Positions 1 through 64,000 of a stretch of DNA of 64,000 nt are shown in pieces. Within the stretch, counting starts at the first letter, position 1. Every line of letters starts with the position of its first letter. The stretch is from contig JANQNA010000003.1 of the NCBI GenBank assembly GCA_028279825.1, positions 30,518 through 94,517 of the forward strand. Reading direction: 5' to 3'. The notes under the pieces were generated by a model. The model had not been told where the DNA came from. It made no database searches and saw only the letters and a program-made list of their open reading frames with translations. The DNA is from an archaeon (GTDB taxonomy: Archaea > Aenigmatarchaeota > Aenigmatarchaeia > GW2011-AR5). The translations under genes were made by a program, and so were the position numbers.

Positions 1-528
1 TGTATTGTTACAAAGTCCGCCTGTACCGTTTCCTATATTCCAGTAAAACGAAACACTTGCATTCCTCAAGAACCCTTCAGCCGTAGGTGCATTAAGATCT
101 GTACGATTTGTATTTGCTATAGCTTCCGTCCAGTTCCATTCAAGTCTTCCTGCCCAGAAGTACTGTGTATTTGATTCATTCCTTAGTACTACAACAGCAC
201 CTGCACTGTAATCACCTGCAAAAGAAGATCCATAAGGCCTTTCAGTCTCGTTATATATCGTGCTCATGAACGAATAGATATTCGTAACGTTAACAGATCC
301 TGTATTCAGTATATCAACAGATACATTACCGCCTACCTGGCCCGGTGTTATCAATGACCAGTTAATAATTGAAGGTGTAACAGTAATTTCAGTCAAAGCA
401 GTAACGCTAACATCCACAGTTACGTTGTCGTCAACTGCGTAAGTGATGTCAGACTTAGAAGCGAACAGCACAAATAGTGAGATCACAGCTATGAGTACAA
501 TAAATAGATACTTCGGTCCCAATTCCAT
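1..528 (-). CDS. Secreted protein rich in N-glycosylation sequons, paralog 1 (C-terminal part lies beyond the window start)
   Basis: Minus-strand ATG at 526-528 gives MELGPKYLFIVLIAV... with a hydrophobic signal/TM. The region AVDDNVTVDVSVTALTEITVTPSIINWS...ERPYGSSFAGDYSAGAV...WAGRLEWNWTEAIANT is about 65-70 % identical to the two downstream paralogs. It runs off the window edge. Confidence 0.6.
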   Translation of the reverse strand, partial: MELGPKYLFIVLIAVISLFVLFASKSDITYAVDDNVTVDVSVTALTEITVTPSIINWSLITPGQVGGNVSVDILNTGSVNVTNIYSFMSTIYNETERPYGSSFAGDYSAGAVVVLRNESNTQYFWAGRLEWNWTEAIANTNRTDLNAPTAEGFLRNASVSFYWNIGNGTGGLCNNT

Positions 529-552
529 AGATTTAACTGTGCTTTTGGGCGA

Positions 553-560
553 TATATAAA
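553..560 (-). promoter_or_regulatory. TATA box (TTTATATA on the coding strand) 24 nt upstream of the paralog-1 ATG
   Basis: aaaatcTTTATATAtcgcccaaaagcacagttaaatctATG. The TATA-to-ATG spacing fits a leaderless archaeal mRNA. Identical architecture repeats at 1519 and 2497. Coordinates are approximate (+/-2). Confidence 0.5.
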
Positions 561-597
561 GATTTTGCTATTGTAGAGTGAGAAAAACAGAAAATGT

Positions 598-1494
598 TTA
601 TGTGACAACAAACGTCCAAGTTGCCGGTTTCATGGTACCTTCAGGTATTCCCTTTGGTATCCATACGTCTGCCGTGACTTTTTCAATGTCGTTAGGTGCC
701 ATAGGACCTGCAGTTATCCAGTCAGATGCTGTACAAGTCGTTGCATTGAATGCACCGGTTCTTCTGTCAAAGTTGTAGAAGTATACCTTGTCACATTCCC
801 ATCCAACTGCCACACAAGAACCGTCCAAAAAGTGACCTGATCTTGTTATCCTGAAGTAACTGAAGTTTGTATCTCCACCCTCTCTCGTTATATCCGACAC
901 AGTCGGAGTTCTTGATTCAATAGTACCGTTGTCAGGATCGTCTTCTATAGCAAACTGAGCAAGACTGTCATTACATTGCCCAAGCGTCGGTGTTCCTGAA
1001 CCATTCCCGATAGCCCAGTAAAAAGCAGCACTTGCATTTCTCAAGAATCCTTCACCTACTGGATCGTCTATGTCACTACGATCCGTATTGGATATAGCTT
1101 CCGTCCAGTTCCATTCAAGTCTTCCTGCCCAGAAGTATGTTGAAGTTGATTCATTCCTAAAGGTCAGAACAGCACCTGCACTGTAGTCAAGTGCATATGA
1201 AGAACCATAAGGTCTGTCAGTTTCATTTGTTATTGTCGTAACAAATGCATACATGTTTGTAATATTTGTAGAACCGGTATTCTTGACGTCTACGTTAACA
1301 GTACCACCTGCCTGACCAGGTGTTATGCCGGACCAGTTTATCACAGAAGGCGTAACTGTTATTTCGGTCAATGACGTAACGCTAACATCAACAGTAACAT
1401 TGTCGTCTCCGTAAGCAAAAACAATATCGGATCTCGATACTAGCAGAAATGCTGTGGCGAATACAAGCACCAGTACCAATATCCCAACTTTCAT
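598..1494 (-). CDS. Secreted protein rich in N-glycosylation sequons, paralog 2
   Basis: 298-aa ORF with an N-terminal signal/TM (MKVGILVLVLVFATAF) and more than 12 NxS/T sequons. It is about 85 % identical to ORF 1555..2472 and has no recognisable catalytic motif. Confidence 0.75.
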   Translation of the reverse strand: MKVGILVLVLVFATAFLLVSRSDIVFAYGDDNVTVDVSVTSLTEITVTPSVINWSGITPGQAGGTVNVDVKNTGSTNITNMYAFVTTITNETDRPYGSSYALDYSAGAVLTFRNESTSTYFWAGRLEWNWTEAISNTDRSDIDDPVGEGFLRNASAAFYWAIGNGSGTPTLGQCNDSLAQFAIEDDPDNGTIESRTPTVSDITREGGDTNFSYFRITRSGHFLDGSCVAVGWECDKVYFYNFDRRTGAFNATTCTASDWITAGPMAPNDIEKVTADVWIPKGIPEGTMKPATWTFVVT

Positions 1495-1518
1495 ACTTCT
1501 ATTTCTGCTCTTGGGCGC

Positions 1519-1526
1519 TATATAAA
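1519..1526 (-). promoter_or_regulatory. TATA box copy upstream of paralog 2
   Basis: aatcTTTATATAgcgcccaagagcagaaatagaagtATG. Same 24-nt spacing as the other two copies. Confidence 0.5.
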
Positions 1527-1554
1527 GATTGTTGTTGTACCATATAGACTAATT

Positions 1555-2472
1555 TTATGTGACAACAAACGTCCAAGTTGCCGGTTTCATGGTACCTTCC
1601 GGTACTCCTTTCGGTATCCACGCATCTGCAGTCAGTTTTTCAATGTCGTTAGGTGCCATAGGACCTGCAGTTATCCAGTTCACGTTGGAACAGATACTTC
1701 CGTTGAATGCACCCGATCTTCTGTCAAAGTTGTAGAAGTATACCTTGTCACATTCCCATCCAACTGCCACACATGTACCGTCCAAAAAATGTCCCGCTCT
1801 GGTTATTGAAAAATAACTGAAGTTAGTGTCGCCCCCATTCCTTGTTACACCAGATATAGAAGGCGTTCTTGATTCAATAGTACCGTTGTCAGCATCGTCT
1901 TCTATAGCAAACTGAGCAAGGCTGTCATTACATTGCCCAAGCGTTGGTGACCCTGAACCATTACCGATCGTCCAGTAAAAAGCAGCACTTGCATTCCTCA
2001 AAAACCCTTCACCTACAGGATCATCCACAGCGCTACGATCCGTATTTGCTATTGACTCTGTCCAGTTCCATTCAACTCTACCGGCCCAGTAATAAGTGGA
2101 AGTTGTTTCGTTTCTGAATGTTACAACAGCACCGGCACTGTAATCGCCCGCATATGAAGAACCATAAGGTCTGTCAGTTTCATTTGTTATTGTCGTAACA
2201 TAAGCATACATATTTGATATATTTGAAGACCCTGTGTTTTGAACATCAACTGTTACAGTTCCTGCGGCTGTACCGGGAAGTATGTCAGACCAGTTTATTA
2301 TTGATGGTGAAACTGTAATCTCAGAAAGCTGTCCGATGCTAACTTCAACAGTAACATTGTCATCTCCGTAAGCAAACGTAACGCCGGACGTACCTAAAAT
2401 TATTAACCCACCGATTCCTACGGCTACCAGAAACAGCCAATTTTTTGGCGCGTTTCCTTTGTCAGAAATCAT
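1555..2472 (-). CDS. Secreted protein rich in N-glycosylation sequons, paralog 3
   Basis: The ORF track extends to 2544. The likely true start is Met25 (MISDKGNAPKNWLFLVAVGIGGLIILG, ATG at 2470-2472), because the conserved TATA lies exactly 24 nt upstream of it. Confidence 0.75.
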   Translation of the reverse strand: MISDKGNAPKNWLFLVAVGIGGLIILGTSGVTFAYGDDNVTVEVSIGQLSEITVSPSIINWSDILPGTAAGTVTVDVQNTGSSNISNMYAYVTTITNETDRPYGSSYAGDYSAGAVVTFRNETTSTYYWAGRVEWNWTESIANTDRSAVDDPVGEGFLRNASAAFYWTIGNGSGSPTLGQCNDSLAQFAIEDDADNGTIESRTPSISGVTRNGGDTNFSYFSITRAGHFLDGTCVAVGWECDKVYFYNFDRRSGAFNGSICSNVNWITAGPMAPNDIEKLTADAWIPKGVPEGTMKPATWTFVVT

Positions 2473-2496
2473 TGCTGTCTTGCTTATCGGAATTTC

Positions 2497-2504
2497 TATA
2501 TAAA
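2497..2504 (-). promoter_or_regulatory. TATA box copy upstream of paralog 3
   Basis: aaaatcTTTATATAgaaattccgataagcaagacagcaATG. Confidence 0.5.
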
Positions 2505-2540
2505 GATTTTGTTGGTGGCCAACAGAAAAAGCTTGCAAAA

Positions 2541-5243
2541 TCAAACAAAATTTTTTCTTAACCTAACTATTATACCACTTAACTTACTTTTTTCATACCC
2601 TACGCCCTGACCAAGCGACTTTGTACCGCCACCTTTGCCGTTAAGCTCTTCACAAACCTCTTTTACAATTTTCCCGGCGTCTTCTTTTCTGTTTTTGCCA
2701 ACTGATACCAAAACATGAATTTTTTCATTCTTGCCAAACAAAACCAGTATTCTGTCGTCTGCAGATAATTTTTTTGATATGTTCTGCAAAGTTTTTTGAT
2801 CTGCCTCAAGTTCTTGGACCAAAACATTCTCTACTATTTTATCTTCAAGATATTCCGTCATGCCCGATGCTTCTTGTTCTATTGTTTTTTCTTTCTCCTT
2901 TTTGGATTTCTTCCATTTTTCCAGAAGATCTTCCGTACCTTTTACCAGATCCTTTACACCAAGAATTTTTTTACACTCATCAACTATCCTGTCAACCCTT
3001 TCTTCATATTTTTTGGCAGCAGGTCCTGCCACAAAGTCTATACGAGCTATATTGTCCTGTATTCTCTCAGTAGAAACAATAACAATTTTCCCAACCTCTG
3101 AAGTCGAATCTAAGTGTGTCCCGCCGCAGGCCTCTACGTCAGTACCTGCTATATTAACTATGCGCAGTTCTCTGCCTGGCACAGCACCACCCTGGTATAT
3201 ACCAAAGCCATGCTTACTCTCAGCTTCACCCCTGTTAACGAATTTCTTGTCTATACGCTTCGACGAAGAAACAATATCATTTGCCTCTCTTTCTATACGA
3301 TATAATTGTTCATCGGTTATAGCCGTGTAGTGAGTAATATCCAGATGTGCTTTGTCAACATCCTTGAAGGCGCTTGCCTGGTTAATATGATTACCTAAAA
3401 CCCTGCGGGCAGCTTCATTAAGTATATGGGTCCCTGTGTGATGTTTTGCCAGCTGTATTCTTCTTTCCCCGTCTATCTCCACTTTTACAGGCTGGCCTTC
3501 TACAAAACTCGGCTTACTGAGCATTTTATGAACGATTAGTGCACCCTGCTTGAAAACTTCCACAAAGGGTTCTTTGTTTATTGTGCCTGTATCATGCATC
3601 TGGCCGCCTGATGTAGGATAAGCCACTGTCTGATCTAATATAACGTAATTGTCTACTATTTTCTGTACAGTAGCGGTGTTGGAGAATTTTTTGTAATCAG
3701 CAAAGTATAACGCTTTTGTTGCAGTCACATCGCCAAAATCAATATCAACAGCCTTCTTTGTAGCATGCTTCTGCTCATGATGTTCGTGTATATTGGATAT
3801 AAGTGAATAAAAATTATCAGGCACGTCTATCTTTTTTCCTATCTGTTTTGCTTCCCTTAAGACCAGTTCCGGTGGAACACCATGTGAATCATAAAGTTCT
3901 ACAAGATCATCAAGATCAACATCTCTTGAGACCACTCTTTTAACAAGCTGTACTGATTTCTTCTTCGTCTTTTCATACTTTTCCTTTTCGATATCAAAGA
4001 TCTTTTCCACATTATCCAGGTTTTCCTTTAGCTCTGGCACCTGCGGTTTCAGATATTTTGCATGAAGCTCAAAGAGTTTCTTTACATCAATATTCCAGTC
4101 GTTTTTGTCTATAAACCCTAGCATTCTTCTAAAGATAATACGAAGATTATACGAGTCACCAACATTCGATGGTATCGCCCCGTCACTAAACATCAAAAGC
4201 AGAGCCCTGCTATGTTCAGCCACGGAATACAGCCCGGCCAATGGAAGAATATTCTCCTTTAATGTACTCACGTCTGTACCGACTTTTTGTGCAACATCCT
4301 TCCAGGAGTCTTCAACATTTTCTATTTCATCCAGATTTAACAATCCACCATAAGGAACAAACCTGCCAATAAGTTTTTTGTCAAACTTCAGTTTAGTTTG
4401 TTTTAGCAAATGTTCCATTACTGTTGGGAAAGTAGCGTCGTATATTGTGTTTGTACCCTGTGAAAACCAGGCATTTCGTTCCTGCCCCATACCCATGTCC
4501 AGAACCTTCAGATCTAAGTCACGAAGTCCATTATCACTTTGTTCATACATCATGTAGACCTGATTGCCAAGCTCATTGCCTCTCGAAAAGAACTCCATAC
4601 AAGGACCAAGATTACCGCCACCGGCCCAGGCATCTTCATGAAAAGTCACCTCGCTGTTCGGCAGTCCGAGCCCCTTCTTCAGCCAGGCGTGTATATGTTC
4701 CAATACAAGGTTCTGGTCCCACTCCGAAGGCTGTACAAACGCATGTTGTCCTATCATCGAGAAAACAGTATTGTGACTGCCTGTTATCCCGACATTGTCA
4801 ATGTCCACAGTACGAAAGCAATATTGTGGAATAACAAGCCTCTTCGCGGGAGGTTCAACTTCTCCGGATACAACAAACGGCTGGAATGCCGCTATAGAAG
4901 CATTTGTGAATTCCATTGTCGGATTCCATCTAGCAACAATAGGATAACGATTAATAGGAGTATAGCCAAACTTTTCAAACATTTTTGAAAAGCGCTTCCA
5001 GACTTGTATGTAATCAAGTTTCTTTTTCGCCGGAGATTTGCCGATAAAGGCAAAAGGAATCTCGCCGCATGCAGGATCCCCGCAAGTATCGCGACCTTCG
5101 GTCGCCCAAAAAGGTTTTTTACAATTTTTACATTTCCTTCTTTTGTAACCTTCCGTTTGAAGATACTCTGTGGCGTAATACTTCTCAGGATCCTTGTAGA
5201 AGCTGCCTACATACTTCTTTTTCGCTTCCTTATCTGTTAACAT
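2541..5243 (-). CDS. alaS: Alanyl-tRNA synthetase
   Basis: About 900 aa of class II AlaRS. It has the editing-domain HxxxH / CGGTH signature (HHTGTHIL, ACGGTHL), a zinc finger CKNCKK...C near the N-terminus, and a C-terminal DHHA1-like region. Probable start is MLTDKEAKK; the ORF track adds 16 upstream codons. Confidence 0.9.
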   Translation of the reverse strand: MLTDKEAKKKYVGSFYKDPEKYYATEYLQTEGYKRRKCKNCKKPFWATEGRDTCGDPACGEIPFAFIGKSPAKKKLDYIQVWKRFSKMFEKFGYTPINRYPIVARWNPTMEFTNASIAAFQPFVVSGEVEPPAKRLVIPQYCFRTVDIDNVGITGSHNTVFSMIGQHAFVQPSEWDQNLVLEHIHAWLKKGLGLPNSEVTFHEDAWAGGGNLGPCMEFFSRGNELGNQVYMMYEQSDNGLRDLDLKVLDMGMGQERNAWFSQGTNTIYDATFPTVMEHLLKQTKLKFDKKLIGRFVPYGGLLNLDEIENVEDSWKDVAQKVGTDVSTLKENILPLAGLYSVAEHSRALLLMFSDGAIPSNVGDSYNLRIIFRRMLGFIDKNDWNIDVKKLFELHAKYLKPQVPELKENLDNVEKIFDIEKEKYEKTKKKSVQLVKRVVSRDVDLDDLVELYDSHGVPPELVLREAKQIGKKIDVPDNFYSLISNIHEHHEQKHATKKAVDIDFGDVTATKALYFADYKKFSNTATVQKIVDNYVILDQTVAYPTSGGQMHDTGTINKEPFVEVFKQGALIVHKMLSKPSFVEGQPVKVEIDGERRIQLAKHHTGTHILNEAARRVLGNHINQASAFKDVDKAHLDITHYTAITDEQLYRIEREANDIVSSSKRIDKKFVNRGEAESKHGFGIYQGGAVPGRELRIVNIAGTDVEACGGTHLDSTSEVGKIVIVSTERIQDNIARIDFVAGPAAKKYEERVDRIVDECKKILGVKDLVKGTEDLLEKWKKSKKEKEKTIEQEASGMTEYLEDKIVENVLVQELEADQKTLQNISKKLSADDRILVLFGKNEKIHVLVSVGKNRKEDAGKIVKEVCEELNGKGGGTKSLGQGVGYEKSKLSGIIVRLRKNFV

Positions 5244-5299
5244 GTCTACCCAAGTATAGTTAGAAAAAACAAAATTTAAAGCAAAAAACAAAAAAAGGT

Positions 5300-5611
5300 T
5301 TAGCCGAATAAGCTTGCTAGACCGCCAGCTGCTTCTTCTGCTTTCTTTTCTACTTCTTCTTCGCTAGGACCTTCTTCTTTCTTGGCTTCGCCTGCGGCTG
5401 GAGCTGCGGCTGCTGGAGCAGCTGCTGCTACTGGCATTGCTGCTTTGCTGATGACTTCTTCTATGTTTACGCCATCAAGTGCGGCTACCATTGCCTTTAT
5501 CTTGGCCTCGTCAGGTGTTTCGCCAATTGAGGAAACAATCTTTTTCAGATTATCCTCGTTTATCTCTTTCCCAGCGCTGTGAAGTAACAAAGCGGAATAT
5601 ACGTAGTTCAT
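5300..5611 (-). CDS. rpl12: Ribosomal stalk protein P1/L12
   Basis: 103 aa with an Ala/Pro-rich hinge and the acidic C-terminus [12 protein letters not shown] typical of archaeal P1. Confidence 0.9.
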
Positions 5612-5622
5612 TTTATTACCTC

Positions 5623-6468
5623 CTAAACATTTGTCTTCTCCTTCAGCGCGCGAGCTTCGCTCACTGCTTTTGCAAGAACATCATCTATGAAGCCCTTTTC
5701 GGTTATATTGGCTTCAACACAAAGTGCTCTTGCTTCTGAAAATGCCTTTTGAATCATCAAAGGCATTGTAAGTGTTGTTGGGTATTCCGTGTTCACAGAA
5801 AGATTAACTGCCTTCTGCACGCAGTCAGTTATTTGGTTTACATAATCCTCTGTACTTACATCCAACACATCTTTACCATAAACTGTTCCGTCTTCCCATA
5901 CGTGTGTAAGGTTGAAACCAACTTCCATCGGCTCCATTTTCAAAAGACTCAGTACATCCACCACATCCTGGCTTATCGCTTCACCTTCCTTGGCAACTGT
6001 CTTGTCTGCCATAACGGCAATCTTACCGCCCTGTACAGACGCCTTCAATTTGATTTTTTGTAGCGTTGATATGGAAGGACCAGGTGGAAGTGGGGTAGGA
6101 CCCTTTTGAATAACTATATCCTTTGGAGCAATATCTCCAGGCTTTGCAGCCGCCGGTGTTCTGTTCTCCTTCAGAATTTTAAAGAGTTTAAATGGATTTT
6201 CGTTGCTGAGAAGTAAAGCCGGTGAATCCTGTAATTTACTTTCCAGATCTTTTATGTTTGCCTTTGTGGATTTCTCCAAAGCCTTCTTTAAGAGCGTCTT
6301 CTTTGCCATCTTTATTACTGCCGTTCCTCTAAGGTTTTCTCTCATTGCCTGCAATGCGCGAGAAGGAAGTTTATGCATGTTCAGCACACCCACGACTGAG
6401 TGTTCCTCCATCAACTTCACTAGCTCTTCAACAATTACTGGCTTTTCTTTCTTAAGCATTACTAACAC
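5623..6468 (-). CDS. rplP0: Ribosomal protein P0/L10
   Basis: 281 aa lying between L1 and L12 in the conserved stalk operon. The C-terminal tail resembles P1. Confidence 0.85.
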
Positions 6469-7093
6469 CCACTCTTGCTGGCTTGCCCATTGTGGTTTTT
6501 ATGTAAACGTTCTTTATCTGGGCTTTTGCCGGCAATGCCTTTCTGACTTCTTCTACAACCTTTTCTACATTTGCCTTGATCTGAGTATCATCCATATCTT
6601 CTGATCCTATTGCGAGCTGTATTGTCGGAGAGTCTCTGACGTTTATTCTGACCATTCTCTTTGCCTGCTCAACCATAGGTGTTGGGTCTCTGCCAGGTGG
6701 CAGAGGCTTTGGCATTTTTCCCTTCGGACCAAGATAACGTCCCAGGATCTTACCAACCAGCGGCATTAAAGGAGCTTCACAAAGGAAGAAATCATACTTT
6801 TTCGTAAATGCTTTTGCTGCCGCTTTCTTTCTGGCAAAATCTTCTATTTCTCTCTTAGTGACTCCATTTGAATCAGAAATAACACATATACTGATCTCCT
6901 TGCCTCTCCCATGCGGAAGCACAACATCTTTGGAGAACTTGTTTTCCGGCTTCTTCAGGTCAATATTCCTGAGGTTGATTATAAGGTCTATCGTCTGGGC
7001 GAATTTTCTCTTCTTGGATTCCCTGAGCTTTTTGATAGCTTCTTCCATCTTATGTTCCATTAAATCACCCTTCTGTCGCCAAAATAGATTCAT
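6452..7093 (-). CDS. rpl1: Ribosomal protein L1
   Basis: 213 aa in the L1 family (KFAQTIDLIINLR, GRGKEISICVI), at the conserved position next to L10. Confidence 0.85.
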   Translation of the reverse strand: MNLFWRQKGDLMEHKMEEAIKKLRESKKRKFAQTIDLIINLRNIDLKKPENKFSKDVVLPHGRGKEISICVISDSNGVTKREIEDFARKKAAAKAFTKKYDFFLCEAPLMPLVGKILGRYLGPKGKMPKPLPPGRDPTPMVEQAKRMVRINVRDSPTIQLAIGSEDMDDTQIKANVEKVVEEVRKALPAKAQIKNVYIKTTMGKPARVGVSNA

Positions 7094-7136
7094 TAGACGC
7101 CAGTCTGTGGGTTAAGATAACTATGAGAATAAAGTA

Positions 7137-7634
7137 TTAAAAGGCCTCTTTTTCCTTGTCGTTTTCCACGTTTTTCATTCTCTCGTCTAAAGAGCCAACG
7201 GCTGCAGCAAATATCTGCCTTACTTCGTTAAGCCTGTCTTCTATACCAGCTAATTTACGTGAAAGCTCATTGTACGAAGTACCTATTTCCACTTCTACAA
7301 GATGCCTTACATCAGCTATTTTATTGTCAACGAATGAAACCTGCTTTGCAACATCATCCTTGATTTCATCAGTTTTTCTTGAGATAGAATCAACTTTTTG
7401 ATTTATTTCTTCTATTCGCTTATCGTTGTCAAATCTTAACGTATTCAGCGCATCCTGCAACCCAACCTTTTGCAATATTACCACCAGTATAAGCAGAACA
7501 AATATTACAGTTATAGCGACCATGTCAAATAACTCTATTGCTATAATTGCCAGAACCAGCAGATATAACGCTATCAGAATAAAATCGTATTTCATTAAAA
7601 GAAAAATACCCAGAATATTCTTAAAGCTGTCCAA
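7137..7634 (-). CDS. Hypothetical membrane-anchored coiled-coil protein
   Basis: Two N-terminal TM helices are followed by a heptad-rich coiled coil (KVDSISRKTDEIKDDVAKQVSFVDNKIADV...). It is inserted between L1 and L11. Confidence 0.6.
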   Translation of the reverse strand: MDSFKNILGIFLLMKYDFILIALYLLVLAIIAIELFDMVAITVIFVLLILVVILQKVGLQDALNTLRFDNDKRIEEINQKVDSISRKTDEIKDDVAKQVSFVDNKIADVRHLVEVEIGTSYNELSRKLAGIEDRLNEVRQIFAAAVGSLDERMKNVENDKEKEAF

Positions 7635-7669
7635 AAAAATTATGCATTACTGTGAAATTACATGCGTAA

Positions 7670-8137
7670 TTACTCTACCTTCACTTTACCTTCTGTAATC
7701 TCTTTTATCAGATCTTTCGGCGATTTTTCATCTACCAACACGCCGGCACTCTGGCATGTTCCAAGAACCTGCTTTACCTTTCCCTTTAGGTCACCGCGTA
7801 TAGAGTCCTTGCTCTTCGCTATCTTGACAACAGCGTCAAGTGTTATACTCCCCGCAAGATTCCTTGTTTTGTCCTCATTCAGCGTGCCAAGCTTGTCTTT
7901 TTTTAACTCTTTTTTGATCATTGAAGTAACAGGAGGAGATCCTACAGATATCGTAAAGTTCTTCTTGTCGTCAACAACTATCTTTACAGGCACTTCCATA
8001 CCGTCAAATGATTTTGTTTTCTCGTTTATCTGGTTGACAACATCACCTACATTTATGCCTAGAGGTGACAATGTTGGTCCTATTGGCGGTGCAGCCGTTG
8101 CATGGCCGCCTTTTACTAGCACTTCTACTGTTTCCAT
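7670..8137 (-). CDS. rpl11: Ribosomal protein L11
   Basis: 155 aa. The N-terminal METVEVLVKGGHATAAPPIGPTLSPLGINV is the canonical L11 signature. Confidence 0.9.
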   Translation of the reverse strand: METVEVLVKGGHATAAPPIGPTLSPLGINVGDVVNQINEKTKSFDGMEVPVKIVVDDKKNFTISVGSPPVTSMIKKELKKDKLGTLNEDKTRNLAGSITLDAVVKIAKSKDSIRGDLKGKVKQVLGTCQSAGVLVDEKSPKDLIKEITEGKVKVE

Positions 8138-8581
8138 CTAATCACTCTTCTTTTTTTCATACATTCTTACCGAATTAACAGAAATCGTAACCGGTATTGG
8201 TATTGCCGCTTCCAAGAACTCAACGGTTATTTCACCCTTTGTCTCGTCTACTCTTGAAATCTTGGCTCTTTCACCCTTGAAAGGAGAACCGATTATCTCG
8301 ACAATATCACCAACATCAAATTTCACTTCACTCTTCTCAGGAACCAGAAACTTCTCTAACTGGACCATAGGCACGTTCTTGTTTATGAAGCCTCTGACAT
8401 GAGGAACACTCTTTACAGCCAGTTCTATTTCATCTTCGTCAGCTTCTATGAAAATATAACCCCTCAGTTCTTCCGGGTGAAACAATGATTTTATAGGTAT
8501 TTTCTCGTTTTGAATCTTTGTAGTAAGTGAATCTATTACCACGTTTTCTCTTCCGGTCGTTGTCCTTATTGTTGCTATCAT
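8138..8581 (-). CDS. spt5: Transcription elongation factor Spt5/NusG
   Basis: 147 aa with an NGN domain plus KOW motif (GDIVEIIGSPFKGERAKISRVD). It occupies the conserved position between secE and L11. Confidence 0.85.
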   Translation of the reverse strand: MIATIRTTTGRENVVIDSLTTKIQNEKIPIKSLFHPEELRGYIFIEADEDEIELAVKSVPHVRGFINKNVPMVQLEKFLVPEKSEVKFDVGDIVEIIGSPFKGERAKISRVDETKGEITVEFLEAAIPIPVTISVNSVRMYEKKKSD

Positions 8582-8612
8582 CTAAATCACCGTATGAAGT
8601 TGTTTACAACTT

Positions 8613-8786
8613 CTATAAGCCTCCGATTAACTGTACTGCTATGAATATTGCGAATCCAATTATACCTATAACAACCATACCAAGGCTTGTAATCTTCACA
8701 GTTTGCCTGTATTCGACCTTATCAGGTTTCGAAGAGACTAAAAATATCCTTCTCATCCGGTCCATCAGGTTCTTAAGACCCATGGT
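8613..8786 (-). CDS. secE: Protein translocase subunit SecE/Sec61-gamma
   Basis: A small single-TM protein (KITSLGMVVIGIIGFAIFIAVQLIGGL) directly upstream of nusG. The probable start is MGLKNL. Confidence 0.75.
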   Translation of the reverse strand, partial: TMGLKNLMDRMRRIFLVSSKPDKVEYRQTVKITSLGMVVIGIIGFAIFIAVQLIGGL

Positions 8787-8861
8787 TTCTATTAGAACAA
8801 AACATTTAAAAACGCCCATATTTTAAGAAGATTTCTCTTTCCTGCCTGGTCAGAAAGCTTT

Positions 8862-9944
8862 TTATTTCTCTATAAAGTCTATTCCAAACAACTTCTCAAT
8901 ATCCTTCTTCTTCTCTTGTGTGTAGACCTTTTGAGGAGCAAAAAGAGCAGGTGAATTAACACCGGTCACAACTATCATTGTCCTTATCGAATCTCCAAGT
9001 TCCTTGATTATCTGGGCACCCCAGATTATCCTTGCATCAGGATTCAATTTAGTGGCAACCGTTTCTACAATCTTCTGACAATCCCTTATGGTAATGTCAA
9101 CACCGCCGGATACATTGATCAATGCACCGGAAGCACCTTCTATGTCTATGTCCAGCAGTGGATTGTTCAGAGCTCTTTCAACAGCTTCTATAGCCCTGTT
9201 CTCTGAATCACTGTCACCCATTCCTATCATTGCCAGACCGCCGTTTGTCATGACAGTCCTGATATCTGCAAAATCCAGGTTGACCAAACCAGGTCTTGTG
9301 ACCAGTTCAGAAATTCCTTTAACAGCATTCACCAGTATCTCATCAGCCACTTTGAAGGCTGTTGGAAGAGATACATCCGGAACGATCTCCAAAAGCTTGT
9401 CGTTCGGTATAACTATCAGTGTATCAACATTCTTCTGCAGTTTCTCCAGACCGTCTTTTGCATTTTTCATCCTTGATTTTCCTTCCATCGTGAAAGGAAG
9501 TGTTACGATTCCCACAGTCAGCGCGCCTGATTTCTTTGCAAGCTCTGCTGCCACAGGCAGAGAACCCGTTCCCGTTCCGCCACCAAGGCCGCATGTGACG
9601 AAAACCATGTCCGCGCCTTCAAGTATCTTCTTCAACTCATTCCTGCTTTCCTTTGCTGCTTCTTCACCTATCTTTGGGTCAGCTCCGGCACCAAGCCCGC
9701 CCGTGATTTCCTTGCCTATAAGCATCTTGATATCAGCATCCGTATACAAAAGATCCTGTGCGTCCGTATTTATGGAAATAGACTCTCCGCCGACCACGCC
9801 AACCTGCATAAGTCGAGAAATTGTGTTTCCCCCGCCGCCTCCGGAACCAAGAATCTTGATTTCTGCCTTCTTTGATTCCAGTATCTTGCGTAGTTCTTCA
9901 TCAGCAGGAGAAGTTCCGACATCTTTTTGATTTAGTACGCCCAT
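8862..9944 (-). CDS. ftsZ: Cell division GTPase FtsZ
   Basis: 360 aa carrying the tubulin signature GGGTGTGS and T7-loop NLDFAD. The ftsZ-secE-nusG-L11 order is typical of Euryarchaeota. Confidence 0.92.
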   Translation of the reverse strand: MGVLNQKDVGTSPADEELRKILESKKAEIKILGSGGGGGNTISRLMQVGVVGGESISINTDAQDLLYTDADIKMLIGKEITGGLGAGADPKIGEEAAKESRNELKKILEGADMVFVTCGLGGGTGTGSLPVAAELAKKSGALTVGIVTLPFTMEGKSRMKNAKDGLEKLQKNVDTLIVIPNDKLLEIVPDVSLPTAFKVADEILVNAVKGISELVTRPGLVNLDFADIRTVMTNGGLAMIGMGDSDSENRAIEAVERALNNPLLDIDIEGASGALINVSGGVDITIRDCQKIVETVATKLNPDARIIWGAQIIKELGDSIRTMIVVTGVNSPALFAPQKVYTQEKKKDIEKLFGIDFIEK

Positions 9945-10085
9945 TTGCTCACCAATTTTTGATAATGATATATCGCTCGGGGAATATTTAAAGATTAGAC
10001 CTCTTTTCTACGTGATGGTTCACCATTACACGATGAATCTTTTAATAGTAATAATAGTAATAGAGAATAAAGAATACGATACAAG

Positions 10086-10418
10086 ATGGAAAGCTATATA
10101 AATAGTAGTAATAATAGTAGTAATATGAAAGGAAAAATAGCTCGGATAATAGGACATTTGCAATTTGATGGATGGGTTGCCAATAAAAAACACGCCAGGG
10201 TATTTTTCTATGGAAATTCAAATAAGGATCTTATACATGAATTCGTTAAGGACGTGAGAGACGTTTTTGATTTAAACCCTACCATAAAAAAGGATGGTAA
10301 AATATGGAGAGTCTGCTGTCATAGTGCAAGTGTAGTGAGGGAATTGAATAGAATATCAAGTATGCCAAAAGGCACAGTGTCTCATTGGTTGAGAGGTGAT
10401 AGACGATGTCAAAAATGA
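10086..10418 (+). CDS. Hypothetical protein with low-complexity Ser/Asn N-terminus and weak LAGLIDADG-like resemblance
   Basis: The N-terminus is MESYINSSNNSSN. IARIIGHLQFDGWV ... NSNKDLIHEFVKDV resembles a degenerate LAGLIDADG helix pair. No other motif was recognised. Confidence 0.4.
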   Translation: MESYINSSNNSSNMKGKIARIIGHLQFDGWVANKKHARVFFYGNSNKDLIHEFVKDVRDVFDLNPTIKKDGKIWRVCCHSASVVRELNRISSMPKGTVSHWLRGDRRCQK

Positions 10419-10519
10419 AGTGCAGATTCTGTGGTTATAATTGGAACCCACGCAAGACAAACCCAGTTTCGTGCCCGAGATGTAAAAAGAGATTTGACTA
10501 TCCACGTAGTGTCATTTAA
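10406..10519 (+). CDS. 37-aa zinc-ribbon protein
   Basis: MSKMKCRFCGYNWNPRKTNPVSCPRCKKRFDYPRSVI has CxxC-x17-CxxC. A GGTGA Shine-Dalgarno sits 7 nt upstream. It overlaps the end of the preceding ORF by 13 nt. It is under 60 aa, so the ORF track does not list it. Confidence 0.5.
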   Translation: MSKMKCRFCGYNWNPRKTNPVSCPRCKKRFDYPRSVI

Positions 10520-11163
10520 CTCTTCTTACCGAAGGACTCTACAAAGTTGACCTTCTCTATAGGCTTTACGTATTCCAGAATTAATGTGCTTATCTTTTCC
10601 TTCAATTGTGGATGAATGGCCGAAGGAATATCCACTTCCTTTTCTTTTATTACAGGCGTCACATCTTTCGCACCGAAGTACTGAAGGATTGCCTTCACTT
10701 TATTATCATTCCCCTCTATCTTCTCCTTGACCTCTAAATGATATTTCAGAACATGACCGGCCAGAGGATTGTTAAAGTCCACTCTCACGCGCCCTGCGTC
10801 AACGCTCTGTATCCTTCCCTTCATACCGCCGAAGTCCACGATCATACCCTGTCTTGGCTCGACCTTCTGGTCCTTGAAAGCTTTTTTCGGGACAGTCCTG
10901 ACAAGCTTTGCATCCCTCTGCCCGAACCCATCCTCAGGTTTGATCTCAATATCCTTCTTATCCCCGACTTTCATGCCCATCAGAGCATTGTCAAGGCCTT
11001 TTATGAGAAAGTTAGCACCGATTATTACCGGTAGGTCAGCGTAAGTTATGTTAGGATTATGAATACCTTCCTTTTTGGCTACTTCTTCGTCTGTTAGATC
11101 AAAGATCTCGCCTGTCTCCAGTCTTCCGATATAACCTATCTTTACAAAGTCTCCTTTTTCCAT
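10516..11163 (-). CDS. FKBP-type peptidyl-prolyl cis-trans isomerase (SlyD-like long archaeal FKBP)
   Basis: FKBP fold with an inserted flap (DFVKIGYIGRLETGEIFD...GMKVGDKKDIEIKPEDGFG...VDFNNPLAGHVLKYHLEV). The probable start is MEKGDF. Confidence 0.8.
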   Translation of the reverse strand: MEKGDFVKIGYIGRLETGEIFDLTDEEVAKKEGIHNPNITYADLPVIIGANFLIKGLDNALMGMKVGDKKDIEIKPEDGFGQRDAKLVRTVPKKAFKDQKVEPRQGMIVDFGGMKGRIQSVDAGRVRVDFNNPLAGHVLKYHLEVKEKIEGNDNKVKAILQYFGAKDVTPVIKEKEVDIPSAIHPQLKEKISTLILEYVKPIEKVNFVESFGKKS

Positions 11164-11270
11164 ATCACTCAAACCCCTCTTGGACCACAATCTTTTTAAC
11201 TTCCATACATTACGTAACAATTACGGTGATAAGCTTATAAACCTTTTTGTTACTATTTAGTAGAACATAG

Positions 11271-11567
11271 GTGACACAAATGTTATTCAAAGTTGCAGAC
11301 GATTGGAAACAGAATCTTCCTCCTGAAGACGAGGTAAGAATGAACAACATAATCAAGAGAGTAGCAAAGCACAGAAACGCCTTCAGGGCATCTAAAGACG
11401 TTAAGGTGGCTCAGCTTTGGTGCGCTTTGCTTGAGATGGAGAAAAACCAGGAAAATACTTCTAAAGATATGAGAAAACTCAGAATGATAATTGAAGGCTT
11501 TGCTGATGTTATAAAAAGAGTAGAATCAGAAGACAAGAAACTGATAGAAAGCCTTGAAAAGTTCTGA
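11271..11567 (+). CDS. Hypothetical protein
   Basis: 98-aa ORF with a charged helical character and no recognised motif. Confidence 0.4.
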   Translation: MTQMLFKVADDWKQNLPPEDEVRMNNIIKRVAKHRNAFRASKDVKVAQLWCALLEMEKNQENTSKDMRKLRMIIEGFADVIKRVESEDKKLIESLEKF

Positions 11568-11572
11568 GTCAT

Positions 11573-11845
11573 ATGAGTTCAGGTATATCATTCCCAGCTA
11601 CACGTGCATGGTTGGCTTTTTCTATAAGGGGTTATCATGTTGAAAGGGAGAATGGCGGATGGACAGTTCTACATGATGCAATTGAAGTTACACATTATGA
11701 AAGATCAGACAGTGGGGGATTAAGTTTCCGGCTTTTTTCCCAGGATCCGGTAGTTAAGGAAATAGCAGATAGACTTGGAGAAAATGTAATTTATGCTTAT
11801 GCACATGGTTTGCAGGCATTTGGACAAGAAACATCTACTCCATGA
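11573..11845 (+). CDS. Hypothetical protein
   Basis: 90-aa ORF with no recognised motif. Confidence 0.35.
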   Translation: MSSGISFPATRAWLAFSIRGYHVERENGGWTVLHDAIEVTHYERSDSGGLSFRLFSQDPVVKEIADRLGENVIYAYAHGLQAFGQETSTP

Positions 11846-14645
11846 ATATTCCAAACTTGTTGGGTGAAGCTACTTTTGCTTTTTGATTTGTTGTCTTGTC
11901 GGCATCTATGATTTCTATCTTTGTGTTAGTTTCTCTCTGAAGAAATTCTTTTGCCTCCTTAAGAAGAATCAACTGCATGCTTTTTGTCATTACAGGTTTT
12001 AGCTCGTTAAGTTTTTTGTAAAGAGACTGGATAAACGACACAGTAGCCTTGCCGTAGGCCCCCGAGGACATTATCTCCTTGGTTATTGTATTCATGTTCT
12101 GATCTTTGTTCCTCAAAACCTTTTGATACACCCTGAACTTCCAGTCTTCTGCGATGAAGAGTATTATCTTCTTTGGCTTCATTTTCACGATTCTCTGAAG
12201 ATCTTCTATATCATTCAGAGTCTTTTTCAACATATCCTCACCCAGCTCAGCTTCATTACTCAGCCTTGTGCTGTCCCATTTCGGCCAGCCGGATATCATC
12301 TTCTTGTTGCCCAGATTGCTCCACATTTCCTCACAAACGTGCGGTGTGAACGGAGTTAGAAGCTTGACAATTACTCCCGTGTATTCCTTGATTACTTTCT
12401 TGTTCGCATTTTTCAGGTTGCCTGTCCTTCTCAAATACCACTTAAGATCCGAAGTGGCCTCGAATAGCGCGCTTTGCACGGCATCGCGGAACATCATTGA
12501 TTCCATTGATTTTGTCGTACTTTCTATAATTTTCTGCAGCTTGCCCTGCATGAACAGGTCAATATTCTCCATCTTCGTCTTCTTTGCCTTTTTCCAGTCT
12601 GTAGACAACTGAAACAGTGTATCATAGCGGTTCCTGTAAGCCTTTACTGATTCTTCTCTCCAGTCAGCATCATCAATTCCCTGGCTGGAACCAACCATGT
12701 TTATCCTTACCATGTCGGCACCGTGCTGCTCTAATAGGCTTTTCAGTGGTATTATGTTGCCCTTTGACTTGCTCATCTTTTCCCCTTCAACGTTGACGTA
12801 GCCGTTGACACTTATTCCATTTGGCCATTTTGCCCTTGGGAATAAAGCAATATGGTGGAACATGAAGAATGTAAGATGATTTTGTACAAGATCTTTCCCG
12901 CTGGATCTCATATCTACAGGATAGAAATATTCGAACTCTTTTCTGAGGTCTCTCAGAATCGAAAGCTTTAATTTTGAAGCTTTCGCCACCTTCTTTGTAT
13001 CACCCTTGCCTGTGAAAATAAAGTCAAACACTTCGTCTGTCAGCTTTTCCGGTTTTACCTTTTTTTCATTGATTATTCTCGCAAGTGTATAGTAAGCCAT
13101 GTAAATTGTTGAGTCACTCAACGTTTCAACAATCCATTCCCTGTCCCATGGAATAGGCGTGCCTAAACCACTCTTTCTCGCACATGCTTTGTCTCTTAAC
13201 CAGTCTATCGTGTTTTCAAAGTTGTTCCTGGCCTCTTCCGGGTAAATAGTCATTCTTGAAAGGTTTGTCCGTACATCTTTCTTCCATTCTTCGTCTGAAA
13301 ACTTCAGGAACCATTGATTTTCCAGAATCTTAACATGACAACGGGTATTACATCTGCACACAACTTCACCGACTTCCCACATGACATTTGCAACACCTTT
13401 TTCTATGAAATCCAGTGTTAGTTTCTCTTTTGATTCGTTAACTTTCGTTCCTGTATATTGTCCTGAATTTTTTACAGTTCCCGTATGGAATTCTTTCTTA
13501 TAGAGCAACGAAGTTGCTTCATCAAGCTTTTTCGTATCCGATAAGTCCTTTATACCCATTTGCTCACATAGCTCCACAGCAGGTAATTCACCAAACCCTT
13601 CAACCTCTATCACACTGACTGGTTCTATGTCCGTGCGTTGTGTGTTGTACAGCTGCAGTTCATCCTTGTCCATAAGCTCCATTAATGCGGCCCAGTCATA
13701 AGGCGCGTGAGCAGGCACGCTCATTACAACACCTGTGGCCGTATCTCCACCAACAAATTTTGAAGGAAGGATAGGAATCTCTCTGTTTGAAACAGGATCT
13801 ATGCATCTTTTACCAAAAAGTTCTTTCACGTCAAAATCACTGATAATTTCAACTTTCATCTGGTCCTTCAGTTTTTGCGCAGCTTCGTTGCTGATTATCC
13901 ATCTTTCCCCGTCCACATCTGCCTCGACGTAGTGAGTATCCGGATTCAGCCACATGTTCGTCACACCATATATTGTCTCCGGCCGAAGCGTAGCTGCCGG
14001 CAAGATGTAACCAAGATAAGTGAACTTAAGAAGTACATAGTCAACAGGGCTCTCTCCTTCTCCTATTAGCCTGTCGTGATCACCCGTTGGACTTAAGTCT
14101 TTAGGGCACCATACCACAGGGTGTGTTCCCTGTGTCACAAAACCTTTCTCCTTTAGAGTATTATATTGCCACTCGATAAATCGAGAATATGTAGGCGTGA
14201 GTGTTGTTGTGACGAATTTACGTCTCCAGTCTATGGACATACCGGCTGCCTCCAGCGTAGCGATCCATTTTTTTATGAAAAAGTGAACAAGATTCTTTGG
14301 GTCTTTCTTGAAACCTTCTATGTCCTTTTCTGTAGCCCCATACCCATGCATTGCCTGGATTTGTGATTCATCGCCATTGTTAAGTCTCTTGACGACACCG
14401 ATAATTGGCTCACCTGTCGCGTGAAAACCCTGTGGGAATAGAACATTGAACCCCTGCTGGCGTTTATAACGCGCATATACATCCGTGCGGAATGCCGAAT
14501 AACCATGACCAACGTGTGGGGGACCGTTTACGTAAGGATAAGGAAACGTGATAAAGAATTTTTTGCCTTTGGATACATTAGCCTCAAACATCTTGGCCTT
14601 TTTCCATTTCTTCTGCCACTTACTGTCAAACACTTTAAAATCCAT
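11835..14645 (-). CDS. leuS: Leucyl-tRNA synthetase (archaeal type)
   Basis: 936 aa with YPYVNGPPHVGHGYSAFRTDVYARYKRQQGFNVLFPQGFHATGEPI (the archaeal LeuRS HIGH region) and KMSKSKGN. Confidence 0.9.
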   Translation of the reverse strand: MDFKVFDSKWQKKWKKAKMFEANVSKGKKFFITFPYPYVNGPPHVGHGYSAFRTDVYARYKRQQGFNVLFPQGFHATGEPIIGVVKRLNNGDESQIQAMHGYGATEKDIEGFKKDPKNLVHFFIKKWIATLEAAGMSIDWRRKFVTTTLTPTYSRFIEWQYNTLKEKGFVTQGTHPVVWCPKDLSPTGDHDRLIGEGESPVDYVLLKFTYLGYILPAATLRPETIYGVTNMWLNPDTHYVEADVDGERWIISNEAAQKLKDQMKVEIISDFDVKELFGKRCIDPVSNREIPILPSKFVGGDTATGVVMSVPAHAPYDWAALMELMDKDELQLYNTQRTDIEPVSVIEVEGFGELPAVELCEQMGIKDLSDTKKLDEATSLLYKKEFHTGTVKNSGQYTGTKVNESKEKLTLDFIEKGVANVMWEVGEVVCRCNTRCHVKILENQWFLKFSDEEWKKDVRTNLSRMTIYPEEARNNFENTIDWLRDKACARKSGLGTPIPWDREWIVETLSDSTIYMAYYTLARIINEKKVKPEKLTDEVFDFIFTGKGDTKKVAKASKLKLSILRDLRKEFEYFYPVDMRSSGKDLVQNHLTFFMFHHIALFPRAKWPNGISVNGYVNVEGEKMSKSKGNIIPLKSLLEQHGADMVRINMVGSSQGIDDADWREESVKAYRNRYDTLFQLSTDWKKAKKTKMENIDLFMQGKLQKIIESTTKSMESMMFRDAVQSALFEATSDLKWYLRRTGNLKNANKKVIKEYTGVIVKLLTPFTPHVCEEMWSNLGNKKMISGWPKWDSTRLSNEAELGEDMLKKTLNDIEDLQRIVKMKPKKIILFIAEDWKFRVYQKVLRNKDQNMNTITKEIMSSGAYGKATVSFIQSLYKKLNELKPVMTKSMQLILLKEAKEFLQRETNTKIEIIDADKTTNQKAKVASPNKFGIFME

Positions 14646-14734
14646 AGTAAACTAATATCTGATTAGGTTTTAACCTTTAATTTATAGATTTGATATGGTA
14701 GATCAACACCCGAAAGGGTATTTATGAGACTATT

Positions 14735-14854
14735 GGGTTCGTAGCTCAGCTTGGATAGAGCATTAGCCTTCTATCTTCGGAAGAAAGCTAAGGGTCGCGG
14801 GTTCGAAAACTGTATGAGAGCTTTGCTCTCCGGTCGATTATCCCGTCGGGCCCA
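14735..14854 (+). tRNA. tRNA-Arg (anticodon TCT) with a 12-nt intron at 37/38 and a ~32-nt insert in the T-loop
   Basis: Acceptor GGGTTCG/CGGGCCC+A. D arm GCTC-AGCTTGGATA-GAGC. Anticodon stem TTAGC/GCTAA with loop CTTCTA|tcttcggaagaa|A. Exon nt 32-35 CTTC pair with the intron 3' end GAAG to give the 4-bp BHB helix. T stem GCGGG/CCCGT encloses TTCGAaaaCTGTATGAGAGCTTTGCTCTCCGGTCGAttat. A T-run follows. Confidence 0.8.
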
Positions 14855-14871
14855 CTTTTTTAATTGTGGGA

Positions 14872-16392
14872 TTAAGCACTATATTCAACTAATTCTTCAC
14901 TTTTTTTCCAAGGTTGTGAATGATTCACTGCTCTATTTTCATAAGTATAACCAAAATCAAATCCCTTACTTGAAACCAAGAATTGTTCTCCATTTCTATC
15001 AAATAATCCTCTTTCCCTAGCACCTTCTAAAAATGTTCTTTGTGCTCTGTAAACTTCATCCTGACATTGTAAGTGATATTCATCATCCCCGACCAACATT
15101 TGATTATATCTACAACCACCACCACAGGAAGTTGAAACATCACATGGTTCACAAGTATCATCGGCCACATCACTTACAAAAGTACTTCTCAATGAAGCAA
15201 AGTCTGGGGTCTCAAATATATTTCCAAATGGTTTTGTTTTTCCAATAGACCAATTGCATCCATATAGATCGCCGTTTGGAGCTATAGTTAATGTTGTCCC
15301 ATCTGTTGGATGGCAGTGAGCATATCTCGGATATGCATCAAAGGGTACCGAACCATCTTTTCTTATTAATCCTTTCGAAGCATGTGCTAAACTTTCTGTG
15401 AATTTTATTCCCTCAAACCTTGTTCTCTCTAGAGCACTTGCCATATCAGGTTTGGAAAGTACATCTATCACAGCTAAAATGTATGCAGCTTCGTTCTCTA
15501 TATTTTGCCCCTGTGTGCTAACTCCACCATAATTCCGAATCAAATTTATTCCATGAACAAAACCTCTTTCATACCATCCTCTCTGTTCCATTTCTTGTAT
15601 ATGTCTTTTAAGATCTCCTAAGCCAGCAATTCCTAAATTTTGTTTTGCCAAAACTCTTACATCCCTATCTAAAAGCTGGTCTATACCCCTTACAACCAAG
15701 TCATAACTTCCTCTATGAGAACCAGGTTTTCCCATTGGTCTTTGAGAATCATGTATTTCCTTGGATCCGTCTAGAGTTATATCAACCTCTGTTATTCTAT
15801 CTCTGTGCCTGGATAACAAATCCAAATACGCTTGATTGATTGTGGCCCCGCTTGTTATAACACTTACATAGTATCCTCTATTTTCAGCTAATTTAAGGAG
15901 GCCTTCATTAAGTTGAAAATTTGCTTGTTGTAGTGGCTCCCCTCCAAAAAGATTCAATGAAATTCTATCTGAAGGTAAGTCTCTGAATTCTCTATAAGCG
16001 CTAATTGCCCTATCTATTTCTCGTATATCTCCTTCTACCAATCTTTTTTTACCACCTTCACTTCTTACATCCTTTTCAAAACAATAAGTACAAGACAGTG
16101 GACATGACATAGTTTCTGTGATAAAGAATGTAGTTGGTCTGGATTCTTGCTTTTTTTCAGCAAATTCTCTCATCTTGTCTTTTTGAATTCTAATTGTATC
16201 TTGTGTATGAAAGAAATGATTAAGATCTGGGTTCAGTTCTCTATCTCTTTTTGAGAAACCCGTTTGAGAATTAAAATCTGTTGAATTAAAGGCATCAGGA
16301 TCAGCTACTAAAACCGAACCTCTTAGTTTATCAACTACAAAAGTATCATTCCCTGTTTCATATACTACGAAATTTCCTTGTTTTTGATCCAT
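14872..16392 (-). CDS. Radical SAM / SPASM-domain protein (peptide-maturase-like) with ~95-aa N-terminal extension
   Basis: CPLSCTYC (Cx3Cx2C) sits at residues ~97-104. The C-terminal SPASM cluster reads HCHPTDG...YGC ... CEPCDVSTSCGGGC. Confidence 0.8.
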   Translation of the reverse strand: MDQKQGNFVVYETGNDTFVVDKLRGSVLVADPDAFNSTDFNSQTGFSKRDRELNPDLNHFFHTQDTIRIQKDKMREFAEKKQESRPTTFFITETMSCPLSCTYCFEKDVRSEGGKKRLVEGDIREIDRAISAYREFRDLPSDRISLNLFGGEPLQQANFQLNEGLLKLAENRGYYVSVITSGATINQAYLDLLSRHRDRITEVDITLDGSKEIHDSQRPMGKPGSHRGSYDLVVRGIDQLLDRDVRVLAKQNLGIAGLGDLKRHIQEMEQRGWYERGFVHGINLIRNYGGVSTQGQNIENEAAYILAVIDVLSKPDMASALERTRFEGIKFTESLAHASKGLIRKDGSVPFDAYPRYAHCHPTDGTTLTIAPNGDLYGCNWSIGKTKPFGNIFETPDFASLRSTFVSDVADDTCEPCDVSTSCGGGCRYNQMLVGDDEYHLQCQDEVYRAQRTFLEGARERGLFDRNGEQFLVSSKGFDFGYTYENRAVNHSQPWKKSEELVEYSA

Positions 16393-16507
16393 ATTCCTTC
16401 ATCTATACAATTTTTTTCTTCAATGGCCCCATCCAACTTAGAATCCTAGATTTTATTTTTATGAGTTGAAATCATTCAAAGAAAACCGAAGTTAGAATTC
16501 ATAGTCT

Positions 16508-17413
16508 TTAAGCAGCCAACTTTGCCTGTGCCTTATGATGAGAGTGCATTCCCTTGAACTGTTGGAGACTGGTATCCATTGTATTTATGGCTCCAAGCAG
16601 CTCCCTTGAATTAAATGGCCCATCATAAGAACCTCCTTTTATTTCATCCTTTAAGTTGTAAATCTGATTAACAGCACAACCGGCACAACACCCAAGTTCG
16701 TCCCCAGATTTCCCAGTAAGATAACCTGCTACATCAATTACGTCAGTTTTTGCTTTCTCATAAATTCCAGTACTTACCGATTCAGCAACTTTTGATACGT
16801 ATTCCTTGGAAACATGATCTCCTTGTTGCAAGGTTGGCCCCGAAACACCCAATTCACTGCCAACTTGACTTTCACTGGAATAACCAATTGATTCAACGAC
16901 AGATTTATCTGGTTCTAAATTATTATCTAATTCACCCTCACTACGTTTAACAATACCCTCTTCCCAATTCAAACCATCATATGACATACCTTCTTCCCAA
17001 TCTAAACGATCATATGACAAACCATCTTCGGCTCTTTTTTCGTACGCTCCTTTCCCAATTCCTGAATACTGTAAATCGTCTGAATCTTTACCATAAGAAT
17101 CTCGTCTTTCTGAAGATTTGTAATCTTTTAGTCCCTCTTTTTCTTCACCCTCCTCGTCGTCATCTTCATTGTCATCATCTCCATCCAAGTCAAGATCTTT
17201 TTCATTACGTATTACAGAACCTGTTTCACCAGTGAGTAGCGCTTTGTTTAGCTCTACAAGAAAATCTTCTTCGGACCCCTCACTCCCCATTTCGATTATT
17301 TTTTCATCGTCAATTTCAATTTTATCCTCGTCCAGAGAAATATCTACAAGCTTCTTCTTTTTCATAGCACGAAGTATGTAGTTATTAAGTTTTATAGCTA
17401 TTGTTAATAACAT
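16508..17413 (-). CDS. Highly acidic repeat protein with C-terminal GCCAGC motif
   Basis: Asp/Glu-rich (DLDGDDDNEDDDEEGEE). It has tandem repeats GLSYDRLDWEEG / MSYDGLNWEEG and a C-terminal GDELGCCAGCAVNQ. The start may be Met17 (MKKKKL). Confidence 0.55.
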   Translation of the reverse strand: MLLTIAIKLNNYILRAMKKKKLVDISLDEDKIEIDDEKIIEMGSEGSEEDFLVELNKALLTGETGSVIRNEKDLDLDGDDDNEDDDEEGEEKEGLKDYKSSERRDSYGKDSDDLQYSGIGKGAYEKRAEDGLSYDRLDWEEGMSYDGLNWEEGIVKRSEGELDNNLEPDKSVVESIGYSSESQVGSELGVSGPTLQQGDHVSKEYVSKVAESVSTGIYEKAKTDVIDVAGYLTGKSGDELGCCAGCAVNQIYNLKDEIKGGSYDGPFNSRELLGAINTMDTSLQQFKGMHSHHKAQAKLAA

Positions 17414-17518
17414 TTTGCTTTTTTGACGAAAATATTAATATCGCGAAAAAAACGCATTCTAGTGATATTGGGTTTCGTTATTTTACATCTTCTTAAACAC
17501 AGTCAACAATTGTCATTA

Positions 17519-17689
17519 TGGCCAAAAATGACTATGAGGTTTCAGGTATTGCATTCGTAGGTTGTTTACTCCTGGGAATGGCAATAGGTATGCTCTATGG
17601 CGAGACAGCTGTTGGCATATTCGGCGGATTGGGCGTTGGTTTTATCGTTATGGCTCTTATAGAGCTCAAAATGAGAAAACAAGCTTAAT
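17519..17689 (+). CDS. Possible small (56 aa) Gly-zipper membrane protein
   Basis: MAKNDYEVSGIAFVGCLLLGMAIGMLYGETAVGIFGGLGVGFIVMALIELKMRKQA gives two predicted TM helices, immediately upstream of minD. Below the ORF-track size cutoff. Confidence 0.35.
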
Positions 17690-17714
17690 ATACTTTAATT
17701 GAGAAGTTTTAGTA

Positions 17715-18488
17715 TTGGGTGCGGTCATGACCAGAATAATAGGTGTTGTTTCAGGTAAAGGTGGTGTTGGTAAAACAACTATGGTTGCAAATCTTGGTAC
17801 AGCACTGGCAAAACTTGGAAAAGACGTCATAATTCTTGATGCAAATCTTACCACTCCTAGTCTGGGACTTCATCTTGGAGTTCCGTTATACCCTGTAACT
17901 CTTCATGATGTTCTGAAAGGGCACGCAGGAATTAAGGATGCTATCTACTCGCATGAAAGTGGATTAAGAATAATTCCTGCGGGTATATCACTCCGTGATA
18001 TGAGAGGCGTTGACTCTAAAGATCTACCTAATGCTCTGTTAGATCTGTTAGGCAGTGCAGAAATAATCCTTCTTGACGCTTCAGCAGGCTTTGGCCGTGA
18101 ATCCTTGGCAGCCATGGAAGCAGCCGATGAGATCTTGATAGTTACAAATCCTGAAATATCCGCTGTAACGGACGCATTGAAGGCTTCAAAGTTATCCGAA
18201 CAGCTTGGTACAAAAGTGACCGGTGTAATAGTAAACAGAGTTACCGGCAAGAAACACGAAATGAGTGAAAGGGATATTGTCGGGATGCTGGATACTGTAA
18301 ATCTTCTTGGTCAGGTCCCTGAGGACGTAAACGTTCAGCAGGCTGTATCAGGCAGGGTTCCTGTCATCAGATATTCCCCCAAGGCAAAGGCAAGTGGCAG
18401 AATAATGAATATAGCTGCTGAACTTGTAGGCCGTGATCCTGTATACAAGAGCACGCCATGGTACAAGAGGATGTTTCCTTTCAGATAA
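17715..18488 (+). CDS. minD: MinD/ParA-family P-loop ATPase
   Basis: Deviant Walker A GKGGVGKTT and a 257-aa MinD-like layout. Confidence 0.85.
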   Translation: MGAVMTRIIGVVSGKGGVGKTTMVANLGTALAKLGKDVIILDANLTTPSLGLHLGVPLYPVTLHDVLKGHAGIKDAIYSHESGLRIIPAGISLRDMRGVDSKDLPNALLDLLGSAEIILLDASAGFGRESLAAMEAADEILIVTNPEISAVTDALKASKLSEQLGTKVTGVIVNRVTGKKHEMSERDIVGMLDTVNLLGQVPEDVNVQQAVSGRVPVIRYSPKAKASGRIMNIAAELVGRDPVYKSTPWYKRMFPFR

Positions 18489-18552
18489 TTATGAAGAAAA
18501 AGAAGCGAAAGTCAGCTATTCGGGACATAACACCCATCCGTGGAAATTAGTT

Positions 18553-18870
18553 TTAACCGTATAACAAAATACCAAATATTATCAGGATTTCCATGAATAT
18601 CCACATACCGGCGGACAGTATAATCGGCCTGTCTTTATGAAAAAGCCCGTAATTCAACCAAAACATTGAAGTAAAAAGATAGGCCCCCCATGTTATGATG
18701 GATACACCGGATGCGTTTTTATTAATCCATATTTCTACAACTTGTGTTATAGTCATCAGAGGTCCGATAAAGACTATGAAATATATTATCCTGTCTATAA
18801 ACCTTTTTTTCACCGGCTTTACTTTTTGATGTTTTCTGTGATGATGTAGTCCATACAATTTATTGACCAT
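18553..18870 (-). CDS. Hypothetical small membrane protein (3 TM)
   Basis: Hydrophobic helices. The probable start is MVNKLYG. Confidence 0.45.
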   Translation of the reverse strand: MVNKLYGLHHHRKHQKVKPVKKRFIDRIIYFIVFIGPLMTITQVVEIWINKNASGVSIITWGAYLFTSMFWLNYGLFHKDRPIILSAGMWIFMEILIIFGILLYG

Positions 18871-18880
18871 AGCTAACACT

Positions 18881-20524
18881 CTATTTCTTGAATATAAATT
18901 CGAGATCAATCTCAAATGCAACCACAGGATTTTCTAAATCCCATGAGTTAAGCACGGATGGATGAATCTCGCCTATGAAGCCCAGTGAAGTTTTCCCGAC
19001 GAATATCTCTGCTGTGCGACCTTCTATGAAACTGTCATGCCTGCCTTTTTTCAGGTAGTAATCAATTCCTATGTTGCGGAAAAATGCATCCAATCTTTGT
19101 GATATTGTTTCATAACTCACATTGCCTGTACAGGCAGCTGCTAACTTTTGAACATCCCTTGCCTTTGTTTCCCTGGAGTTGTCCGCAAGGACAACATTAC
19201 CTATCTCAAAAACGGATTGTGGATATTCAACATGCCTGTTTTTAGAGAATATGTCCATTAACCCGGGTATCAGACTTGTTCGGAAAACAGACCAGTTTGC
19301 AGACATAGGTTTTTCTATCTCGACGGCTTCGCCGTCGGTATTCATTCTTGCGTAAAGATCATTTACATTTGTTAATGTGTAAGACATTATTTCCTGGAAT
19401 CCTGCACCAATCATTATCTCTGTAAGCTTGTCTATGATGTGAATCTCTTTAGAGATTCCACCTTTTGTTATAGTTTTCAGTTCTTCAGGTTCTATATCGT
19501 TAAAGCCGTATGAAATTATTACGTCTTCTATTACATCATCTTCATGCATTATATCCTGGCGGTATGCTGGGTACAGAACATCAATCTTCTTTCCTTTCTG
19601 TTTGGCATCATATAGTGATTTTTTCAGAAGAACCAGAATCTCTTCTGTCTTTAGCGTTAATCCCAGCATCTTGTTTACAGAATCAACGTTTATTGTATAT
19701 TTCTTCGGCGTGAGATTTGGTGTAACTTCTGAAGTTTTTTGGTAGTTTACTTTTACAGAATATATCGTCCCGCCGCGCTCTGCAAGTGCAGCAACAAGAA
19801 CGTTTATGGCTGTGTTCAAAAACCTGAGATCAAATCCACTGCATTCTATAAAGACGTCAGTAGTCTTTTCCGTAATCTTTCCGCTAAAATCAGAATTGAT
19901 TATAGGCGGCATCGAGAGGACTTCACCGACAGAGTCAATGAATATAGGAAAGTCTTCCTTCAGCAAGTGTCCAAACTCTTTACCCTTTGGGTGTTTTTCC
20001 AGAATTTCTTTAGGATGTAACTTTTCCTTGAACTCCAAAGGCACAAAACTAATGTCCTTGTCTTTGACAGATTTGAACGTTATCGGGAATTGTAATTGTC
20101 CAACATCATAAACACCTATTGCAACTTCCCTGCGGTTGCTGCCAAACGTACCGGCTACCTTTTCTTGCAGCTGAATCATTTGCGACAACATGTTTTCATC
20201 TATTTTCAGTCCCTTCACAACAGCACACGTTGTAAAAGGTCTAACTTTTTCCACACTCTTGTCCACGTTGACAACGTAGTCAGACTTCTTTACTTCGTAT
20301 TTTGGCAAACCAGGACTATATCTTGCCTTTATCTCTCTTGCAACACCTTCGGCACTCCAAAGGTCAGGACGATTTGTATCCTTAATGTCCAATTTAAGCA
20401 CGTCACCCTCTACCTTATCCAACTCAGTCTTGGCAAACATGACATCATCGCGCAATTCCTCTATAGACAGTTTACGCCCGATTAGTCCGCATAAATCCTT
20501 GTGTGATACATCTATTGTTGGCAT
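18881..20524 (-). CDS. pheT: Phenylalanyl-tRNA synthetase beta subunit
   Basis: About 545 aa with archaeal PheT B3/4 and B5 domains, immediately downstream of pheS. The probable start is MPTIDVSHKDL. Confidence 0.85.
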   Translation of the reverse strand: MPTIDVSHKDLCGLIGRKLSIEELRDDVMFAKTELDKVEGDVLKLDIKDTNRPDLWSAEGVAREIKARYSPGLPKYEVKKSDYVVNVDKSVEKVRPFTTCAVVKGLKIDENMLSQMIQLQEKVAGTFGSNRREVAIGVYDVGQLQFPITFKSVKDKDISFVPLEFKEKLHPKEILEKHPKGKEFGHLLKEDFPIFIDSVGEVLSMPPIINSDFSGKITEKTTDVFIECSGFDLRFLNTAINVLVAALAERGGTIYSVKVNYQKTSEVTPNLTPKKYTINVDSVNKMLGLTLKTEEILVLLKKSLYDAKQKGKKIDVLYPAYRQDIMHEDDVIEDVIISYGFNDIEPEELKTITKGGISKEIHIIDKLTEIMIGAGFQEIMSYTLTNVNDLYARMNTDGEAVEIEKPMSANWSVFRTSLIPGLMDIFSKNRHVEYPQSVFEIGNVVLADNSRETKARDVQKLAAACTGNVSYETISQRLDAFFRNIGIDYYLKKGRHDSFIEGRTAEIFVGKTSLGFIGEIHPSVLNSWDLENPVVAFEIDLEFIFKK

Positions 20525-20525
20525 A

Positions 20526-20756
20526 CTACACCCTTCCATAGAACAATGCTTCCAACTTCTCACCATCTTTTAGCGGTCTCTCATCAAAGAAGGATATCAT
20601 CTGTTCTTTTGTTTCTTCATTCTCGAATATGATAGCAAACTTGTCTTTTTCATTAAACATACACCCTGGCATTAGTATATGGAAATGCCACTTGACTTTG
20701 TTCTTGTAACATTCCTCCGCTTTTTTCAACAATACAGAAAATTCTACTTCATTCAT
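20526..20756 (-). CDS. Hypothetical small protein
   Basis: 76 aa between pheS and pheT (4-nt overlap with pheS). No motif recognised. Confidence 0.4.
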   Translation of the reverse strand: MNEVEFSVLLKKAEECYKNKVKWHFHILMPGCMFNEKDKFAIIFENEETKEQMISFFDERPLKDGEKLEALFYGRV

Positions 20757-21997
20757 ACAACCACCTGTTTTCTCAAAAGATCTAAATTCTGGCTGAACAG
20801 ATCACGAATATCTTTTATTCCAAGCTTGAACATGGCTAGCCTGTCTATTCCCAGTCCCCATGCTATGACAGGAACATCAACACCCAACGGCTGTGTTAAC
20901 TCTTTTCTGAACACACCCGCACCGCAAAATTCTACCCATCCAAGTTCAGGGTGTTTTGCGGACATCTGGACAGACGGTTCCGTAAAAGGATAATAGTCTG
21001 GGAAAAACTTTACCTTCTCAGCACCGGCAAATTCTATTGCAAACTTTTTCAGTATACCCAACAGACTTCGAAAGTTAAGCGTCTCATCTACAACAATACC
21101 TTCTGTCTGGTTAAACTCAACACCATGTGTAGCATCTATTACATCCGGCCTGTAGCATCTTGCTATAGAAAAGTATCTTCCAGGTATTTTACAATTCGTA
21201 AGCGTACGCGCCGACGTAGCCGTGCCGTGTGCACGAGGCATCAACCTTGACGCTTTCTCCGGCGACCACTTATAACCCCAGCCGATGCTGCCTGTAGTCC
21301 ATCCATTTTCGTGCGCAGCTTTTACGTTATCCAGCAAAGCACCGCCAGGAAGATCCCCGTTCTTTGGAGATTTTAGAGAATATGTCTGTGTCCAGTCACG
21401 GCTTGGGTGGTTCTGTGGTTGATACAACGCATCAAAGTTCCAGAATTCTAGCTCAATAGTCGGCCCGATCATTTCCTGAAAACCTAACTCCACCAACTTC
21501 TTTCTTACATCACCGAGAAAAGCATTATACGGATGTCTTTTACCGATGTGCATCTTCTTACCCGGGGATTCAACATTGTACGGACGAAGCTTGACATCCT
21601 TCCATACACCCGATTTAATAAGATCAGTATTCAGTGAAGTTACTTCCTGCCCCTTGTACTTTTCCGCTCTTTTTAACAGATCCTCTCCGCCTTTCTTGAC
21701 AAGTTTTCTGGAAATAAGCGTTTCTACTATAGAAGTTTCCTTGTCATCTGAAACATCCTTTAAACCATTTTGCTGATCTTCTATTTCTTTTGGCTCTTTT
21801 GTTAGGGTTAACTTGCCGTGTACAACTTCTACACAATCATATTTCTTGCACCATTGAAGGGCTATGGAAAATTCTTTACCAAGTTTCTGCGTTGCCTCTT
21901 TCATTTCCACAGGCCCATCCCTTATTAGCTCTATTAACCTCTTCTCAGGTAACCCCTTCTTTAGGTACTTTTTGCCTTCTTCTGTTAGTACATACAT
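20753..21997 (-). CDS. pheS: Phenylalanyl-tRNA synthetase alpha subunit
   Basis: Class II motifs 2 and 3 (FRKELTQPLG...GAGVFRKE / GLGIDRLAM) with an N-terminal winged-helix region. Confidence 0.9.
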   Translation of the reverse strand: MYVLTEEGKKYLKKGLPEKRLIELIRDGPVEMKEATQKLGKEFSIALQWCKKYDCVEVVHGKLTLTKEPKEIEDQQNGLKDVSDDKETSIVETLISRKLVKKGGEDLLKRAEKYKGQEVTSLNTDLIKSGVWKDVKLRPYNVESPGKKMHIGKRHPYNAFLGDVRKKLVELGFQEMIGPTIELEFWNFDALYQPQNHPSRDWTQTYSLKSPKNGDLPGGALLDNVKAAHENGWTTGSIGWGYKWSPEKASRLMPRAHGTATSARTLTNCKIPGRYFSIARCYRPDVIDATHGVEFNQTEGIVVDETLNFRSLLGILKKFAIEFAGAEKVKFFPDYYPFTEPSVQMSAKHPELGWVEFCGAGVFRKELTQPLGVDVPVIAWGLGIDRLAMFKLGIKDIRDLFSQNLDLLRKQVVV

Positions 21998-22031
21998 GAT
22001 ATCACTTTAGATTCATCAAATAAAAACATAG

Positions 22032-22319
22032 TTATTCCTCAACTTTCATATCAACTACTAGCGCCGTTTTTCCAACCCATCCGTCAGTATCAACAAAGTT
22101 AACACCTTTCCCTCTTCCCAGGTATACAGCAACCTCTCCATATCCATATCTAAAACGTCTAATAGCACAGTCAGGGACGGCATTATCCGATTTCATATGT
22201 TCCAAAGTCTCTTCTATCATTTCTGCATAACTACCCCTTGCATTAGCACCGTTAATTTCGATGGTTTTCCCGTCAGGTGCCCTTACCCTAACAACAAAGT
22301 CTTTCTTTTCATATACCAC
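22032..22319 (-). CDS. Hypothetical protein
   Basis: 95 aa with no recognised family. Confidence 0.4.
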   Translation of the reverse strand: MVYEKKDFVVRVRAPDGKTIEINGANARGSYAEMIEETLEHMKSDNAVPDCAIRRFRYGYGEVAVYLGRGKGVNFVDTDGWVGKTALVVDMKVEE

Positions 22320-22470
22320 AGAATCGTCTCCTTCAGTGCTTTATTCAGAAATAGAAACTTAAAGGTAATCAAGTCCTTTGTTAGAATCACTTTTCGAATT
22401 GGTACGGCATCAATCCACCTTAGATCAATAGTTTTAAAGCTAATATATAAATAGGTTAATACGTGATCAG

Positions 22471-23946
22471 ATGACGCAAGAGAAGATAGAAGAAGTGGCC
22501 AGAAGGCGAGGGTTCTTCTGGAAGGGATCAGAGATATACGGCGGACTCTCCGGTTTTTACGATTATGCTCATTTAGGATCAGCTATAAAGATCAAGTGGG
22601 AGAACGAGTGGAGAAAGTTTTTCCTATCTCTGGACGACAATTTCTTTGAAATTCAACCAGCAAATATAATGCACGAAAAAGTGTTCATAGCCTCCGGCCA
22701 TGTTGATTCTTTCGTAGATCCGGTTGTAAAGTGTAAAAAATGCGGTAACTTCGAGAGAGCAGACCAGATACTTGAGCACCATCTCAAAGAGAACTTTGAA
22801 GGAATTGAGCCTAAAGAATTGGAAAATTTGATAAAGAAGCATGATATAAAATGTCCTAAATGCGAGGGTAAGTTCGAAGAAGTCGGGTCATTTAACTTGC
22901 TGTTTCCTTTGACTGTCGGTGCAGAGAATCCGCAAAAGGCTTATCCCCGCGGCGAGACGGCCCAGGGTGTTTACGTAAACTTTGCCCGGGAGTTCGAGTG
23001 CCTAAGAAAAAAATTGCCAATGGGTCTGGCCATCGTGGGCAAAGCCTACAGGAACGAAATCAGCCCTAGAAACTTATTGTTAAGGATGCGTGAGTTTACA
23101 CAGGCAGAACTGCAGATATTCTTTGACCCGGAAAAAATAGAGGAACACCCAAAATTTGAAGAAGTAAGAACTGAAAAACTTCGCGTTCTTTTTGTGAAAA
23201 ACAAAGAATCCAAGGAAATTACGGCTGAAGAATTAACCAACAGATTACCCCAGTTTTATGTTTACCACATGGCCAAGGTACAAAAATTCTTTTTGGAAGT
23301 CATGAAGTTCCCTAAAGAAAAATTCCGGTTCAAGGAGTTATCTGAAGAAGAACGGGCATTCTACAACAAATATCACTGGGATGTTGAACTAGAGCTTAGC
23401 AACGGTTTTACGGAAGTTGGCGGTGTTCACTACAGAACAGACCATGACCTTTCAGGACATCAAAAAGTATCTAAAGAAGACATGTCCGTCTTCACAGATA
23501 AAAAAATCCTGCCGCACGTTCTGGAATTAAGTTTTGGAGTTGATCGTAATGTTTTGGCCCTGCTGGAACTAAATTATCGTGAAGATGAAAGAAACTTTTT
23601 CACGTTTCCCAGAAATGTCTCACCATTCCATTGTGCGGTTTTTCCTTTAGTCAAGAAAGACGGTCTGGACGAATTAGCCACAGAAATAAAAGAGCTGTTG
23701 AAAGAAAACCTTTCTGTGTTCTACGACAATTCAGGAAGCATAGGCCGCAGATACAGGCGAATGGATGAGATCGGTGTGCCGCTTTGTTTAACGGTTGATC
23801 ACAAGTCTTTAGAGGACAAAACCGTAACACTTCGTGATCGCGATTCAATGGCACAGGTTAGGGTGAAAATTAGCGATCTGGAAGATTTTATGCGCAGATT
23901 TTTCAAAGGAGAAGACCTGCAAAACCTCGGAGTTATAGTTAAATAG
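22471..23946 (+). CDS. glyS: Glycyl-tRNA synthetase (archaeal/eukaryotic alpha2 type)
   Basis: MTQEKIEEVARRRGFFWKGSEIYGGLSGFYDY is the N-terminal signature of alpha2 GlyRS, and class II motifs are present. Confidence 0.9.
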   Translation: MTQEKIEEVARRRGFFWKGSEIYGGLSGFYDYAHLGSAIKIKWENEWRKFFLSLDDNFFEIQPANIMHEKVFIASGHVDSFVDPVVKCKKCGNFERADQILEHHLKENFEGIEPKELENLIKKHDIKCPKCEGKFEEVGSFNLLFPLTVGAENPQKAYPRGETAQGVYVNFAREFECLRKKLPMGLAIVGKAYRNEISPRNLLLRMREFTQAELQIFFDPEKIEEHPKFEEVRTEKLRVLFVKNKESKEITAEELTNRLPQFYVYHMAKVQKFFLEVMKFPKEKFRFKELSEEERAFYNKYHWDVELELSNGFTEVGGVHYRTDHDLSGHQKVSKEDMSVFTDKKILPHVLELSFGVDRNVLALLELNYREDERNFFTFPRNVSPFHCAVFPLVKKDGLDELATEIKELLKENLSVFYDNSGSIGRRYRRMDEIGVPLCLTVDHKSLEDKTVTLRDRDSMAQVRVKISDLEDFMRRFFKGEDLQNLGVIVK

Positions 23947-23982
23947 CTAACTGGACAAGTTTTTTGTAAGGGGTGAAGAAAC

Positions 23983-24159
23983 ATGGCAGAAGTCCTTGTT
24001 GTAAAAAGTAAAGTTCGTGAATATGCAAAAAAGAAAAAAATGAACCTTGGCGGTGACGCCGTGACAGCCCTTAGTCGAGAAGTCGCAAGACTTGTAGACA
24101 GAGCTGCTGAACGAGCAAAACAAAACAGAAGATCAACGATCAAGGGAAGAGACATATAA
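23983..24159 (+). CDS. Small histone-fold DNA-binding protein (DUF1931-like)
   Basis: The 58-aa MAEVLVVKSKVREYAKKKKMNLGGDAVTALSREVARLVDRAAERAKQNRRSTIKGRDI matches histone helix2-loop2 (AKxxxRKTIKxxDI). A GGGGTGA Shine-Dalgarno lies 6 nt upstream. It is not in the ORF track. Confidence 0.6.
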   Translation: MAEVLVVKSKVREYAKKKKMNLGGDAVTALSREVARLVDRAAERAKQNRRSTIKGRDI

Positions 24160-24179
24160 AATTTTAGAACTTTTTTATT

Positions 24180-25298
24180 TTATCTTCTTTTACTAAGAAC
24201 ATTTCTTCTTTTTCTTTCATCTCTCTTGCGGCCGTGCTTTCTGAGAACCGTAGACTCTAAATTGTCCATAGTTTCTTGAGCGACTGATACAGGATCCCAT
24301 CCCCAGGCCTTTGCAACGAAAAGACCCATAGGTGTTCCGAATCTTGCCCTTATGGAGTATTTCTGTTTTGAGCCTGTCTTATGATATTTCTCCACATGCA
24401 GGAAAAGGTATTGTATGTCAATCATCTTTCCCATTTTTTGTATAAAGTCTTCAACAGCCTTGTCCATCTTTGCTGTAAAGAGCGGTCCCTCGTCCTTCAT
24501 GCCAACTATCTGAACATGTACTTTCTTCTCTTTTCTTCCAAGAATGAACTCCAGGATATCTTTAGGTGTTACTATCTTTACTTCACCATCCAGAACTATT
24601 GCCTCTTCACTGTTTGCTAGAGACCTTATTGCATCCTTGACTGTGGCATTACCATAAAGCACGACGGGCTTGTGCATGAACGAAGAAACCCTGCTTTCCT
24701 CAACGTTCATCTTCTCTATTGCACCGGATTGTTTGCCTTTGGACAGAGTCCCTCTGCCTTCCAGCAATTTAATCAGATCAACCAGACCAATAACACCAAC
24801 TATGTTTCCTTCATCAACAACAGGAACCCTTGAGACGTTATTGTAAAACATTATGTTTTTTACCTTACCAACATTATCCTCCGGCCTGACATAGTCACAT
24901 CCAGTTGCCACGTCACCAACCGACAGGGCAAGTACGTTTCTGGATACCTTATCCAGAGCCTTCATTATGTCCGTCTCTGAAAGTATTCCAACCATCTGGT
25001 TATCTATTACAGGCAATGCCCGGAAACCAGAGTTGAGCAAAGCTCTTGCAGCGTCACCAACAGTATCCGTGCTTCTCAAGGAAGGCGTACTGACGGCAAC
25101 ATTGCTGACATTTGTCTTTGTAGGGTCAATATTTTTTACCACAACATCCTTCAATGCAACCATACCTGCGTACTTTTTCTCGTAGAGCACAGGCAACTGG
25201 TTTATATCATACTTCTTTATTTTATTGAATGCCACAGAAACCTTTTCTTCAGGGCCGACCGTGACGACATTTCTTACCATTATATCTTTTACTTTCAC
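24180..25298 (-). CDS. CBS-domain protein (two CBS pairs plus C-terminal domain)
   Basis: Repeated CBS motifs (MVRNVVTVGPEEKVSVAFNKIKKYDINQLPV; PVIDNQMVGILSETDIMKAL; VPVVDEGNIVGVIGLVDLIK). Confidence 0.75.
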   Translation of the reverse strand: MKVKDIMVRNVVTVGPEEKVSVAFNKIKKYDINQLPVLYEKKYAGMVALKDVVVKNIDPTKTNVSNVAVSTPSLRSTDTVGDAARALLNSGFRALPVIDNQMVGILSETDIMKALDKVSRNVLALSVGDVATGCDYVRPEDNVGKVKNIMFYNNVSRVPVVDEGNIVGVIGLVDLIKLLEGRGTLSKGKQSGAIEKMNVEESRVSSFMHKPVVLYGNATVKDAIRSLANSEEAIVLDGEVKIVTPKDILEFILGRKEKKVHVQIVGMKDEGPLFTAKMDKAVEDFIQKMGKMIDIQYLFLHVEKYHKTGSKQKYSIRARFGTPMGLFVAKAWGWDPVSVAQETMDNLESTVLRKHGRKRDERKRRNVLSKRR

Positions 25299-25348
25299 TC
25301 GATCACCATATTCATTATAGACAAAGAAGATTTATAGATATATGATAT

Positions 25349-25609
25349 ATGGAAATCATGCTTACTGAAGCACAGATAAGATTCATTAACGACGAAGCGG
25401 AAAAACTCTGCGTTTCCTATGGATTCGGATATGTTCGCGACAAAGATGGGTTAAGCACAGCAACACGTTGCGGTGTTTCAGTCTACAGGATTTGGATAAC
25501 AAAAGGTCGTGGAAAAAGCTACGGTGTTAAAAACGTTACACCTTTAGAAGGAACAAGATACCGGAATAAGTTTTTAGAAAAAGAACTGATAAAAATTCGT
25601 AAACCTTAA
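25349..25609 (+). CDS. Hypothetical protein
   Basis: 86 aa, preceded by an AT-rich TATA-like box. Confidence 0.35.
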   Translation: MEIMLTEAQIRFINDEAEKLCVSYGFGYVRDKDGLSTATRCGVSVYRIWITKGRGKSYGVKNVTPLEGTRYRNKFLEKELIKIRKP

Positions 25610-26196
25610 GGCTTATGTCGTGTTATCTGGTAATAAGTCACGTCGCCTTCATTATCTACAATAGCCCAGAGCATTCTAGCACGTATATTATGTGCAAGTC
25701 TTACCGATCTGGACAGCTCCTGGAAAGAGCAGGCGTAATCTTCTGATATTGAGAATACAATCCACTTGGTGTGCTCTTTAGACGATTTAGGACCCTTTTT
25801 GAGCTGCACACCCCGTTCATACACACGAAAATCACAGCCAAACTTGAAGCCTGTGCGGACCAAAAGTCCTCTCTCGCGTAAGTCTTCATATACTCTGAAT
25901 CGTTCAGCGAAGCGCGGATCAAGTTTACCAGCATGCGCATAAAGTTCCTCAAAATCAACCTGTTTTTTCCCGGAGAAAACCTTTATCCGGCCGCGCTTAA
26001 GCAGCAGCAAAGCTTCTATCAGAGCTAACTCTAGCCTGTCTCCTAACTGCTTTCCGTAGTAACCCGGCTCGTAGACATGCTCTGAGTTTTCTGTGGCTAT
26101 TACTTTGTCGCCTTCCAGCTTCGTGTCTACAACCATCTTGAATGGTTCCGGCTCTACATACTCATTGTCCTCTATTTTTGTTTTCTTCTTTGGCAT
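25606..26196 (-). CDS. endA: tRNA-splicing (intron) endonuclease
   Basis: The EndA catalytic-domain signature YEDLRERGLLVRTGFKFGCDFRVYE with downstream HS/K. The start MPKKKT is chosen because the upstream ORF-track codons overlap tRNA-Phe. Confidence 0.85.
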   Translation of the reverse strand: MPKKKTKIEDNEYVEPEPFKMVVDTKLEGDKVIATENSEHVYEPGYYGKQLGDRLELALIEALLLLKRGRIKVFSGKKQVDFEELYAHAGKLDPRFAERFRVYEDLRERGLLVRTGFKFGCDFRVYERGVQLKKGPKSSKEHTKWIVFSISEDYACSFQELSRSVRLAHNIRARMLWAIVDNEGDVTYYQITRHKP

Positions 26197-26198
26197 AG

Positions 26199-26272
26199 TG
26201 GGACTGGTGGGATTTGAACCCACAACACCACGGTCTTCAGCCGTGTGCTCTCCCAGGTTGAGCTACAGTCCC
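26199..26272 (-). tRNA. tRNA-Phe (GAA)
   Basis: The reverse complement folds as GGGACTG-TA-GCTC-AACCTGGGA-GAGC-A-CACGG-CTGAAGA-CCGTG-GTGTT-GTGGG-TTCAAAT-CCCAC-CAGTCCC-A. Confidence 0.9.
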
Positions 26273-26313
26273 TTTTACCCATGATTAAACCTCTTTTCAA
26301 AGAAGCTTATAAG

Positions 26314-26386
26314 CGCCTCCGGCAGGGCTCGAACCTGCGACCCTCACGTTAACAGCGTGATGCTCTACCTACTGAGCTACAGAGGC
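26314..26386 (-). tRNA. tRNA-Asn (GTT)
   Basis: The reverse complement folds as GCCTCTG-TA-GCTC-AGTAGGTA-GAGC-A-TCACG-CTGTTAA-CGTGA-GGGTC-GCAGG-TTCGAGC-CCTGC-CGGAGGC-G. Confidence 0.9.
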
Positions 26387-26450
26387 TTGATTGCATGACG
26401 TACGTATTACGTCTATCTATTTAACTAAAACGTAGTATTTAAAAATAGAC

Positions 26451-27542
26451 CTAATCGAGGAATTTTTTCTTCTTCAACTTATCAGGCAGGTACTCCTCAG
26501 ACATGAATTTGAGCCCTCTGTGCGACAGCGCCTCGATTTCCGCTTTGATGCCTTTCTCAATCATGAGATTTATCTCTTTCTGCCAGGCAGGTTTCTTGAA
26601 CCAGTCATAATTTAGCAGCTCTTTAGCCCTCTTTATGTCAACATCCCTTGCCTTGATGGTACACTTTTTCAGATCATATTCATAGATATCTGAGATTGTC
26701 AGCCCGATAAACTTGGCTGTTGGTGTAGATATCCTGTCAGACACGTGAGCAAGACTGATAGATCCTGACTTGATAACAGAATAGATGTAGAATCCGTAAC
26801 TGTCAGCATCTGTCATTACGTATACAGGCAGCTTATGTTCCTTGTTCAACCTCTGGATGAGCAGTCTTGTCCCTCTGGACGGCTGTCCTCCCGTACCTAT
26901 CAGAATGCATTTCTGTTTCTGCCAGAATTTGTCCTCGTGCAACCTTTCAAAACCTGCATTCTTCTCGACAACTATTACAGACTCCGCATCTACTTTCTTG
27001 AAATCAACTTCATCCACTGTTGACGGGATTGACCATCCGCCGCTGCCCAGTTTTGACCAGTCAATGATGTCACCACGATCTTTGATCTGCACGTTTCCCG
27101 CGACAATACCCTTCCTGTCTGTCGTCAGATGAAGCTGTTCGCGCAGCACATCCAGCGCAACTTCTAAATCAACTATAATTGGATCACTTTCGCTCTGCAT
27201 ATCAAAAGTATTCTCATGGCTGTCAGGCAGCGTCCGCTTTAAATTGTAGAACATGTCCCTGATGCTTGCGTGTATCTTGTGATCAATAAGTTGTTTAGAA
27301 AAGGAAGCCACCATCAGCGTCTGCATGAACTTCTTTGCATGAGCAACATTGAAGTAGTACCTCCTAGAAGTCTTTGATCCAAGCACCAATTGACCAGATT
27401 TTTTGTCATAAACAACATTGGAGAGTGCTCTTATCGGTATCTCTATGTTCGGATTTTCCTTTTTGGTTATTTCCTGTGTTACCTTAACACCAAGTTTTTT
27501 CAGTTCCCCGTCAACTTTCTCCATTTTTTTCTGTGTTGTCAT
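26451..27542 (-). CDS. top6A: DNA topoisomerase VI subunit A (Spo11-like)
   Basis: 363 aa with a winged-helix/CAP region carrying the catalytic Tyr and a Toprim domain ([19 protein letters not shown]; DADSYGFYI). Confidence 0.88.
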
Positions 27543-29121
27543 CTGTAAACTCCTCCTTTATATGTATCCTGCTCTTCACCAATTCTGTAAGAGATTTTTG
27601 AATATCTTTCTCTTTATGGTCCGTAAGGACCGCCAATGCTTGGGCAACCTCTCCTGAATACCTGTCAAACATTTGAATTCTTCTTTTCTGCTCCCCTGCT
27701 TTTCTTTTCCCGCTCAGAAATGAAGAAAGTTTTCTTCCAGCGTCCTGTATAGCAAGTTTTGTCTCTTTAATTATTTCAGGATATCCTGCAACAGCTTCTT
27801 TACTCTCAGAGACAAACGGTACCCAGACTGAACATATATGTACAACAAGTTTCATTGGACCGGCTGGAAGGTTACTTCCGGACTGCTGCATGTTATACCT
27901 GCGCCAGTCAACTCCCTTGACCGCGTCTGTCAGTGCACATGCACTTTGCTGATACAGCAGCGGAACCTTGTTGGCGAATCTTATAAGTTCTATAGTACTT
28001 TGCCTTTCATCGTCATCCTTTTTCTTTTTTTCTTGCAGGCCATAAACTATGCCGACTTCAATCAGAAACGGAAAACCTCTATATACCTCCGGATCTCTTG
28101 TTATTGACGTTACGAATTCTGCTTCAGGATATTCCTTATTCAGACTCTTCTCCAGCTCTTTGTTGCCTATAGGACTTAGACAATCCGTTGGCGGCCGCTG
28201 CACCTTTGCTTCCTGCATGGATTTTATAAGTTTTTCTATCTGTACCCTGTCAAGTTCATGCGGTTTTTGACTATCAGAGAGCTTTGCACCCTTGACAATT
28301 GCCCTTGCACTGTGCTGGCCAATAGATGAAAATTCATTTGTCAAAAATGCAGTTATTGTTCTTGATTTTGTGTGCTGCAGCAATTTCTTCAGTGTACCAA
28401 ACTCCATGCCGTGCGGGTGTGGCCGCATTGTCTTTGGTGTTCTTGGAAGCTCGTTTACAGACCTTGGAAATATTTTCTTTGTTCCATCAGGCGCCGTGTA
28501 GGTAAGCTTGACAAACGGATTTGATACTGACGTATGTTTTATGTAATCTTCCACTGTTTTTCTATATCTTCCATGCATCTCCATTTCAATTTTGGTGCCG
28601 TGTTCACCGGCAATACCCTTCTCAACTTCTTCCTGTTTCAGGATATCCGGCTCGTTTGTCTGTGTGTTCAGATGCAGCTCACAATAATGTATTTTTTTAC
28701 CGTTCCCCGTCTTCGACCAGACCTTTGTGGGCACGCCTGTTGTTAACTGTGAGTACAGTGTAACACTGCTTATTCCGATACCCTGCTGGCCTCTTGATTG
28801 TTTTAATCTGTGGAACTTTGAACCGTAGAGAAGCTTACCGAGGATCCTCGGTATTTGCGCTTTTACTATACCAGGACCGTTGTCCATTACAGACACAACG
28901 TATATGTCCTCTTTTACGTTCTTTATCTTTATCACGATATCCGGCAGTATGCCGGCCTCTTCGCAGGCATCCAGAGAATTATCAACAGCCTCTTTGACTG
29001 CCATTAACAATGATTTTGTAGGGTTGTCGAAACCGAGCAAATGCTTATTTTTCTCAAAAAACTCACTTACGCTTATTTCTTTCTGTTCTCTTGCAAAATC
29101 CTCTGCAGTTTTCTTACCCAT
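27511..29121 (-). CDS. top6B: DNA topoisomerase VI subunit B (GHKL ATPase)
   Basis: Bergerat-fold motifs [15 protein letters not shown] ... VMDNGPGI ... GQQGIG. 536 aa, overlapping top6A by 32 nt. Confidence 0.88.
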
Positions 29122-29605
29122 TCTTCTTGCCCTCTAGAAACTTGTATACAAACCTGTGTGACATACCTTTTATAATTTTGCTCACGCCCTGTTCAGCCAG
29201 ATCAACGTTGTCGTATCCTCCTATTATTGATACTGTTTTGCCGTAAACAGATATTTGCGTACCTGTCAGCCTTTCTATATTTCTCCTGCACTTACCGCTC
29301 GTACCTATTAATCTTGCTTTGAGTCTTTTCTGTGTGTTTTCGTTCTTTGGCAGTTCCATTATTGCCAGTGAAGTTTCCTCTTTCAGGAGTATCTTTGCCT
29401 TCACGGGAGAAAAACCTCTTCCTATTGCCTTTACTATGTTCTCCGCCGTGAGGACATTCAGTGAATCCCCCTCTATGATTACTTCTTCCTCTATAAGAAT
29501 TTTTGTTTTGGTTTGTTTTTCTATTTGACGTTTTATAACACCGTTTTTACCTATCAGAACCGGAAGACGTTCGTGTGGAATTTTAATTGTCTTTATCATT
29601 ATCAA
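29114..29605 (-). CDS. KH-domain RNA-binding protein (Dim2/Pno1-like)
   Basis: Two KH-like GxxG motifs ([12 protein letters not shown]; [12 protein letters not shown]). Conserved archaeal neighbour of aIF1A. Confidence 0.7.
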
Positions 29606-29889
29606 TCAATCTTCAGTATCCCTCTTTTTCTAAGCCACGAAACCTGTGTGTATGTGTATCTGTAAAGTACATCTGCTTTCTGATCCCCCTGTATGTCCCA
29701 GGGTTTGATAAGTATAACATCCCCTTCCTTTATCCATATCTTTTTCCTTATCCTTCCGGGTATCCTGCAGAGTCTTATTTTTTCATCCTGGCACCTGACA
29801 CGCAGCTTGTTTCCACCCAGCTTTGACTCAACAATACCAAGAATTTCGCCCGGTTTCGGTTGCTTTATTCTTATTGGTTCTTCTATCAT
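29602..29889 (-). CDS. eif1a: Translation initiation factor aIF-1A
   Basis: The 95-aa OB fold GEILGIVESKLGGNKLRVRCQDEKIRLCRIPGRIRKKIWIKEGDVILIKPWD is the eIF1A signature. Confidence 0.9.
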   Translation of the reverse strand: MIEEPIRIKQPKPGEILGIVESKLGGNKLRVRCQDEKIRLCRIPGRIRKKIWIKEGDVILIKPWDIQGDQKADVLYRYTYTQVSWLRKRGILKID

Positions 29890-29893
29890 AACA

Positions 29894-30493
29894 TTACCTT
29901 ATTGCATAGTAGTTTCTATAAAGTTTTTGACCTTTCTTTTCAGCAGCAAGCTTGAAAGTTTTTCTTATTTTATAGTTCTTCGCCAGTGCTTTTGCTGCTT
30001 TTCCTGCATTTGCCTTTCTCATTATCTTTATATTGTAACCTTCTTTCAGAGATTCGATACTAACAAGAGCTTTCTGCGGGACCAGTTTCCTAACCTGCTC
30101 CATTATTTTCTCCTTTTCAGGACCCCTTGCCTGTATCACAGCCTCGTAATAACCCCCGAAAAGTTTTACATGCATGTCGCACGTCTTCTTCCGCAGCACA
30201 ACCAGGATCTTCTTTGTTTCCTCTTTAGGCACGCCTTTTATTTTTCCAGTGCAGGTTATTTTAGTATAAACTTTATTTCCCACGATTTTCAGGTCAGTTT
30301 TTATCTTCTCCAGTTCATTCTCGCTTTTTACCCTGTCTTCCACATACTCCTTTATAGCCTCTTGTTTTATGCCGCAATGCTCGCAGAAACGTAGCTCTAG
30401 ATCTTTTGCTTCAAACAGTTTCTCTTTTTGCAAAAAACAATCCTCGCAAAAATTGTCAATCTTTGCCGTTTTGCCGCATTTTATGCAGAACAT
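29894..30493 (-). CDS. NMD3-family protein (short archaeal form)
   Basis: An N-terminal double Cys4 cluster (CIKCGK...CEDC...CEHCG) matches the NMD3 N-domain. At 199 aa it is shorter than typical NMD3. Confidence 0.6.
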   Translation of the reverse strand: MFCIKCGKTAKIDNFCEDCFLQKEKLFEAKDLELRFCEHCGIKQEAIKEYVEDRVKSENELEKIKTDLKIVGNKVYTKITCTGKIKGVPKEETKKILVVLRKKTCDMHVKLFGGYYEAVIQARGPEKEKIMEQVRKLVPQKALVSIESLKEGYNIKIMRKANAGKAAKALAKNYKIRKTFKLAAEKKGQKLYRNYYAIR

Positions 30494-30522
30494 GGTTAAA
30501 GTAAAGATTCAATCTATATAAA

Positions 30523-31578
30523 TTAGTAGAAAACGCGCCACAATATCAGTTCAAAAACGTAAGGATCATTGTCGAAAATGATCATATTTGACGCAAAGTG
30601 TATTGGTGCGGGTGTTTTGGTCACTGTGTCAAGACTGTAACTCTCACCGCTTCCCCACATGACTGCTGATTTCAAAAGATCGTCAATCTTCCTTGTGTTT
30701 GTACTGTTATGATCAACTCTTACGTAATCACCAAACCAGATAGCACGGCCGTTTCCGTTTATAGCATTGCCTCTGGCCCTGACGTAAGTCTTGCGGTTCA
30801 CAGGATCCAGGCCGGACATCATATCCTTCCCGTCACCAATGGCCAAGACCCCGTTGGAGTTGAAGCCGTTGAACTGGACAGCTGTCATATCCACTAAGTC
30901 AGTCTGGTTCACACCGGCGTAGTATCTTGCTGCATAGTGTGAAACATTTCCCGGATCAAACACTTCATAGAATATAGCAGTATCAGAACCTATTATACCG
31001 GCCCATGTAAGATTGAACAGCTGGCCTATGTAACCCTCTATGTCTGCCTGTGCAAGATTACTCAACAATATGACTGTGCCCCCATCCTCAACAAAATTCT
31101 CTATAGGTATCTTATTAGGCTCTATGTCAAGCTTGTAAAAGAAAAACACTATGTTGGTTTCTTCCGGTATATCATCAGTACTTACATTGGTTATTCGTAT
31201 GCTGGTCGGCCGGCCCTTGTACGTGAAATCCAAGGGATCCAGTATGGTATTGAGCTCCAGCAGATCCGTATACCCGCAGCTTACACAACCCACGTATATT
31301 ATGTTATTGGGTATGCCTTTTACGTTAACAGAGAAGTCAATGGTTTTTGGCAGGATGTTTGACAGGTATGTGTTAAGACCGTCACTGTCATCGTTTTGAA
31401 CATAAATTTTCAAGTCACCGCTAAAGTAAGAACTCTGCAGCACATCCTGGGAAATTACCTGCAAAGCGGAGTCTTCCCATTGGGAATCCGGCACAGTTTC
31501 TATGAAGAAAAATGTAAGAGAGGTAAGAATAATAATTGAAGCCACAATCGATTCCAGTATTCTTGCAAAACCTTTCAT
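30523..31578 (-). CDS. Prepilin-like protein (class III signal peptide MKG/FARILESIVASIIIL)
   Basis: The N-terminus is K-G followed by a hydrophobic helix. The rest is an NxS/T-rich extracellular domain. It is the last gene of the pilus operon. Confidence 0.55.
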   Translation of the reverse strand: MKGFARILESIVASIIILTSLTFFFIETVPDSQWEDSALQVISQDVLQSSYFSGDLKIYVQNDDSDGLNTYLSNILPKTIDFSVNVKGIPNNIIYVGCVSCGYTDLLELNTILDPLDFTYKGRPTSIRITNVSTDDIPEETNIVFFFYKLDIEPNKIPIENFVEDGGTVILLSNLAQADIEGYIGQLFNLTWAGIIGSDTAIFYEVFDPGNVSHYAARYYAGVNQTDLVDMTAVQFNGFNSNGVLAIGDGKDMMSGLDPVNRKTYVRARGNAINGNGRAIWFGDYVRVDHNSTNTRKIDDLLKSAVMWGSGESYSLDTVTKTPAPIHFASNMIIFDNDPYVFELILWRVFY

Positions 31579-31579
31579 T

Positions 31580-32101
31580 TTACATCACTGTTACCTTCAA
31601 ACGTATCATAGGCGTTATAGTTGAATTAAGAACGGCAAGCCTGACCGTGTGAAACTGGTGTCTTATATTGCTGCCGCCCGGATGTTCACATATAACACTG
31701 GATGTCCCTATGACCGGTGAATTGTCCATGTAAGTTGCCTCTATCTTTATTTCATTTCTGTAATTCATACCTAGCCTGTTCTTTGTGGCGTTATACCCTC
31801 CCGGACTGTTGCATATCTGGTTCATCTTGTCAAGCTTGTTTATGTCGATAAAGTATCTTTTCCCGGTAGAAAAACCAAATCGGTAGATGTCATCGATTAT
31901 TTCACCGTTCCAGTCCCTTGGGTAACCTTCGTCGAAGAGCAGCAATTCAGAGTACTGATGACTTTTTGATTTTATCCCCTCAGCCACTGCACTGTCATGA
32001 AATAGCGGTATATTGCCTACTATCATAGCTGCAACAAACGATATCGTAGTTATGAATACAAATACTGATATTATGAATTCTACTTCTACAATCCCTTTCA
32101 T
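31580..32101 (-). CDS. Prepilin-like protein (MKG/IVEVEFIISVFVFI)
   Basis: Class III signal-peptide-like N-terminus. 173 aa. Confidence 0.55.
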   Translation of the reverse strand: MKGIVEVEFIISVFVFITTISFVAAMIVGNIPLFHDSAVAEGIKSKSHQYSELLLFDEGYPRDWNGEIIDDIYRFGFSTGKRYFIDINKLDKMNQICNSPGGYNATKNRLGMNYRNEIKIEATYMDNSPVIGTSSVICEHPGGSNIRHQFHTVRLAVLNSTITPMIRLKVTVM

Positions 32102-32112
32102 AGAAGCACCAC

Positions 32113-33081
32113 CTAAATAATGCCCGTTTTTACAACTATTATGAATATCAGGAAACCGCTTACAAGCATTATCATGCTGTGCTTCATTCCAACGGCCATT
32201 GAATCTGAACCAATCTGACCGGCTATCAATCCGGAAAAGAATCCCTGTATCAGTATCATTGTCAGAAACAATGACTTATAATAAGACGCTGCATCACCCT
32301 CGGATCCTATGTCAAATGCAGTGGCTATTGAACCGAATATGTAACATCCACTGCATGCACTGTTTGATGTACCCACACAGGCAGAACACGGATTAGGATT
32401 GAATCCCTGCAGGCCAAAAGACCCGCTGCTTGTCTGTGCCTGGAGAAGCGGTATCAGGAATTTTATAAGAGCGATTGTTATGCCAAGGAATATGAAGAAT
32501 ATGGCATACATCATCATTACTTGTTGATTTAATAATGAAGCCTTTTCCTGCTGAGCCTCCTTGATAGATTCGATGTTGTTTGAAAGCGACTCCATCGTAG
32601 CCTCTACACTGCCGCCGGATTTGTTTGCCTGGTCAATAATAATCAGTGATCTTACAATAGTTTTGCTGTCTGCCACCCGTTCCCTGAAACTTCTAAGAAC
32701 CTTGTCCATGGGAACATTCCAGCTTAGCTGGTCGCTCATCTTCTTTATTTCCTTTGAAAGCATACCGTAGTCAGACTTTGCCGCAGAATGCAGGGCCTGT
32801 ATCAGTGACAGGTCAGCCCTCTGATTCTCCGCAAGATCCCTCAAAAAGTTCGGGAATTCACGTTCATAAGATCTTATCCTCTTCAGTCTAATGAACTTGT
32901 AGACACTGAAAGGAACAAAGATTATCAGCAGACTCAGGAACAGCATGTTTATCAGCAAAGGCGTGTTCCCGATAGCAGCAGATAGAGCAATAAGTCCGAA
33001 TGCAATCGCAATCGATATAATCAGTATTGACTGGCTCTTGCTCATCTTCTTTTTCTCTTTCTTCTCTTTGTGTTTTTTCAT
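32113..33081 (-). CDS. Type IV pilus/Tad-like inner-membrane platform protein (TadB/TadC/FlaJ family), part 1
   Basis: Polytopic membrane protein with a cytoplasmic helical domain in the T2SSF-like layout. It pairs with the adjacent second platform gene. Confidence 0.6.
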   Translation of the reverse strand: MKKHKEKKEKKKMSKSQSILIISIAIAFGLIALSAAIGNTPLLINMLFLSLLIIFVPFSVYKFIRLKRIRSYEREFPNFLRDLAENQRADLSLIQALHSAAKSDYGMLSKEIKKMSDQLSWNVPMDKVLRSFRERVADSKTIVRSLIIIDQANKSGGSVEATMESLSNNIESIKEAQQEKASLLNQQVMMMYAIFFIFLGITIALIKFLIPLLQAQTSSGSFGLQGFNPNPCSACVGTSNSACSGCYIFGSIATAFDIGSEGDAASYYKSLFLTMILIQGFFSGLIAGQIGSDSMAVGMKHSMIMLVSGFLIFIIVVKTGII

Positions 33082-33088
33082 ATAATCA

Positions 33089-33943
33089 CTAAGTAGGGTC
33101 TGCTGCCCTTATTAACACTATGAAAGCCACCGAAATAAACGGCAATAATATAAACACGACCATTGTCTGCACAAGTATAGTTCCAAGACCTGCAGATATT
33201 GTTGAGATTATGGATGAAAGTACTATGAAGAATATTGAACCGGTTATGATAAGGGTCAGGTACATTTCTACGTAAAGTGAAAGATCCTGCGAGTATTTTC
33301 TTATCCTTCTCCTGTAGTCATTCATGTACTCATCACCTTTCTCTTTCAGAAAAGTACCAAGATTTCCCCCGGTCATCATCATCGTGTTGATGCCGTAAAG
33401 AAGTTCCTTCAGGTCGTTGGACGGCGTTAATTTTGCCTGTTTCTTTATGGCTGCTGATGTCGTCATGCCAAAGAATTCAACGTCACGAACTATACTTTCA
33501 GCTTCTTTTGTCAGTTCTCCGTATTCCTTGAACTGGCTTATCGTTTTGAACACGCTTATCGGCGGCACATTCGAACTGGCTATTGTTGACATATAGGAGA
33601 CGGTAAACGGAAGCACTTTCCTTATTTTCCTGTCCCTGCCTTTTGATGCAGCTGTCGGATATGAATAGAAAAGGAAAAACAGCAGACCTGATATGGTCAG
33701 TGCCATGGTAATACCGAGTATAACCGATATTATAGGATTCATAAAGAGGCCGAACAGGAAAGAAAGTATCAAAGTCTCCATGATAAATGTCACAACCGTC
33801 GTGAACAGGGATATAGAAAGGTATTCTTCAAGTGTATAGTTTATGTTGGCCTTTTTGAGATCGTCTCTCATTTCAATGAAATAAGGCCGTATAGATTTGC
33901 TGAGCCCGCCAAAGAATTTGTATGATGCGTCTGCATAACTCAT
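33089..33943 (-). CDS. Type IV pilus/Tad-like inner-membrane platform protein (TadB/TadC/FlaJ family), part 2
   Basis: T2SSF-like layout (cytoplasmic domain plus 3 TM segments). It overlaps the ATPase gene by 4 nt. Confidence 0.6.
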   Translation of the reverse strand: MSYADASYKFFGGLSKSIRPYFIEMRDDLKKANINYTLEEYLSISLFTTVVTFIMETLILSFLFGLFMNPIISVILGITMALTISGLLFFLFYSYPTAASKGRDRKIRKVLPFTVSYMSTIASSNVPPISVFKTISQFKEYGELTKEAESIVRDVEFFGMTTSAAIKKQAKLTPSNDLKELLYGINTMMMTGGNLGTFLKEKGDEYMNDYRRRIRKYSQDLSLYVEMYLTLIITGSIFFIVLSSIISTISAGLGTILVQTMVVFILLPFISVAFIVLIRAADPT

Positions 33944-35724
33944 AACTCACCCTCAATTCTTCCTAGGAGGAAATCGGGCGAAAGATAGAACATACTTATT
34001 ACCGAGGCAATTTTTCTGTAGTCTGTTATTCCACGATTCACGAGCCATTTAAGGACCTTTGCACGGTTTTCGATTTCTCGCTTCACGTCTCTCTCAGTAA
34101 GTCCAACAGTATCTGAGATTTTTTTCAACAATGCACTCTTTCCTTCAAAATGAAACTTGTCGCGTTTTGCATCCCATGTCAACAGTTCATTTGTTATAGG
34201 TAATTTTGCCTCTTGGTCGTAGCCAACCACTTCCGTTACAGAGAAAATGCGTCTGTTGTACCTTCTGCCCTGCTTGACACGTTTTATAAAAACAATAAGG
34301 TCAAGGTTCTGCAGCAGGTTAGGTGCCAGACTTATAGGCGGTGATGTCATTCTGTCGAAAAGTTTGGAAAAGTTTTCCGCGTGTATTGTTGACAAACCAG
34401 GGTGACCTACAGCCATTTGCTGGAAAAGCACGTAGGCCTCTTTACCTCTGACTTCCCCTACTATGATATAATCAGGTCTCTGCCTCAGAGACTCCCTTAA
34501 AAGTTCAAACATGTCTACTCTCCCTTCCTCAGATATTGCCGTTCTGGCAACTTCAGGCACCCAGTGTGCGTGAGGGAGTCTGAGTTCGGACGTATCTTCT
34601 ATGCTTATGATTTTCATCTGAGGTTTGATGAACAGTGAGAGAACGTTAAGCAGCGAAGTTTTTCCGGAAGCAGTTCCGCCTGAAATAAGCACAGACGAGC
34701 CGTGTTCTATCAGGAACCAGAAGTACGCCATCATTCTTAGATCAGATGTACCATACCGTATCGTATCAACTGGTGTCATAGGTTTATCTGAGAACATTCT
34801 TATTGTAAAGTTACTGCCGTTTCTTGCTATGTCACTTCCAAGCGTTGCCTGCAGCCTTGCACCGCCCGGCAGGGTACCATCCAGTAATGGTCTTGCGACA
34901 GATATCGTCTTTCCTGATCTCTCTGAAAGTTTGTTTACAAACAGATCAAGCTCTTCAGAATCCTTGAATACCATATTGGTTCTTATCGAACCGAACTGCG
35001 GGTTTCTGTGATACACGTATATAGGAATATTGACGCCGTCACACGAGATATCCTCTATGTTCTTGTCATTCATGAGAGGTTCCAGTTTTTCTAGACCGAT
35101 GAAATCTCTTATTACGTAGTACCTTAGTATTTCTTCAGTATTTTTATCTACCTTGACTCTGAAGTATGCAAGTGCTCTCTCAAAGGCAGAGTTGAGGTAG
35201 CTAACAGCATCAGTTTTTCTTATCTGTGAGAAGTTTATGTCAAGTTTCTCCTGTATGTATTCTTTTATCTCCATCAGAGTTTTCTGGTTGTTGCCTATAG
35301 GCGGCTCCACAACGTTATAGATGACTTCACCGCTTTTTTTATCAAAGAAAATATGTGCGTAAGACATGACCTTCTCACCTTTCTTTGGCTCTGAAGGCAT
35401 AAGCGGATACTTCATATTCACAAGCCGCACGTCATCTATCTCGGGTATTGTAAGCTTTTCAGTATGAATCTTTGGGATTGTTATACCCTCAATTTCGGAT
35501 TTTTCTGCTATCTTCCTTGGTTCCCTGTGTCCATGGACAAATCTGCGCTGATCTATAAATTGTATGAAAGAACCGCCTGGAGGTTGCTGTTGCTGCTGTT
35601 GCATAGGCTGCTGCCGCCCGGTTATCACACCTGTCTTTATGGCGGCAATTTCCTCTGGAGTTCTTGGTTTTAGTACGAATTTCTTCCCGCCCTGTATTTT
35701 CAGCAAAAGTTTTTTATTGACCAT
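33940..35724 (-). CDS. Type IV pilus assembly ATPase (FlaI/TadA/VirB11 family) with N-terminal poly-Q tract
   Basis: Walker A ISGGTASGKTS, Asp box and His box (EDTSELRLPHAHWV), plus an N-terminal QQPMQQQQQQPPGG. Confidence 0.85.
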   Translation of the reverse strand: MVNKKLLLKIQGGKKFVLKPRTPEEIAAIKTGVITGRQQPMQQQQQQPPGGSFIQFIDQRRFVHGHREPRKIAEKSEIEGITIPKIHTEKLTIPEIDDVRLVNMKYPLMPSEPKKGEKVMSYAHIFFDKKSGEVIYNVVEPPIGNNQKTLMEIKEYIQEKLDINFSQIRKTDAVSYLNSAFERALAYFRVKVDKNTEEILRYYVIRDFIGLEKLEPLMNDKNIEDISCDGVNIPIYVYHRNPQFGSIRTNMVFKDSEELDLFVNKLSERSGKTISVARPLLDGTLPGGARLQATLGSDIARNGSNFTIRMFSDKPMTPVDTIRYGTSDLRMMAYFWFLIEHGSSVLISGGTASGKTSLLNVLSLFIKPQMKIISIEDTSELRLPHAHWVPEVARTAISEEGRVDMFELLRESLRQRPDYIIVGEVRGKEAYVLFQQMAVGHPGLSTIHAENFSKLFDRMTSPPISLAPNLLQNLDLIVFIKRVKQGRRYNRRIFSVTEVVGYDQEAKLPITNELLTWDAKRDKFHFEGKSALLKKISDTVGLTERDVKREIENRAKVLKWLVNRGITDYRKIASVISMFYLSPDFLLGRIEGEL

Positions 35725-35734
35725 AAGAAACCAC

Positions 35735-36169
35735 TTAATCCACTGACACTCTCTGTATTGTGATTTGCTCGTTTTTCAGTATCTCTACATACTGAGCAGT
35801 GCTCACAACCTCACTATTATTGATAACATTGTCGTAGTTTATATTAAAAAGTTGCCTCTCGATTCTCACGTCATTACTAAGTGTATTTATTATAACTTTC
35901 CCGCCATCAGCGTCTTTTATTGAAATTTTGTAGATCTCATCGGAAAGCATTATTGGGATTCTTAATCTAATGGAAGTGTTTTCCGACTGGGATGCCTTTA
36001 GAACAGCCTCTGCAACTAGATCTGACACACCCTCAAGCTGGTCGTACAGTGTAATTTCTCTTACAGTATCCTCAACATTTGCAAAATTTACGATAACATA
36101 TACTGTTATCAAAACACCAAGTCCGAATAGAATCATTTCGCTTAAAATTCTGTACTGCCCTTTCATCAT
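35735..36169 (-). CDS. Prepilin-like protein with KGQ motif (MMKG/QYRILSEMILFGLGVLI)
   Basis: Class III signal peptide with Gln at +1, as in EppA-processed euryarchaeal pilins. 144 aa. Confidence 0.6.
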   Translation of the reverse strand: MMKGQYRILSEMILFGLGVLITVYVIVNFANVEDTVREITLYDQLEGVSDLVAEAVLKASQSENTSIRLRIPIMLSDEIYKISIKDADGGKVIINTLSNDVRIERQLFNINYDNVINNSEVVSTAQYVEILKNEQITIQRVSVD

Positions 36170-36801
36170 ACTATACTTATTCTCACTGTACTCTTTATTA
36201 GAGTTCGTCCGTTATTATCGGCGGGTAAAATCGTCTGATCGCCCACGCTTTCAATAACAATTGTCCTGTCAAGGCCGCCTGAAGCGCCGTTACCGGTCAA
36301 TTCAATGACAAAATCCCTTGTTGTCTTGTCATTTCTGAGCTGTATGTATTCAAGCACATAGTCTGTCTCGTAAGATGTTTCCCCGTATTTTGTGCTCTTT
36401 ACTGTATAAATTACAGGATCGTCAACACCCCAGACGCCGTATCTTATTGTTGCATTGTATGGATCTAATTTTAGATTCGTAGATGAAGTCCTGCCCAGAG
36501 GTATGGGCGAGTCTATTGCATATATCGTGCCTTCTGTGGCAATTGATAGTTCAATTATTTTGCCGTCAAACCTGATTATGCCTGGTAATGTCACAACAAG
36601 CTGGTCTCTGCCGCCGTTATTTGCCACAAATTTTATCTTTGTATCCAAATCATGCATGAACGTTTCTGCTGTTTCCAGCAAAGAATTATCCTTGTTTTTC
36701 TGCACTAATGGTATACCCCAGAAATAAACAGAACCCACTACACCTATGAGTATTCCGGATATCAAGACAGCCGATAATGCTTCCTGTTGACCCTTTTTCA
36801 T
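36166..36801 (-). CDS. Prepilin-like protein with KGQ motif (MKKG/QQEALSAVLISGILIGVV)
   Basis: Class III signal peptide. 211 aa. It is the first gene of the pilus operon and overlaps the next gene by 4 nt. Confidence 0.6.
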   Translation of the reverse strand: MKKGQQEALSAVLISGILIGVVGSVYFWGIPLVQKNKDNSLLETAETFMHDLDTKIKFVANNGGRDQLVVTLPGIIRFDGKIIELSIATEGTIYAIDSPIPLGRTSSTNLKLDPYNATIRYGVWGVDDPVIYTVKSTKYGETSYETDYVLEYIQLRNDKTTRDFVIELTGNGASGGLDRTIVIESVGDQTILPADNNGRTLIKSTVRISIV

Positions 36802-36853
36802 AAATGTAATTATATCCGGGCCAATATAAATGTGATACAGTCAAGAAAACGGC

Positions 36854-37279
36854 TTACATAGGTCGTCTGGCAGGAGGTCTAACCTGCCTTGATTTCATAG
36901 CTGACAGAAGCATGGCATTTATTCTCTTCTCTAACTTCTGTATTCTGTCTTCCACATCTGAAGGTGTTGTTGTTTCCTCTTCTTCCTCATCCTCACTCTT
37001 GGCTTTCTCCTGGTTCATCTCTGTTATTTCTACTCTTTCCAAAAAGTTGCTCATTTTTCCAGTCAGCTGAGTAACGTTTGAGGATAATTCTGAAACTCTG
37101 TTGATCATTTCAGAATTTATTTTTACAACCTCGTCTACAATTCTTTGGTTTGTCCTTACAACATCTATGAGCTCTTTAACCATCTCTGTGCCCGAACCGC
37201 TTTTCTCTAATCTGTCAAGTCGCTTCTCCATTTTTCTCAAAGGACTGACAGGGATAAGTTCGTACTCTTCTTCATTCAT
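36854..37279 (-). CDS. Hypothetical acidic coiled-coil protein
   Basis: 141 aa with heptad repeats and a Glu-rich stretch. Confidence 0.45.
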   Translation of the reverse strand: MNEEEYELIPVSPLRKMEKRLDRLEKSGSGTEMVKELIDVVRTNQRIVDEVVKINSEMINRVSELSSNVTQLTGKMSNFLERVEITEMNQEKAKSEDEEEEETTTPSDVEDRIQKLEKRINAMLLSAMKSRQVRPPARRPM

Positions 37280-37323
37280 AATTATCTAACAAATCTTATG
37301 TAAAAGAGAATATAAAAAGCTAC

Positions 37324-38931
37324 TTAGTATTCCATACCGCCCATTCCAGGTGGCATACCGCCTGCTGGAGGACCGCTGGACGTCTTTGATGTTATAACAT
37401 CATCTATTCGAAGTATCATTTCTGATGCTTCAGAAGCAGATTTTATTGCCTGAGTCTTTATTTTCAGTGGTTCAACAACACCGGCCTTTTTCATGTCAGT
37501 TAGTTCCCCTTTTATGACATCAACACCGTAGTTTGTGTTTCCTTTCTCGTGCTGTGATCTTAGATTAACCAAAAGATCTATTGCATCCTTACCTGTAGAT
37601 TCTGCCAGAGTCCTTGGTATTATCTCAACAGCTTCCGCGAAAGCGTTTATTGCCAGTTGCTCACGACCCCCGACTGTTTCGGCATACTCTCTAAGCTTTC
37701 TGGAAAGTTCTATCTCTATAGAACCGCCGCCAGAAACAACTTTGCCGATTTCAGCTGCACTCATTACACCAAGAACAGCGTCGTCCATTGCCCTTTTTGC
37801 TTCATCTACAACGTGCTCTGTACCACCTCTCACGAGTATGGAGACAGATTTAGGATCTTTACATTCACGAACAAAAATCATCTCTTCTCCGGCTATTTTT
37901 ACTTCCTCAACAAGGCCTGCTTCACCAATGTCTGTTTTAGAAAGTTCCTCAATGCTGGAAACAACGTTTGCGCCTGTTGCCTTTGCCAGTTTTTCCATGT
38001 CACTTTTCTTGACTCTCCTGGCTGCAGACACTCCCTGTTTTGCAAGATAGTGCTGTGCTAAATCATCAATACCTTTCTGGCAGAAAAGAACGTTACATCC
38101 GGAATCCACGACTTTCTTTACCATGTCCTTCAGCATTCTTGATTCCTGTTCAATGAAGGCCTGCAGCTGTGTAGGATCTGTTATTCTTATCTCTGCGTTT
38201 GTTTCCGTTTCCTTTACTTCCATAGCTGCGTCCAGCAGTGCAATTTTTGCATTCTTCACTGACTTTGACATGTTTGCATGAACGATTTCCTTGTCAATGA
38301 CAATACCCTTTATTAGTTCGGTATCATCCATTGATCCGCCCTGCTTTTTCTCTATCTTAATATCATCCCTGTTTCTGCCACCAACTGTCTTTACAGCCTG
38401 CACAGCCAGTTTTGCCAGAGAATCTTTAGCAGCCTCACTGCCTTTTCCTGTCATGGCAGTCATTGCTATCTTTTCCAGTGTATCAGTATCGTCTATTGTT
38501 ATATCTTCTGAAATCTTCTGAAGGATTTCCAGAGCCTTTATCTTTGCCTGTCTGAACCCTCTGATTATCATTGTCGGATGAATATTCTGCTCTAAAAGCT
38601 GTTCTGACTTCTTAAGCAGCTCACCTGTAACAACAACAGCTGTAGTTGTGCCGTCACCTACCTCATCGTCCTGGGTTTTTGCCACTTCAACAATCATTTT
38701 AGCAGCAGGATGAACGATTTCTATCTCATTTAGAATAGTTGCACCGTCATTGGTGATGGTCACGTCACCTATGCTATCTACAAGCATTTTGTCCATGCCT
38801 TTTGGACCCAAAGTTGTACGAACATTATCAGCTACCTCTTTAGCAGCCGCTATATTCTTTGTTTGTGCATCCCTGCCGGTTGTTCTAAGCGTTCCTTCCG
38901 GCAAAATGAATATTGGTTGTGTTCCGTTCAT
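37324..38931 (-). CDS. ths: Thermosome (group II chaperonin) subunit
   Basis: TCP-1 signatures ([13 protein letters not shown]; VVTGEL; GDGTTTAV) and the C-terminal [12 protein letters not shown] tail. Confidence 0.92.
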
Positions 38932-39066
38932 ATCAAATCACTCCTATGTTAACCGAAATCTTTTTATACTAATTCCTTTTAAGTAGTGACAAGTTGCCAT
39001 AAGTCACCAGAAGTACTATAGACTCGAAAAACTTCTTAAACCTTTCTTTTCCCGGGATTCCTGGTA

Positions 39067-39214
39067 TGGGCCGCGTGAGATTTGAACTCACGACCTCCTG
39101 CTAACCTAGATCACAACGATGTAAACTGTATGACGCATCTTGAATGCGTCTTTCTACTTCTTATCGTTGTGTGTCATATAAGACAGGTGCTCTACCAGGC
39201 TAAGCTAGCGGCCC
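39067..39214 (-). tRNA. Intron-containing tRNA, anticodon reads TAT (tRNA-Ile UAU) with a 74-nt structured intron at 37/38
   Basis: Reverse complement: GGGCCGC-TA-GCTT-AGCCTGGTA-GAGC-A-CCTGT-CTTATA|intron|A-GCAGG-AGGTC-GTGAG-TTCAAAT-CTCAC-GCGGCCC-A. Exon nt 32-35 CTTA pair with the intron 3' end TAGG to form the 4-bp BHB central helix. The intron holds a 9-bp helix CACAACGAT/ATCGTTGTG and an inner hairpin GACGCAT-tcaag-ATGCGTC. Confidence 0.7.
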
Positions 39215-39223
39215 GATCTGTAT

Positions 39224-39272
39224 TACGTAAAGCAGAAAAACGCCCCAAAGAACGTCAGTCAATTTACGTCTA
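39224..39272. promoter_or_regulatory. Conserved palindrome-rich intergenic element, copy 1
   Basis: TTACGTaAAGCAGAAAaACGccCCAAAGAACGTCAGtcaaTTtACGTCT is about 80 % identical to the element at 62624..62673. It lies in the upstream region of the minus-strand tRNA. Confidence 0.5.
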
Positions 39273-39498
39273 TAGACCTAACAACTGATTGATTAAAACT
39301 CTTTTAAGCTTTCAGAAAGCGATGGAACAAAAAAAAGCAGAAAGGACTTAACAATAACAAAAACAGTCCTAAATTAACCCGATTTATCTCTTCTTCTTTT
39401 TCTTTTTTGCCATTTATATCACCATTAGATAAAATAATGACGCTATTCCATATATATATTTTTCCGTAAGACAAAAATCAATTCTTTTAGAAAAAAAT

Positions 39499-39969
39499 TT
39501 ATCCTTGATAACTTTGCGATTCGGTTTTTAGTTTCAAATCGCTCCAAGAATCAGAAAGTTTTCTGCAAACATCAGAAAGTTCTTTTTCGAGTTCCTCGCT
39601 CCATAGTTCCCATGTCTTCTTTACCCATGCAGCAGTTTTCTGGTCATTCTGTTGAAGCATAAGCAGATTGTTTTCCCATTTCAGAACCTGGATTTTCTTG
39701 TAAATATCAAATAATCTCTGTCGCTCTTGATCAGACAACATTTCCTGTTCAAATATGCATGAGTAAGACTCAGACCCAGCTATGACTGGCTCTATTATCC
39801 TTTCGGTAAATGCAAAAAGACGATCAGAAACACCGGTTCTTATTTGATCAAACAGTCTCTCATTTTCTTCTATGTCAAATTTGAATGTTTCCTTGAGTTC
39901 ATTTAGGTGTGGCAAATCAAATTTGTCCTGCATTTTCCGATATTTCTGGAAACTTTCAGGACTCATTAC
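39499..39969 (-). CDS. Hypothetical protein
   Basis: About 156 aa with a helical, charged character. The probable start is MSPESFQKY. No motif recognised. Confidence 0.4.
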   Translation of the reverse strand, partial: VMSPESFQKYRKMQDKFDLPHLNELKETFKFDIEENERLFDQIRTGVSDRLFAFTERIIEPVIAGSESYSCIFEQEMLSDQERQRLFDIYKKIQVLKWENNLLMLQQNDQKTAAWVKKTWELWSEELEKELSDVCRKLSDSWSDLKLKTESQSYQG

Positions 39970-40051
39970 TATAAAACACTGGTTAAAAAGTATTAAAACC
40001 TTCCGAAAACAATACACGTATCCAAAAGTATCTTTACAGTGGTGAAAAAAA

Positions 40052-40699
40052 GTGAAAATCGTTGTAAAAGTTGGCGGTTCGACATCTATAAATGAAGATG
40101 GTCCTGATTTTTCCTATTTCTCAAAATTAGTCCCGGTTCTGAACAGAATAAAAAAGGAACACCAGTTGATTGTGTCTATAGGCGGCGGCGGATTGACACG
40201 TAGCTATCACAGATCCATAGAAAAGTTCGCGATGAACAGCCATGAAAAAGAACAGATTTTCATAGAGCTCATCAAATCCAACGTTCTGACACTTGCCTAC
40301 CTTTTGAAGACAAAGCCGATTTTTTCTCTGGACGAAGTCAAGAGAAATACATCCGGTGTTATCGGAGGAATAAAGCCCGGGAGAAGCACAGATGCTAACG
40401 CGGCCATAGCCGCGCAAAAGATCCAGGCAGATGTTTTCGTAAAACTCACCGATGTTAACGGTATATACAGCAAAGATCCTAACAAATTCATCGGTGCAAA
40501 AATAATAAGCAGAATGAGCTTTTCCGATTTGCAAAAATACTCTACCAAGGGAACCCCTAACAACTACGGTATACTTGACGCCACGGCCATAAAGACACTT
40601 TCAAAGAACAAGATAATAACACATATAATCAACGGAAAGAACCCTGATAATATACTAAAAGTGCTGAAAGGAGCTTCTATAGGAACCACTGTTTCTTAA
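40052..40699 (+). CDS. pyrH: Uridylate (UMP) kinase, archaeal type
   Basis: Amino-acid-kinase fold with KVGGS, SIGGGGLTRSY, GGIKPGRSTDANAAIAA and VNGIYSKDPNKF, ending GTTVS. The 215-aa length fits archaeal PyrH rather than IPK. Confidence 0.75.
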   Translation: MKIVVKVGGSTSINEDGPDFSYFSKLVPVLNRIKKEHQLIVSIGGGGLTRSYHRSIEKFAMNSHEKEQIFIELIKSNVLTLAYLLKTKPIFSLDEVKRNTSGVIGGIKPGRSTDANAAIAAQKIQADVFVKLTDVNGIYSKDPNKFIGAKIISRMSFSDLQKYSTKGTPNNYGILDATAIKTLSKNKIITHIINGKNPDNILKVLKGASIGTTVS

Positions 40700-40854
40700 A
40701 GGATAAAGTACAGCAATCCCAAGAAAACAATCACAATGAACGCAGCTGCGCACTTCTCCTCCATTGTTAGCTTTGTTGTTGTTGACCTTGTAGTTCTTCT
40801 TGAAACTTTTCTTCTTGTCCTTCTTGAAACCCTTCTCCTAGACTTTTTTGCCAT
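40696..40854 (-). CDS. Possible 52-aa tail-anchored basic protein
   Basis: MAKKSRRRVSRRTRRKVSRRTTRSTTTKLTMEEKCAAAFIVIVFLGLLYFIL has an Arg-rich N-terminus (from direct DNA repeats CTTCTTGAAAC x2) and a C-terminal TM. Its stop overlaps the pyrH stop convergently. Below the ORF-track cutoff. Confidence 0.35.
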   Translation of the reverse strand: MAKKSRRRVSRRTRRKVSRRTTRSTTTKLTMEEKCAAAFIVIVFLGLLYFIL

Positions 40855-40925
40855 AATTATACTAGTCGACCCGCTTTAAAAAGATTCAATATGACGAGGA
40901 ATAATATTACTACAGAATGGAATCA

Positions 40926-41030
40926 GGGCCTGTAGTCTAGTGGTATGACGTCTGCTTCACACGCAGGAGACCGGCGGTTCGATAGCTGTATGAGAGCTAC
41001 GCTCTCCAGTCGAGTGTCCGCCTGGGCCCA
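40926..41030 (+). tRNA. tRNA-Val (CAC) with a ~32-nt insert in the T-loop
   Basis: GGGCCTG-TA-GTCT-AGTGGTAT-GAC-G-TCTGC-TTCACAC-GCAGG-AGACC-GGCGG-TTCGAtag[CTGTATGAGAGCTACGCTCTCCAGTCGA]gtgt-CCGCC-TGGGCCC-A. The insert block is shared with tRNA-Arg. A T-run follows. Confidence 0.75.
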
Positions 41031-41059
41031 TTTTAATATTTTTCTTATAAGGAATCTCT

Positions 41060-41530
41060 ATGAATGATGAAGAAACCACAGAAATTCTCAGAAAACCCTC
41101 AAGAGATACTGTTCAGACACCGTCATGGCAACACAGAGAAATGCCACACGACGGAGTTTATCTCTCTTTATACGACAAAGAAGGCCAAGATTATTCCTTA
41201 CAAATAACAGTTAATGGAGAGGGTTCAGAGGAAGCTGCCCTTGGGCACGCACGTGCATTCTCAGTATTTTATGGTACTGGTGGCTCTGATTCAAAACACA
41301 TAGGTGGTGTAGGATTTAGCTCAGTAGCCTACTCACGAAGAGGTCGATTAAGCCCGCTAAGACGAGCAGAAATAGAAGAAGTTTACTGTTTTTTCGCGAG
41401 GGAAATTGAAGATTTTCCAGACAGAGATCTTCTATCTACAATAAAAAAGGATCTAGAAAAACTGTATAGAGAAGCCGTGAAAAATTTAGACGGAGACTGG
41501 GGAGCCCACGAACCTACTTCTTCTCAATAA
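41060..41530 (+). CDS. Hypothetical protein
   Basis: 156 aa with no recognised motif. Confidence 0.4.
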   Translation: MNDEETTEILRKPSRDTVQTPSWQHREMPHDGVYLSLYDKEGQDYSLQITVNGEGSEEAALGHARAFSVFYGTGGSDSKHIGGVGFSSVAYSRRGRLSPLRRAEIEEVYCFFAREIEDFPDRDLLSTIKKDLEKLYREAVKNLDGDWGAHEPTSSQ

Positions 41531-41954
41531 TTATTTCTGTTAAGTTATCACCACGTCGCATATGCTTAGTGAAATGATATGTCCAATTCCCCAGAAGATA
41601 GTCAACTTTGAAATCCAGGAATGTTTTATCAAATAATTCAGGATCGATCTTTCCCTTTAACCCGGGAAAAGGATCTGTGTGAAATCTGTAAACTATTCTT
41701 TTTTCTGTGACCTCAGGGAATTCTACATGAAGTCCAACGGAAGCATCTCGTTCACCTACACATCTTGCAAAATCCTCCGGTATACCCTTAGTGAATCCCA
41801 TTTTATCATAAGCAGGACTCAGTCTACTCGCAAATAGCGTTTTCATATAATTCAGAGCCCCAGCTTCCCCAACTTCTTCTAATTTCTTAAGAAAACGCTG
41901 TTCATAGTCAGAGAAAAACTCTGTATTGTAAGGAACGGTGGGTTTGAAATCCAT
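41514..41954 (-). CDS. Hypothetical protein
   Basis: 146 aa, convergent with the previous gene. No recognised motif. Confidence 0.4.
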   Translation of the reverse strand: MDFKPTVPYNTEFFSDYEQRFLKKLEEVGEAGALNYMKTLFASRLSPAYDKMGFTKGIPEDFARCVGERDASVGLHVEFPEVTEKRIVYRFHTDPFPGLKGKIDPELFDKTFLDFKVDYLLGNWTYHFTKHMRRGDNLTEIIIEKK

Positions 41955-42004
41955 ATTGAGAATGTCCTTAGAACCCTTAAAAAGATTACAACAGTCCTAT
42001 TCTT

Positions 42005-42985
42005 ATGAAAGCAACAGCTGTGGCGAATGCCAACATAGCTTTGGTAAAGTACTGGGGCAAGAGAAACAAGGAGCTAATATTACCTTTCAATTCTAGTATT
42101 TCCATGGTTTGTGATGGTCTTCACACAAAAACAACTGTGGAATTTGGGGACTATGATGAAGATTCCATAAAGATAAACAATGAAGAACTTCAGAAAGACG
42201 AAAAAGACGTATTAGGTCATGTTGAAAGAATCCGCAAGATAGCGGGCATAAACAAAAAGGCAAAGGTAATATCAGAAGCAAACTTCCCTGTGGCCGCAGG
42301 CCTAGCTTCAAGCGCTTCTGGCTTGGCAGCTCTTACGCTAGCAGCCAGCAAGGCAGCCGGTTTGGATCTAAGTGAGCGTGAGCTCACAATGCTGGCACGA
42401 CAGGGATCGGGAAGCGCTTCGCGCTCCATAAGCGAAGGCTTTGGTATCTGGAACAAGGGTGAGAAAGAAGACGGTACAGATTCTTTCGCCGAAACTATCG
42501 CGCCAAAGGCACACTGGCCCGAATTCCGTATGATTGCCTGTATTGTCAGCGAGGCCAAAAAGGCGACAAGCTCCAGAGCAGGCATGAGCCAAACTGTAAA
42601 GACAAGTCCTTACTACGAGGGATGGTTGAAGACCATTGATCAGGATATTGAAAACATGAAAGAAGGTATAAAGAAAAAAGACTTCACACTTGTTGGGTCT
42701 ACCGCTGAAGCAAACGCATTGAAGATGCACGCAACCATGATTACAACAGATCCGTCAATAATATATTGGGCACCTGGAACAATGGAGATCATGCACTCTA
42801 TACTCCAATGGCGCGAAGAAGGATTGGAATCATATTTCACAATGGACGCAGGTCCTCAGGTAAAAATACTTTGTTTAGAGAAAGATCTGGAAGAGATACA
42901 AAAAAGACTGTCCAATCTAGTAAAGAAAACAATTGTCTGCAAACCAGGCGACGGCGCAAGGCTAACAGAAGACCACCTATTCTAA
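42005..42985 (+). CDS. mvaD: Diphosphomevalonate decarboxylase family (MVD/PMD)
   Basis: GHMP-superfamily MVD signatures NIALVKYWGKRN and AAGLASSASG. 326 aa. Confidence 0.8.
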   Translation: MKATAVANANIALVKYWGKRNKELILPFNSSISMVCDGLHTKTTVEFGDYDEDSIKINNEELQKDEKDVLGHVERIRKIAGINKKAKVISEANFPVAAGLASSASGLAALTLAASKAAGLDLSERELTMLARQGSGSASRSISEGFGIWNKGEKEDGTDSFAETIAPKAHWPEFRMIACIVSEAKKATSSRAGMSQTVKTSPYYEGWLKTIDQDIENMKEGIKKKDFTLVGSTAEANALKMHATMITTDPSIIYWAPGTMEIMHSILQWREEGLESYFTMDAGPQVKILCLEKDLEEIQKRLSNLVKKTIVCKPGDGARLTEDHLF

Positions 42986-43512
42986 TGATAACAGATAATC
43001 TCGAAGAACTTTTTGATGTCGTGGACGAAAACAATAACGTAGTGGGCAAAGCAACACGCGGAGAAGTTCATACAAAAGGTTTATGGCATCGCGCAATTCA
43101 TGTATTAATTCTGAACTCAAAAAAGGAAATACTTCTCCAAAAACGCTCAATGACAAAGGAATTATATAAGGGCTACTGGATTGATACAGCTGGCCATGTT
43201 GATAGCGGCGAAAGCTACGAAGAGACTGCCAAGCGAGAAATGAAAGAGGAAATTGGTATTGACACAGAGTTAGAGCATTTATTTGATTGCACAAAATACA
43301 CAGGCAACGACAATGAGTTTATACGTGTATTTTTGGGTCATCATGATGGACCTTTTGAAATTAATAAAAACGAGATGGATTTTGTCAAATTTTTTCCCAT
43401 AAAGAAAATTTTTGAAATGATCAAAACAGAAAAAATAACACCGGGTACTTTAAGTATACTTAAGGAGCTGGAAAAACATCCGGAACTCTTAAAAAGACTA
43501 ATGGGAGAGTGA
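42985..43512 (+). CDS. IDI-like Nudix hydrolase lacking the IDI catalytic Cys
   Basis: The start ATG overlaps the MVD stop (TAATG). HRAIHVLILNS...QKRSMTKELYKGYWIDTAGHVDSGESYEETAKREMKEEIGI resembles the IDI-1 core but has TAGH instead of C(C)xHP. Confidence 0.65.
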   Translation: MITDNLEELFDVVDENNNVVGKATRGEVHTKGLWHRAIHVLILNSKKEILLQKRSMTKELYKGYWIDTAGHVDSGESYEETAKREMKEEIGIDTELEHLFDCTKYTGNDNEFIRVFLGHHDGPFEINKNEMDFVKFFPIKKIFEMIKTEKITPGTLSILKELEKHPELLKRLMGE

Positions 43513-43516
43513 TAGT

Positions 43517-44455
43517 ATGAGTGGAAAAGGTATAGGATTTGGTAAGACTATTCTATTTGGAGAGCATTTTGTTGTTTACGGGCTTCCAGGTATTGCATCA
43601 GCAATAAGTGATTTGACAACAGCGGAAGTTGAAGAAGGAGAAAAGTTTGAACTTGTTGATAACAGGCCGGCTGTTGAAGGTTACAAAGTAAAAAAGCAGG
43701 AAGAGATTTCCAGGGAACTAGATTCTATTTTCGAATTCATGAAGATTGATCGTGAAAAACCACCTTTGAAAATAACACTGGCAGGAAACCTTGAGTGTGC
43801 TTCCGGTATAGGCGCTAGCGCCGCTCTGGCAAGCAGTATCGCGCGTGCATTGAGTGAACATTTGTCGCTAAATCTGACAGATGACCAGATAAATGAAATA
43901 GCATTTGAAGGTGAGCGTGGAGGATCAGGAACACCAAGTGGTATAGACAACACATGCTCAACATACGGCGGCATGATTACTTTTGAGAAGAATCTTTCTG
44001 GCGGACCAAACAAGATAGAACACATAGAAGTCGGGAAGCCTTTTGAGATTGTTATGGTAAACACTGGAATAACCCAGGAAACAAAGAAAGTCGTGGCTGA
44101 CGTAAGAGCTGAAAAGGAAAAGGACCCCGAAAAGTATGAGAAAATATTCTCGGATTACAAAAAAACTGTCGACGAGGCTGTTGTTTCTCTAAAGGAAGGC
44201 AACATCGAGAACGTCGGTAAATTGATGGACAAGAATCAGGAATTGCTTAGACAAATAACAGTAAGCTGCCCTGAAGTTGAAAATATAGTAAAGATGACCA
44301 AAGAAAAAGGCGCACTCGGAGCAAAACTAACAGGTACAGGAAGAGGCGGTCTTGTTATTTGTTTGTCTCCTGGTAAAGATGTTACAAAAACAATAGTAGA
44401 GTCAGCTAAAGCAGAAAATCTAAAAGTAAATGTCACGACTCTAGGGAAAAAATAG
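43517..44455 (+). CDS. mvk: Mevalonate kinase
   Basis: GHMP motifs KTILFGEHFVVYG, ASGIGASAA and TGTGRGG. 312 aa. Confidence 0.85.
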   Translation: MSGKGIGFGKTILFGEHFVVYGLPGIASAISDLTTAEVEEGEKFELVDNRPAVEGYKVKKQEEISRELDSIFEFMKIDREKPPLKITLAGNLECASGIGASAALASSIARALSEHLSLNLTDDQINEIAFEGERGGSGTPSGIDNTCSTYGGMITFEKNLSGGPNKIEHIEVGKPFEIVMVNTGITQETKKVVADVRAEKEKDPEKYEKIFSDYKKTVDEAVVSLKEGNIENVGKLMDKNQELLRQITVSCPEVENIVKMTKEKGALGAKLTGTGRGGLVICLSPGKDVTKTIVESAKAENLKVNVTTLGKK

Positions 44456-44456
44456 G

Positions 44457-45482
44457 CTATTTTTTTGCCGTAGTCATGTAAAGCAGATCATTCCCCGAAA
44501 GCAGCCGCTCTGAAGTTACATGATTAAAACCAACTTCAAATAATTCTCTTGCATATTGCAGTGCAGGTCTATGCCCTTCTAACAACAAAATATCATCCTC
44601 TGGTCTGAATTCACCTGCTTCCTGTGCCTTTCTTCTTACATCTGCCCAGCCTCCCCAGAAATTTCGTATTGTTGCATTGGCTTCAAATTCAGCAGAACTC
44701 CCAACTCTTCCTGGGGATTCTAAAGCCTTTGGATAGGCCCTGGCAAAATCATCAAGATCACTATGTTTTGTCTCCCAATCAAACCTTTTTAAAAATTCAA
44801 AAACACGATGAGGATGCTCCCACATTGAATTGTGCCAGTCCGGCAAAAGAACTGAACCACCATGTTTTGTCACATGATAAAGAACTCTAAATGGTGTATC
44901 AAGGTAAGCATGATGGTGAATAGCAGCAACAGCACTTACTATATCCTGTGAGCCACGAGGTGTAAAATCTCTTGCATCTATGTCCCTTGCTGCATGTGTA
45001 GTGAAGTCTTTATCTTTTTTTAGACCCAGCTCTTCCAAATCAGCTGTCATTTTATCAAGTCGTTCTTGTGATGGCTCTATTAGTGTTGCATATACACGTT
45101 CTATGTCAATATTATCCGCCAGAAGTTTTTCATAAACATTAACAGTACTAACACCTGCACCACATTCCAGATAATTTACTGTACCCATCATTTCTTGAAC
45201 AAGTTTTGATACAGCAGCTGCATTTGCATTCCGCAATATTTGAGGGAAATTTTGCAAACCGGCAGCTTCTGTAGCCTCTATAACATATTTCATCTGCCTT
45301 GGCGAACCGCCTTCCCATTCCATTCTGTAAGCATCATCACTTCTTTCTCTGAACTCACCCTCAGGAATACCCCAGTTAGAATAAGCATAAGATGGCACAC
45401 GCAAAGCAGAACCAAGTCTGACAGGCATAAGCGGCGAAAAAACTTCATCACTAGCAGGATTAAATTCAGGCATGTCTACCAT
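44457..45482 (-). CDS. Putative class I SAM-dependent methyltransferase-like protein
   Basis: Motif I-like LECGAGVST. 341 aa. Family not resolved. Confidence 0.45.
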   Translation of the reverse strand: MVDMPEFNPASDEVFSPLMPVRLGSALRVPSYAYSNWGIPEGEFRERSDDAYRMEWEGGSPRQMKYVIEATEAAGLQNFPQILRNANAAAVSKLVQEMMGTVNYLECGAGVSTVNVYEKLLADNIDIERVYATLIEPSQERLDKMTADLEELGLKKDKDFTTHAARDIDARDFTPRGSQDIVSAVAAIHHHAYLDTPFRVLYHVTKHGGSVLLPDWHNSMWEHPHRVFEFLKRFDWETKHSDLDDFARAYPKALESPGRVGSSAEFEANATIRNFWGGWADVRRKAQEAGEFRPEDDILLLEGHRPALQYARELFEVGFNHVTSERLLSGNDLLYMTTAKK

Positions 45483-45969
45483 TCCACTCTATGACATCCA
45501 ATAGAACACTGCACGCCGGAGTAAATTCTTTTTTCCGTGCAAATGCTTCATCTTCCAACATGTATTGCGGTTTTCTAGCATCTGACTCAGGGTTTTCTTC
45601 AGGCTCCTGACTATCATCTTTTGGCACAAGACCTACTAACCTACCCCTGTATTCCTTTTCACTGTCCTTATAAATCATAAGAAAAGATCCGTCGTCGAAT
45701 GATTGTACAATAATTTCTGGCCTGTCCCATATATGTCTATCTGGTCTAAGAATATGCAATGGTGGTCGATATGTTATTATACCAGTTTCTTCTCTCACTT
45801 CATGCATGGCAGCCTCAGCGTAAGTTTCTCTGCGTAAACGACCGCCACCAGGTATAACCAGTTGACCTCGTCTCTCAGGATCATCTTCTTTGTAACGAGT
45901 TGCAACAAGAAGTTGCCTACCCCCACCTAAGTCTCGTGATACATATCCCCATGCGACAGATTTAGCCAT
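45466..45969 (-). CDS. Nudix hydrolase
   Basis: Nudix box GGGRLRRETYAEAAMHEVREETGI. Confidence 0.75.
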   Translation of the reverse strand: MAKSVAWGYVSRDLGGGRQLLVATRYKEDDPERRGQLVIPGGGRLRRETYAEAAMHEVREETGIITYRPPLHILRPDRHIWDRPEIIVQSFDDGSFLMIYKDSEKEYRGRLVGLVPKDDSQEPEENPESDARKPQYMLEDEAFARKKEFTPACSVLLDVIEWNGRHA

Positions 45970-46019
45970 ACCCAGACGTTATTAGAAATCTTTTTAAGTG
46001 TTGTAAAGACAGCTATTCT

Positions 46020-47147
46020 ATGCACTTTTCAGCACCTGGAAAACTGGTAGTTTCGGGTGAATGGGCGATACTGGAAGTCGGAAACAGGGGATTGGTTGCT
46101 TCTGTGAACAACCGCGTTCACGTAGATATTGATAAAAGCGATGATATAGTTATCACAGCCAGTGAGTTTGGCATTGAAGACGCGAAAGCAAAGTACAGTA
46201 ACGGGCAGTTAACTGTGGACGTTGATGAAGAAAAGAAGAAAACACTTAACCTTCTTTCAAGGGCAATTGCCACGTCTTTGAAGTATCTGGAAGAAAAAGA
46301 AATTAAGATAAAGACGTTCAAGATAAAGACGTCCAGTAAAGATACGCAGTTTGACGTTAACGGGGAAGTCAAAAAGATCGGTTTTGGTTCTTCGGCAGCC
46401 GTCACTGTTGCCGCTATAACAGCTGTTTTGGATTTTCATGGCTACGCCTATCAAAAAGATGAAATATACAAGCTCGCTACAATAGCGCACTTCTACGCAC
46501 AGGGGAAAATAGGATCAGGTTTTGACGTAGCAGCTTCAACATACGGTGGATTGTTTGTTTATTCAAGATTTGATCCAAAATGGTTGACCGAAAAGGTAGA
46601 AGCAGGTGAAAAACTTGGCCTGATCGTAAATGAGAAGTGGCCGGGATTTGTTGCTGAGGTACTGGAAGTTCCGAAAGACTTTCATCTTCTGGTCGGCTGG
46701 ACAAAAGATTCCGCATCAACAAAGGAAATGGTAAAACAGATGAACGTATTCAAGGAAGGTCATAGAGACGTTTATGATAAACACTTCTCTGGCATAGCTG
46801 CCTTGGCAGCTGAAGCCATAACGGCATTCAAAACAAACAACAAAGAAAAGTTTTTGGAGCTTTTGCAAAAAAACGAACAACTACTTTCAGATTTGGGCAA
46901 AGCCAGCGGTGTCAACATAGAAACGCCTGAACTGAAAACTCTATCGGAAGAGGCCGCTAAGGCCGGCGCAGCCGGTAAGCTCTCAGGCGCCGGAGGCGGT
47001 GATTGCGGTATTGCCGTATGCTTTGACGGAGCCGTAGCAAAAAAGATAAAAGAAGCATGGAAAACAGCAGGGTTGCATCTTGTAGACGTGACTATAGACA
47101 GAGAGGGTGTTAAAAAAGATAAATCTGTTTTTAACCTTTTCCATTAA
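46020..47147 (+). CDS. Phosphomevalonate kinase (GHMP/ERG8 type)
   Basis: APGKLVVSGEWAILE, GFGSSAAVTVAAI and SGAGGGDCGIA. 375 aa. Confidence 0.75.
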   Translation: MHFSAPGKLVVSGEWAILEVGNRGLVASVNNRVHVDIDKSDDIVITASEFGIEDAKAKYSNGQLTVDVDEEKKKTLNLLSRAIATSLKYLEEKEIKIKTFKIKTSSKDTQFDVNGEVKKIGFGSSAAVTVAAITAVLDFHGYAYQKDEIYKLATIAHFYAQGKIGSGFDVAASTYGGLFVYSRFDPKWLTEKVEAGEKLGLIVNEKWPGFVAEVLEVPKDFHLLVGWTKDSASTKEMVKQMNVFKEGHRDVYDKHFSGIAALAAEAITAFKTNNKEKFLELLQKNEQLLSDLGKASGVNIETPELKTLSEEAAKAGAAGKLSGAGGGDCGIAVCFDGAVAKKIKEAWKTAGLHLVDVTIDREGVKKDKSVFNLFH

Positions 47148-47155
47148 TTCTAATT

Positions 47156-47671
47156 ATGCACGAAGTAATTCTTGTTGACAGCGAAGATAATGAACTTGGT
47201 ACGGCTGAAAAATATCCTCCACACAGGCATCCGATGAAGTTACACAGGGCATTTTCTGTATACGTACTTAACGGACAAGGCCAATTGTTGATACACAAGA
47301 GAGCAGGTGACAAAAGAACTTGGCCAGGATTCTGGACAAATACATGCTGCTCACATCCAAGACCAAACGAGCCTGTGGAAATAGGCGCAGCCCGAAGACT
47401 AAGGGAAGAACTGGGTTTTGAATGTGATCTTGAGTTTCTCTTCAAGTTTGAATATCAGGCAAAATATAACGAAGAGTATGGTGAATATGAATTAGATCAT
47501 GTTTTCCTTGGACATTTCAACGGTGAAGTGGTGCCAGATCCAACAGAAGTTGAAGAGTTCAAGTTCGTTGACTTGGGTTTTCTGGAAAAAGATATGAAAG
47601 AAAATCCTGAAAAATATACTCCATGGTTCAAGATATCATTCCCAGGAGTTCTGGAACATATAAAAAAATAA
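47156..47671 (+). CDS. idi: Isopentenyl-diphosphate delta-isomerase type 1 (Nudix-fold IDI-1)
   Basis: LHRAFSVYVLN, KRTWPGFWTNTCCSHPRPNE and EELG. The catalytic Cys is present and the size is as for E. coli Idi. Confidence 0.8.
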   Translation: MHEVILVDSEDNELGTAEKYPPHRHPMKLHRAFSVYVLNGQGQLLIHKRAGDKRTWPGFWTNTCCSHPRPNEPVEIGAARRLREELGFECDLEFLFKFEYQAKYNEEYGEYELDHVFLGHFNGEVVPDPTEVEEFKFVDLGFLEKDMKENPEKYTPWFKISFPGVLEHIKK

Positions 47672-47700
47672 ATTTAAACCATTGAATTCAATTTTTCTAT

Positions 47701-49359
47701 ATGCCTGATTTTTCTTCCGCCATGCAGGAATGGGGACAACTCCTGGGAAGTGATCGTGTTAGTTCTGACGGAAACGTTCTGGATAGATACGGAACCAACA
47801 TTAACGCTTTGTATAGAAGAGTTCGGGGTGTTTTATATCCTGAAACCACCAAAGAAGTCCAGGAAGTTGTAAGAATAGCACGGAAACGTGGTGTATCTCT
47901 TTATCCTGAGAGTACGAAACAGAATCACGGCCTGGGCGGTGCAACACCCGTGCAGGACGACTGTGTTGTTGTTGATCTTGGCAGAATGAATAAAATCAGT
48001 GTCAACGAAGAATACCACTACGCTTTAATCGAGCCGGGTGTGACCCAGGGGCAGCTGTATGAACACTTGGAGCAGGATGGAATTCCACTGATGTTTGATG
48101 CAACAGGCGCAGGAACAAGGGCAGGGTTTGTTGGAAACGCCGCAGAAGGTGGTGTCGGTTATTTTTCGTTACGTTTTGATCAGGTTTCGGATTATACAGC
48201 TGTACTTGGCACAGGTGAAATTTTTGAAACAGGCTTTCCGTCTGGATCAAGTGTAAAATATCTCTTCAGGTATCCTCCCGGAATGTTCCTGGATGGTTTG
48301 TTTAAGCATTCCAATCTTGGAATAATAACAAAAATAAAGCTTGGTCTTATGCCACATCCGGAATACCGGTCAATGTTGTTATGTAGCATAGGTAGCGAAG
48401 AAAGTTTCCCATACCTGGTTGACGGATTAAGAAAGCTAAGAGATCAGGGAACCATACAGACAGTTGTGAAGATTTCCAATGATTCTAGGTCAAGAATCAG
48501 CATAGCACCACTTTTGTATAGAGAACTTATGCAAAGAGGAACCTATGGCGACAGTCAGAGTACCAGAACATTTGTAGAGAATACTCTTAGGAGAAAATCC
48601 GGACCCTGGAGTGCTATAACAAGTCTTTTGGGAACCCGCAGCGAGGTAAGGAGCAAACAGAGAGAGATAAGAAAAGTGCTTGGTAACGTGGGAAAGGTGG
48701 AGTTCATCACAGACAACGGGCTTGACCTGAACGGTGGACGTTTACAGGTGGGACTTGACTGGGGCAGAGGATTAATGCAAGCAGGGCGGTTTCTTTCACG
48801 GCCGTTTGGCGACCGTCCAAAGAGATTTATTGACACTTACGAGTCTTTAATGGAGTCACTATTGCCTTTGTATCATCTTGCTACCAGAGGCAAACCAACC
48901 GACGCGCCTTTGTTGAGCCTGTATTGGCCCCTGGGTGACATTCCTGAAAACTGGCAATATCCAGAACAGATAGCAAATTGTGGTATGCAATTTAAGCTGC
49001 CTCTAATACCAATGAATGGAATGGAATCAAGGGAAGCAGTAAGAAAAATAAGAGAAACGATAGAGAAGTATGGTTTTGAACCGGCAATTACTCTCAACAC
49101 GGTCGAAAAAGCTTTTGATACTGTCACAAGCATACCATTCAACAGAAGTGACGCAGAAGAGGTTGAAAGGGCCAGTGAATGCGAGGAAGAGCTTTTCCAT
49201 GAACTCGCAGAATTCGGAGATCCTGATTATCGTTTTGGGATCGGCACCATGGGAAGAATGTCTGGTACAGTTCATCCGTACTATCGGATGTTGTACAGAG
49301 CGCTGAAGAATGAATGCGATCCCGATTATATCCTGGCACCTGGAAGATATGAATTATGA
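47701..49359 (+). CDS. FAD-linked oxidase (FAD_binding_4 / PCMH-VAO family)
   Basis: N-terminal PCMH-type FAD-binding domain (YPETTKEVQEVVRIARKRGVSLYPESTKQNHGLGGA ... VVVDLGRMNKI). 552 aa. Substrate unknown. Confidence 0.7.
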   Translation: MPDFSSAMQEWGQLLGSDRVSSDGNVLDRYGTNINALYRRVRGVLYPETTKEVQEVVRIARKRGVSLYPESTKQNHGLGGATPVQDDCVVVDLGRMNKISVNEEYHYALIEPGVTQGQLYEHLEQDGIPLMFDATGAGTRAGFVGNAAEGGVGYFSLRFDQVSDYTAVLGTGEIFETGFPSGSSVKYLFRYPPGMFLDGLFKHSNLGIITKIKLGLMPHPEYRSMLLCSIGSEESFPYLVDGLRKLRDQGTIQTVVKISNDSRSRISIAPLLYRELMQRGTYGDSQSTRTFVENTLRRKSGPWSAITSLLGTRSEVRSKQREIRKVLGNVGKVEFITDNGLDLNGGRLQVGLDWGRGLMQAGRFLSRPFGDRPKRFIDTYESLMESLLPLYHLATRGKPTDAPLLSLYWPLGDIPENWQYPEQIANCGMQFKLPLIPMNGMESREAVRKIRETIEKYGFEPAITLNTVEKAFDTVTSIPFNRSDAEEVERASECEEELFHELAEFGDPDYRFGIGTMGRMSGTVHPYYRMLYRALKNECDPDYILAPGRYEL

Positions 49360-49438
49360 AACTTGGTTTTAAAAAATTCAAAAACGTTTTTATAGTACGT
49401 AATTTAATTGTAATTGATACGTAATTGGTAACATTCTG

Positions 49439-50362
49439 GTGTTTATATTGGTTGATATAGTATACAGAAGAGCTAGACCGGGCGATGAAAAGGGTTTAAA
49501 GGAACTGTATGATGATGCGTATGGCGGCGGTTATTCTTTAACAGGTTTCACAACACATGAATCCGTGAGAGCACTTATTGAACAGGGCAGTTACATATGG
49601 TATGTGGCTCTTTCTGACGGGAATATAGTTGGCTCAACAGTAGCTGTTCCAGACGATTGGAATAGAAGCTTTGAGATGGGAAGATCTGCCGTAAAAAGAG
49701 AGTATAGACGTTTGGAAGTAGCAAAAAAAACTGCCGAACTTGCGAGAGACGAAGCTATTGAAAGAAGATACGATATAGGATGGGGGAGCCTTAGAAATAC
49801 TGCCATGCTTAGAGTGTCTGTAAACGACAAGATGACTGTGGTAGGCCATACTTCAGAGCACAGCCCATCTGGAGAAAGAGAAACTCATCTAATATGTGAA
49901 AGAATGACTGAGGATGCAAAAAGGCGCAGGGTTGTCCCTGCCAACAGTTATTTGTATGATTGGTTTGTAGTGGAACGCATACAGGATCAGATGGAATTAG
50001 AAAATAGGGAAGGTGAGTATCCACCCATAGATGTTGTGGGTAAAGGAGCAAACAGCGAAATTAGTGTGGCATTGCGTATGCATTTGGAAGACAATTCAGG
50101 AACCGTTACAGGAATTGAGGGAAGTCTGCCTGAACATATGAAGGTCGTTCTTCTTGCCGACAGGACAGAAGATATGGAATTGTTAAGAGGGTACGGTTTC
50201 AGGATTACTGCATTCATGCCCGGCTGGTATCTTTTGGGCAGGAACAGATACGACTGTGTTGTTATGGAAAATTGTTGTGTAGAACCAAGATCAGAAGATG
50301 AGAAAATGGATACAATGATACGCGAATTTACTAAGGGCTTTAGCTTTAAAAAAGAAGATTAG
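49439..50362 (+). CDS. Hypothetical protein with N-terminal GNAT-like region
   Basis: RRARPGDEKGLKELYDDAYGGGY ... YIWYVALSDGNIVGSTVAV is acetyltransferase-like. 307 aa. Confidence 0.4.
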   Translation: MFILVDIVYRRARPGDEKGLKELYDDAYGGGYSLTGFTTHESVRALIEQGSYIWYVALSDGNIVGSTVAVPDDWNRSFEMGRSAVKREYRRLEVAKKTAELARDEAIERRYDIGWGSLRNTAMLRVSVNDKMTVVGHTSEHSPSGERETHLICERMTEDAKRRRVVPANSYLYDWFVVERIQDQMELENREGEYPPIDVVGKGANSEISVALRMHLEDNSGTVTGIEGSLPEHMKVVLLADRTEDMELLRGYGFRITAFMPGWYLLGRNRYDCVVMENCCVEPRSEDEKMDTMIREFTKGFSFKKED

Positions 50363-51102
50363 GGAGCAGGCGGCATTCTTGCGGTAGACCTCGCAAGTAT
50401 ATTGTACGCAGTACCTTTTCTATCGTCACCGCCATGGACTATAGCCCCTTCATTGAAAAATACTTTACCATTATGATGGCGTGGTATTCTATAAATACCG
50501 GAATTCTCTATCAGTTCCCTAAATTCATCACGCGTATATCCGGCTTTCAGAGAGCTTTCGAATATATGTTGACCTTCAGGACCGTATACGCCAAACTCAG
50601 ACATAATGTAAGCAAGTTCTTCTTCAGAACTGGGCCTCTGTATATCTTGCAGGTAGAGTACCCCACCGTCAAGTTTTGTTGCTCTGTACATATTACGAAG
50701 TATTTTTTCGGCCTCTTTCGGTTCTACTTCATGAGGAATAACATGCAGTGATGTGACCAAGTCAAAATCTTGAAAATCCATACGAGAGGCATCCAACAAT
50801 TGGAAAGATAAACGAGAACGTCCTTCTGAAAGTTCTTCAGCTTTTTCAATCATCTCAGGTGATATATCTATACCTACAATATTTGCTTTAGGACACATAT
50901 CAGCAATTTCTCTTTCAACAAAACCCGGACCACAACCTACACCCAGAACCCTGTCCGGTTTTTTCCCTGTCCAGCTATTGTACGCAAAAAGAGCCCGCGT
51001 AGCAAAATCCTGGGTTACAAATCTTTGGTGTAGCGGGTGCCTTGCCATTTCTATATAAGCTTCTGCGTAGCCTTCTCTCTCCGGTTCAGGAGTTCTATCC
51101 AT
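50359..51102 (-). CDS. Class I SAM-dependent methyltransferase
   Basis: Motif I VLGVGCGPGF and motif II ANIVGIDIS. The probable start is MDRTPEPE; the ORF-track start overlaps the upstream gene. Confidence 0.7.
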   Translation of the reverse strand: MDRTPEPEREGYAEAYIEMARHPLHQRFVTQDFATRALFAYNSWTGKKPDRVLGVGCGPGFVEREIADMCPKANIVGIDISPEMIEKAEELSEGRSRLSFQLLDASRMDFQDFDLVTSLHVIPHEVEPKEAEKILRNMYRATKLDGGVLYLQDIQRPSSEEELAYIMSEFGVYGPEGQHIFESSLKAGYTRDEFRELIENSGIYRIPRHHNGKVFFNEGAIVHGGDDRKGTAYNILARSTARMPPAP

Positions 51103-51769
51103 GTTTTGGCAACCCCAGGTATGGCGTGAATTTTGAGCCCAAGCCTTTGAAGCCGGGTTCATCTTTTACCAGAAAACTATTGCTCTTGAAATTAGCATCA
51201 CTTTTGCTCCAGCTTTCCACTGGCTTAACAACAAACTCACAGCTTGACGCACCGGAAGCAACGCACTTTGTTTCCAGGCACAGCATTTTCTTGCCAGTTA
51301 TAACTTCAAAGGCACCGGCCCACATGCCCATGAGCCAGTAATCAACAGGTTTTTTCTGCAGACCGAAAAACCTTTTGTACTCCTCGGCGAAAGGAGAAAC
51401 CCCTTTGTACATGAAAATATTGTTCTTGAAATCCATTCTGATAATATTGAAACTTCCCAGACCCAGTACCTCAGTCTGTCCCTGGTTGAATATAGTAAGG
51501 CTCTGTTTCTCTTTCAGAGTTTTCGCATAACCAAATCTCTCGTTTATTATTCTTGTTCCTATTTCCGCCTGGAATTTTGCCACATGGTACCTTATCCTGT
51601 TTGCCTCAGACTTACAACTCTTCTCTACCAACTTATGATAATAAAGCTGAATGTAGATGGGGTCTATGAATGCTGGGTTTCCCCAGATCAGGAACTTGCC
51701 CCTGTCGTGTTTTATTGCCTTGAATTTCATAACCCTCTGAAGTATCTTCGGGGGTGCTCTAAATGCCAT
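51095..51769 (-). CDS. V4R-like (hydrocarbon-binding) domain protein, tentative
   Basis: C-terminal Cys motif CLETKCVASGASSCEF. 224 aa. The assignment is by memory of the family only. Confidence 0.35.
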   Translation of the reverse strand: MAFRAPPKILQRVMKFKAIKHDRGKFLIWGNPAFIDPIYIQLYYHKLVEKSCKSEANRIRYHVAKFQAEIGTRIINERFGYAKTLKEKQSLTIFNQGQTEVLGLGSFNIIRMDFKNNIFMYKGVSPFAEEYKRFFGLQKKPVDYWLMGMWAGAFEVITGKKMLCLETKCVASGASSCEFVVKPVESWSKSDANFKSNSFLVKDEPGFKGLGSKFTPYLGLPKHG

Positions 51770-51773
51770 ACTA

Positions 51774-52601
51774 TCACTTACCTATATCATGAATAATCAT
51801 GCCAGTTTTACTTATCTCAACGGGATGCACATCCTCGTTGTTTATTGTATTTCGCATTTTCCTGATTAACAGGTTCCTTGAAAACTGGCCGCCCATGGAT
51901 TCAAAATTAATGAGCAAAATACCGTCTGCAACAAACTCTGATATGGTATCTCTCGAAATATATCTGCCTCTCTCCGCGGACTCGGATATCAACAGTGTTG
52001 TGCAGTCATTTTCCATTAAACGAAGCGAATCAACAAAATTGTAGATGAATCTCTTGACTATCAGGTCTCCCATTATAGGCGGTGAAAAGAAGGAATTTTT
52101 CTTCATTATATCAACCAACGCCATGTCCTTCACATAATTATAAACAGGAGCATTTATTGCCAGCGAAGATATCGAGTCAACCACGAGCCTTTTTATTTTA
52201 TTCTCGGAAACGTTGTTGATTAATTCATCCAGTGCAGCGAAATCCAGATTCTTTATTGGCATATGCTTTATTTCCAGCATACCCTCGTTTATTAGCGGTT
52301 CAAGGTCCCATCCAAACTGCAGTGCCTGTTCCTTGAGTGATTCCACAGGTTGTCCAAAACTAACATATAACCCTTTTTCTTTGAACTCAGTAACGCCGTT
52401 GTACAGATACTCCAGACTAAAAATAGTCTTGCCTGTTCCCGGAGTTCCTGTTAATAGAATAGTACTGCCGCGCGGAAATCCGCCCTCAATCAGCTCGTCA
52501 AAACCCTTTATACCTGTTTTAGTGCGATCTTTAACCATTAAATCACTACTAGTAATATCCCTCAAGCAGTTTATAAAAGTTCTAGAATCAATCTTTCCCA
52601 T
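51774..52601 (-). CDS. KaiC-like / RecA-superfamily ATPase
   Basis: GIKGFDELIEGGFPRGSTILLTGTPGTGKT (Walker A in KaiC/RadA context). 275 aa. Confidence 0.7.
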   Translation of the reverse strand: MGKIDSRTFINCLRDITSSDLMVKDRTKTGIKGFDELIEGGFPRGSTILLTGTPGTGKTIFSLEYLYNGVTEFKEKGLYVSFGQPVESLKEQALQFGWDLEPLINEGMLEIKHMPIKNLDFAALDELINNVSENKIKRLVVDSISSLAINAPVYNYVKDMALVDIMKKNSFFSPPIMGDLIVKRFIYNFVDSLRLMENDCTTLLISESAERGRYISRDTISEFVADGILLINFESMGGQFSRNLLIRKMRNTINNEDVHPVEISKTGMIIHDIGK

Positions 52602-52779
52602 TCCTCATTATACGTGTCAGATAGCCGGTAACTTTGTTGCGCATCTTTTTGTCGTCTATTATTTTCAGCTCTTTGATTACCTGCTTGTTTGCCTCGAAAT
52701 CCTTGCCAAGCTTCTCTCTGTGGACACCCTTTATCTGGAATGCAGCGTTCTTTATGTCCTTTGTACGAATGTTACCCAT
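52588..52779 (-). CDS. rps17e: Ribosomal protein S17e
   Basis: MGNIRTKDIKNAAFQIKGVHREKLGKDFEANKQVIKEL...MRNKVTGYLTRIMR matches the S17e signature. Confidence 0.85.
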   Translation of the reverse strand: MGNIRTKDIKNAAFQIKGVHREKLGKDFEANKQVIKELKIIDDKKMRNKVTGYLTRIMRNGKD

Positions 52780-52914
52780 TTTTACCGATTTTTTATACCT
52801 TTGTAAAACTTAAATACTCATCAAGACCCATCGTTTAAGGGTCAAATAGTATAAAACGATGATCTGGATGCCAGTTACCATCTGCTTCCGGGTTGTCAGG
52901 ATGGTAAACTGAGC

Positions 52915-53871
52915 ATGAAAAAGGCATTTTTGGCACGCTCTCCGTTGGGGTTTTTCGCTTTCGATCCTGCAGGAAAGCTGTTGTTTTACGAGATATTCAC
53001 AGACGTGGGAAGATTCTTAGCCAGACAAATAGATAGAGATTTTCTCAAAAAACTGCCTGATTATGAAATAAAAGAGGATCCAAAAGCCTATACTTTTCTG
53101 CGTAAGCATATACGCGAATATGCCAGAAATTTTGCTAATTTGAACGATGCACAATTCAACGAATTGCTTACAAAATTTTCCATAGAACTGTCAACAAGAA
53201 GACTTGTAGGTGCTACAGGTCGCGACAAGTTAATAGTCCAGGCTGTCAGGTCTTTGGATGATTTGACAAAGACAATAAACGTGTTTTCTGAGCGTCTTTA
53301 CGAGTGGTATTCTTTGCATTATCCGGAAATGAAGAATGTCAATGTTACTGATCTAGTTGCAAAACACGGTAAGCGCGAGAATTTTCCATCTTTCAAAAGC
53401 AGCACTGGTGTGCCATTAAACGAAGCGGATGAACTGGCTCTGAGAAAGTATGCCTATACAATACAAAATCTTTCCAGAGATAAACGGGATCTAGAGAATT
53501 ACATCAAGAATTCTATGCACGAAGTGGCAAAGAATCTTTGTGCACTTACAGACCCCCTTCTTGCAGCAAGGATAATGGCATATGCAGGATCTTTAGAAAA
53601 GTTGGCAAGAATGCCTGCATCTACGATTCAATTGCTTGGCGCAGAGAAAGCGCTGTTCCGTCATTTACACACCAGAGGCAAAAGTCCGAAATACGGTTTA
53701 CTCTTTAACTCGATATTAATTCAAAGAGCCAAAAACGAACACAAGGGAAAAGTGGCCCGTATATTATCGTCCAAACTGATGATGGCCGTGCGTATTGACT
53801 TCTATTCAGGAAGAGACGATACGGAGAAACTGAAAAAAGAACTGAAAGAAGAAATAGAGGCGATTAAATGA
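52915..53871 (+). CDS. nop5: C/D box snoRNP protein Nop5 (Nop56/58)
   Basis: NOP domain with a coiled coil, directly upstream of fibrillarin in the conserved arrangement. Confidence 0.88.
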   Translation: MKKAFLARSPLGFFAFDPAGKLLFYEIFTDVGRFLARQIDRDFLKKLPDYEIKEDPKAYTFLRKHIREYARNFANLNDAQFNELLTKFSIELSTRRLVGATGRDKLIVQAVRSLDDLTKTINVFSERLYEWYSLHYPEMKNVNVTDLVAKHGKRENFPSFKSSTGVPLNEADELALRKYAYTIQNLSRDKRDLENYIKNSMHEVAKNLCALTDPLLAARIMAYAGSLEKLARMPASTIQLLGAEKALFRHLHTRGKSPKYGLLFNSILIQRAKNEHKGKVARILSSKLMMAVRIDFYSGRDDTEKLKKELKEEIEAIK

Positions 53872-54497
53872 AGCAGATATCACATAATGTTTACAAAGAC
53901 GGGAACAAGATCTACACAAAGGCGAGAATAAAGAAAAAAATTTACGGTGAAAAGATCCTGGGAGACAAACGTGAGTGGGATCCAAAAAGGAGTAAGCTTG
54001 GCGCTGCCGTACTAAAGGGTTTGAAAGTATCCATAAAGGACGGCGATATTGTTCTTTATCTCGGGGCATCAACAGGAACAACCGTATCACATGTCAGCGA
54101 TATTGTAGGTAATGGTTACGTTTATGGTATTGAATTTGCTGAAAGAGTGTTCCGCTCTTTAGTCGAGCTGGCTAAGGACCGCAAGAACATAGCGGCACTG
54201 AAGGAAGACGCAAGAAAAATGGATTATTCATGGATAGAACAGTGCGATGTTGTTTTTTGTGACATTGCTGACCCTCAACAAACAGACATTGCTATACGCA
54301 ATGCAAAAGAGTTTCTCAAAAAGAATGGATTGCTGCTTATTTCTGTAAAATCCCAGAGTATTGACGTAACAATGAAACCAAAAGATGTTTACGAGAAAGA
54401 AAAGAAAAAGGTAGAGAAGGCGGGGTTCTCTGTAATTCAACTTATTGATCTTGAACCTTACGAAGAAAAACATACAATGATTGTAGCGCAGAAATGA
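53868..54497 (+). CDS. flpA: Fibrillarin rRNA/tRNA 2'-O-methyltransferase
   Basis: VLYLGASTGTTVSHVSDIVG ... GYVYGIEFAERVFRSL. Confidence 0.9.
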   Translation: MKQISHNVYKDGNKIYTKARIKKKIYGEKILGDKREWDPKRSKLGAAVLKGLKVSIKDGDIVLYLGASTGTTVSHVSDIVGNGYVYGIEFAERVFRSLVELAKDRKNIAALKEDARKMDYSWIEQCDVVFCDIADPQQTDIAIRNAKEFLKKNGLLLISVKSQSIDVTMKPKDVYEKEKKKVEKAGFSVIQLIDLEPYEEKHTMIVAQK

Positions 54498-54508
54498 TTA
54501 GGATTGGT

Positions 54509-55555
54509 TTACTTATTGGCAACCTTAATCAGTATTTCCTTGAATTTTTCCCACTGATCTGCACTGATAGTTGCACCTGCAGCTGCGTCATGTCCGCCAC
54601 CGGAACCACCGACTTCTTTTGCAGCTTTACCTATAACCTTGCCGGCGTTTATGTTCTTTGACTGGTTTCTTGAAGAAGCTTTGACACGGGATCCGACTTT
54701 CTGGTAAATAACAACAAGATTATCCCTGTAGTTTTCGCTTACTCTTGTAGACAGCGGTGAAGAAAGATTGTATTTTGATTTGATGTTGTAGAACATGACT
54801 TTTCCATGCCTCTCCATGTTTGCTTCAGCATCTTCAACAAGATCATCCATCTCTTTCTTTATTACTTCACCTGATTCAATCATATTGTCGGCATTATGTG
54901 TTTTTTCAAATTTCTCAAAAGTCGCATTCTGGAAAACATCGACCATCTGATCAAAAGAAAGTTTTTTCGTTGCACTTGTTGCTGCGATCATATCGGCAAG
55001 TCTGCCAATTCTCGTTTCGTACAATGGCTTGTCAAAACCATACCTTTTCTCTACTTCCTTTACCAGATCCTTTGAATCATTAAGATTGTAGTCAGCCACC
55101 ATCCCAACTGCTGCAACCCACAAGAGATCTGAAACATCCATTACTTTTGATAAAATCTTGTAGATGCAGTAAGATGTTGACTGGTATAACCTGGGATCGT
55201 CTATCCTTGGGTTGTAGTGGACTATTCTTTTGGAATTCATGTTCTTGAAGACCTGATGATGATCTACAACAAGCACTTCTGATAACCCAACCAGACTTTT
55301 CAGAACACCCTGCTGCTGGTCGGCCGCCAGATCCAGAAGTATTATCTTGTCCGGAATACCTGTTTTCACTCTCTGCACAATGTTTTTGTCCATTGGCATT
55401 GGCTGTGATATTATGTAGGGTTTTTTCTTGCCTGTCCTCTTGAGGTATTCACTAACCATGACGCATGAGCATATTCCGTCGCCGTCGTTGTTATATATTA
55501 TAACAACGCCATCTGTGCTCTTTATTCTCTCTAGAAAGTCAGCTGCTTTTTTCAT
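54509..55555 (-). CDS. DHH-family phosphoesterase (RecJ-like, DHH-DHHA1)
   Basis: DHH motifs IIYNNDGDGICS, LVVDHH and GGGH. 348 aa. Confidence 0.75.
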   Translation of the reverse strand: MKKAADFLERIKSTDGVVIIYNNDGDGICSCVMVSEYLKRTGKKKPYIISQPMPMDKNIVQRVKTGIPDKIILLDLAADQQQGVLKSLVGLSEVLVVDHHQVFKNMNSKRIVHYNPRIDDPRLYQSTSYCIYKILSKVMDVSDLLWVAAVGMVADYNLNDSKDLVKEVEKRYGFDKPLYETRIGRLADMIAATSATKKLSFDQMVDVFQNATFEKFEKTHNADNMIESGEVIKKEMDDLVEDAEANMERHGKVMFYNIKSKYNLSSPLSTRVSENYRDNLVVIYQKVGSRVKASSRNQSKNINAGKVIGKAAKEVGGSGGGHDAAAGATISADQWEKFKEILIKVANK

Positions 55556-55589
55556 AACAATAAAGTACAGAGAAACGGTTTAAAAGGGA

Positions 55590-58454
55590 TCAAACCTTGT
55601 CGAACTTAAACCCTACTTTCTTGCTTTCTACTTCCACAAAACTGGTTGGTGACCTTATATCCTCGAATACAACACTGTCTGCACCAACCTTTTCCTTTAT
55701 TTCCTTCCCGTATTTTTCCATAAGTTTGTTATCCAGATGCAGTATTATTCTGTTTGCCACAACAAGACCTTGTTTCTTTCTTTCACTTTGTATCTCTCTC
55801 AAGAGCTCTCTTAGGAGTGCTTCTTCTTTGAGTTCATCGTTTATTTCTACATTAAGGTAAACTGTTGTTTCCCCGACCTTCTTGCTTGGCCATTCCTGCT
55901 TTTCAAAGGAAACTTTCTTCACGTTACACATTATCTTGATTATATCACCCAGTTCTTCAACCTCCTTGGGTACAACAAGCTCACTCAATGGCCATCTTAA
56001 TTTGATGTTTTTCTCCTTTCTTATCATGTTTGCTGCTTCTATAGCCTCCAATGCCTTGTCCATCACGTTCTCAAGTTTTTCGTTATTCTTATCAGGTACT
56101 GGCCATCTTTCCAGATGAACAGATCTTCCTGTCATGTCATGATATATGTGCTCAGAAACAAACGGCGTTAGCGGTGCCATTAACTTGCATAAAATTTCCA
56201 GTGTTTGTGTCAGCACGTAGTTAACTCCCCCGTCCTGTCGGTCTCTTACTATTTTTATGTACGTTCTTGATAGATCATTTATTATGAAGTTCATTAAATT
56301 TCTTGCAACCATATGGAAGTTGAATTTGTCAAGATCCTCTGTTGTTTTAAGTGTTAACGAGTTTATTTTGGAAAGTAACCACTCATCCTCCTTTCTTAAT
56401 TTTGAATCACTCTTTGAAGGTTTTGCGTAAGTCTTGAAGTAGTTGTAAGTGTTCCACAGAATATTCAGGTGTCTGCCAAGATCCTCAGCATTTCTATAAG
56501 AAAACTTTTGGGTTTCCCATGGTGCAATGTCATGGCATATATACAGACGAAGCAGATCCGCACCAAGTTTTTCATATCCATCTTCTGCTGAAATTACATT
56601 CCCAAGACTCTTTGACATTTTTTCTCCCTTTTCGTCAAGAGTCCATCCGTTCAGGCAAACGGTTTCGTAAGGTGCTTCATCAAAGGTAGCAAAGCTGCAT
56701 ATCATTAATGTGTTGAACCACGCTCTTACCTGGTCCTGGCTTTCATCAACAAGATCTATCTTCCAAAGTTTTTCGAAAAGCTCTTTATTCTTGAATGGAT
56801 AACCTAAAGATGCCCACGGAGCAATGCCGGAGTCAAACCATACATCCATGATATCTTTTTCTCTTTGCATCTCCTTACCGCATTCACATTTTATCCTGAC
56901 TTTGTCGACAAAATTCTTGTGAAGATCAAACTTCTCCGGCAAACTTTCTGTAGCGTGTTCCCGCAGCTCCGCCGCGGATCCAATAACCTTCTTAGTTCCG
57001 CACTCACATGTCCATACGGGCAGTGGTATGCCCCAGTATCTTTGTCTGGTCACAGCCCAGTCAGGTGCTTCTGAAATTAAATCATGATATCTTTCACCGG
57101 CAAAACTAGGCAGCCAGTTTATTTTCTTGTTTGCCGCTATTATCTTTTCACGCAGGAGGTCCAATTTCAAAAACCATTGTCTGCTCATTCTGTATATCAG
57201 CGGCGTTTTACACCTCCAACAGAGCGGGTAAGAGTGAACTATTTTCTCCGTATGGAATAATTTACCATCCGCTTTAAGATCCTCAATAATTGTTGGATCA
57301 GCCTTTTTGGCAAACATGCCTTTGTACTTGCCTGCGTCTTCTGTCATACAACCCTTCTCATCTATCGGTGAAATTTCCGGCAGATTGTAGTGCTTACCCA
57401 GTTTGTTGTCCACTTCACCGTGTCCGGGTGCTATATGAACCAGGCCGGTACCTACATCCATCGTTACAATATGACCAAACTCGTCCTTTGCAGCTTCGCC
57501 TTTTGCGACAGTCTTGCTTGCCACCCTTTTCTTCATCACCGGCACTGACAAAAGAACCTGGTGAGAGTTAGGATTCTCCCCTATCTCCTTTTGCGAACCT
57601 GTATCAAGAATTGGCTCATACTTTATTCCCGCCAAATTCTTTCCCTGTATATGCTCTAAAACAGTATAGCCCATTTCCAGTCTTTGAAACTCCTCAAGTC
57701 TCTTTTCACCTATTATCAAAACCTGATCGTTTACCCTTACCTTTACGTAAGTCTCATCCGGATGCACGGCAATGGCAGCATTAGCCGGCAGTGTCCATGG
57801 TGTTGTTGTGAAGACCAATAGATACTCGTTACGGTCACAAATCTTGAATTTTATATAGATAGACGGATCTTCCACATCCTTGTAAGACTCACTGGCTTCT
57901 ATTCCTGCCAAAACAGTTTCACAATGTGGACACCAGAATCCTGGGCGATGACCTTCTACAAACAGACCTTTCTCAAACCATTTCTTTACGGTCCACCAGC
58001 CAGATTCTAAATAATAATTCTCTGATGTAAGGTACGGCTCAAGCCATCCTCTCCATGCAGCAACCTTTTTGTAAAAGTTTAACCATATCGGCTCATTACC
58101 CTTTGCAAAACTATGGCATGCTTGTATGAATTTGTCAACACCAACCTTTGTTTCAATATCACCTTTCGACTTTATACCGAGTTCTTTTTCAACTTTATTC
58201 TCTATCGGCAATCCGCCGCAGTCAAAACCCGGCTGGAACCACACGGCGTAGCCTTGCATGAACTTGAACTTGCCCCAGATATCCTTGAATATTGTAGTTT
58301 TCGCGTGTCCGACGTGCGGCACACCGTTTACGTACGGCGGTCCGTCCAGAAGATAGTATTTCTTGCCTTTTCCCATCCTGACAATCTTGTCAGGTATTTG
58401 TTGATCAGCCCACATCTTTTGGACTTCCTGTTCAACTTCTTTAACATCGTACAT
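55590..58454 (-). CDS. ileS: Isoleucyl-tRNA synthetase
   Basis: DGPPYVNGVPHVGHAKTTIFKDIWGKFKFMQGY...PGFDCGGLPIE...VEKELGI (IleRS HIGH region) and KMSKSLGN. Confidence 0.85.
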   Translation of the reverse strand: MYDVKEVEQEVQKMWADQQIPDKIVRMGKGKKYYLLDGPPYVNGVPHVGHAKTTIFKDIWGKFKFMQGYAVWFQPGFDCGGLPIENKVEKELGIKSKGDIETKVGVDKFIQACHSFAKGNEPIWLNFYKKVAAWRGWLEPYLTSENYYLESGWWTVKKWFEKGLFVEGHRPGFWCPHCETVLAGIEASESYKDVEDPSIYIKFKICDRNEYLLVFTTTPWTLPANAAIAVHPDETYVKVRVNDQVLIIGEKRLEEFQRLEMGYTVLEHIQGKNLAGIKYEPILDTGSQKEIGENPNSHQVLLSVPVMKKRVASKTVAKGEAAKDEFGHIVTMDVGTGLVHIAPGHGEVDNKLGKHYNLPEISPIDEKGCMTEDAGKYKGMFAKKADPTIIEDLKADGKLFHTEKIVHSYPLCWRCKTPLIYRMSRQWFLKLDLLREKIIAANKKINWLPSFAGERYHDLISEAPDWAVTRQRYWGIPLPVWTCECGTKKVIGSAAELREHATESLPEKFDLHKNFVDKVRIKCECGKEMQREKDIMDVWFDSGIAPWASLGYPFKNKELFEKLWKIDLVDESQDQVRAWFNTLMICSFATFDEAPYETVCLNGWTLDEKGEKMSKSLGNVISAEDGYEKLGADLLRLYICHDIAPWETQKFSYRNAEDLGRHLNILWNTYNYFKTYAKPSKSDSKLRKEDEWLLSKINSLTLKTTEDLDKFNFHMVARNLMNFIINDLSRTYIKIVRDRQDGGVNYVLTQTLEILCKLMAPLTPFVSEHIYHDMTGRSVHLERWPVPDKNNEKLENVMDKALEAIEAANMIRKEKNIKLRWPLSELVVPKEVEELGDIIKIMCNVKKVSFEKQEWPSKKVGETTVYLNVEINDELKEEALLRELLREIQSERKKQGLVVANRIILHLDNKLMEKYGKEIKEKVGADSVVFEDIRSPTSFVEVESKKVGFKFDKV

Positions 58455-58487
58455 AAAACCACTTTTTACTTCATGCTTAAAAGGCTT

Positions 58488-58688
58488 CTAGTCTTTTAGT
58501 TTCCCAGCATCTTCATGATTCTTTAACAAGTAAACATTAGGGTCATCCAGAGATTGCTCCACGGGTATTTTCCTGCACCTCCGGCTTACATAGGGTTCCC
58601 CGCCACTCATATCTACGTGATATCTGCCGATTCTCTTTCCGTCAGTATCACAAACAAGACTCCATACAGGATTAATCGGCTTATCCAT
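58488..58688 (-). CDS. Small protein A (66 aa), PRC-barrel-like, tentative
   Basis: VCDTDGKRIGRYHVDMSGGE fits v.d.dGkriG.v.dv..d..G. A GGTGA Shine-Dalgarno overlaps the stop of the upstream small ORF. Confidence 0.6.
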   Translation of the reverse strand: MDKPINPVWSLVCDTDGKRIGRYHVDMSGGEPYVSRRCRKIPVEQSLDDPNVYLLKNHEDAGKLKD

Positions 58689-58694
58689 ATTTAA

Positions 58695-58916
58695 TCACCT
58701 TTTACCATAGGGCTCTTTTTTACCTTCCCGAAGTATCCATACTGTTGATGAATCCGGTTCACTTGCAGGATCTACTCGTGCCAAATCGTTACCTAAGCGG
58801 GCAAGGTATCTTCCATCGGCTCTGATAACAGTTGCATAGCGACATAATCCACCGTTTTTTTCACGAATTTCCATTCCGTCTCCCATACACTTGTTTTTTT
58901 CTGCCATCACAACCAC
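58695..58916 (-). CDS. Small protein B (73 aa), PRC-barrel-like, tentative
   Basis: VIRADGRYLARLGNDLARVD. Overlaps ORF C by 10 nt. Confidence 0.55.
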   Translation of the reverse strand: MVVMAEKNKCMGDGMEIREKNGGLCRYATVIRADGRYLARLGNDLARVDPASEPDSSTVWILREGKKEPYGKR

Positions 58917-59125
58917 CCTGTATGATCTGGATTTTTCGGATAAAAACGAGGACTACCGTGAATGTCACTCCTTTCTTCAAGAGATATTATACGACCTCTA
59001 TACTTGATCGTTAGTTCCCCATGCTCTGTAAGTGCATGATAACGTCCAAGTCTTTCATCTGTTTTCGGATTAAAGACAGCCACTGGTCTTACCAGTTTTT
59101 CCCTGCGTGCATGTCCACTTACCAT
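58907..59125 (-). CDS. Small protein C (72 aa), PRC-barrel-like, tentative
   Basis: VFNPKTDERLGRYHALTEHGELTI. Confidence 0.6.
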   Translation of the reverse strand: MVSGHARREKLVRPVAVFNPKTDERLGRYHALTEHGELTIKYRGRIISLEERSDIHGSPRFYPKNPDHTGWL

Positions 59126-59127
59126 TT

Positions 59128-59373
59128 CTATTCACCCCCACCTTGTAGTTTTATTTCTCTGGCATGGGATGAGTCTTGCAAAATACAACGATGTGGCATA
59201 GAAGCCGCACGCCTGAATCTTACAGGAAAACGCCTACTCCCTATTAGCGCGTACGCGCCGGATTCTCCGATAAAAACCTTGTAAGATCCCAATAAATCCA
59301 GGTGTCCATTGTCCCCTACTAAATAGACTTCCGTTTGAGCTCCTCTATAACCCTCTCCTGTCGTATCCAACAT
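59128..59373 (-). CDS. Small protein D (81 aa), related to A-C
   Basis: VYLVGDNGHLDLLGSYKVFIGESGAYALIG. A 2-nt gap separates it from the neighbours. Confidence 0.5.
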   Translation of the reverse strand: MLDTTGEGYRGAQTEVYLVGDNGHLDLLGSYKVFIGESGAYALIGSRRFPVRFRRAASMPHRCILQDSSHAREIKLQGGGE

Positions 59374-59375
59374 TT

Positions 59376-59744
59376 CTATTCGCCCCCATTTCTCTCCAGA
59401 ACAAATGTTTCTCCTCTCTGAGAACGTTCAACGCACTTCACGGAAGCCTGCATGCCTCCTAGCATAACGTAGAATTCATCACCGTTCTGGAAAATATCAT
59501 AAGTACCAATTTCTTGAAACCTTCCCGGGCCGACCTTCTCAAATATCCTGGGACTCATTGGCTTTGTTCCCGGTATCACCCATCCTGATGAATGAGATTC
59601 AGTCACGTATCTTGCCGGTACTATTTCTCCACCTATTTCAGCAAAGCATCCGTCTCCATATTTGAAAACCCTGCCACATCCTATGCTTCTCAGGTCTTCC
59701 CCTAAAATCGGTCCACGATAAACGTCTTCTGCATGATTTGTCAT
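59376..59744 (-). CDS. Small protein E (122 aa), two internal repeats of the same motif
   Basis: RSIGCGRVFKYGDGCFAEIGGEIV and GRFQEIGTYDIFQNGDEFYVMLGG. It begins immediately after the stop of F. Confidence 0.55.
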   Translation of the reverse strand: MTNHAEDVYRGPILGEDLRSIGCGRVFKYGDGCFAEIGGEIVPARYVTESHSSGWVIPGTKPMSPRIFEKVGPGRFQEIGTYDIFQNGDEFYVMLGGMQASVKCVERSQRGETFVLERNGGE

Positions 59745-59747
59745 CTC

Positions 59748-59912
59748 TTACTTCCCCCAGTCAAGCATTCTTCTCTCTTTTTCATATTTACAGGTTGGAA
59801 CGTAGCCTTTGTCTTTAATTTCATATGGAGTCCCTGACAGACTACATATTTTAGGCGGTTCTGGAACCTTTCCCTTGAATTTTTCTGTTTCTCCCATATC
59901 TATACCTCCAAG
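59748..59912 (-). CDS. Small protein F (about 54 aa; the ORF-track N-terminal extension is probably untranslated)
   Basis: MLGGIDMGETEKFKGKVPEPPKICSLSGTPYEIKDKGYVPTCKYEKERRMLDWGK. The upstream ORF-track codons are hydrophobic junk lying over a TTTTATTA box. Confidence 0.4.
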   Translation of the reverse strand, partial: LGGIDMGETEKFKGKVPEPPKICSLSGTPYEIKDKGYVPTCKYEKERRMLDWGK

Positions 59913-60140
59913 CATAGGTTTGTCCCCGCCAAAAAATTTCACAACAAAAAAGAAGCAGGGGAAACAAGACCGTTTAGCAAACAATCTTATCACTAATAAA
60001 ATCTGTATCCAGTACATTTAGATTCATTAGTGCCCTATTCATCAACCCTTAGTATGAATGTTGATGCTTATAAGCTTTTTCACCACGATAGAATAAGCAT
60101 AAAACAGACTAAAGTTTCGCAGAAACTTTTTTCATTTCAT

Positions 60141-60254
60141 GGCTGCTATGGTGTAGCTTGGTTAGCATATGGGCCTGTGGAAAGCTTTCCATGACTTCAA
60201 AAGCGGAAAGTTTACAGTAAGCCTCTGGGGCGGGTTCAAATCCCGCTAGCAGCC
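60141..60254 (+). tRNA. tRNA-His (GTG) with genomically encoded G-1 and 39-nt canonical BHB intron
   Basis: G-1 pairs with C73. GCTGCTA-TG-GTGT-AGCTTGGTTA-GCAT-A-TGGGC-CTGTGG|39-nt intron|A-GCCTC-TGGG-GCGGG-TTCAAAT-CCCGC-TAGCAGC-C. Exon CTGT pairs with intron ACAG (central helix), and intron AAGCTTTCC pairs with GGAAAGTTT (outer helix). Confidence 0.85.
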
Positions 60255-60307
60255 CTCAAACCTTTTCTTTAGTAAAGAAAACCTTTGATGGAAAAAGAAA
60301 CAGTTGT

Positions 60308-60577
60308 TTACTCTATTCTTCGTATAATGTGCCAGCCGAACTCTGTTTTCACTGGCTCAGAAGTCTGGCCTTTCTCTAAGGCAAAGGCCACTTTTTCGAA
60401 AGGCTTTACCATTTGTCCACGGGCGAAAGCCCCTAAATCTCCACCCTTCTTCCTCGATGGGCACAATGATTTAACTTCTGCAAGCTTGGCAAAACTAACA
60501 CCATCTACAAGATCCTCGTATATCTGTCTTGCTTCCTGTTCCGATTTTACCAAAATATGTGCGCATCGTATCTTCAT
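60308..60577 (-). CDS. Parvulin-type peptidyl-prolyl cis-trans isomerase
   Basis: AHILVKSEQEARQIYEDL ... GGDLGAFARGQMVKPFEKVAF ... FGWHIIRR matches the PpiC signature. Confidence 0.85.
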   Translation of the reverse strand: MKIRCAHILVKSEQEARQIYEDLVDGVSFAKLAEVKSLCPSRKKGGDLGAFARGQMVKPFEKVAFALEKGQTSEPVKTEFGWHIIRRIE

Positions 60578-60652
60578 GTTTTTCCCTTGGACGAAGCTTA
60601 TTTAAATGAAAATTTCGGCGATTTAACGATTTTTAAGTAAATAATCTAATAG

Positions 60653-61891
60653 ATGAGTATGAAATTCCAGACACCACGAGGTACAAGAGATTTTCTCCCG
60701 GAAGCAATGATGAAAAGGCATTTCGTTATTGATACTGCCAGGACTGTTTTTGAGAACTGGGGTTTTGATCCCTTAGATACACCGGCTTTTGAAGAATATG
60801 CCCTGCTTACGGCCAAATCCGGAGAAGCAATAAAAGATGAGATATATCATTTTAAGGACAAGTCTGATAGAGATTTAGGTCTACGTTTCGACTTCACTGT
60901 TCCATTGGCACGTGTAGTTGTAAACAATCCTGATATACCAAAACCTTTCCGGAGATACCAGTTAGGTCCTGTGTGGCGTTACGACAGACCAGGATCCGGC
61001 CGTTACCGCGAATTCTGGCAGGCTGATGTCGACATTGTTGGCGCCGAAGGCGCTTCAGCAGACGCGGAAGTTGTGGCTTGTGCCTGTGATGCATTGAGAA
61101 AAATGGGTATGTCCAACTTTTACGTTCGTGTGAATAACAGAAAAATAATCAACGCGTTTCTAGGCAGCCTGAATCTCGTCGCCCCTGACATTCTGCGCAG
61201 CATAGACAAACTGGAGAAAATAGGCGACGATGCTGTCAAAGAAGAACTAAAAGAAAAGGGTGTTGGATCTGACGAAATAGAAGCAGTAATGGATTTTGTT
61301 AAAGGAACCATTAAGGACGCTGGTGATATTCTTGATGACAAAAAAGGGATAGAAGAATTGAAAGAAATGGTTAGTATTCTGGAAAGCTTCCAGATACCTG
61401 TTAAAATTGACCTGAGCATGGTACGTGGTTTAGACTATTACACTGGTAACATTTTTGAAATCAATCAGGAGGGTAGCCTGACGATAACAGCCGGCGGAAG
61501 ATATGATAAAATGATCGAGGGTTTCGGCGGACGTCCTACTTCAGCTACAGGCATATCTCTTGGCGTGGATCGTTTGATCAATTTAGTACAGCTGGAGTTT
61601 GGAAAAACTAAAACTCACGTATATTTAGCCAATGTTAAGAGCAAGGAAAAGGTCCTGGAGATAGCGAAACAGCTGCGTGAAATAGGAATAAACAGTGAAT
61701 ACGACGTAATGGGAAGGTCTCTGTCAAAACAGCTGGAATATGTGAATTCCAAAGGAATCAAGTTCCTGATTGTCGTTGGCGAGAAAGAAATCAGCAGCGG
61801 TGTTGTAAAAATCCGCAACATGTTCAACGGAAATGAGAAGGATATAGAACTGAGAAACCTACAGCGTATAAGAGATCTTGTGGATGAGTAA
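60653..61891 (+). CDS. hisS: Histidyl-tRNA synthetase
   Basis: RGTRDFLPEAMMKRHFV, class II motif 2 YRYDRPGSGRYREFWQ and motif 3 GGRYD. 412 aa. Confidence 0.9.
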   Translation: MSMKFQTPRGTRDFLPEAMMKRHFVIDTARTVFENWGFDPLDTPAFEEYALLTAKSGEAIKDEIYHFKDKSDRDLGLRFDFTVPLARVVVNNPDIPKPFRRYQLGPVWRYDRPGSGRYREFWQADVDIVGAEGASADAEVVACACDALRKMGMSNFYVRVNNRKIINAFLGSLNLVAPDILRSIDKLEKIGDDAVKEELKEKGVGSDEIEAVMDFVKGTIKDAGDILDDKKGIEELKEMVSILESFQIPVKIDLSMVRGLDYYTGNIFEINQEGSLTITAGGRYDKMIEGFGGRPTSATGISLGVDRLINLVQLEFGKTKTHVYLANVKSKEKVLEIAKQLREIGINSEYDVMGRSLSKQLEYVNSKGIKFLIVVGEKEISSGVVKIRNMFNGNEKDIELRNLQRIRDLVDE

Positions 61892-62036
61892 CCCCTTCAC
61901 CGTGGTCATGCCTTTAAAGCTATCTTCTATTTTAAGTTATTCCTAGTTTTCTGAATTTCTGGTGTGTAAACCATATTTTAACCCTCAATAATGCCTTTAT
62001 AATAAAAATTGCAATATTACCCATAGGGTGTGGAAA

Positions 62037-62144
62037 ATGAGATGCATAGATTGTGGGTCAGAAAAGATAAGATACGACCCTCTACATGGGAGCAAATTTT
62101 GCCGTGACTGCGGCATAGTCCTAGAGGAGTTTGTATTGTCTTGA
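62037..62144 (+). CDS. 35-aa TFIIB-type zinc-ribbon miniprotein
   Basis: MRCIDCGSEKIRYDPLHGSKFCRDCGIVLEEFVLS matches the TFB N-terminal ribbon pattern CxxCGS..lvyD...GelvCxdCGlVleE. A GGGTG Shine-Dalgarno lies upstream. Not in the ORF track. Confidence 0.55.
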   Translation: MRCIDCGSEKIRYDPLHGSKFCRDCGIVLEEFVLS

Positions 62145-62197
62145 TCGAAAAATAGATTCGTCATAGGACATTTTTCTAGTGTGACTTATTGAAAAAT

Positions 62198-62518
62198 TTA
62201 CTGTCTTTGGGATCTCAATACAACATGCTTGCTTGCTTCTCCCACTAGATCATCAAATAGTTCTCTGTATTCAGAAGACTCACTACTATATACGGCACTT
62301 CCAATAGCACCGACAAATTCAGAAACACGCTCATCTCCTAATTGTCCTTTTGCGCGCAGAACATATAATCCATCATGTAGCATGGAAAATAATTGAGCAC
62401 GATAGTCTTTAAGTTCATCGTCACTATGTCCTCCTGAATTTCCATTAAAACAAATCTCACACATTTTTGCAGCAAGTCCTAATTCCCTGAATCCCGTTTC
62501 TTCAATAACGTAACTCAT
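62198..62518 (-). CDS. Hypothetical protein
   Basis: 106 aa with no recognised motif. Confidence 0.35.
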   Translation of the reverse strand: MSYVIEETGFRELGLAAKMCEICFNGNSGGHSDDELKDYRAQLFSMLHDGLYVLRAKGQLGDERVSEFVGAIGSAVYSSESSEYRELFDDLVGEASKHVVLRSQRQ

Positions 62519-62623
62519 ATTACCACCATTAACTACTCAAAGGTAATTATTCAAGTATTTAAAGATTCCGGCATAATCAATGCTTGACTCTTACTTCTTA
62601 GAAAACGGAATAATAAAAATAAA

Positions 62624-62673
62624 CTGACGTTAAGCAGAAAGACGTTCAAAGAACGTCAGAAGATTAACGTCTC
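62624..62673. promoter_or_regulatory. Conserved palindrome-rich intergenic element, copy 2
   Basis: CTGACGTTaagcagaaaGACGTTCaaaGAACGTCAGaagattAACGTCTC. There is an 8-bp outer inverted repeat CTGACGTT/AACGTCAG and an inner perfect palindrome GACGTTC-aaa-GAACGTC. It ends about 17 nt before the ATG at 62690. Confidence 0.5.
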
Positions 62674-62689
62674 AAGGGGTTGAAAACAT

Positions 62690-64000
62690 ATGGAAAAAAT
62701 AGTACCGGATACGAGTGTACTCATATCAGGAAAACTTACAGAACTAATAGAAAAGGGAGAAATTTCAGAAGCAGAAATCATAATCCCAGAATTTGTCGTT
62801 GAAGAGCTCAGAGCCCAGGCGTCTAAAGGACGCGAGATAGGCTTCAAAGGGCTTGAAGAGCTGAAGAAACTGAGAACAGTTTATGAAAACGTTAACGTAA
62901 CAAAAACAGGAAGAAGGCAGACTTATGAGGAAATACAGTTAGCCAAGTATGGTCGTATAGATGCCCTTATAATGGATGTGGCCCGTGATAACAGTGCTAC
63001 TATCTATACAGCCGATTATGTGCAATATCTGGTAGCAGAGGCAGAAGGCATAAAGACTAGATATTTCAAGGCTTATGAAGAAAACAAGAAAATAACGCTT
63101 TCTGACATGCTGACACCAGATACAATGAGTTTGCACCTGAAGGAAAAAACAATACCTGTTGCAAAAAGAGGCAAGCCGGGTGAATTTGATCTTGTCAAAG
63201 TATCAGAAGAGCCAACAACTGCCGAGCAGCTAGAAGTTATAATCAAGGAAGTTATGGATGCAGCTCGTTACAAAGACGATTCGTTCATAGAGGTCGGCGG
63301 TCATACCGCCACAGTAGTTCAGCTGGGTGACATGCGAATAGCTATAGCCAGACCGCCTTTCGCAGATGGCATAGAAGTTACAGTTGTCAGGCCGATAGCA
63401 AAACTTGGTTTAGACGACTATAAACTGTCTGATAAATTAAAAGAAAGAATGATCGGCAGAACGGAGGGAATATTGATAGCAGGTCCTCCGGGCTCAGGAA
63501 AGAGTACGTTTGCAGCCAGCATAGCGGAATTCTTTGAGGCCAAGGGCAAGATAGTAAAAACGATGGAATCTCCAAGAGACCTACAGGTCAAGCCGGAGAT
63601 TACACAGTATTCTAAGCTGAAAGGATCTTTCGAGAACACAGCAGACATGCTTTTGCTTGTAAGACCTGACTATACCATTTACGATGAAGTTCGTAAAACA
63701 AACGACTTTGAAATATTTTCTGACATGCGTTTAGCCGGTATAGGCATGATTGGTGTTGTTCATGCAACAGAACCAATTGACGCAGTCCAGAGATTCATCG
63801 GGCGTGCGGAACTTGGCATGATTCCGCACATCATAGACACAATTGTTTACATAAAAGACGGTAAAGTAGAAAAGGTCTATTTGGTGACTTTGACTGTCAG
63901 AACTCCAACAGGCATGACCGAGGCAGATTTGGCCAGGCCGGTTGTTGAAGTAAGGAACTTTGAGACAAACGCACTAGAATATGAGATCTACACGTACGGT
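62690..64000 (+). CDS. PIN-domain / PhoH-like P-loop ATPase with KH region (3' end beyond window)
   Basis: N-terminal PIN (MEKIVPDTSVLISGKL...IIIPEFVVEEL), Walker A AGPPGSGKST, a KH-like C-terminal part. No stop codon falls within the window. Confidence 0.7.
   Translation, partial: MEKIVPDTSVLISGKLTELIEKGEISEAEIIIPEFVVEELRAQASKGREIGFKGLEELKKLRTVYENVNVTKTGRRQTYEEIQLAKYGRIDALIMDVARDNSATIYTADYVQYLVAEAEGIKTRYFKAYEENKKITLSDMLTPDTMSLHLKEKTIPVAKRGKPGEFDLVKVSEEPTTAEQLEVIIKEVMDAARYKDDSFIEVGGHTATVVQLGDMRIAIARPPFADGIEVTVVRPIAKLGLDDYKLSDKLKERMIGRTEGILIAGPPGSGKSTFAASIAEFFEAKGKIVKTMESPRDLQVKPEITQYSKLKGSFENTADMLLLVRPDYTIYDEVRKTNDFEIFSDMRLAGIGMIGVVHATEPIDAVQRFIGRAELGMIPHIIDTIVYIKDGKVEKVYLVTLTVRTPTGMTEADLARPVVEVRNFETNALEYEIYTYG

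Follow-up and report, generated by a model that had tools for sequence, protein, structure and literature searches.

The 64-kb stretch of DNA analysed here (referred to as the window) comes from an Aenigmatarchaeota (DPANN) archaeon and carries on its minus strand an intron-containing tRNA gene, which is composed of a 38-nt 5′ exon, a 74-nt intron and a 36-nt 3′ exon and does not encode the CCA end (Table 1). A thermosome gene is located immediately downstream. The named proteins most similar to its product bear the labels Aenigmarchaeota or Aenigmatarchaeota (in one case simply 'archaeon'), and one protein is 100% identical to it. The tRNA gene is one of four tRNAs detected by Rfam in the window, where seven aminoacyl-tRNA synthetases, ribosomal proteins L1, L10 and P1, Topoisomerase VI, FtsZ, Nop5 and fibrillarin are also encoded; the window is a typical archaeal informational region. 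In addition, a radical SAM/SPASM protein of 506 aa is encoded at 14872-16392 (minus strand). This protein resembles RiPP peptide maturases and is unexpected in a reduced DPANN genome; all of its NCBIfam matches are far below the curated cut-offs.

Table 1. Coordinates, in the window, of the tRNA-Ile(UAU) gene, its parts and its presumed charging enzyme
Feature	Position	Strand	Basis or remark
Whole tRNA-Ile(UAU) gene	39067..39214	minus	148 nt; Rfam RF00005, 53.4 bits; ARAGORN intron mode (-i), tRNA-Ile(tat)
5′ exon	39177..39214	minus	tRNA positions 1-37; Rfam alignment and sequence
Anticodon U34 A35 U36 (TAT on minus strand)	39178..39180	minus	Rfam, sequence, ARAGORN -i
Intron, 74 nt	39103..39176	minus	Rfam, ARAGORN -i, BHB geometry from sequence
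Central BHB helix, exon strand C32 U33 U34 A35	39179..39182	minus	Pairs with UAGG at 39105-39108
Central BHB helix, intron strand UAGG	39105..39108	minus	Sequence and orthologue pairing
5′ three-nt bulge U36 A37 / U(i1), 5′ splice site UA/U	39176..39178	minus	Sequence, constrained fold
3′ three-nt bulge U U / A38, 3′ splice site UU/A	39102..39104	minus	Sequence, constrained fold
Intron stem 1, 5′ strand CACAACGAU	39163..39171	minus	Pairs with 39112-39120
Intron stem 1, 3′ strand AUCGUUGUG	39112..39120	minus	Orthologue covariation
Apical hairpin GACGCAU-UCAAG-AUGCGUC, within stem 1 loop	39132..39150	minus	Sequence, fold
3′ exon	39067..39102	minus	Rfam alignment and sequence
Isoleucyl-tRNA synthetase, presumed charging enzyme	55590..58454	minus	NCBIfam TIGR00392 ileS, 791 bits against a cut-off of 621

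Identity and anticodon of the tRNA

The whole window was searched with Rfam, and the result showed that the RF00005 model matched the locus over its full length (1-71) with a score above the curated threshold (53.4 bits against a gathering score of 29; E = 1.2e-8), with a 75-nt insertion falling in the anticodon loop. ARAGORN made no call at 39067-39214 in its default mode; in intron mode it reported a tRNA-Ile(tat) with a 74-nt intron placed one base off. Since BHB geometry plays no part in its calls, intron mode also assigned several orthologues and homologues wrongly, to Thr, Ser, Ala, Tyr or Asn. Intron boundaries were taken from the BHB reading and not from ARAGORN. The presence of a tRNA at this position had been claimed in the original prediction and was borne out by Rfam and by ARAGORN in intron mode, although the prediction had not given the strand.

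The 5′ exon, GGGCCGCUAGCUUAGCCUGGUAGAGCACCUGUCUUAUA, is divided into GGGCCGC-UA-GCUU-AGCCUGGUA-GAGC-A-CCUGU-CUUAUA and comprises the acceptor 5′ strand GGGCCGC, the D arm, the anticodon stem 5′ strand CCUGU and the loop bases C32 U33 U34 A35 U36 A37. The 3′ exon, AGCAGGAGGUCGUGAGUUCAAAUCUCACGCGGCCCA, is divided into A-GCAGG-AGGUC-GUGAG-UUCAAAU-CUCAC-GCGGCCC-A, namely A38, the anticodon stem 3′ strand GCAGG, the variable loop AGGUC, the T arm GUGAG-UUCAAAU-CUCAC, the acceptor 3′ strand GCGGCCC and the discriminator A73. The spliced loop thus reads C32 U33 U34 A35 U36 A37 A38, with the anticodon UAU followed by a purine at position 37. The 81 nt separating the anticodon-stem strands were divided into exon and intron in every possible way, and the result showed that a purine at position 37 was obtained only with UAU, which upholds the UAU anticodon predicted originally. 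Splits giving UGU or GGU were ruled out by a U at position 37 and by their misfit to the BHB.

Bases of the Ile type (A73, the GGGCC acceptor, C4-G69 and U12-A23) are present, the comparison set being that of E. coli and archaeal tRNA-Ile. A GGGCC acceptor start and an A73 discriminator are typical of archaeal tRNA-Ile. As read from the sequence, the assignment to isoleucine rests on the anticodon, on A73 together with the GGGCC acceptor body, and on homology to the DPANN Ile(UAU) group. Inspection of the region upstream of the gene revealed no clear archaeal TATA box at about -30.

The splicing motif and the evolution of the intron

The 74-nt intron, UGACACACAACGAUAAGAAGUAGAAAGACGCAUUCAAGAUGCGUCAUACAGUUUACAUCGUUGUGAUCUAGGUU, has the ends UGACAC...CUAGGUU. 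Together with the exons it forms a strict hBHBh′ motif, in which two 3-nt bulges on opposite strands are separated by a 4-bp central helix, CUUA/UAGG, made of the pairs C-G, U.G, U-A and A-U. The outer helix of the BHB is the anticodon stem, and the inner helix consists of GA/UC followed by the 9-bp helix CACAACGAU/AUCGUUGUG (stem 1), within whose loop the 7-bp apical hairpin is found. In this geometry the cuts fall after A37 and before A38, that is, at the canonical position 37/38, and the insertion in the Rfam alignment falls in the same place. A 74-nt intron at 37/38, the pairing of exon CTTA with TAGG near the intron 3′ end, and a 9-bp helix surrounding a perfect hairpin had all been proposed beforehand; the intron agrees with the BHB geometry, the Rfam insertion and ARAGORN in intron mode, and the pairing and both helices were recovered when the minus-strand sequence was read. 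The fold of the pre-tRNA gave z = -5.6 versus shuffles. When it was constrained to the cloverleaf and the BHB, the free energy was -54.2 kcal/mol, with the unconstrained minimum 3.4 kcal/mol lower, and the intron folded alone gave -22.3 kcal/mol.

The same tRNA gene was found in five related contigs (L128, L131, L132, L134 and L135), which were recovered by a metagenome pattern scan and by look-ups of thermosome homologues. Synteny is kept in four of these five orthologues, which sit upstream of a thermosome gene. A core alignment of six sequences (the window and the five orthologues), from which the variable inner parts of the intron had been cut out by hand, showed standard pairs in 97.7% of pair cells and two-sided changes at 10 pairs, compared to 0-2 when the partners were slid by 1-3 columns. 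The four cloverleaf stems were 93-100% paired in the six orthologues and the central BHB helix was paired in 95.8% of cells. The anticodon loop CUUAUA..A was invariant in all six, and six of the nine pairs of stem 1 showed compensatory, two-sided changes. The conservation and covariation across orthologues imply that the gene is under selection for a working tRNA with a UAU anticodon. The locus is probably (at a probability of roughly 0.85) a functional gene for an intron-containing tRNA-Ile(UAU) of an Aenigmatarchaeota archaeon.

The introns of the six orthologues are 47, 62, 74, 85, 107 and 123 nt long, and the elements common to them are the BHB, a short h′ helix and stem 1. The h′ helix is GACA/UGUC in the orthologues and is reduced to GA/UC in the window. 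Stem 1 is a helix of 9-10 bp that always has the closing GAU...AUC. It is capped by a 10-nt A-rich loop without an apical hairpin in L132, L134 and L135; of the six genes, those of the window, L131 and L128 alone have the apical hairpin, in which L131 shows one compensatory replacement of A-U by G-C. Unrelated hairpins have been added 3′ of stem 1 in L128, L131, L134 and L135. The simplest reading is that the long intron arose in this lineage by elaboration of the motif's inner (h′) hairpin, and that the intron evolves fast, with base-proximal helices constrained by splicing and distal hairpins gained and lost quickly.

In the public assemblies, the long-intron tRNAs of L131, L132 and L134 have probably been left unannotated. 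Short genes without a Pfam match are called in the spacer between tRNA-Ile(UAU) and the thermosome gene (L134 1140-1469 and L132 1118-1312), and they may be spurious because of the lack of such a match. In L131, a called methyltransferase gene (594-1274) overlaps the tRNA 3′ end by about 20 nt.

The window holds a second intron-containing tRNA gene, encoding tRNA-His(GUG) at 60141-60254 (plus strand), with a 39-nt intron at 37/38, a strict BHB with a CUGU/ACAG central helix, a 9-bp inner helix and a genome-encoded G-1 opposite C73. ARAGORN in intron mode miscalled it as Tyr(gta). The hisS gene (60653-61891, plus strand; TIGR00442, 408 bits) lies directly downstream. Part of the tRNA-His intron (60182-60210, plus strand) shares identical blocks of 10 bases, AAGCTTTCCA, and 11 bases, AAAGCGGAAAG, with L132 719-751 (plus strand), where an intron splits the D-loop of the tRNA-Ile(UAU) orthologue. 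The shared-block pattern had one match in 135 loci and none in 100 shuffles of the window. This sequence similarity suggests that tRNA introns may move between genes and positions in Aenigmatarchaeota. Movement of tRNA introns is said to have been described for Thermoproteales.

AUA decoding and the distribution of tRNA-Ile(UAU)

A classic problem in decoding is how to read AUA as isoleucine and yet keep AUG from being misread as such. It is known to be solved by lysidine, by agmatidine, by inosine/pseudouridine, or by an unmodified U together with adaptation of the ribosome and IleRS. Codon use was counted in 52 ORFs (17,377 codons) of the window, which has 41% G+C. The result showed that ATA accounts for 746 of the 1267 Ile codons (59%), or 42.9 per 1000 codons, and that ATG is rarer, at 23.7 per 1000. 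In the thermosome gene, 27 of the 47 Ile codons are ATA. Since ATA is the commonest Ile codon in the window, tRNA-Ile(UAU) is probably a major tRNA. The IleRS, which is encoded 16 kb from the tRNA gene, is of the eukaryote/archaeal type and contains the Pfam domains tRNA-synt_1, Anticodon_1 and DUF5915. No TiaS-family match was found among the 52 ORFs scanned in the 64-kb window, and no CAU tRNA among its four tRNAs.

Following what is known of archaeal tRNA splicing (PMC11408192), the primary transcript is predicted to fold into a cloverleaf whose anticodon arm is extended into the strict hBHBh′ motif. The archaeal splicing endonuclease would cut both 3-nt bulges, at the UA/U and UU/A sites, as in the ARMAN-2 analogue, and a ligase, presumably of the RtcB type, would join the exons to give the loop C-U-UAU-A-A. 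CCA would be added after transcription. The nearby IleRS would then charge the tRNA, and the mature tRNA-Ile(UAU) would read AUA, with the agmatidine system, on the ARMAN precedent, presumably absent.

This precedent dates from 2011, when tRNA-Ile(UAU) was reported to be present, and TiaS and tRNA-Ile2(CAU) absent, in ARMAN-2, ARMAN-4 and ARMAN-5 (PMC3239211). The ARMAN-2 (Candidatus Micrarchaeum) precursor resembles that of the window in that it belongs to a DPANN archaeon, has a UAU anticodon that serves to decode AUA in a lineage reported to have neither TiaS nor tRNA-Ile2(CAU), and bears a single intron at 37/38 with a strict hBHBh′ motif (PMC3239211). It is cleaved in vitro and is a standard in vitro substrate of the ARMAN-2 endonuclease (PMC3239211; PMC12397907). 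However, the ARMAN-2 intron has 25 nt, compared to 74 nt in the window, where a further stem and an apical hairpin are present; the phylum is a different one; and the cleavage in vitro is that of ARMAN-2, whereas the window gene is known from its sequence. In Nanoarchaeum equitans as well as in Korarchaeum cryptofilum (where the tRNA is called 'Ile3'), a genomic UAU likewise replaces the CAU/agmatidine system (PMC8450103; PMC6000648), and the Korarchaeum tRNA-Ile(UAU) gene has an intron, as does the window gene (PMC6000648). These two belong to other lineages, and their intron sequences are apparently unrelated to that of the window; moreover, their complete genomes establish that tRNA-Ile2(CAU) is absent, whereas the window covers 64 kb. 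The bacterium Mycoplasma mobile also uses a tRNA-Ile2(UAU) in place of the modified-C system and reads AUA without lysidine or agmatidine, but its tRNA is intron-less and has an unmodified U34, with the specificity for AUA coming from Arg865 of IleRS and from the ribosome (PMC3575796). Among the 15 publications listed by a literature search, none combined agmatidine or lysidine with DPANN or CPR.

The distribution of the tRNA was determined by scanning species-representative genomes with a D-arm plus CUUAUA pattern, which gives counts that are lower bounds. The scan yielded at least 120 matches (L003-L122). At least 43 matches were archaeal, nearly all labelled DPANN and at least four of them Aenigmatarchaeota. 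The labels among the archaeal matches listed were Aenigmat-, Woese-, Micr-, Nano-, Pace- and Iainarchaeota, one Marsarchaeota and three Methanosarcinales MAGs. An intron in the anticodon loop was present in about 31 of the 43 archaeal matches listed, with lengths of 16-79 nt and a median in the mid-30s, so the window intron, with 74 nt, is close to the upper limit. No intron was present in about 12 of the 43, most of them from Micrarchaeota and Iainarchaeia. The introns of L005, L026, L033, L066, L090 and L092 were delimited by a T-arm-anchored parser and by eye. At least 78 further matches lay in records not labelled archaeal, mostly CPR/Patescibacteria, and 67 of the 78 non-archaeal matches listed had a contiguous, intron-less anticodon arm. 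Bacteria, mostly CPR/Patescibacteria MAGs, made up about two thirds of the matches listed. UAU may therefore be a widespread means of decoding AUA in the two ultra-small lineages, DPANN and CPR.

A genomically encoded UAU tRNA-Ile had originally been considered rare among archaea. This holds only for cultured archaea and does not hold for DPANN. In one survey of 167 archaeal genomes, it was found in two, those of Nanoarchaeum and Korarchaeum (PMC6000648; PMC8450103). Given the ARMAN precedent and the 43 or more, mostly DPANN, matches, the window gene is ordinary for its lineage. It is a new Aenigmatarchaeota example of the UAU solution known from ARMAN, Nanoarchaeum and Korarchaeum.

Several other features of these genes were observed. 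The three matches labelled 'uncultured Methanosarcinales' (MAGs L046, L072 and L100) carry an intron-containing tRNA-Ile(UAU) that closely resembles Woesearchaeota/Nanoarchaeia genes, a possible sign of taxonomic mislabelling or of mis-binned contigs. A second intron besides that at 37/38 was found in L046, L057, L081, L090, L096, L100 and L107 (in the T-arm) and in L026 (after the variable loop); such two-intron DPANN tRNA-Ile(UAU) genes were handled correctly neither by ARAGORN nor by a simple parser. In an AT-rich groundwater clade (L123, L125-L127, L129 and L130), tRNA-Glu(UUC) directly follows the intron-containing tRNA-Ile(UAU). This tRNA-Glu(UUC) has an intron in every copy called by ARAGORN, which made no call in L130. 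Loci of Woese-, Pace- and Nanoarchaeia show the Ile(UAU)-Glu(UUC) pairing as well.

Possible roles of the intron

By analogy with the eukaryotic nuclear tRNA-Ile(UAU), anticodon modification might depend on the intron or be blocked by it, and this might be why the intron is retained; U34 would thereby be tuned to AUA and not AUG. The eukaryotic tRNA resembles that of the window in that the intron lies directly 3′ of position 37, the anticodon is paired with the intron, and IleRS is of the eukaryote/archaeal type. In yeast, the precursor that still contains the intron is the only one on which Pus1 forms pseudouridine 34 and 36, and the intron keeps ncm5U34 from being formed (PMC11408192); the tRNA of the window is not known to depend on its intron in this way. 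Eukaryotic splicing also differs in that it uses a ruler mechanism rather than strict BHB recognition. In all six orthologues, the central BHB helix pairs U34 and A35 with the intron, as it does in most DPANN UAU genes with introns. In haloarchaea, engineered U34 variants of tRNA-Ile acquire cnm5U and bind AUG too (PMC3895270), implying that an unprotected U34 is risky. The frequency of anticodon-loop introns (31 of the 43 archaeal tRNA-Ile(UAU) genes listed) was compared with that in the other tRNAs found by ARAGORN at the same loci (6 of 22, a lower bound because ARAGORN under-detects intron-containing tRNAs), giving Fisher p = 0.0012 in a test that ignores phylogenetic relatedness. However, the intron-less genes among the archaeal matches listed imply that the intron is not obligatory. 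Taken together, a role in anticodon modification is possible but unlikely, and it is doubtful that DPANN archaea with a genomic UAU keep the 37/38 intron preferentially so that U34-A35 pairing directs or blocks modification before splicing.

It had also been suggested that the intron could host a small RNA. Such an RNA might be a guide of the C/D-box or H/ACA-like type, or a hairpin that is set free by splicing and binds a protein. A box C/D RNA in a tRNA-Trp intron provides the precedent: the Haloferax volcanii tRNA-Trp intron is, like that of the window, a long structured archaeal intron at the anticodon loop, but it carries C and D boxes and guides 2′-O-methylation of C34 and U39 (PMC11408192). 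The length and strong structure of the window intron, the covariation of stem 1, the apical hairpin kept in three orthologues with its compensatory change, and the C/D RNP proteins Nop5 and fibrillarin encoded in the window are all consistent with such a function. However, covariation beside the BHB is expected from splicing alone. A regular-expression search of the intron detected no C box (RUGAUGA), relaxed UGAUG or D box (CUGA). Inspection revealed neither an ACA box 3′ of the lower stem, where AUCUAGG is found, nor a K-turn; a pocket-like internal loop is present, but the upper stem is fully Watson-Crick and lacks tandem G.A pairs. Among the Rfam matches in the region at E<=10, only the tRNA family was credible, with no snoRNA or sRNA. 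The orthologous introns share only the BHB, h′ and stem 1, the hairpin being replaced by a 10-nt loop in three of the six, and the hairpin/stem-1 module was found nowhere else in 968 kb (the window and the loci). A small RNA in the intron is therefore very unlikely, and that part of the original prediction was not supported: the motifs and the Rfam match are missing, and the inner part of the intron is not conserved even among close relatives.

Two other candidates in this region were rejected. A RAGATH-27 match upstream was noise (16.9 bits against a gathering score of 76; E = 8.8), and an origin of the hairpin/stem-1 module from a repeated or mobile element was discarded on the finding that, in the 968 kb, the module occurs only in orthologous Ile(UAU) introns.

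That the locus is a redundant or decaying copy, dispensable or a pseudogene in a genome that also has tRNA-Ile2(CAU) and TiaS, is most improbable: tiaS and CAU tRNAs could lie outside the 64 kb visible, and in some bacteria a tRNA-Ile(UAU) gene coexists with the lysidine system (TilS) (PMC3575796), but in six orthologues the BHB and the four cloverleaf stems are all intact and show covariation, with an invariant anticodon loop, the synteny of the gene is retained, ATA is the major Ile codon of the 52 window ORFs, which gave no TiaS-family match, and other DPANN archaea (ARMAN) lack both TiaS and tRNA-Ile2(CAU) (PMC3239211).

As a probably functional gene for tRNA-Ile(UAU), the single locus presents nothing outside known biology. 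Together with the genome scan, it suggests that UAU tRNA-Ile is widespread in reduced DPANN genomes and also in CPR bacteria. If the intron did act in anticodon modification, it would represent a counterpart in archaea, and perhaps a forerunner, of the eukaryotic intron-dependent pathway for pseudouridine 34/36, and the covarying intron helix of the Aenigmatarchaeota clade would be a recognition platform rather than filler. The frequent 37/38 intron offers a connection, open to testing, with the anticodon modification that depends on the intron in eukaryotic tRNA-Ile(UAU).

Follow-up and report, generated by a model that had tools for sequence, protein, structure and literature searches.

Why do two otherwise unrelated tRNA genes carry almost the same block of sequence inside the T-loop? 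The question arises in a 64-kb stretch of archaeal DNA, analysed here at its full length and called the window below, in which tRNA-Val(CAC) and tRNA-Arg(TCT) share such a block. The original prediction offered either recent intron transposition or a shared structured element recognised by the splicing endonuclease. We propose, with considerable confidence, that the block is a BHB-spliced intron located between tRNA positions 59 and 60, and that the Val and Arg copies belong to one homologous family that has been copied between tRNAs and is quickly gained and lost.

A 33-nt insert in two T-loops

The tRNA-Val(CAC) gene occupies 40926..41030 (+), a span of 105 nt that runs exactly from G1 to discriminator A73, with no encoded CCA, and that comprises a 72-nt mature body and a 33-nt intron. 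This intron, AGCTGTATGAGAGCTACGCTCTCCAGTCGAGTG at 40984..41016 (+), lies between positions 59 and 60 and is a 33-nt insertion relative to four orthologues. Its removal leaves the T-arm GGCGGTTCGATTCCGCC, the same as in tRNA-Val of a related metagenome locus (L085), and ARAGORN called tRNA-Val(cac) once the 33 nt had been deleted in silico. The gene is situated after that for UMP kinase. A putative TATA-like archaeal promoter element, TTTAAAAAG, precedes it at 40875..40883 (+), and a matching A/T block is found upstream of every tRNA-Val orthologue in L085-L090.

The tRNA-Arg(TCT) gene, at 14735..14854 (+), has 120 nt, made up of a 75-nt mature body and two introns. It lies divergently beside the LeuRS gene, as it does in several related metagenome loci, and can be aligned to tRNA-Arg(TCT) orthologues that adjoin LeuRS and have either no intron or other interruptions. 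Its T-loop intron, AACTGTATGAGAGCTTTGCTCTCCGGTCGATTA at 14808..14840 (+), is again 33 nt long and placed between 59 and 60; removal leaves the T-arm GCGGGTTCGAATCCCGT, as in the L007 orthologue. The second intron, assigned from sequence and fold, is the 12-nt TCTTCGGAAGAA at the canonical site 37/38 (14774..14785, +), with a central helix CTTC:GAAG and bulges TAT and AAA; its register was set by the rule that anticodon bases 34-35 lie within the central helix (PMC4090602). ARAGORN labelled the spliced gene 'tRNA-SeC(tca)', a reading we reject because it sets the 12-nt intron out of register; TCT follows from both the BHB register and the orthologues. The opposite strand encodes a 506-aa radical SAM protein directly downstream of tRNA-Arg, at 14872-16392 (-).

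The likeness of the two inserts was first described over a 28-mer, CTGTATGAGAGCTACGCTCTCCAGTCGA, which occupies 40986-41013 in tRNA-Val and recurs with 3 mismatches at 14810-14837 in tRNA-Arg. The predicted 25/28 identity is therefore confirmed, and at <=3 mismatches these are the sole two matches in the window, with none in 100 shuffles. The predicted GAGAGC-N3-GCTCTC hairpin is likewise present in both inserts, and both occupy the identical non-canonical position that had been proposed, between 59 and 60. The extent of the block needs correction. In both genes the T-loop region measures 40 nt against the normal 7, which puts the insert at 33 nt rather than ~28 nt; and the block, placed correctly in the T-loop by the original prediction, starts 3 nt after TTCGA instead of directly adjoining it. 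Over their full length the Val and Arg inserts are 27/33 (82%) identical, as against only ~65% for the mature tRNA bodies.

Predicted splice motif and presumed endonuclease

The T-arm and intron of tRNA-Val (40973..41022, +) are predicted to form an hBHBh' structure, which is both the MFE and the centroid fold of this 50-mer (-20.9 kcal/mol, z = -2.6) and recurs in the fold of the full pre-tRNA. The predicted structure has a 5-bp T-stem (GGCGG 40973-77 : CCGCC 41018-22), followed by a central 4-bp helix in which U54-G57 (TTCG 40978-81) pair with CGAG (41011-14). The 5' bulge ATA (40982-84) consists of A58, U59 and the first intron base, and the 3' bulge TGT (41015-17) of the last two intron bases and U60. 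Beyond the 4-bp inner helix (GCTG 40985-88 : CAGT 41007-10) come an extra bulge, TAT (40989-91), and the hairpin GAGAGC-TAC-GCTCTC (40992-41006). The tRNA-Val insert is accordingly furnished with the 3-nt bulges, 4-bp helix and flanking helices of a BHB. At the canonical site, where anticodon bases 34-35 lie within the central helix, cleavage follows base 37 (PMC4090602); by the same rule the T-loop would be cut between bases 59 and 60. In tRNA-Val, a cut at 59/60 alone reproduces the orthologous T-loop TTCGATT (L085). The tRNA-Arg product TTCGAAT equals that of L007, with cuts at 58/59 and 59/60 giving the same sequence, and its 59/60 assignment is set solely by the bulge register. Excision at the bulges yields a canonical tRNA, as judged by the ARAGORN call for Val and by T-arms equal to those of intron-less orthologues.

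In tRNA-Arg the motif is relaxed. Both known copies, from the window and from the related locus L010, have a U54-U mismatch that leaves 3 pairs in the central helix, and their MFE folds leave this helix open; cleavage there would require a tolerant enzyme. The suggestion that a relaxed BHB might form at the T-loop junctions is thus borne out for Arg, the Val motif being canonical in its MFE fold. The idea of a shared structured element for the endonuclease survives in part: a splice motif is indeed predicted, but the conserved GAGAGC hairpin does not form it and only extends the inner helix, the motif being built from pairs between T-loop bases 54-57 and the intron 3' end. Across three T-arm/intron copies, pairing holds in 96.5% of cells and 4 pairs show changes in both partners, a covariation signal that is statistically weak with three copies.

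Several other identities for the insert were considered and rejected. A self-splicing group I or group II intron needs a core of hundreds of nucleotides against the 33 nt present, and Rfam gave no match at E <= 1 nearby. The GTATGAG segment does not read as a K-turn, which would have tandem sheared G-A pairs beside a 3-nt bulge, since its GA, following the TAT bulge, lies opposite UC and pairs with it in Watson-Crick fashion. The sequence contains no C (RUGAUGA) or D (CUGA) boxes of a C/D box sRNA, and no Rfam match was found. The TCGA flanking the intron is not a clean target-site duplication, extra bases following the second TCGA; the repeat is equally well explained by the need to pair with the T-loop, because TCGA is palindromic.

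We infer the following course of events, including cleavage, ligation and the direction and mechanism of copying. In the precursor, the near-universal U54-U55-C56-G57 would pair with the intron 3' end CGA(G/U) to give the central 4-bp helix. The 5' bulge would consist of bases 58 and 59 with the first intron base and the 3' bulge of the final two intron bases with U60, and the inner helix would come from the intron stem (GCUG/CAGU together with the GAGAGC hairpin). In each bulge the EndA of the window would be expected to cleave behind the second base, and the T-loop would then be rejoined by an RNA ligase as UUCGAUU in Val and UUCGAAU in Arg. Copying between tRNA genes could proceed by DNA recombination or gene conversion, the DNA level being the probable one, or through an RNA intermediate. 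Since the exon side of the splice motif is already supplied by the conserved T-loop, a further tRNA could easily receive a copy, and an intron ending in TCGA would be portable among tRNAs with a TTCGA T-loop. Both window carriers of the 33-nt intron have a TTCGA T-loop, and the window tRNAs with TTCAA, a small sample, have no such intron.

The endonuclease gene was correctly placed within the window. An ORF at 25606..26196 (-), encoding 196 aa from its ATG, matches both Pfam EndA domains (tRNA_int_endo_N, E = 1.7e-16; tRNA_int_endo, E = 6.1e-28) and corresponds to a tRNA-splicing endonuclease subunit of the catalytic type. Nearly the whole protein can be aligned to the M. jannaschii alpha4 EndA (1a79). 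A 6-aa insert, KKGPKS, stands directly before the catalytic His, where the alignment to the N. equitans alpha subunit (3iey_A) is gapless; it probably represents the DPANN-type loop of Kaneta et al. The sequence has an exact 196-aa match, P0121, and homologues at 74-86% identity that, where named, come from Candidatus Aenigmarchaeota (DPANN), a source to which the UMP kinase matches also point. This EndA is the presumed remover of both 33-nt introns.

Introns interrupt 4 of the 6 tRNA genes of the window. The genes for tRNA-Asn, tRNA-Phe and EndA are co-oriented and almost abutting (25606-26386, -), so co-transcription is possible; the endA ATG at 26196 lies 2 nt from the tRNA-Phe 3' end at 26198, and the longest ORF call for endA (GTG, 26223) overlaps the tRNA and is probably wrong. 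The tRNA-Ile(TAT) gene, at 39067-39214 (-), is interrupted at the canonical site by a 75-nt intron, which folds as a long hairpin, and lies just upstream of a thermosome gene, as it does in L085, L087 and L090. The window is also unusually rich in aminoacyl-tRNA synthetase genes (AlaRS, LeuRS, PheRS alpha and beta, a class II Pro/Thr-like enzyme, an Ile/Val-type class I enzyme and HisRS, at 2541-5291, 11835-14645, 18881-21997, 22471-23946, 55590-58454 and 60653-61891), with tRNA-His directly upstream of HisRS. A further gene at 47701-49359 (+) encodes a FAD-binding, 4-cresol dehydrogenase-like oxidoreductase; its best non-self homologues are ~38% identical, those named being mostly bacterial (Kiritimatiellia, Pontiella), and it may have been acquired horizontally.

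Distribution of the intron and rival readings

Comparison with tRNA genes of related genomes, as originally advised, is informative for both carriers. The T-loop intron is absent from the tRNA-Val orthologues of four relatives (L085, L086, L087-89 and L090), among them a close relative whose UMP kinase is 76% identical to that of the window. These orthologues have D-loop and 37/38 introns that belong to a different shared family. Among the related tRNA-Arg(TCT) genes, L010 alone carries a T-loop intron; none occurs in L005, L006, L007, L008, L009, L011 or L020, which have other introns at other sites, or none. The L010 intron is 33 nt long and 28/33 identical to the tRNA-Arg intron of the window, and shows a compensatory hairpin change from A-U to C-G with the inner helix still paired; the LeuRS proteins of the two loci are 66% identical.

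The sharpest comparison is between L010 and L005, whose LeuRS are 96% identical in amino acids and 90% in nucleotides and whose tRNA-Arg genes have a 21-nt anticodon-stem intron in common. Since L005 is without the T-loop intron, the intron must have been gained or lost very recently. The tRNA-Arg genes lie at 9717-9845 (-) in L010, at 5202-5297 (-) in L005 and at about 2698-2801 (-) in L006. Position 55 of tRNA is normally invariant. L005 and L006 have an unusual C55 (T-loop TCCGAAT), and L010 has T55, the base that pairs with the intron; T55 in L010 could reflect exon co-conversion, or selection for intron pairing. The distribution of the Arg intron among orthologues fits gain and loss alike, and its presence in both the window and L010 could go back to a single old gain, with several later losses, instead of to gains that were repeated.

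This uneven occurrence across orthologues shows that the intron turns over rapidly. The proposal of recent intron transposition agrees with this pattern, which fits recent gain, loss or copying, and transposition as such is probable. As judged from their sequences, the Val and Arg introns are homologous, since they also agree in segments that the splice motif leaves unconstrained. Two features of a transposed family are evident here: introns at the same position are more alike than the tRNA bodies that carry them (82% versus ~65%), and the intron is missing from orthologous tRNAs of relatives, in every comparison for Val and in all but L010 for Arg.

Further copies were sought more widely. A covariance model of T-arm plus intron (R1) found in 355 kb the three known copies only, all in T-loops, the tRNA-Arg match at 14797-14846 scoring 76 bits; all three stand exactly at 59/60 and in the same orientation. 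The block could have proved to be a generic repeat present at many non-tRNA sites, and it was found at none outside tRNAs, with two copies in the 64-kb window and three in 355 kb. A 19-nt intron core had no archaeal match in 185,579 species-representative genomes, so the family is narrow or quickly diverging; its four bacterial matches are about the number estimated by chance for 19 specified bases in that collection. A degenerate 25-base pattern had 0 matches in viral contigs. The family census for the source genome covers the 64-kb window.

Other introns use the same site. A relaxed home-made finder of T-loop introns returned mostly false positives, that is, intact tRNAs rediscovered, and two of its calls survived inspection. 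In L009, tRNA-Ala(TGC) at 21895-22180 (-) has a 130-nt 59/60 intron of unrelated sequence together with a 68-nt canonical intron. In L090, the orthologue of the window tRNA-Ile(TAT), at 3654-3876 (-), has a 46-nt 59/60 intron, also of unrelated sequence, and three introns in total. Both use the same T-loop pairing, with A57:U for G57:C in L090, and both are BHB-like, with a single unpaired A opposite the 5' bulge. An apparent second intron family, with the core CTTTCCAGAAAGC...CAAAGCGGA, is seen at the D-loop and 37/38 of the relatives' tRNA-Val (L085 4490-4655; L086 1370-1570; L087 10812-10935; L090 10880-11002), and a similar 39-nt intron lies at 37/38 of the window tRNA-His(GTG), 60142-60254 (+). 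This suggests that intron copying in the lineage is general and extends beyond the T-loop family.

A bolder reading, which we hold only tentatively and think rather unlikely, is that the 33-nt element is a mini-intron that is still mobile today, with the universal T-loop as its target, and inserts independently. In any TTCGA tRNA, U54-G57 would pair with the 3' TCGA of the element, giving a ready splice site at 59/60. The element would then have entered tRNA-Val and tRNA-Arg separately, and the same tRNA-Arg site in two genomes (LeuRS 66%). In L010 it may have co-converted the flanking exon base, from the C55 of L005 and L006 to U55, a homing-like signature. If this were so, L010 and L005 (90% nucleotide identity in LeuRS) would provide a natural before-and-after case for the gain of a BHB intron.

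It is less probable, and on balance improbable, that both tRNAs inherited an old 59/60 intron whose likeness results from structural constraint or gene conversion, with no new insertion. The TCGA at the intron 3' end is forced by T-loop pairing, hairpin pairing is maintained by compensatory change, and a tRNA-Arg copy common to the window and to L010, with LeuRS only 66% identical, is compatible with an old origin. Against this stand the four tRNA-Val orthologues without any T-loop intron, one of them close (UMP kinase 76%), and an identity that includes the BHB-unconstrained parts CTGTATGAGAGC and GCTCTCC. The 59/60 introns of L009 and L090, very different in sequence and in length, satisfy the same constraint, so constraint alone is insufficient to account for 27/33 identity.

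That the insert is never spliced, the genes being pseudogenes or encoding tRNAs with an enlarged T-loop, seems very unlikely. Rejection of both genes by standard tRNA finders would fit such a reading. All remaining tRNA features are nevertheless intact in both, and T-rich terminators lie downstream of each; the insert shows exact BHB geometry, and excision restores the orthologous T-arm. Synteny, with tRNA-Arg beside LeuRS and tRNA-Val beside UMP kinase, is that of functional orthologues. Moreover, the fold between T-loop and D-loop is conserved in tRNAs, and a 40-nt T-loop would abolish it. Least credible of all is a generic short genomic repeat, MITE-like, that landed by chance in two tRNA genes: the short core with a hairpin and TCGA at both ends could suggest one, but every copy, two in the 64 kb and three in the 355 kb, lies at T-loop 59/60 in the same orientation, with no viral-contig matches and four bacterial matches in representative genomes, close to the chance estimate.

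A copied 59/60 intron, spliced from both tRNAs, remains our preferred account, and it bears on annotation. Neither ARAGORN nor Rfam (at E <= 1) detected the intact tRNA-Val and tRNA-Arg genes, so automated annotation would report tRNA-Val(CAC) and tRNA-Arg(TCT) as missing, and such missed calls feed false claims of incomplete DPANN tRNA sets.

Comparison with known intron systems

T-arm insertions in tRNA genes are also found in algal nucleomorphs and Cyanidioschyzon, where protein splicing machinery removes them; the enzymes there are eukaryotic, the insertions mostly 3-24 nt and the lineage unrelated, whereas the present intron has 33 nt. Nearer to our case are the non-canonical archaeal tRNA introns reportedly described by Marck & Grosjean 2003 and Sugahara et al. 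2008, at 59/60 and at the T-arm sites 53/54 and 56/57. They share with the present introns the 59/60 position and a BHB or relaxed-BHB junction, and the gene that carries them often has another intron as well, as tRNA-Arg does here. They have been described mainly for Crenarchaeota and Nanoarchaeota, whereas the present case comes from Aenigmarchaeota. Position 59/60 is among the archaeal non-canonical intron sites already listed (PMC4090602).

DPANN lineages offer a second comparison. Kaneta 2018 (PMC5829648) describes many disrupted tRNA genes for DPANN lineages with a loop-bearing EndA. The window resembles these systems in belonging to a small DPANN genome with tRNAs that standard predictors miss, introns being present here in 4/6; its EndA, as in N. 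equitans, bears an additional loop adjacent to the catalytic His. Fujishima 2011 (PMC3239211) and Kaneta 2018 (PMC5829648) deal with enzyme classification and counts of disrupted genes, and their searchable text contains no DPANN intron families shared between tRNAs. Nor did we find a publication on shared intron families in Aenigmarchaeota.

The closest precedent is the 'large-scale intron transposition' of Thermoproteales, in which near-identical introns occupy unrelated tRNAs (Fujishima 2010, summarised in PMC4090602). Those families and the present one consist of near-identical BHB introns at the same position in tRNAs of different isoacceptor identity, and in both the introns are missing from orthologues in related species. 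Their spread in Thermoproteales is thought to act at the DNA level (PMC4090602). The present host differs in being a DPANN archaeon (Aenigmarchaeota-like) rather than a crenarchaeon, and the family has two or three members, from 64 kb of genome, in a comparison made through the review (PMC4090602). The kind of phenomenon is therefore already known, and what is new is the lineage and the endonuclease type. Our data extend the pattern of copied tRNA introns from hyperthermophilic Crenarchaeota to DPANN with a different type of splicing endonuclease, and offer a simple reason for the T-loop as a recurrent landing site, in that the conserved T-loop gives half of the splice motif. Collectively, this suggests that the spread of BHB introns is a general archaeal process rather than the quirk of a single order.

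Follow-up and report, generated by a model that had tools for sequence, protein, structure and literature searches.

The window analysed here, a stretch of 64,000 nucleotides from the genome of a small archaeon of the DPANN group (Aenigmatarchaeota), carries a set of lower mevalonate pathway genes that is followed directly by genes for a flavoprotein oxidase, an acetyltransferase-like protein, a methyltransferase, a V4R-domain protein and a KaiC-like ATPase (Table 1). The genes of the original prediction lie where it had placed them and its family assignments hold, each backed by family searches. The gene for ribosomal protein S17e was not on its list. The gene block had also been described as beginning immediately after a tRNA-Val gene, but 975 bp and two ORFs separate the end of this tRNA from MVD. 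ARAGORN calls tRNA-Val(cac) solely once approximately 32 nt are spliced out in silico, and its 23.9 bits with the Rfam tRNA model fall short of the gathering score.

Table 1. Features of the mevalonate operon, the adjoining oxidase block and their flanks.
Feature	Position	Strand	Remarks
tRNA-Val(CAC)	~40926..41030	+	~32-nt non-canonical intron in T-arm; context only, ~1 kb upstream of cluster
unk146, conserved protein, no assigned function	41514..41954	-	divergent from MVD, 50-bp gap
MVD/DMD, diphosphomevalonate decarboxylase	42005..42985	+	TIGR01240 307.6 bits (cut-off 171)
NudA, IDI-fold Nudix protein, 175 aa	42985..43512	+	start overlaps MVD stop (TAATG)
MVK, mevalonate kinase	43517..44455	+	TIGR00549 226.5 bits (cut-off 163)
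MTl341, class I SAM-dependent methyltransferase	44457..45482	-	Aenigmatarchaeota-specific; high-confidence fold
NudB, Nudix protein	45466..45969	-	Pfam NUDIX 36 bits; upstream of MTl341, overlapping
PMK, phosphomevalonate kinase, Gram-positive/bacterial type	46020..47147	+	TIGR01220 257 bits (cut-off 166)
IDI1, isopentenyl-diphosphate isomerase type 1	47156..47671	+	NF002995 171 bits (cut-off 127); TIGR02150 145 bits
FAD-linked oxidoreductase, FAD_binding_4, PCMH/VAO clade	47701..49359	+	first gene of inserted block
GNAT-like (GNATl), GNAT-superfamily acetyltransferase, rare ~300-aa family	49439..50362	+	Pfam Acetyltransf_1 25.9 bits (cut-off 20.7)
SAM methyltransferase, generic class I	50359..51162	-	probable start M21 (51102); last gene of KaiC-V4R-MTase unit
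V4R-domain protein	51095..51769	-	PF02830 38.8 bits (cut-off 31)
KaiC-like ATPase, single-domain	51774..52601	-	PF06745 178 bits; probable start M22 (52538)
Ribosomal protein S17e	52588..52779	-	PF00833 E 5.7e-16; between KaiC and Nop5; right edge of ancestral junction
Nop5 + fibrillarin	52915..54497	+	Pfam Nop, Fibrillarin; directly after IDI1/PMK in relatives

MVK, PMK, DMD and IDI1 each exceed the cut-off of their own curated model. MVD falls far short of the model for phosphomevalonate decarboxylase (197 bits, cut-off 475), and IDI1 contains TNTCCSHP, the context of the catalytic Cys. A Shine-Dalgarno-like GTGAT sits ahead of the MVK start. The start codons of MVD, NudA, PMK, IDI1, unk146 and GNATl all follow the pentamer ATTCT, which stands ahead of none of the 43 other genes in the window. 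Searches of Pfam and NCBIfam returned zero matches for unk146, orthologues of which (46-59% identity) occupy the equivalent position in related loci L005, L007, L009, L014, L021, L022 and L051.

The stop/start overlap between MVD and the gene for NudA is real, and the assignment of this Nudix gene to the operon is borne out by its conservation: in about 30 loci, NudA orthologues lie inside the operon, keep the Nudix box and are missing the IDI Cys. In NudA itself the Nudix box is strict (G70-x5-E-x7-REMKEEIG), and the catalytic Cys of IDI is replaced by Ala. Its nearest models are YfcD, IDI and NF041653, and since its scores reach the curated cut-off of none of them (77 vs 152, 71 vs 127 and 67 vs 300), NudA forms a separate subfamily. 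The top PDB match is 2fkb, YfcD. NudA is predicted to be an IPP/DMAPP-type diphosphatase. The IDI-like Nudix hydrolase MM_2582 of Methanosarcina mazei (compare NCBIfam NF041653) reportedly prefers IPP and DMAPP. Of the three Nudix hydrolases that had been proposed, NudA and NudB possess hydrolase-type boxes, whereas the third is the isomerase IDI1.

NudB carries a near-canonical box, GX5EX7HEVREETG, in which R is changed to H. The product of the overlapping gene, MTl341, remains under the Pfam threshold, yet adopts a class I methyltransferase fold with high confidence, as its earlier designation as methyltransferase-like had implied. Its structural neighbours are mostly small-molecule C-methyltransferases, including Coq5, GPP 2-C-methyltransferase and C6-FPP methyltransferase. 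NudB and MTl341 are probably co-transcribed. NudB orthologues (39-48% identity) adjoin MTl341 homologues in L037, L054, L079 and L094/L095. The suspected tie of this opposite-strand pair to mevalonate genes is upheld in a minority of Aenigmatarchaeota, where the two genes recur within mevalonate clusters or next to them. Their strand and position vary, and in L094 they accompany a different, M3K-like variant of the pathway.

The oxidase matches p-cresol methylhydroxylase (PDB 1wve/1dii) over its full length (E 6.5e-51), and its closest homologues are no more than 38% identical. The oxidase retains the Tyr-Arg pair of the phenolate pocket. The third phenolate-binding Tyr is replaced by Leu, and Leu or Met occupies this position in 112 of 120 members of the oxidase family; lacking one Tyr of the triad, the enzyme is of uncertain substrate class. 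Its gene starts 29 bp past IDI1 on the same strand, so that read-through co-transcription could still occur. The GNAT-like protein has about 130 representative homologues, and its family profile matches PDB 3f8k (E 8e-10). An assignment to the FeeM type was rejected because it has no meaningful similarity to FeeM. The SAM methyltransferase scores above threshold with Methyltransf_25, Methyltransf_31 and Methyltransf_11, and stays below the cut-off of every NCBIfam equivalog. Across all fetched loci there was no copy of the GNAT-like gene and no homologue of the methyltransferase. The V4R protein is 45% and 35% identical to its counterparts in L001 and L089, and three Cys are invariant among the three aligned proteins. 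It is predicted to be a small-molecule sensor; V4R domains bind hydrophobic ligands (PMC5847659). For the KaiC-like ATPase, which has a GTGAT motif ahead of M22, the corresponding identities are 37% and 43%.

We sampled 80 PMK-centred loci, chiefly from Aenigmatarchaeota, whose metagenome-assembled genomes supply PMK homologues of 50-64% identity; CPR bacteria are also among the related loci (PMK identity 42-46%). Of 51 related loci, 50 have MVD and 47 have MVK no further than 5 kb from PMK, a clustering well beyond chance. The ancestral order in relatives is pyrH, tRNA-Val, unk146, MVD, NudA, MVK, PMK, IDI1, S17e, Nop5 and fibrillarin, with a small ORF equivalent to S17e preceding Nop5 as it does here. 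The left half of the region (42005-47671) is thus a conserved housekeeping lower mevalonate operon with accessory genes, the latter a modestly interesting conserved set. The expectation that mevalonate genes are usually scattered in archaea does not apply to it: as a rule, the genes of the lower pathway of the bacterial/eukaryote type are clustered, and this pathway has been reported from DPANN (PMC6107057, PMC11052028). Both PMK and DMD in DPANN and the clustering of mevalonate genes are already in the literature. Earlier surveys found PMK and DMD largely absent from Aenigmarchaeota, whereas they are widespread in the loci examined here.

The original prediction treats the whole of 42005-51769 as a single biosynthetic cluster, with the mevalonate genes furnishing an isoprenoid or prenylated small molecule for the oxidase, acetyltransferase and methyltransferases to tailor. 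The tight, co-directional packing of PMK, IDI1, oxidase and GNAT-like genes (gaps of 8, 29 and 79 bp) is consistent with this, as are the ATTCT start context common to mevalonate genes and GNATl and the presence of an oxidase of the same kind after a polyprenyl synthase in L087/L091. Against it, the oxidase, GNAT-like, SAM methyltransferase and V4R genes are found in none of the 46 related PMK loci for which 6 kb or more of downstream sequence is available. Relatives are 60-74% identical in PMK and MVD, compared with 38% at best for the oxidase, and close relatives therefore have no oxidase orthologue. The block (approximately 47701-52538) sits between IDI1 and S17e/Nop5, at a junction of variable content where other relatives carry unrelated genes: ATP-citrate-lyase-like genes (L009), HAD and alpha/beta-hydrolase genes (L022), Nudix and CYTH genes (L005), a nucleotidyltransferase pair (L007) or an IDI2-like gene (L012). 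In the 25 loci holding Nop5, the gap between PMK and Nop5 is 272-4389 bp, mostly approximately 0.8-1 kb; here it is 5768 bp. The block also recurs away from mevalonate genes, its core module elsewhere comprising a V4R protein, a KaiC-like ATPase and a PCMH/VAO-type oxidase, which a FeeM-type N-acyltransferase usually accompanies. In L001, oxidase, FeeM, V4R and KaiC genes adjoin aminoacyl-tRNA synthetase genes; the module is also present in L087/L091, L090 and L092 (bacterial, oxidase with FeeM) and in L089 (KaiC, V4R and acyltransferase), and isoprenoid genes do not accompany it in L001, L090, L092 or L089. The scanned ORFs of the window include neither a terpene synthase nor a prenyltransferase, and an A/T-rich TATA-like element, recognized by eye approximately 25-30 nt upstream of the oxidase as it is for MVD and PMK, suggests that the oxidase has its own promoter. 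Synteny thus largely refutes a single cluster, on grounds that the original prediction had itself named, and we now regard such a cluster as highly improbable. We judge the adjacency of the oxidase half to the mevalonate genes to be coincidental.

Two other functional links were considered. NudA, NudB and MTl341 may together form a conserved branch off the pathway. They would methylate an intermediate of the mevalonate pathway or a short prenyl diphosphate, remove phosphate from it, or do both; C-methylation of IPP, DMAPP or GPP is one example, and the product would be a modified building block, a monophosphate or an alcohol. The recurrence of MTl341 and NudB with mevalonate genes, the M3K-like variant included, the C-methyltransferases among the neighbours of MTl341 and the place of NudA within the IDI-like Nudix group all point in this direction; we nevertheless consider such a branch unlikely. 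The earlier suggestions that Nudix enzymes may act on prenyl diphosphates and that the cluster may go beyond precursor supply are still worth following for the left half, but not for the oxidase half. Less probable still is that the KaiC-like/V4R module and oxidase regulate or sense isoprenoid or membrane-lipid metabolism, their position being functional without any tailoring. KaiC-like genes adjoin isoprenoid genes in three settings, namely the window, L087/L091, where a polyprenyl synthase gene is followed co-directionally by KaiC and oxidase genes, and L094, L052 and L058, in the order MVD, kinase, unknown ORF, KaiC. The latter two settings hint at a looser isoprenoid link, and the affinity of V4R domains for hydrophobic ligands would fit. 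However, given the many KaiC-like ATPases that archaeal genomes encode, a certain amount of adjacency is to be expected, and those of L094, L052 and L058, being just 29-31% identical to the one in the window, may be paralogues. With polyprenyl synthases that share 72% identity, L087 and L091 represent a single event, and isoprenoid neighbours are absent in L001, L089 and L090.

We therefore consider it likely that the 10-kb stretch juxtaposes independent units and is not one biosynthetic cluster. What supports this directly is the identity of the genes, their synteny, the conservation of motifs and the recurrence of the module; the substrates, co-transcription and signalling role proposed here are inferred. 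The first unit (42005-47671) is the lower mevalonate operon that Aenigmatarchaeota have inherited vertically, and its enzymes are of the bacterial/eukaryote type. In it, MVK would phosphorylate mevalonate, PMK would add the second phosphate, MVD would form IPP and IDI1 would convert it to DMAPP, yielding C5 units for membrane lipids. NudA may act by hydrolysis on IPP/DMAPP, or else on a mevalonate diphosphate, to give the corresponding monophosphate, which could trim the C5-diphosphate pool or provide DMAP. NudB and MTl341 would act as an opposite-strand accessory pair on a pathway-related small molecule. The second unit (approximately 47701-52538) would be a lineage-specific insertion, a separately inherited five-gene sensor/oxidase block in which minus-strand KaiC-like, V4R and methyltransferase genes converge with the PCMH/VAO-type flavoprotein and GNAT genes. 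The V4R protein may detect the ligand, and KaiC may relay the signal. Based on the pairing of the oxidase elsewhere with a FeeM-type N-acyl amino acid synthase, we infer that the target of the module is a small molecule, hydrophobic and acylated, which it would make, modify or sense. There is no FeeM gene in the window, a different GNAT appearing to take its place in the present genome, and the function inferred from other loci may thus not transfer here.

In comparison with the lower mevalonate clusters of Gram-positive cocci, CPR bacteria and some DPANN (PMC6107057, PMC11052028), the operon is similar in its compact set of MVK, PMK, DMD and an IDI and in the Gram-positive-type PMK (TIGR01220). 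It differs in the order MVD, NudA, MVK, PMK, IDI1, in the IDI-fold Nudix gene overlapping MVD, in its type 1 isomerase and, in some genomes, in the added opposite-strand Nudix and methyltransferase pair. NudA shares with the IDI-like Nudix hydrolases, E. coli YfcD (PDB 2fkb) and the M. mazei enzyme, the fold family, the intact Nudix box and the loss of the isomerase cysteine, but belongs to a separate subfamily and is embedded in a mevalonate operon. Our literature search found no description of a Nudix hydrolase of this kind in such an operon.

The oxidase resembles PchF, vanillyl-alcohol oxidase and eugenol oxidase in its FAD_binding_4 domain, full-length similarity and Tyr-Arg pair; by contrast, its third Tyr is changed, no cytochrome subunit gene lies alongside, and its family is accompanied in genomes by FeeM-type acyltransferases, V4R proteins and KaiC-like proteins instead of genes for aromatic catabolism. 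The tyrazolone and stieleriacine clusters, in which FeeM/NasY occurs with a desaturase (PMC12479983), are similar to L001, L087, L090, L091 and L092 in that a FeeM-family synthase adjoins an oxidoreductase as NasY adjoins TyzC-like proteins. Here, however, the oxidoreductase is a VAO/PCMH flavoprotein rather than a nitroreductase, and both a ThiF-like cyclase and, in the window, FeeM are missing. To the extent that the archaeal KaiC-like signalling hubs of Makarova et al. (2017) are represented by their citation in PMC5847659, they likewise place the gene of a single-domain KaiC-family ATPase next to that of a small sensor domain; in the present block the partner is V4R, and the pair is tied to an oxidase and an acyltransferase.

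The stretch is an operon of a known kind, equipped with new conserved accessory genes, beside a recurrent sensor/oxidase module. Using an alignment (A1) of the lower mevalonate protein PMK, we fetched 80 loci, and compared every protein of the window with them by tblastn. The loci come from genomes that represent species, for the most part Aenigmatarchaeota, together with other DPANN archaea and a few CPR bacteria. In the closest relatives (L005, L007, L021, L051, L009, L035 and others), the genes run unk172, pyrH, unk146, MVD, NudA and MVK, sometimes followed by the methyltransferase gene MTl341, and then PMK, IDI1, S17e, Nop5 and fibrillarin. Here, unk172 and unk146 encode conserved proteins without an assigned function, MVD encodes diphosphomevalonate decarboxylase (DMD), and NudA is an IDI-fold Nudix gene. 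The oxidase, GNAT-like, SAM-MTase and V4R genes, which in the window lie downstream of IDI1, were detected by tblastn in none of the 46 loci that extend at least 6 kb beyond PMK. The original prediction had read the mevalonate genes and these tailoring-type genes as a single cluster for a modified isoprenoid. All the genes that it named are present according to curated models and Pfam, but relatives carry the orthologous cluster without these four downstream genes, the very outcome that the prediction had named as refuting it, and the stretch is not such a biosynthetic cluster. Recognizing this avoids a false lead.

The junction after PMK and IDI1 is a variable spot. Where a locus extends to Nop5 (25 loci), PMK and Nop5 are 272-4389 bp apart, mostly 0.8-1 kb, as against 5768 bp in the window. 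Other relatives have unrelated genes at this position: HAD and alpha/beta-hydrolase genes in L022, genes for Nudix and CYTH proteins in L005, a pair of nucleotidyltransferases in L007 and an IDI2-like gene in L012. In L009, three ATP-citrate-lyase-like genes (11117-14317 of that locus) lie downstream of PMK, recognized by a citrate synthase C-terminal domain, CoA-binding and CoA-ligase domains, and ATP-grasp and citrate-binding domains; it is possible that they supply acetyl-CoA adjoining the mevalonate genes. The best identities are 60-74% for PMK and MVD of relatives versus 38% for a homologue of the oxidase, which argues that near relatives have no orthologue of the oxidase. Neither flanking repeats nor an integrase was found at the edges of the inserted block, and its GC content (0.40-0.45) is not anomalous relative to that of its neighbours (0.36-0.45). 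The S17e gene at the far side of the block had been missed in the original prediction.

Features of the window discussed here, with the supporting matches (score vs model cut-off)
Feature	Position	Strand	Match or remark
T2SSE + PilB3_C ATPase and two T2SSF genes	32113-35724	-	type-IV-pilus/archaellum-like
tRNA	39067-39214	-	
Amino-acid-kinase gene	40052-40699		
tRNA-Val(CAC)	~40926-41030	+	
156-aa ORF	41060-41530	+	
unk146	41514-41954	-	
MVD	42005-42985		TIGR01240, 307.6 bits vs 171
NudA	42985-43512		Nudix domain (Pfam); start overlaps MVD stop as TAATG
MVK	43517-44455		TIGR00549, 226.5 bits vs 163
NudB	45466-45969		Nudix domain (Pfam)
PMK	46020-47147		TIGR01220, 257.3 bits vs 166
IDI1, type 1 isomerase	47156-47671		NF002995, 171 bits vs 127
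Oxidase	47701-49359		FAD_binding_4, PF01565, 92.9 bits
GNAT-like	49439-50362		GNAT domain (Pfam)
SAM-MTase	50359-51162	-	SAM methyltransferase (Pfam)
V4R protein	51095-51769	-	PF02830, 38.8 vs 31
KaiC-like ATPase	51774-52601	-	PF06745
S17e, ribosomal protein, 63 aa	52588-52779	-	overlaps 5' end of longest KaiC ORF
tRNA	60142-60254	+	

Based on matches to curated models, the window is predicted to encode all components of the classical (eukaryote/bacterial-type) lower mevalonate pathway, namely MVK, PMK, MVD and the isomerase. MVD scores far below the cut-offs of the models for alternative decarboxylases, and IDI1 has the catalytic cysteine in the context TNTCCSHP. No match to thiolase, HMG-CoA synthase or HMG-CoA reductase was obtained among the scanned ORFs of the 64-kb window. 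Homologues that are 50-64% identical to PMK come almost all from Aenigmatarchaeota MAGs, and the window is identified as archaeal by Nop5 and fibrillarin, by its KaiC-like genes and by tRNAs that contain introns. It has been published that some DPANN use the PMK and DMD route and that mevalonate genes are clustered (PMC6107057, PMC11052028). Older surveys listed PMK and DMD as largely absent from Aenigmarchaeota, and earlier surveys held these archaea unable to produce their own isoprenoid lipids. The search with alignment A1 found 161 PMK-encoding loci, which contradicts the listing as largely absent. The lower mevalonate route of the bacterial/eukaryote type is shown to be complete, widespread and syntenic among Aenigmatarchaeota. 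This bears on the true degree of host dependence of these DPANN archaea.

MVK of the window is 68-69% identical to MVK of L013 and L039, and only about 30% identical to that of L005, L007, L021 and L051, the closest loci by PMK and MVD. This discordance suggests two types of MVK, of which one has been replaced by the other inside the operon. Among CPR bacteria (Saccharibacteria, Nealsonbacteria and Parcubacteria; L057, L078, L061, L071, L083), PMK is 42-46% identical to PMK of the window; MVD and PMK are adjacent in L057, L061, L071 and L078, and L083 shows PMK alone. An operon common to DPANN and CPR through sharing would fit this distribution.

The overlap of MVD and NudA as TAATG is genuine. 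NudA satisfies the Nudix box GX5EX7REUXEEXGU (G70HVDSGESYEETAKREMKEEIG), which is kept in its orthologues, and has alanine at the position of the catalytic cysteine of IDI. The strict Nudix box and the lack of the IDI cysteine are common to about 30 orthologues located in mevalonate clusters. NudA was rejected as a type 1 IPP isomerase because of the replaced cysteine and scores below cut-off (NF002995, 71 vs 127; TIGR02150, 56 vs 106), and similarly as a YfcD or Methanosarcina-type equivalog (NF011922, 77 vs 152; NF041653, 67 vs 300). As the closest models (YfcD, IDI and NF041653) all remain below their cut-offs and these traits are common to the orthologues, NudA is classed on sequence grounds as an IDI-fold hydrolase of a distinct kind, fixed within the operon. 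An enzyme of the same IDI-like Nudix group from Methanosarcina mazei reportedly prefers IPP and DMAPP, and by analogy we predict that NudA is a C5-diphosphate phosphatase. This isomerase-fold hydrolase embedded in the operon may control the pool of IPP and DMAPP or serve as a source of DMAP.

The second accessory element is the opposite-strand pair of the Nudix gene NudB and MTl341, the latter a class I SAM-dependent methyltransferase with a Rossmann-like fold and a glycine-rich SAM motif. MTl341 was found in 13-14 of the 80 loci. A distant Aenigmatarchaeote (L094) has co-directional orthologues of NudB (42% identity) and MTl341 (43%) adjoining a mevalonate-3-kinase (M3K)-like gene, MVD and a GHMP kinase gene, indicating that the association of the pair with mevalonate genes recurs despite rearrangements and in different variants of the pathway. 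The pair is nevertheless dispensable. The three Nudix hydrolases of the original prediction reduce to two, NudA and NudB, the third being the isomerase IDI1. The proposed association of Nudix and methyltransferase genes with the pathway is upheld only in part, for the conserved NudA and the recurrent NudB-MTl341 pair, and fails for SAM-MTase (0/46).

Two further features of L094 were observed. The M3K-like paralogue (6190-7149; MVD-like_N and M3K_C) adjoins the canonical MVD and the GHMP kinase gene, so that elements of the Thermoplasma-type and the classical route are mixed in one cluster. A 272-aa protein without a Pfam match is encoded at 3025-3843 and has homologues in L008, L025, L037, L044, L054, L060 and L079. 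Proteins of this type occur with MTl341 homologues in eight loci, but not in the window, and may be a third partner of NudB and MTl341.

It is conceivable, though we regard it as unlikely, that the phylum-specific MTl341, its partner NudB and NudA constitute an undescribed isoprenoid-precursor side branch of Aenigmatarchaeota, in which a C5-C10 product of the mevalonate pathway would be methylated and/or dephosphorylated. If true, this would provide a modified building block for lipids or cofactors of host-dependent archaea. We consider a regulatory link between the mevalonate half and the inserted block very unlikely, although a few points leave it a small probability. The oxidase starts 29 bp past IDI1 on the same strand, in one other lineage KaiC and the oxidase follow a polyprenyl synthase gene (L087 and L091, counted as one event), and the mevalonate genes of L094, L052 and L058 have KaiC-like genes at their flanks. 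In addition, unk146, MVD, NudA, PMK, IDI1 and the GNAT-like gene have the pentamer ATTCT 0-6 nt before their start codons at 41954(-), 42005, 42985, 46020, 47156 and 49439, respectively. The motif occurs before none of 43 other genes of the window, most of which have a GGTGA/GTGAT Shine-Dalgarno-like motif instead, and in relatives only before IDI1 (7/20). None of these points (the spacing, the polyprenyl synthase, the flanking KaiC-like genes or ATTCT) rescues a single tailoring cluster, and two adjacent units remain our reading of the stretch.

Upstream of the operon, tRNA-Val(CAC) contains an intron of about 32 nt at a non-canonical position in the T-arm; it was missed by ARAGORN and by Rfam at the gathering threshold, and became detectable only after in-silico splicing. 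The mevalonate block does not begin immediately after this tRNA, as had been stated, since about 1 kb and two ORFs separate them. One of these ORFs, unk146, is conserved, and at least eight relatives have it in divergent orientation to MVD. For the 156-aa ORF, no homologue was found in any fetched locus, and it may not be a gene. The lengths of two other tRNAs, 113-148 nt, indicate introns there also. The amino-acid-kinase gene was rejected as isopentenyl phosphate kinase (IPK model, 42 vs 120) and encodes an archaeal UMP kinase (PDB 2bri, E 4e-28).

In the inserted block, the oxidase matches PDB 1wve over both domains (E 6.5e-51) and is assigned by similarity to the p-cresol methylhydroxylase (PCMH)/vanillyl-alcohol oxidase (VAO) clade. 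In the phenolate pocket, the Tyr-Arg pair (DYRFG) is present and kept in the family. The oxidase does not have the complete Tyr-Tyr-Arg phenolate triad, the tyrosine of Gly-Tyr-Gly being leucine, and this third tyrosine is methionine or leucine in 112 of 120 homologues. FAD is linked covalently through Tyr384 in PCMH and His422 in VAO; the matching segment of the oxidase falls within an unaligned stretch between two HMMER domains. The GNAT-like protein is a member of a rare family, other than FeeM, whose proteins have about 300 aa. As a diverged FeeM it was rejected, with no match to Pfam FeeM (PF21926), no significant BLASTP match, and an hhalign probability of 0.3% when the single sequence was aligned and 56% with the family profile, in the GNAT core only; no FeeM gene is present anywhere in the window. 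Its single-sequence AlphaFold model (pLDDT 35) is unusable. The most likely start of the SAM-MTase is M21 (51102), giving an 8-nt overlap with the V4R gene, and that of the KaiC-like protein is M22 (52538), preceded by GTGAT. Cysteines C164, C169 and C177 of the V4R protein are invariant in three aligned proteins. The KaiC-like protein has a single domain (about 254-275 aa) and is KaiC-like by PF06745 only, the circadian double-domain KaiC being rejected (TIGR02655, 104 vs cut-off 546).

The inserted block is a recurrent, uncharacterized sensor/oxidase module. In another Aenigmatarchaeote (L001), the oxidase and a FeeM-type acyltransferase are followed by V4R and KaiC-like genes on the opposite strand, adjoining aminoacyl-tRNA synthetase genes. 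L087 and L091 have polyprenyl synthase, KaiC-like and oxidase genes, with V4R, FeeM and a small ORF next to them on the other strand; in L090, the oxidase is followed by V4R, FeeM and a small ORF; and in a bacterium (L092) the oxidase lies back-to-back with FeeM. L089, the sole locus returned by a metagenome scan with a V4R alignment, has KaiC, V4R, an Acetyltransf_5 acyltransferase and two methyltransferases without the oxidase. V4R of the window is orthologous to that of L001 (45% identity) and L089 (35%), as is KaiC (37% and 43%). In Kiritimatiellia (L003, L085), the oxidase follows genes for a ketoacyl synthase, a TodX/FadL-type outer-membrane channel and a hybrid histidine kinase in a conserved arrangement, and these neighbours point to a hydrophobic substrate for the oxidase homologues. 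Separately, L087 has a pair similar to the T2SSE/T2SSF genes of the window at a distance of a few kb from its oxidase module.

The module would make, modify or sense a hydrophobic acylated small molecule, with V4R as a putative ligand sensor and the KaiC-like ATPase as a putative transducer (for background, PMC5847659). The oxidase/FeeM/V4R/KaiC-like module could be an archaeal system for the production and sensing of acylated small molecules. There is published precedent for an oxidative desaturase as the partner of N-acyl amino acid synthases (PMC12479983); the desaturase there belongs to the nitroreductase family, whereas the oxidase here is a predicted PCMH/VAO flavoprotein.

Follow-up and report, generated by a model that had tools for sequence, protein, structure and literature searches.

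The DNA analysed here (a stretch of 64,000 nt, hereafter the window) comes from an organism that is, as judged from the names of its closest homologues, a DPANN archaeon of the Aenigmarchaeota. Two of its genes form the setting of this study. The one at the downstream end of the window had been described in a first-pass annotation as a PIN/PhoH ATPase. Its assignment as an ATPase with a PIN domain stands, but the PhoH part does not: the product is archaeal PINA, composed of PIN, ATPase and KH domains, and it matches Sulfolobus PINA (PDB 5F4H) with an E-value of 2.5e-112. The PINA family has been described as a Holliday-junction migration helicase (PMC6061704). The other gene, located upstream of the thermosome gene, encodes tRNA-Ile(UAU) and is interrupted at the canonical position by an intron of ~75 nt (about 39102-39176). 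At the opposite end of the window, positions 1-2544 hold three paralogous genes or segments in tandem, which recur about every 960-975 nt and are 72-92% identical (families D1-D4). The coordinates of the main features are collected in Table 1.

Upstream of each of the two genes sits one copy of a ~50-nt element. The first-pass annotation had reported such a pair, about 80% identical, close to the start of the ATPase gene in one case and upstream of the intron-containing tRNA (UAU) in the other, and in opposite orientations relative to the adjacent genes. All of this is borne out. Both copies were found where they had been placed; copy 2 (62627-62672) aligns with copy 1 (39225-39271) over 47 nt at 80.9% identity and with a single 1-nt indel; 16 nt separate the end of copy 2 from the ATG at 62690, and 10 nt separate copy 1 from the 5' end of the tRNA; and the two copies are indeed inverted, each taken relative to its own gene. 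When the copy-2 region was compared by blastn with the rest of the window, copy 1 was returned with an E-value of 1.5e-6, and the consensus pattern of the repeat had no match in 100 shuffles. These two are also the only strong copies in the 64-kb window. Thus, a covariance model made from the copies and run without filters scored copy 2 at 80 bits and copy 1 at 67 bits, with the next-best match in the window at 13 bits (13.4).

Other candidates for membership were considered and rejected. A further blastn match at 46301-46365 (E 0.002) proved to be an AAGACGTYCA-rich stretch in a coding ORF that cannot form the hairpin, and a reading of the element as direct repeats (ACGTYNNAAG units) was dropped, there being no enrichment of such units outside copy 2. 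Scanning a contig collection that does not contain the host or its sister genome with the pattern CAGAAARAYGN{3,4}CRAAKAACGTC gave six chance-level matches, in unrelated bacteria. In addition, a scan of viral contigs returned a 27-nt exact identity, AAAGACGTTCAAAGAACGTCAGTCAAT, in L031 (IMG/VR UViG_3300021197_001172; 837-863, minus strand), which corresponds to the inner hairpin of copy 2 plus the 3' flank of copy 1. The site falls within a long phage ORF whose product looks like a tape-measure protein, the contig is higher in GC and the flanks are unrelated; the identity is probably a coincidence, though a statistically unexpected one.

Table 1. Positions of the repeat copies, their host genes and associated elements in the 64,000-nt window
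Feature	Position	Strand	Remarks
GACGUAauacgUACGUC hairpin, 11 nt upstream of tRNA-Asn	26397..26413	-	9.9 bits; GACG-headed
tRNA-Ile(UAU) gene	39067..39214	-	Rfam tRNA, 53 bits; missed by ARAGORN
Intron core with the same nested architecture	39114..39169	-	Weak, sense-oriented third relative of the module; 13.4 bits, full-length, third best in window
Copy 1 of the module	39224..39272	-	Predicted pre-tRNA-Ile(UAU) 5' leader; antisense to copy 2 relative to the transcript
Conserved tRNA-Ile promoter element AGCTTAAAAGA (BRE/TATA)	39300..39310	-	TSS predicted near 39275, leader 61 nt long
TATA-like box GTATTTAAAGA of the PINA promoter	62555..62565	+	Equivalent box in 7/7 orthologous loci
Invariant 13-nt block ACTCTTACTTCTT	62587..62599	+	Predicted 5' end of the PINA leader; 13/13 identical in seven loci
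Copy 2 of the nested-hairpin module	62624..62673	+	Sense orientation, PINA mRNA leader
PINA gene (PIN-ATPase-KH; Holliday-junction migration ATPase family)	62690..64000	+	Extends past the window end

The nested hairpin and its relatives

Two inverted repeats had been pointed out in copy 2, and both are present. The repeat GACGTTC-aaa-GAACGTC occupies 62641-62657, and CTGACGTT (62625-32) is the reverse complement of AACGTCAG (62652-59). The second of these pairings is seen in copy 2 alone and is not common to the other family members. The pairings common to all members are those of site 1 with site 4 and of site 2 with site 3, the former being, in copy 2, the pairing of GACGTTAA (62626-33) with TTAACGTC (62664-71). 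The plan of the module is therefore a two-tier one, with an 8-bp outer stem, a purine-rich internal loop of 7/6 nt (CAGAAA), a 7-bp inner stem headed by GACG...CGUC and an apical loop of 3-4 nt. In copy 2, the outer stem joins 62626-62633 to 62664-62671 and the inner stem joins 62641-62647 to 62651-62657, leaving a 5' internal loop GCAGAAA (62634-62640), an apical AAA and a 3' internal loop AGAAGA (62658-62663). The fold has an MFE of -17.5 kcal/mol with a z-score of -4.0, and none of 200 shuffles folded as well. Copy 1, read on the minus strand, forms its outer stem between 39269-39263 and 39231-39225 and its inner stem between 39256-39250 and 39245-39239 (GACGUUC/GGGCGUU, with three G.U pairs), and it is predicted to be a self-contained folding domain within the whole pre-tRNA.

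Relatives of the module were found in other genomes as well. The sister genome (L001), whose PINA is 91% identical, carries a homologous element in its PINA leader, for which the MFE fold is the same nested one as in copies 1 and 2. The tRNA-Ile intron of L029 contains a full copy in sense orientation (34 bits, E 6e-5). A weaker nested copy with the inner stem GACGUGC/GCACGUC lies upstream of an unrelated gene in L020 (197-243). The outer stems are GACGAAAAU/AUUUUCGUC in L001, GACGUUAA/UUAACGUC in copy 2 and ACGUAAA/UUUACGU in copy 1, with compensatory changes of the form UUAA/UUAA, AAAAU/AUUUU and UAAA/UUUA; that of the L029 intron copy, GCGAAA/UUUCGC, is of a different sequence and has no ACGT. 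The inner stem of L001 (GAUGU/ACGUC) includes one G.U pair on the mRNA strand. The apical loops (AAA, GAAU, GUA, AAG) are not conserved, and the most conserved positions of the module are the GACG/CGTC heads.

How far these pairings have been maintained was quantified on alignments. Three sequences aligned gave 89% of cells paired and two double changes. In a ten-row alignment (A3), which is model-fitted and leans towards structure, and which includes both strands of two loci and thus overstates the number of independent members, 94% of cells were paired as opposed to 31-49% with the partners slid, and seven pairs had changed on both sides; these pairing values were reached by 0 of 500 shuffles. 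When five members were aligned with MAFFT (A4), the 3' arms of L029 and L020 came out misplaced, and this alignment was not used for a second covariance model.

Wobble pairs add information on the strand. Relative to copy 2, the inner arm of copy 1 carries three transitions, which produce three G.U pairs on the minus (tRNA-sense) strand as against three A.C mismatches on the plus strand. Counting all members, six of six wobble pairs (three in copy 1 and one each in L001, L029 and L020) fall on the predicted sense strand, for which the probability by chance is about 1/64. This bias fits RNA-level selection or a transcription-linked mutation bias, either of which supports the inferred direction of transcription. 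On the strength of these sequence comparisons, the module appears to be a conserved, cis-acting RNA structure whose pairs are kept by compensatory and wobble changes, among few independent members; covariation between complementary arms would also be expected from a purely DNA-level palindrome.

The window also holds a weak third relative, in the tRNA-Ile intron (Table 1). Its core has the hairpin GACGCAUucaagAUGCGUC (39132-39150), an A-rich loop and, as outer stem, nine base pairs (CACAACGAU/AUCGUUGUG), and it is identical to copy 2 at 28 of 38 positions. The word AAGUAGAAAGACG occurs three times in the window, in copy 1, copy 2 and the tRNA-Ile intron only, where 0.17 occurrences were expected. 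Compared with this intron, those of L019 and L029 each contain one additional inserted GACG hairpin, close to the 3' end and at the same position in both. A pairing between leader and intron was considered as the main pre-tRNA fold and rejected, as both the MFE and the centroid structures keep the local hairpins.

Leaders of the tRNA-Ile and PINA genes

The promoter element of the tRNA-Ile gene, AGCTTAWAAGA, is conserved among the relatives, and its distance from tRNA +1 differs between them. A leaderless spacing is found in L022 and L030 (24 nt each) and in L026 (26 nt), and a longer one in the window (85 nt), L019 (87 nt), L029 (103 nt) and L020 (74 nt). The extra leader sequence of the long-spaced genes consists of perfect hairpins that are mutually unrelated. 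In the window, copy 1 probably spans about +4 to +52 of a pre-tRNA-Ile(UAU) leader of ~61 nt, counted from the predicted TSS, and so would make up essentially all of the extra sequence. A module in the tRNA-Ile leader is peculiar to the window, being absent from the sister genome (L019), and no module was found in the tRNA-Ile genes of L022, L026 and L030.

Just upstream of the tRNA-Ile promoter, a tiny ORF, MAKKKKKKR* (39383-39412, minus strand), is preceded by a good Shine-Dalgarno (GGTGATATAA-ATG) and is conserved in the sister genome as MAKKKKKK* (L019 146-172, plus strand), with a hairpin and a T-run coming after it. L020 has, at about 7601-7755 on the plus strand, a tRNA-Ile(UAU) with an insertion of ~45 nt in the D-loop region (GGTAAGCTTTCCAGAAAGCTTAATCAAAGCGGAAAGCTCAGGATAGAGC) plus an anticodon-loop intron, a gene that received no Rfam call. 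Between a conserved 155-aa gene and the tRNA-Ile promoter, L020 (6621-7493) and L022 (1901-2776) carry a PDDEXK_19 + HTH gene. This gene is missing from the window, which suggests that the tRNA-Ile neighbourhood is a rearrangement hotspot.

Other tRNA genes of the window have unusual structures as well. A 66-nt repeat with 77% identity (14800-14865 and 40976-41041) turned out to be the 3' part of two tRNA genes (14735-14862 and about 40926-41031, both on the plus strand) that had been missed by ARAGORN and by the Rfam gathering thresholds. They appear to be tRNA-Arg(UCU) and tRNA-Val(CAC), and the T-loop of both is broken by a homologous hairpin intron of ~31 nt with a GAGAGC-nnn-GCUCUC core. 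The sharing of this intron, at one non-canonical site, by two different tRNAs suggests that it has spread within the genome. A further intron-containing tRNA (60142-60254, plus strand) is preceded by a perfect 8-bp hairpin, AAAGTTTCgcaGAAACTTT, at 60111-60129, between a GCTTATAAGC promoter and the tRNA, and is followed by another perfect hairpin, TTTTCTTTAgtaAAGAAAA, at 60263-60281. A recurring feature of this genome seems to be the presence of hairpins before and after its tRNAs, in leaders and trailers.

For PINA, upstream regions were compared among seven loci (window, L001, L008, L002, L009, L011 and L032) whose proteins are 82-91% identical. The same promoter frame is seen in all seven, with the TATA-like box followed after 24-26 nt by ACTCTTACTTCTT. 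In view of its invariance and its spacing from the TATA box, we take this block as the 5' end of a long PINA leader. Between the block and the Shine-Dalgarno lie 100-150 nt that cannot be aligned among the seven loci and that always contain one to three strong hairpins. Copy 2 probably corresponds to about +38 to +87 of a ~103-nt PINA mRNA leader in the window, the TSS being predicted from the TATA spacing and from conservation. Given that copies 1 and 2 both lie downstream of conserved archaeal TATA promoters, they are probably transcribed as leader sequence.

When six of the leaders were folded, four gave MFE structures in which the block (UUACUU) is paired with the Shine-Dalgarno (AGGUGA), a pairing that in the window closes the loop containing copy 2. 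Both partners of this predicted pairing are invariant. We propose that the invariant block, together with its predicted pairing to the Shine-Dalgarno, may constitute a conserved translational control leader for PINA. The frame as such, namely an invariant 13-nt 5' end, variable hairpins and a Shine-Dalgarno, is strongly conserved and previously undescribed. The occupants of its variable part differ between lineages. The module is present in the PINA leaders of two sister genomes (window and L001), L008 retains the inner hairpin alone, and the module is absent from L002, L009, L011 and L032, of which L032 (from the same genome as L020) represents a third lineage with other hairpins instead. Downstream of PINA, L002 (12240-12260) and also L003-L007 have an intergenic, 9-bp GACG-headed perfect hairpin, GACGCATTCttcGAATGCGTC, the stem of which resembles the tRNA-Ile intron hairpin of the window (GACGCAT...ATGCGTC).

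Perfect hairpins in general show no overall enrichment in the window (41 against about 32 simulated); the excess concerns the GACG-headed class only. Thus, hairpins of the form GACG-(x)n-loop-(x')n-CGTC number 4 in the window where 0.37 were expected, and 10 in twelve related loci where 1.7 were expected, giving 14 in total compared with 2 for the reversed head CGTC. The non-coding ones are found in the PINA leader, in the tRNA-Ile intron (window, L019 and L029), upstream of tRNA-Asn and in the tRNA-Ile leader of L019. The tRNA-Asn hairpin, GACGUAauacgUACGUC, is at most a possible distant relative of the module.

Alternative readings of the module

At the leader positions where the window carries the module, relatives carry unrelated perfect hairpins or, in the leaderless spacing, nothing. 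This patchy, non-orthologous distribution and the 'empty' leaderless state argue for an insertion or duplication module, as opposed to an ancient dedicated regulatory site. The reading that we favour, at a probability of about one half, is that of a small REP-like or intron-like hairpin module of the insertion type, which has landed in transcribed non-coding stretches and persists there as an RNA hairpin; its function and its mobility are both what we infer. Such a module would spread at the DNA level by duplication or insertion into leaders and tRNA introns, in a manner that would resemble REP-type elements or the 'transposing' tRNA introns of Thermoproteales. Once inserted, it would persist as an RNA hairpin formed by the transcribed strand, whichever of the two that is, and its role would be at most a generic, structural one as a stable, self-contained domain. 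In the PINA leader it would sit in the loop closed by the pairing of the UUACUU 5' end with the Shine-Dalgarno, and in the pre-tRNA it would be removed together with the leader. The case for mobility is built on about five members at four kinds of site, and neither a transposase nor a target-site duplication, nor any other mark of insertion, was found.

The first-pass annotation had offered two interpretations, an array of ACGT-core operator sites or a small structured RNA. An operator array would have a dimeric or tetrameric DNA-binding protein occupy four ACGT/GACG-CGTC half-sites downstream of both promoters and block transcription. It draws on the four ACGT cores of copy 2, spaced by 14, 12 and 14 bp, on the promoter-proximal position of both copies in either orientation, as is seen with operators, and on the GACG/CGTC heads being the most conserved positions. 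The cores, however, are lost where the pairing is retained: 4/4 are kept in copy 2, 3/4 in copy 1 and in L020, 2/4 in L029 and 1/4 in L001, with base pairing kept throughout, and a half-site that is not conserved across copies speaks against an operator. Moreover, the bases between the heads vary yet stay complementary, which a protein half-site does not need and which favours a hairpin, and the three inner-arm substitutions of copy 1 break the half-site but keep the RNA pairing on the transcribed strand. Operators are expected to overlap the BRE, TATA or TSS of the promoter that they regulate, with the gene of the cognate regulator nearby. Here, going by the predicted TSSs, the copies probably begin downstream of the transcription start, copy 1 by some 4 nt and copy 2 by some 38 nt; a tRNA intron is among the places where relatives of the module are found; and there is no linked gene for a DNA-binding protein, the neighbouring 106-aa ORF, which is divergent, having no Pfam match. 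We therefore do not retain the operator interpretation, which we consider very unlikely. The alternative, a small structured RNA, survives in part. The conserved two-tier hairpin agrees with it, but a stand-alone small RNA gene does not follow, as both copies are embedded in longer mRNA or pre-tRNA leaders, within promoter-to-gene intervals and without a promoter or an oligo-T terminator of their own. Although the hairpin is compact, stable and about 55 nt long, as a small RNA might be, we find stand-alone small RNA genes scarcely credible, and the same applies to a chance resemblance, which is excluded by the E-value of the pair (1.5e-6) and by significant relatives in other genomes.

The GACG head and the CAGAAA loop are not explained by a structural role, and this keeps alive the idea that the hairpin is bound by a protein. 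A trans-acting RNA-binding protein or nuclease might recognise the GACG...CGUC hairpin with its 5' CAGAAA flank both in the pre-tRNA-Ile intron and in the PINA leader, and would couple PINA to tRNA-Ile, or autoregulate PINA via its KH/PIN domains. In line with this, AAGYAGAAAGACG and the hairpin occur in sense in both introns (window and L029) as well as in copy 2 and L001, the GACG head stays constant where the stem interiors vary, the tie to tRNA-Ile(UAU) exists in two genomes and at different positions, and PINA does have a KH domain (PMC6061704). We nevertheless hold such a shared protein-binding motif to be unlikely, considering that copy 1 is antisense and hence presents different loops, that the apical loops are not conserved, that the motif is absent from the four PINA leaders (L002, L009, L011, L032) and three tRNA-Ile genes (L022, L026, L030) named above, and that PINA, in the activities published for it, acts on DNA junctions and not on RNA (PMC6061704). 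The inverted arrangement raises yet another reading, in which the pre-tRNA-Ile leader (copy 1), once excised, anneals to that of the PINA mRNA (copy 2) and alters how this mRNA is translated or how stable it is; the tRNA leader may also pair with the tRNA's own intron. The predicted duplex of the two leaders reaches -60 kcal/mol, against -35.7 for the separate folds and -21.5 +/- 3.6 for shuffled leaders, that of leader and intron reaches -43 against -36.3, and the complementary internal loops GCAGAAA and UUUUCUGC are single-stranded in both folds. Such complementarity, however, is the automatic outcome of two inverted copies, both partners are held in stable hairpins, and the sister genome keeps copy 2 but has a tRNA-Ile leader without copy 1, so that the pairing is not conserved. 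Being automatic and not conserved, it leads us to rate an antisense function as very unlikely.

Having set these readings aside in favour of an insertion-type hairpin module, we would note a bolder form of the latter, in which GACG-headed hairpin modules make up a mobile, intron-like family in Aenigmarchaeota that colonises tRNA introns, tRNA 5' leaders and even mRNA leaders. We regard this as a rather doubtful proposition. If true, it would supply sequence-level evidence for a process that creates and moves archaeal tRNA introns; the same process would turn leaderless tRNA genes into genes with long, structured leaders, and inverted copies would yield antisense pairs, such as that of the tRNA-Ile leader and PINA mRNA, that could be recruited for regulation. 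What is at hand is one ~50-nt hairpin in a tRNA intron, a tRNA leader and an mRNA leader across closely related DPANN genomes, and this bears on how archaeal tRNA genes gain introns and why the tRNAs of some lineages are leaderless. The sister genomes with the 'empty' state or with other hairpins offer concrete, datable insertion or loss events for population metagenomes. In addition, a conserved leader frame is now defined for PINA, a core archaeal recombination ATPase. Should the module be merely a neutral passenger, it would be a modest addition to the small palindromic repeats, extending them to archaea.

Comparison with known systems

Searched against the curated RNA families of Rfam 15, the sequences gave tRNA matches only, the best others being noise (E 0.3-1). 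Several known classes were also compared by structure and rejected. An archaeal BHB intron boundary has two 3-nt bulges on opposite strands with a 4-bp helix between them, and inspection of the MFE and centroid structures found no such 3-4-3 arrangement in copies 1 and 2. Archaeal H/ACA sRNAs consist of a lower stem that is directly followed by an ACA box, a pseudouridylation pocket and an upper stem bearing a K-turn or K-loop. The outline of the module is similar, but its 7-bp upper stem ends in a 3-nt loop and lacks G.A pairs, the lower stems of copy 2, L001 and L029 are not followed by an ACA, and there is no Rfam match; a K-turn reading was ruled out by inspection and Rfam. In box C/D sRNAs, a C box (RUGAUGA) and a D box (CUGA) flank the guide regions; CUGA does occur in the module, but UGAUGA is found on neither strand, again with no Rfam match. 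An intrinsic terminator or attenuator was dismissed in the absence of a T-run after either copy on the transcribed strand. Archaeal MITEs and palindromes derived from IS200/IS605 resemble the module in being short, non-autonomous, hairpin-forming intergenic repeats. MITEs are 100-400 bp long and have terminal inverted repeats and target-site duplications, so that a module of ~50 nt, with no direct duplication flanking copies 1 and 2 and no linked transposase found, is not one of them.

A known general class is formed by 5' leaders whose structure sequesters the ribosome-binding site and by 5' stem-loops with a stabilising effect on transcripts. The PINA leader is similar in that copy 2 is part of a long leader with an invariant 5' end able to pair with the Shine-Dalgarno, and in that some hairpin is always present although the interior hairpins vary among species. 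It differs from them in having no conserved ligand- or protein-binding pocket.

Of the kinds on record, the module comes closest to two, namely tRNA intron transposition in Thermoproteales and bacterial REPs, in particular the CGTC-tagged REP super-family (Di Nocera et al. 2013, PMC3733652), to which Rickettsia RPE-4/-6 and Neisseria dRS3 belong. REPs are palindromic stem-loops of 20-40 nt in non-coding, mostly transcribed DNA, with variable stems and a conserved tetranucleotide; some lie inside genes or RNA genes, and they are thought to act as RNA hairpins (PMC3733652). The CGTC families have no dedicated transposase, a RAYT / IS200-type transposase being associated with the GTAG families only (PMC3733652). 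The module shares with REPs the small palindromic hairpin in non-coding DNA, the variable stem and the conserved tetranucleotide. However, the CGTC tag of a REP is unpaired and at one end, whereas the GACG/CGUC of the module is paired and at the stem foot; REPs have an 8-9-bp stem starting with A-T, a 4-5-nt loop and a CCA tail, whereas the module is two-tiered, with an internal loop and no CCA tail; and REPs occur in 20 to thousands of copies, mostly downstream of genes, whereas the module has two copies in 64 kb, both in 5' leaders. Furthermore, tagged REPs have been reported in bacteria only (PMC3733652), and the host of the module is an archaeon. Lacking an unpaired terminal tag and a single stem, the module was not classed as a tagged REP.

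Finally, the tRNA intron 'transposition' of Thermoproteales (Fujishima et al. 2010) concerns short, near-identical, hairpin-forming introns at non-orthologous archaeal tRNA sites, a pattern from which spread at the DNA level is implied (reviewed in PMC4090602). Those introns are BHB-bounded and inside tRNA bodies, whereas copies 1 and 2 lie outside the tRNA body, without a bulge-helix-bulge, and in a different clade, the DPANN. The resemblances are that the module is found in the tRNA intron of one genome and in the tRNA leader of another, and that the apparent tRNA-Arg(UCU) and tRNA-Val(CAC) in the window share a homologous T-loop intron.
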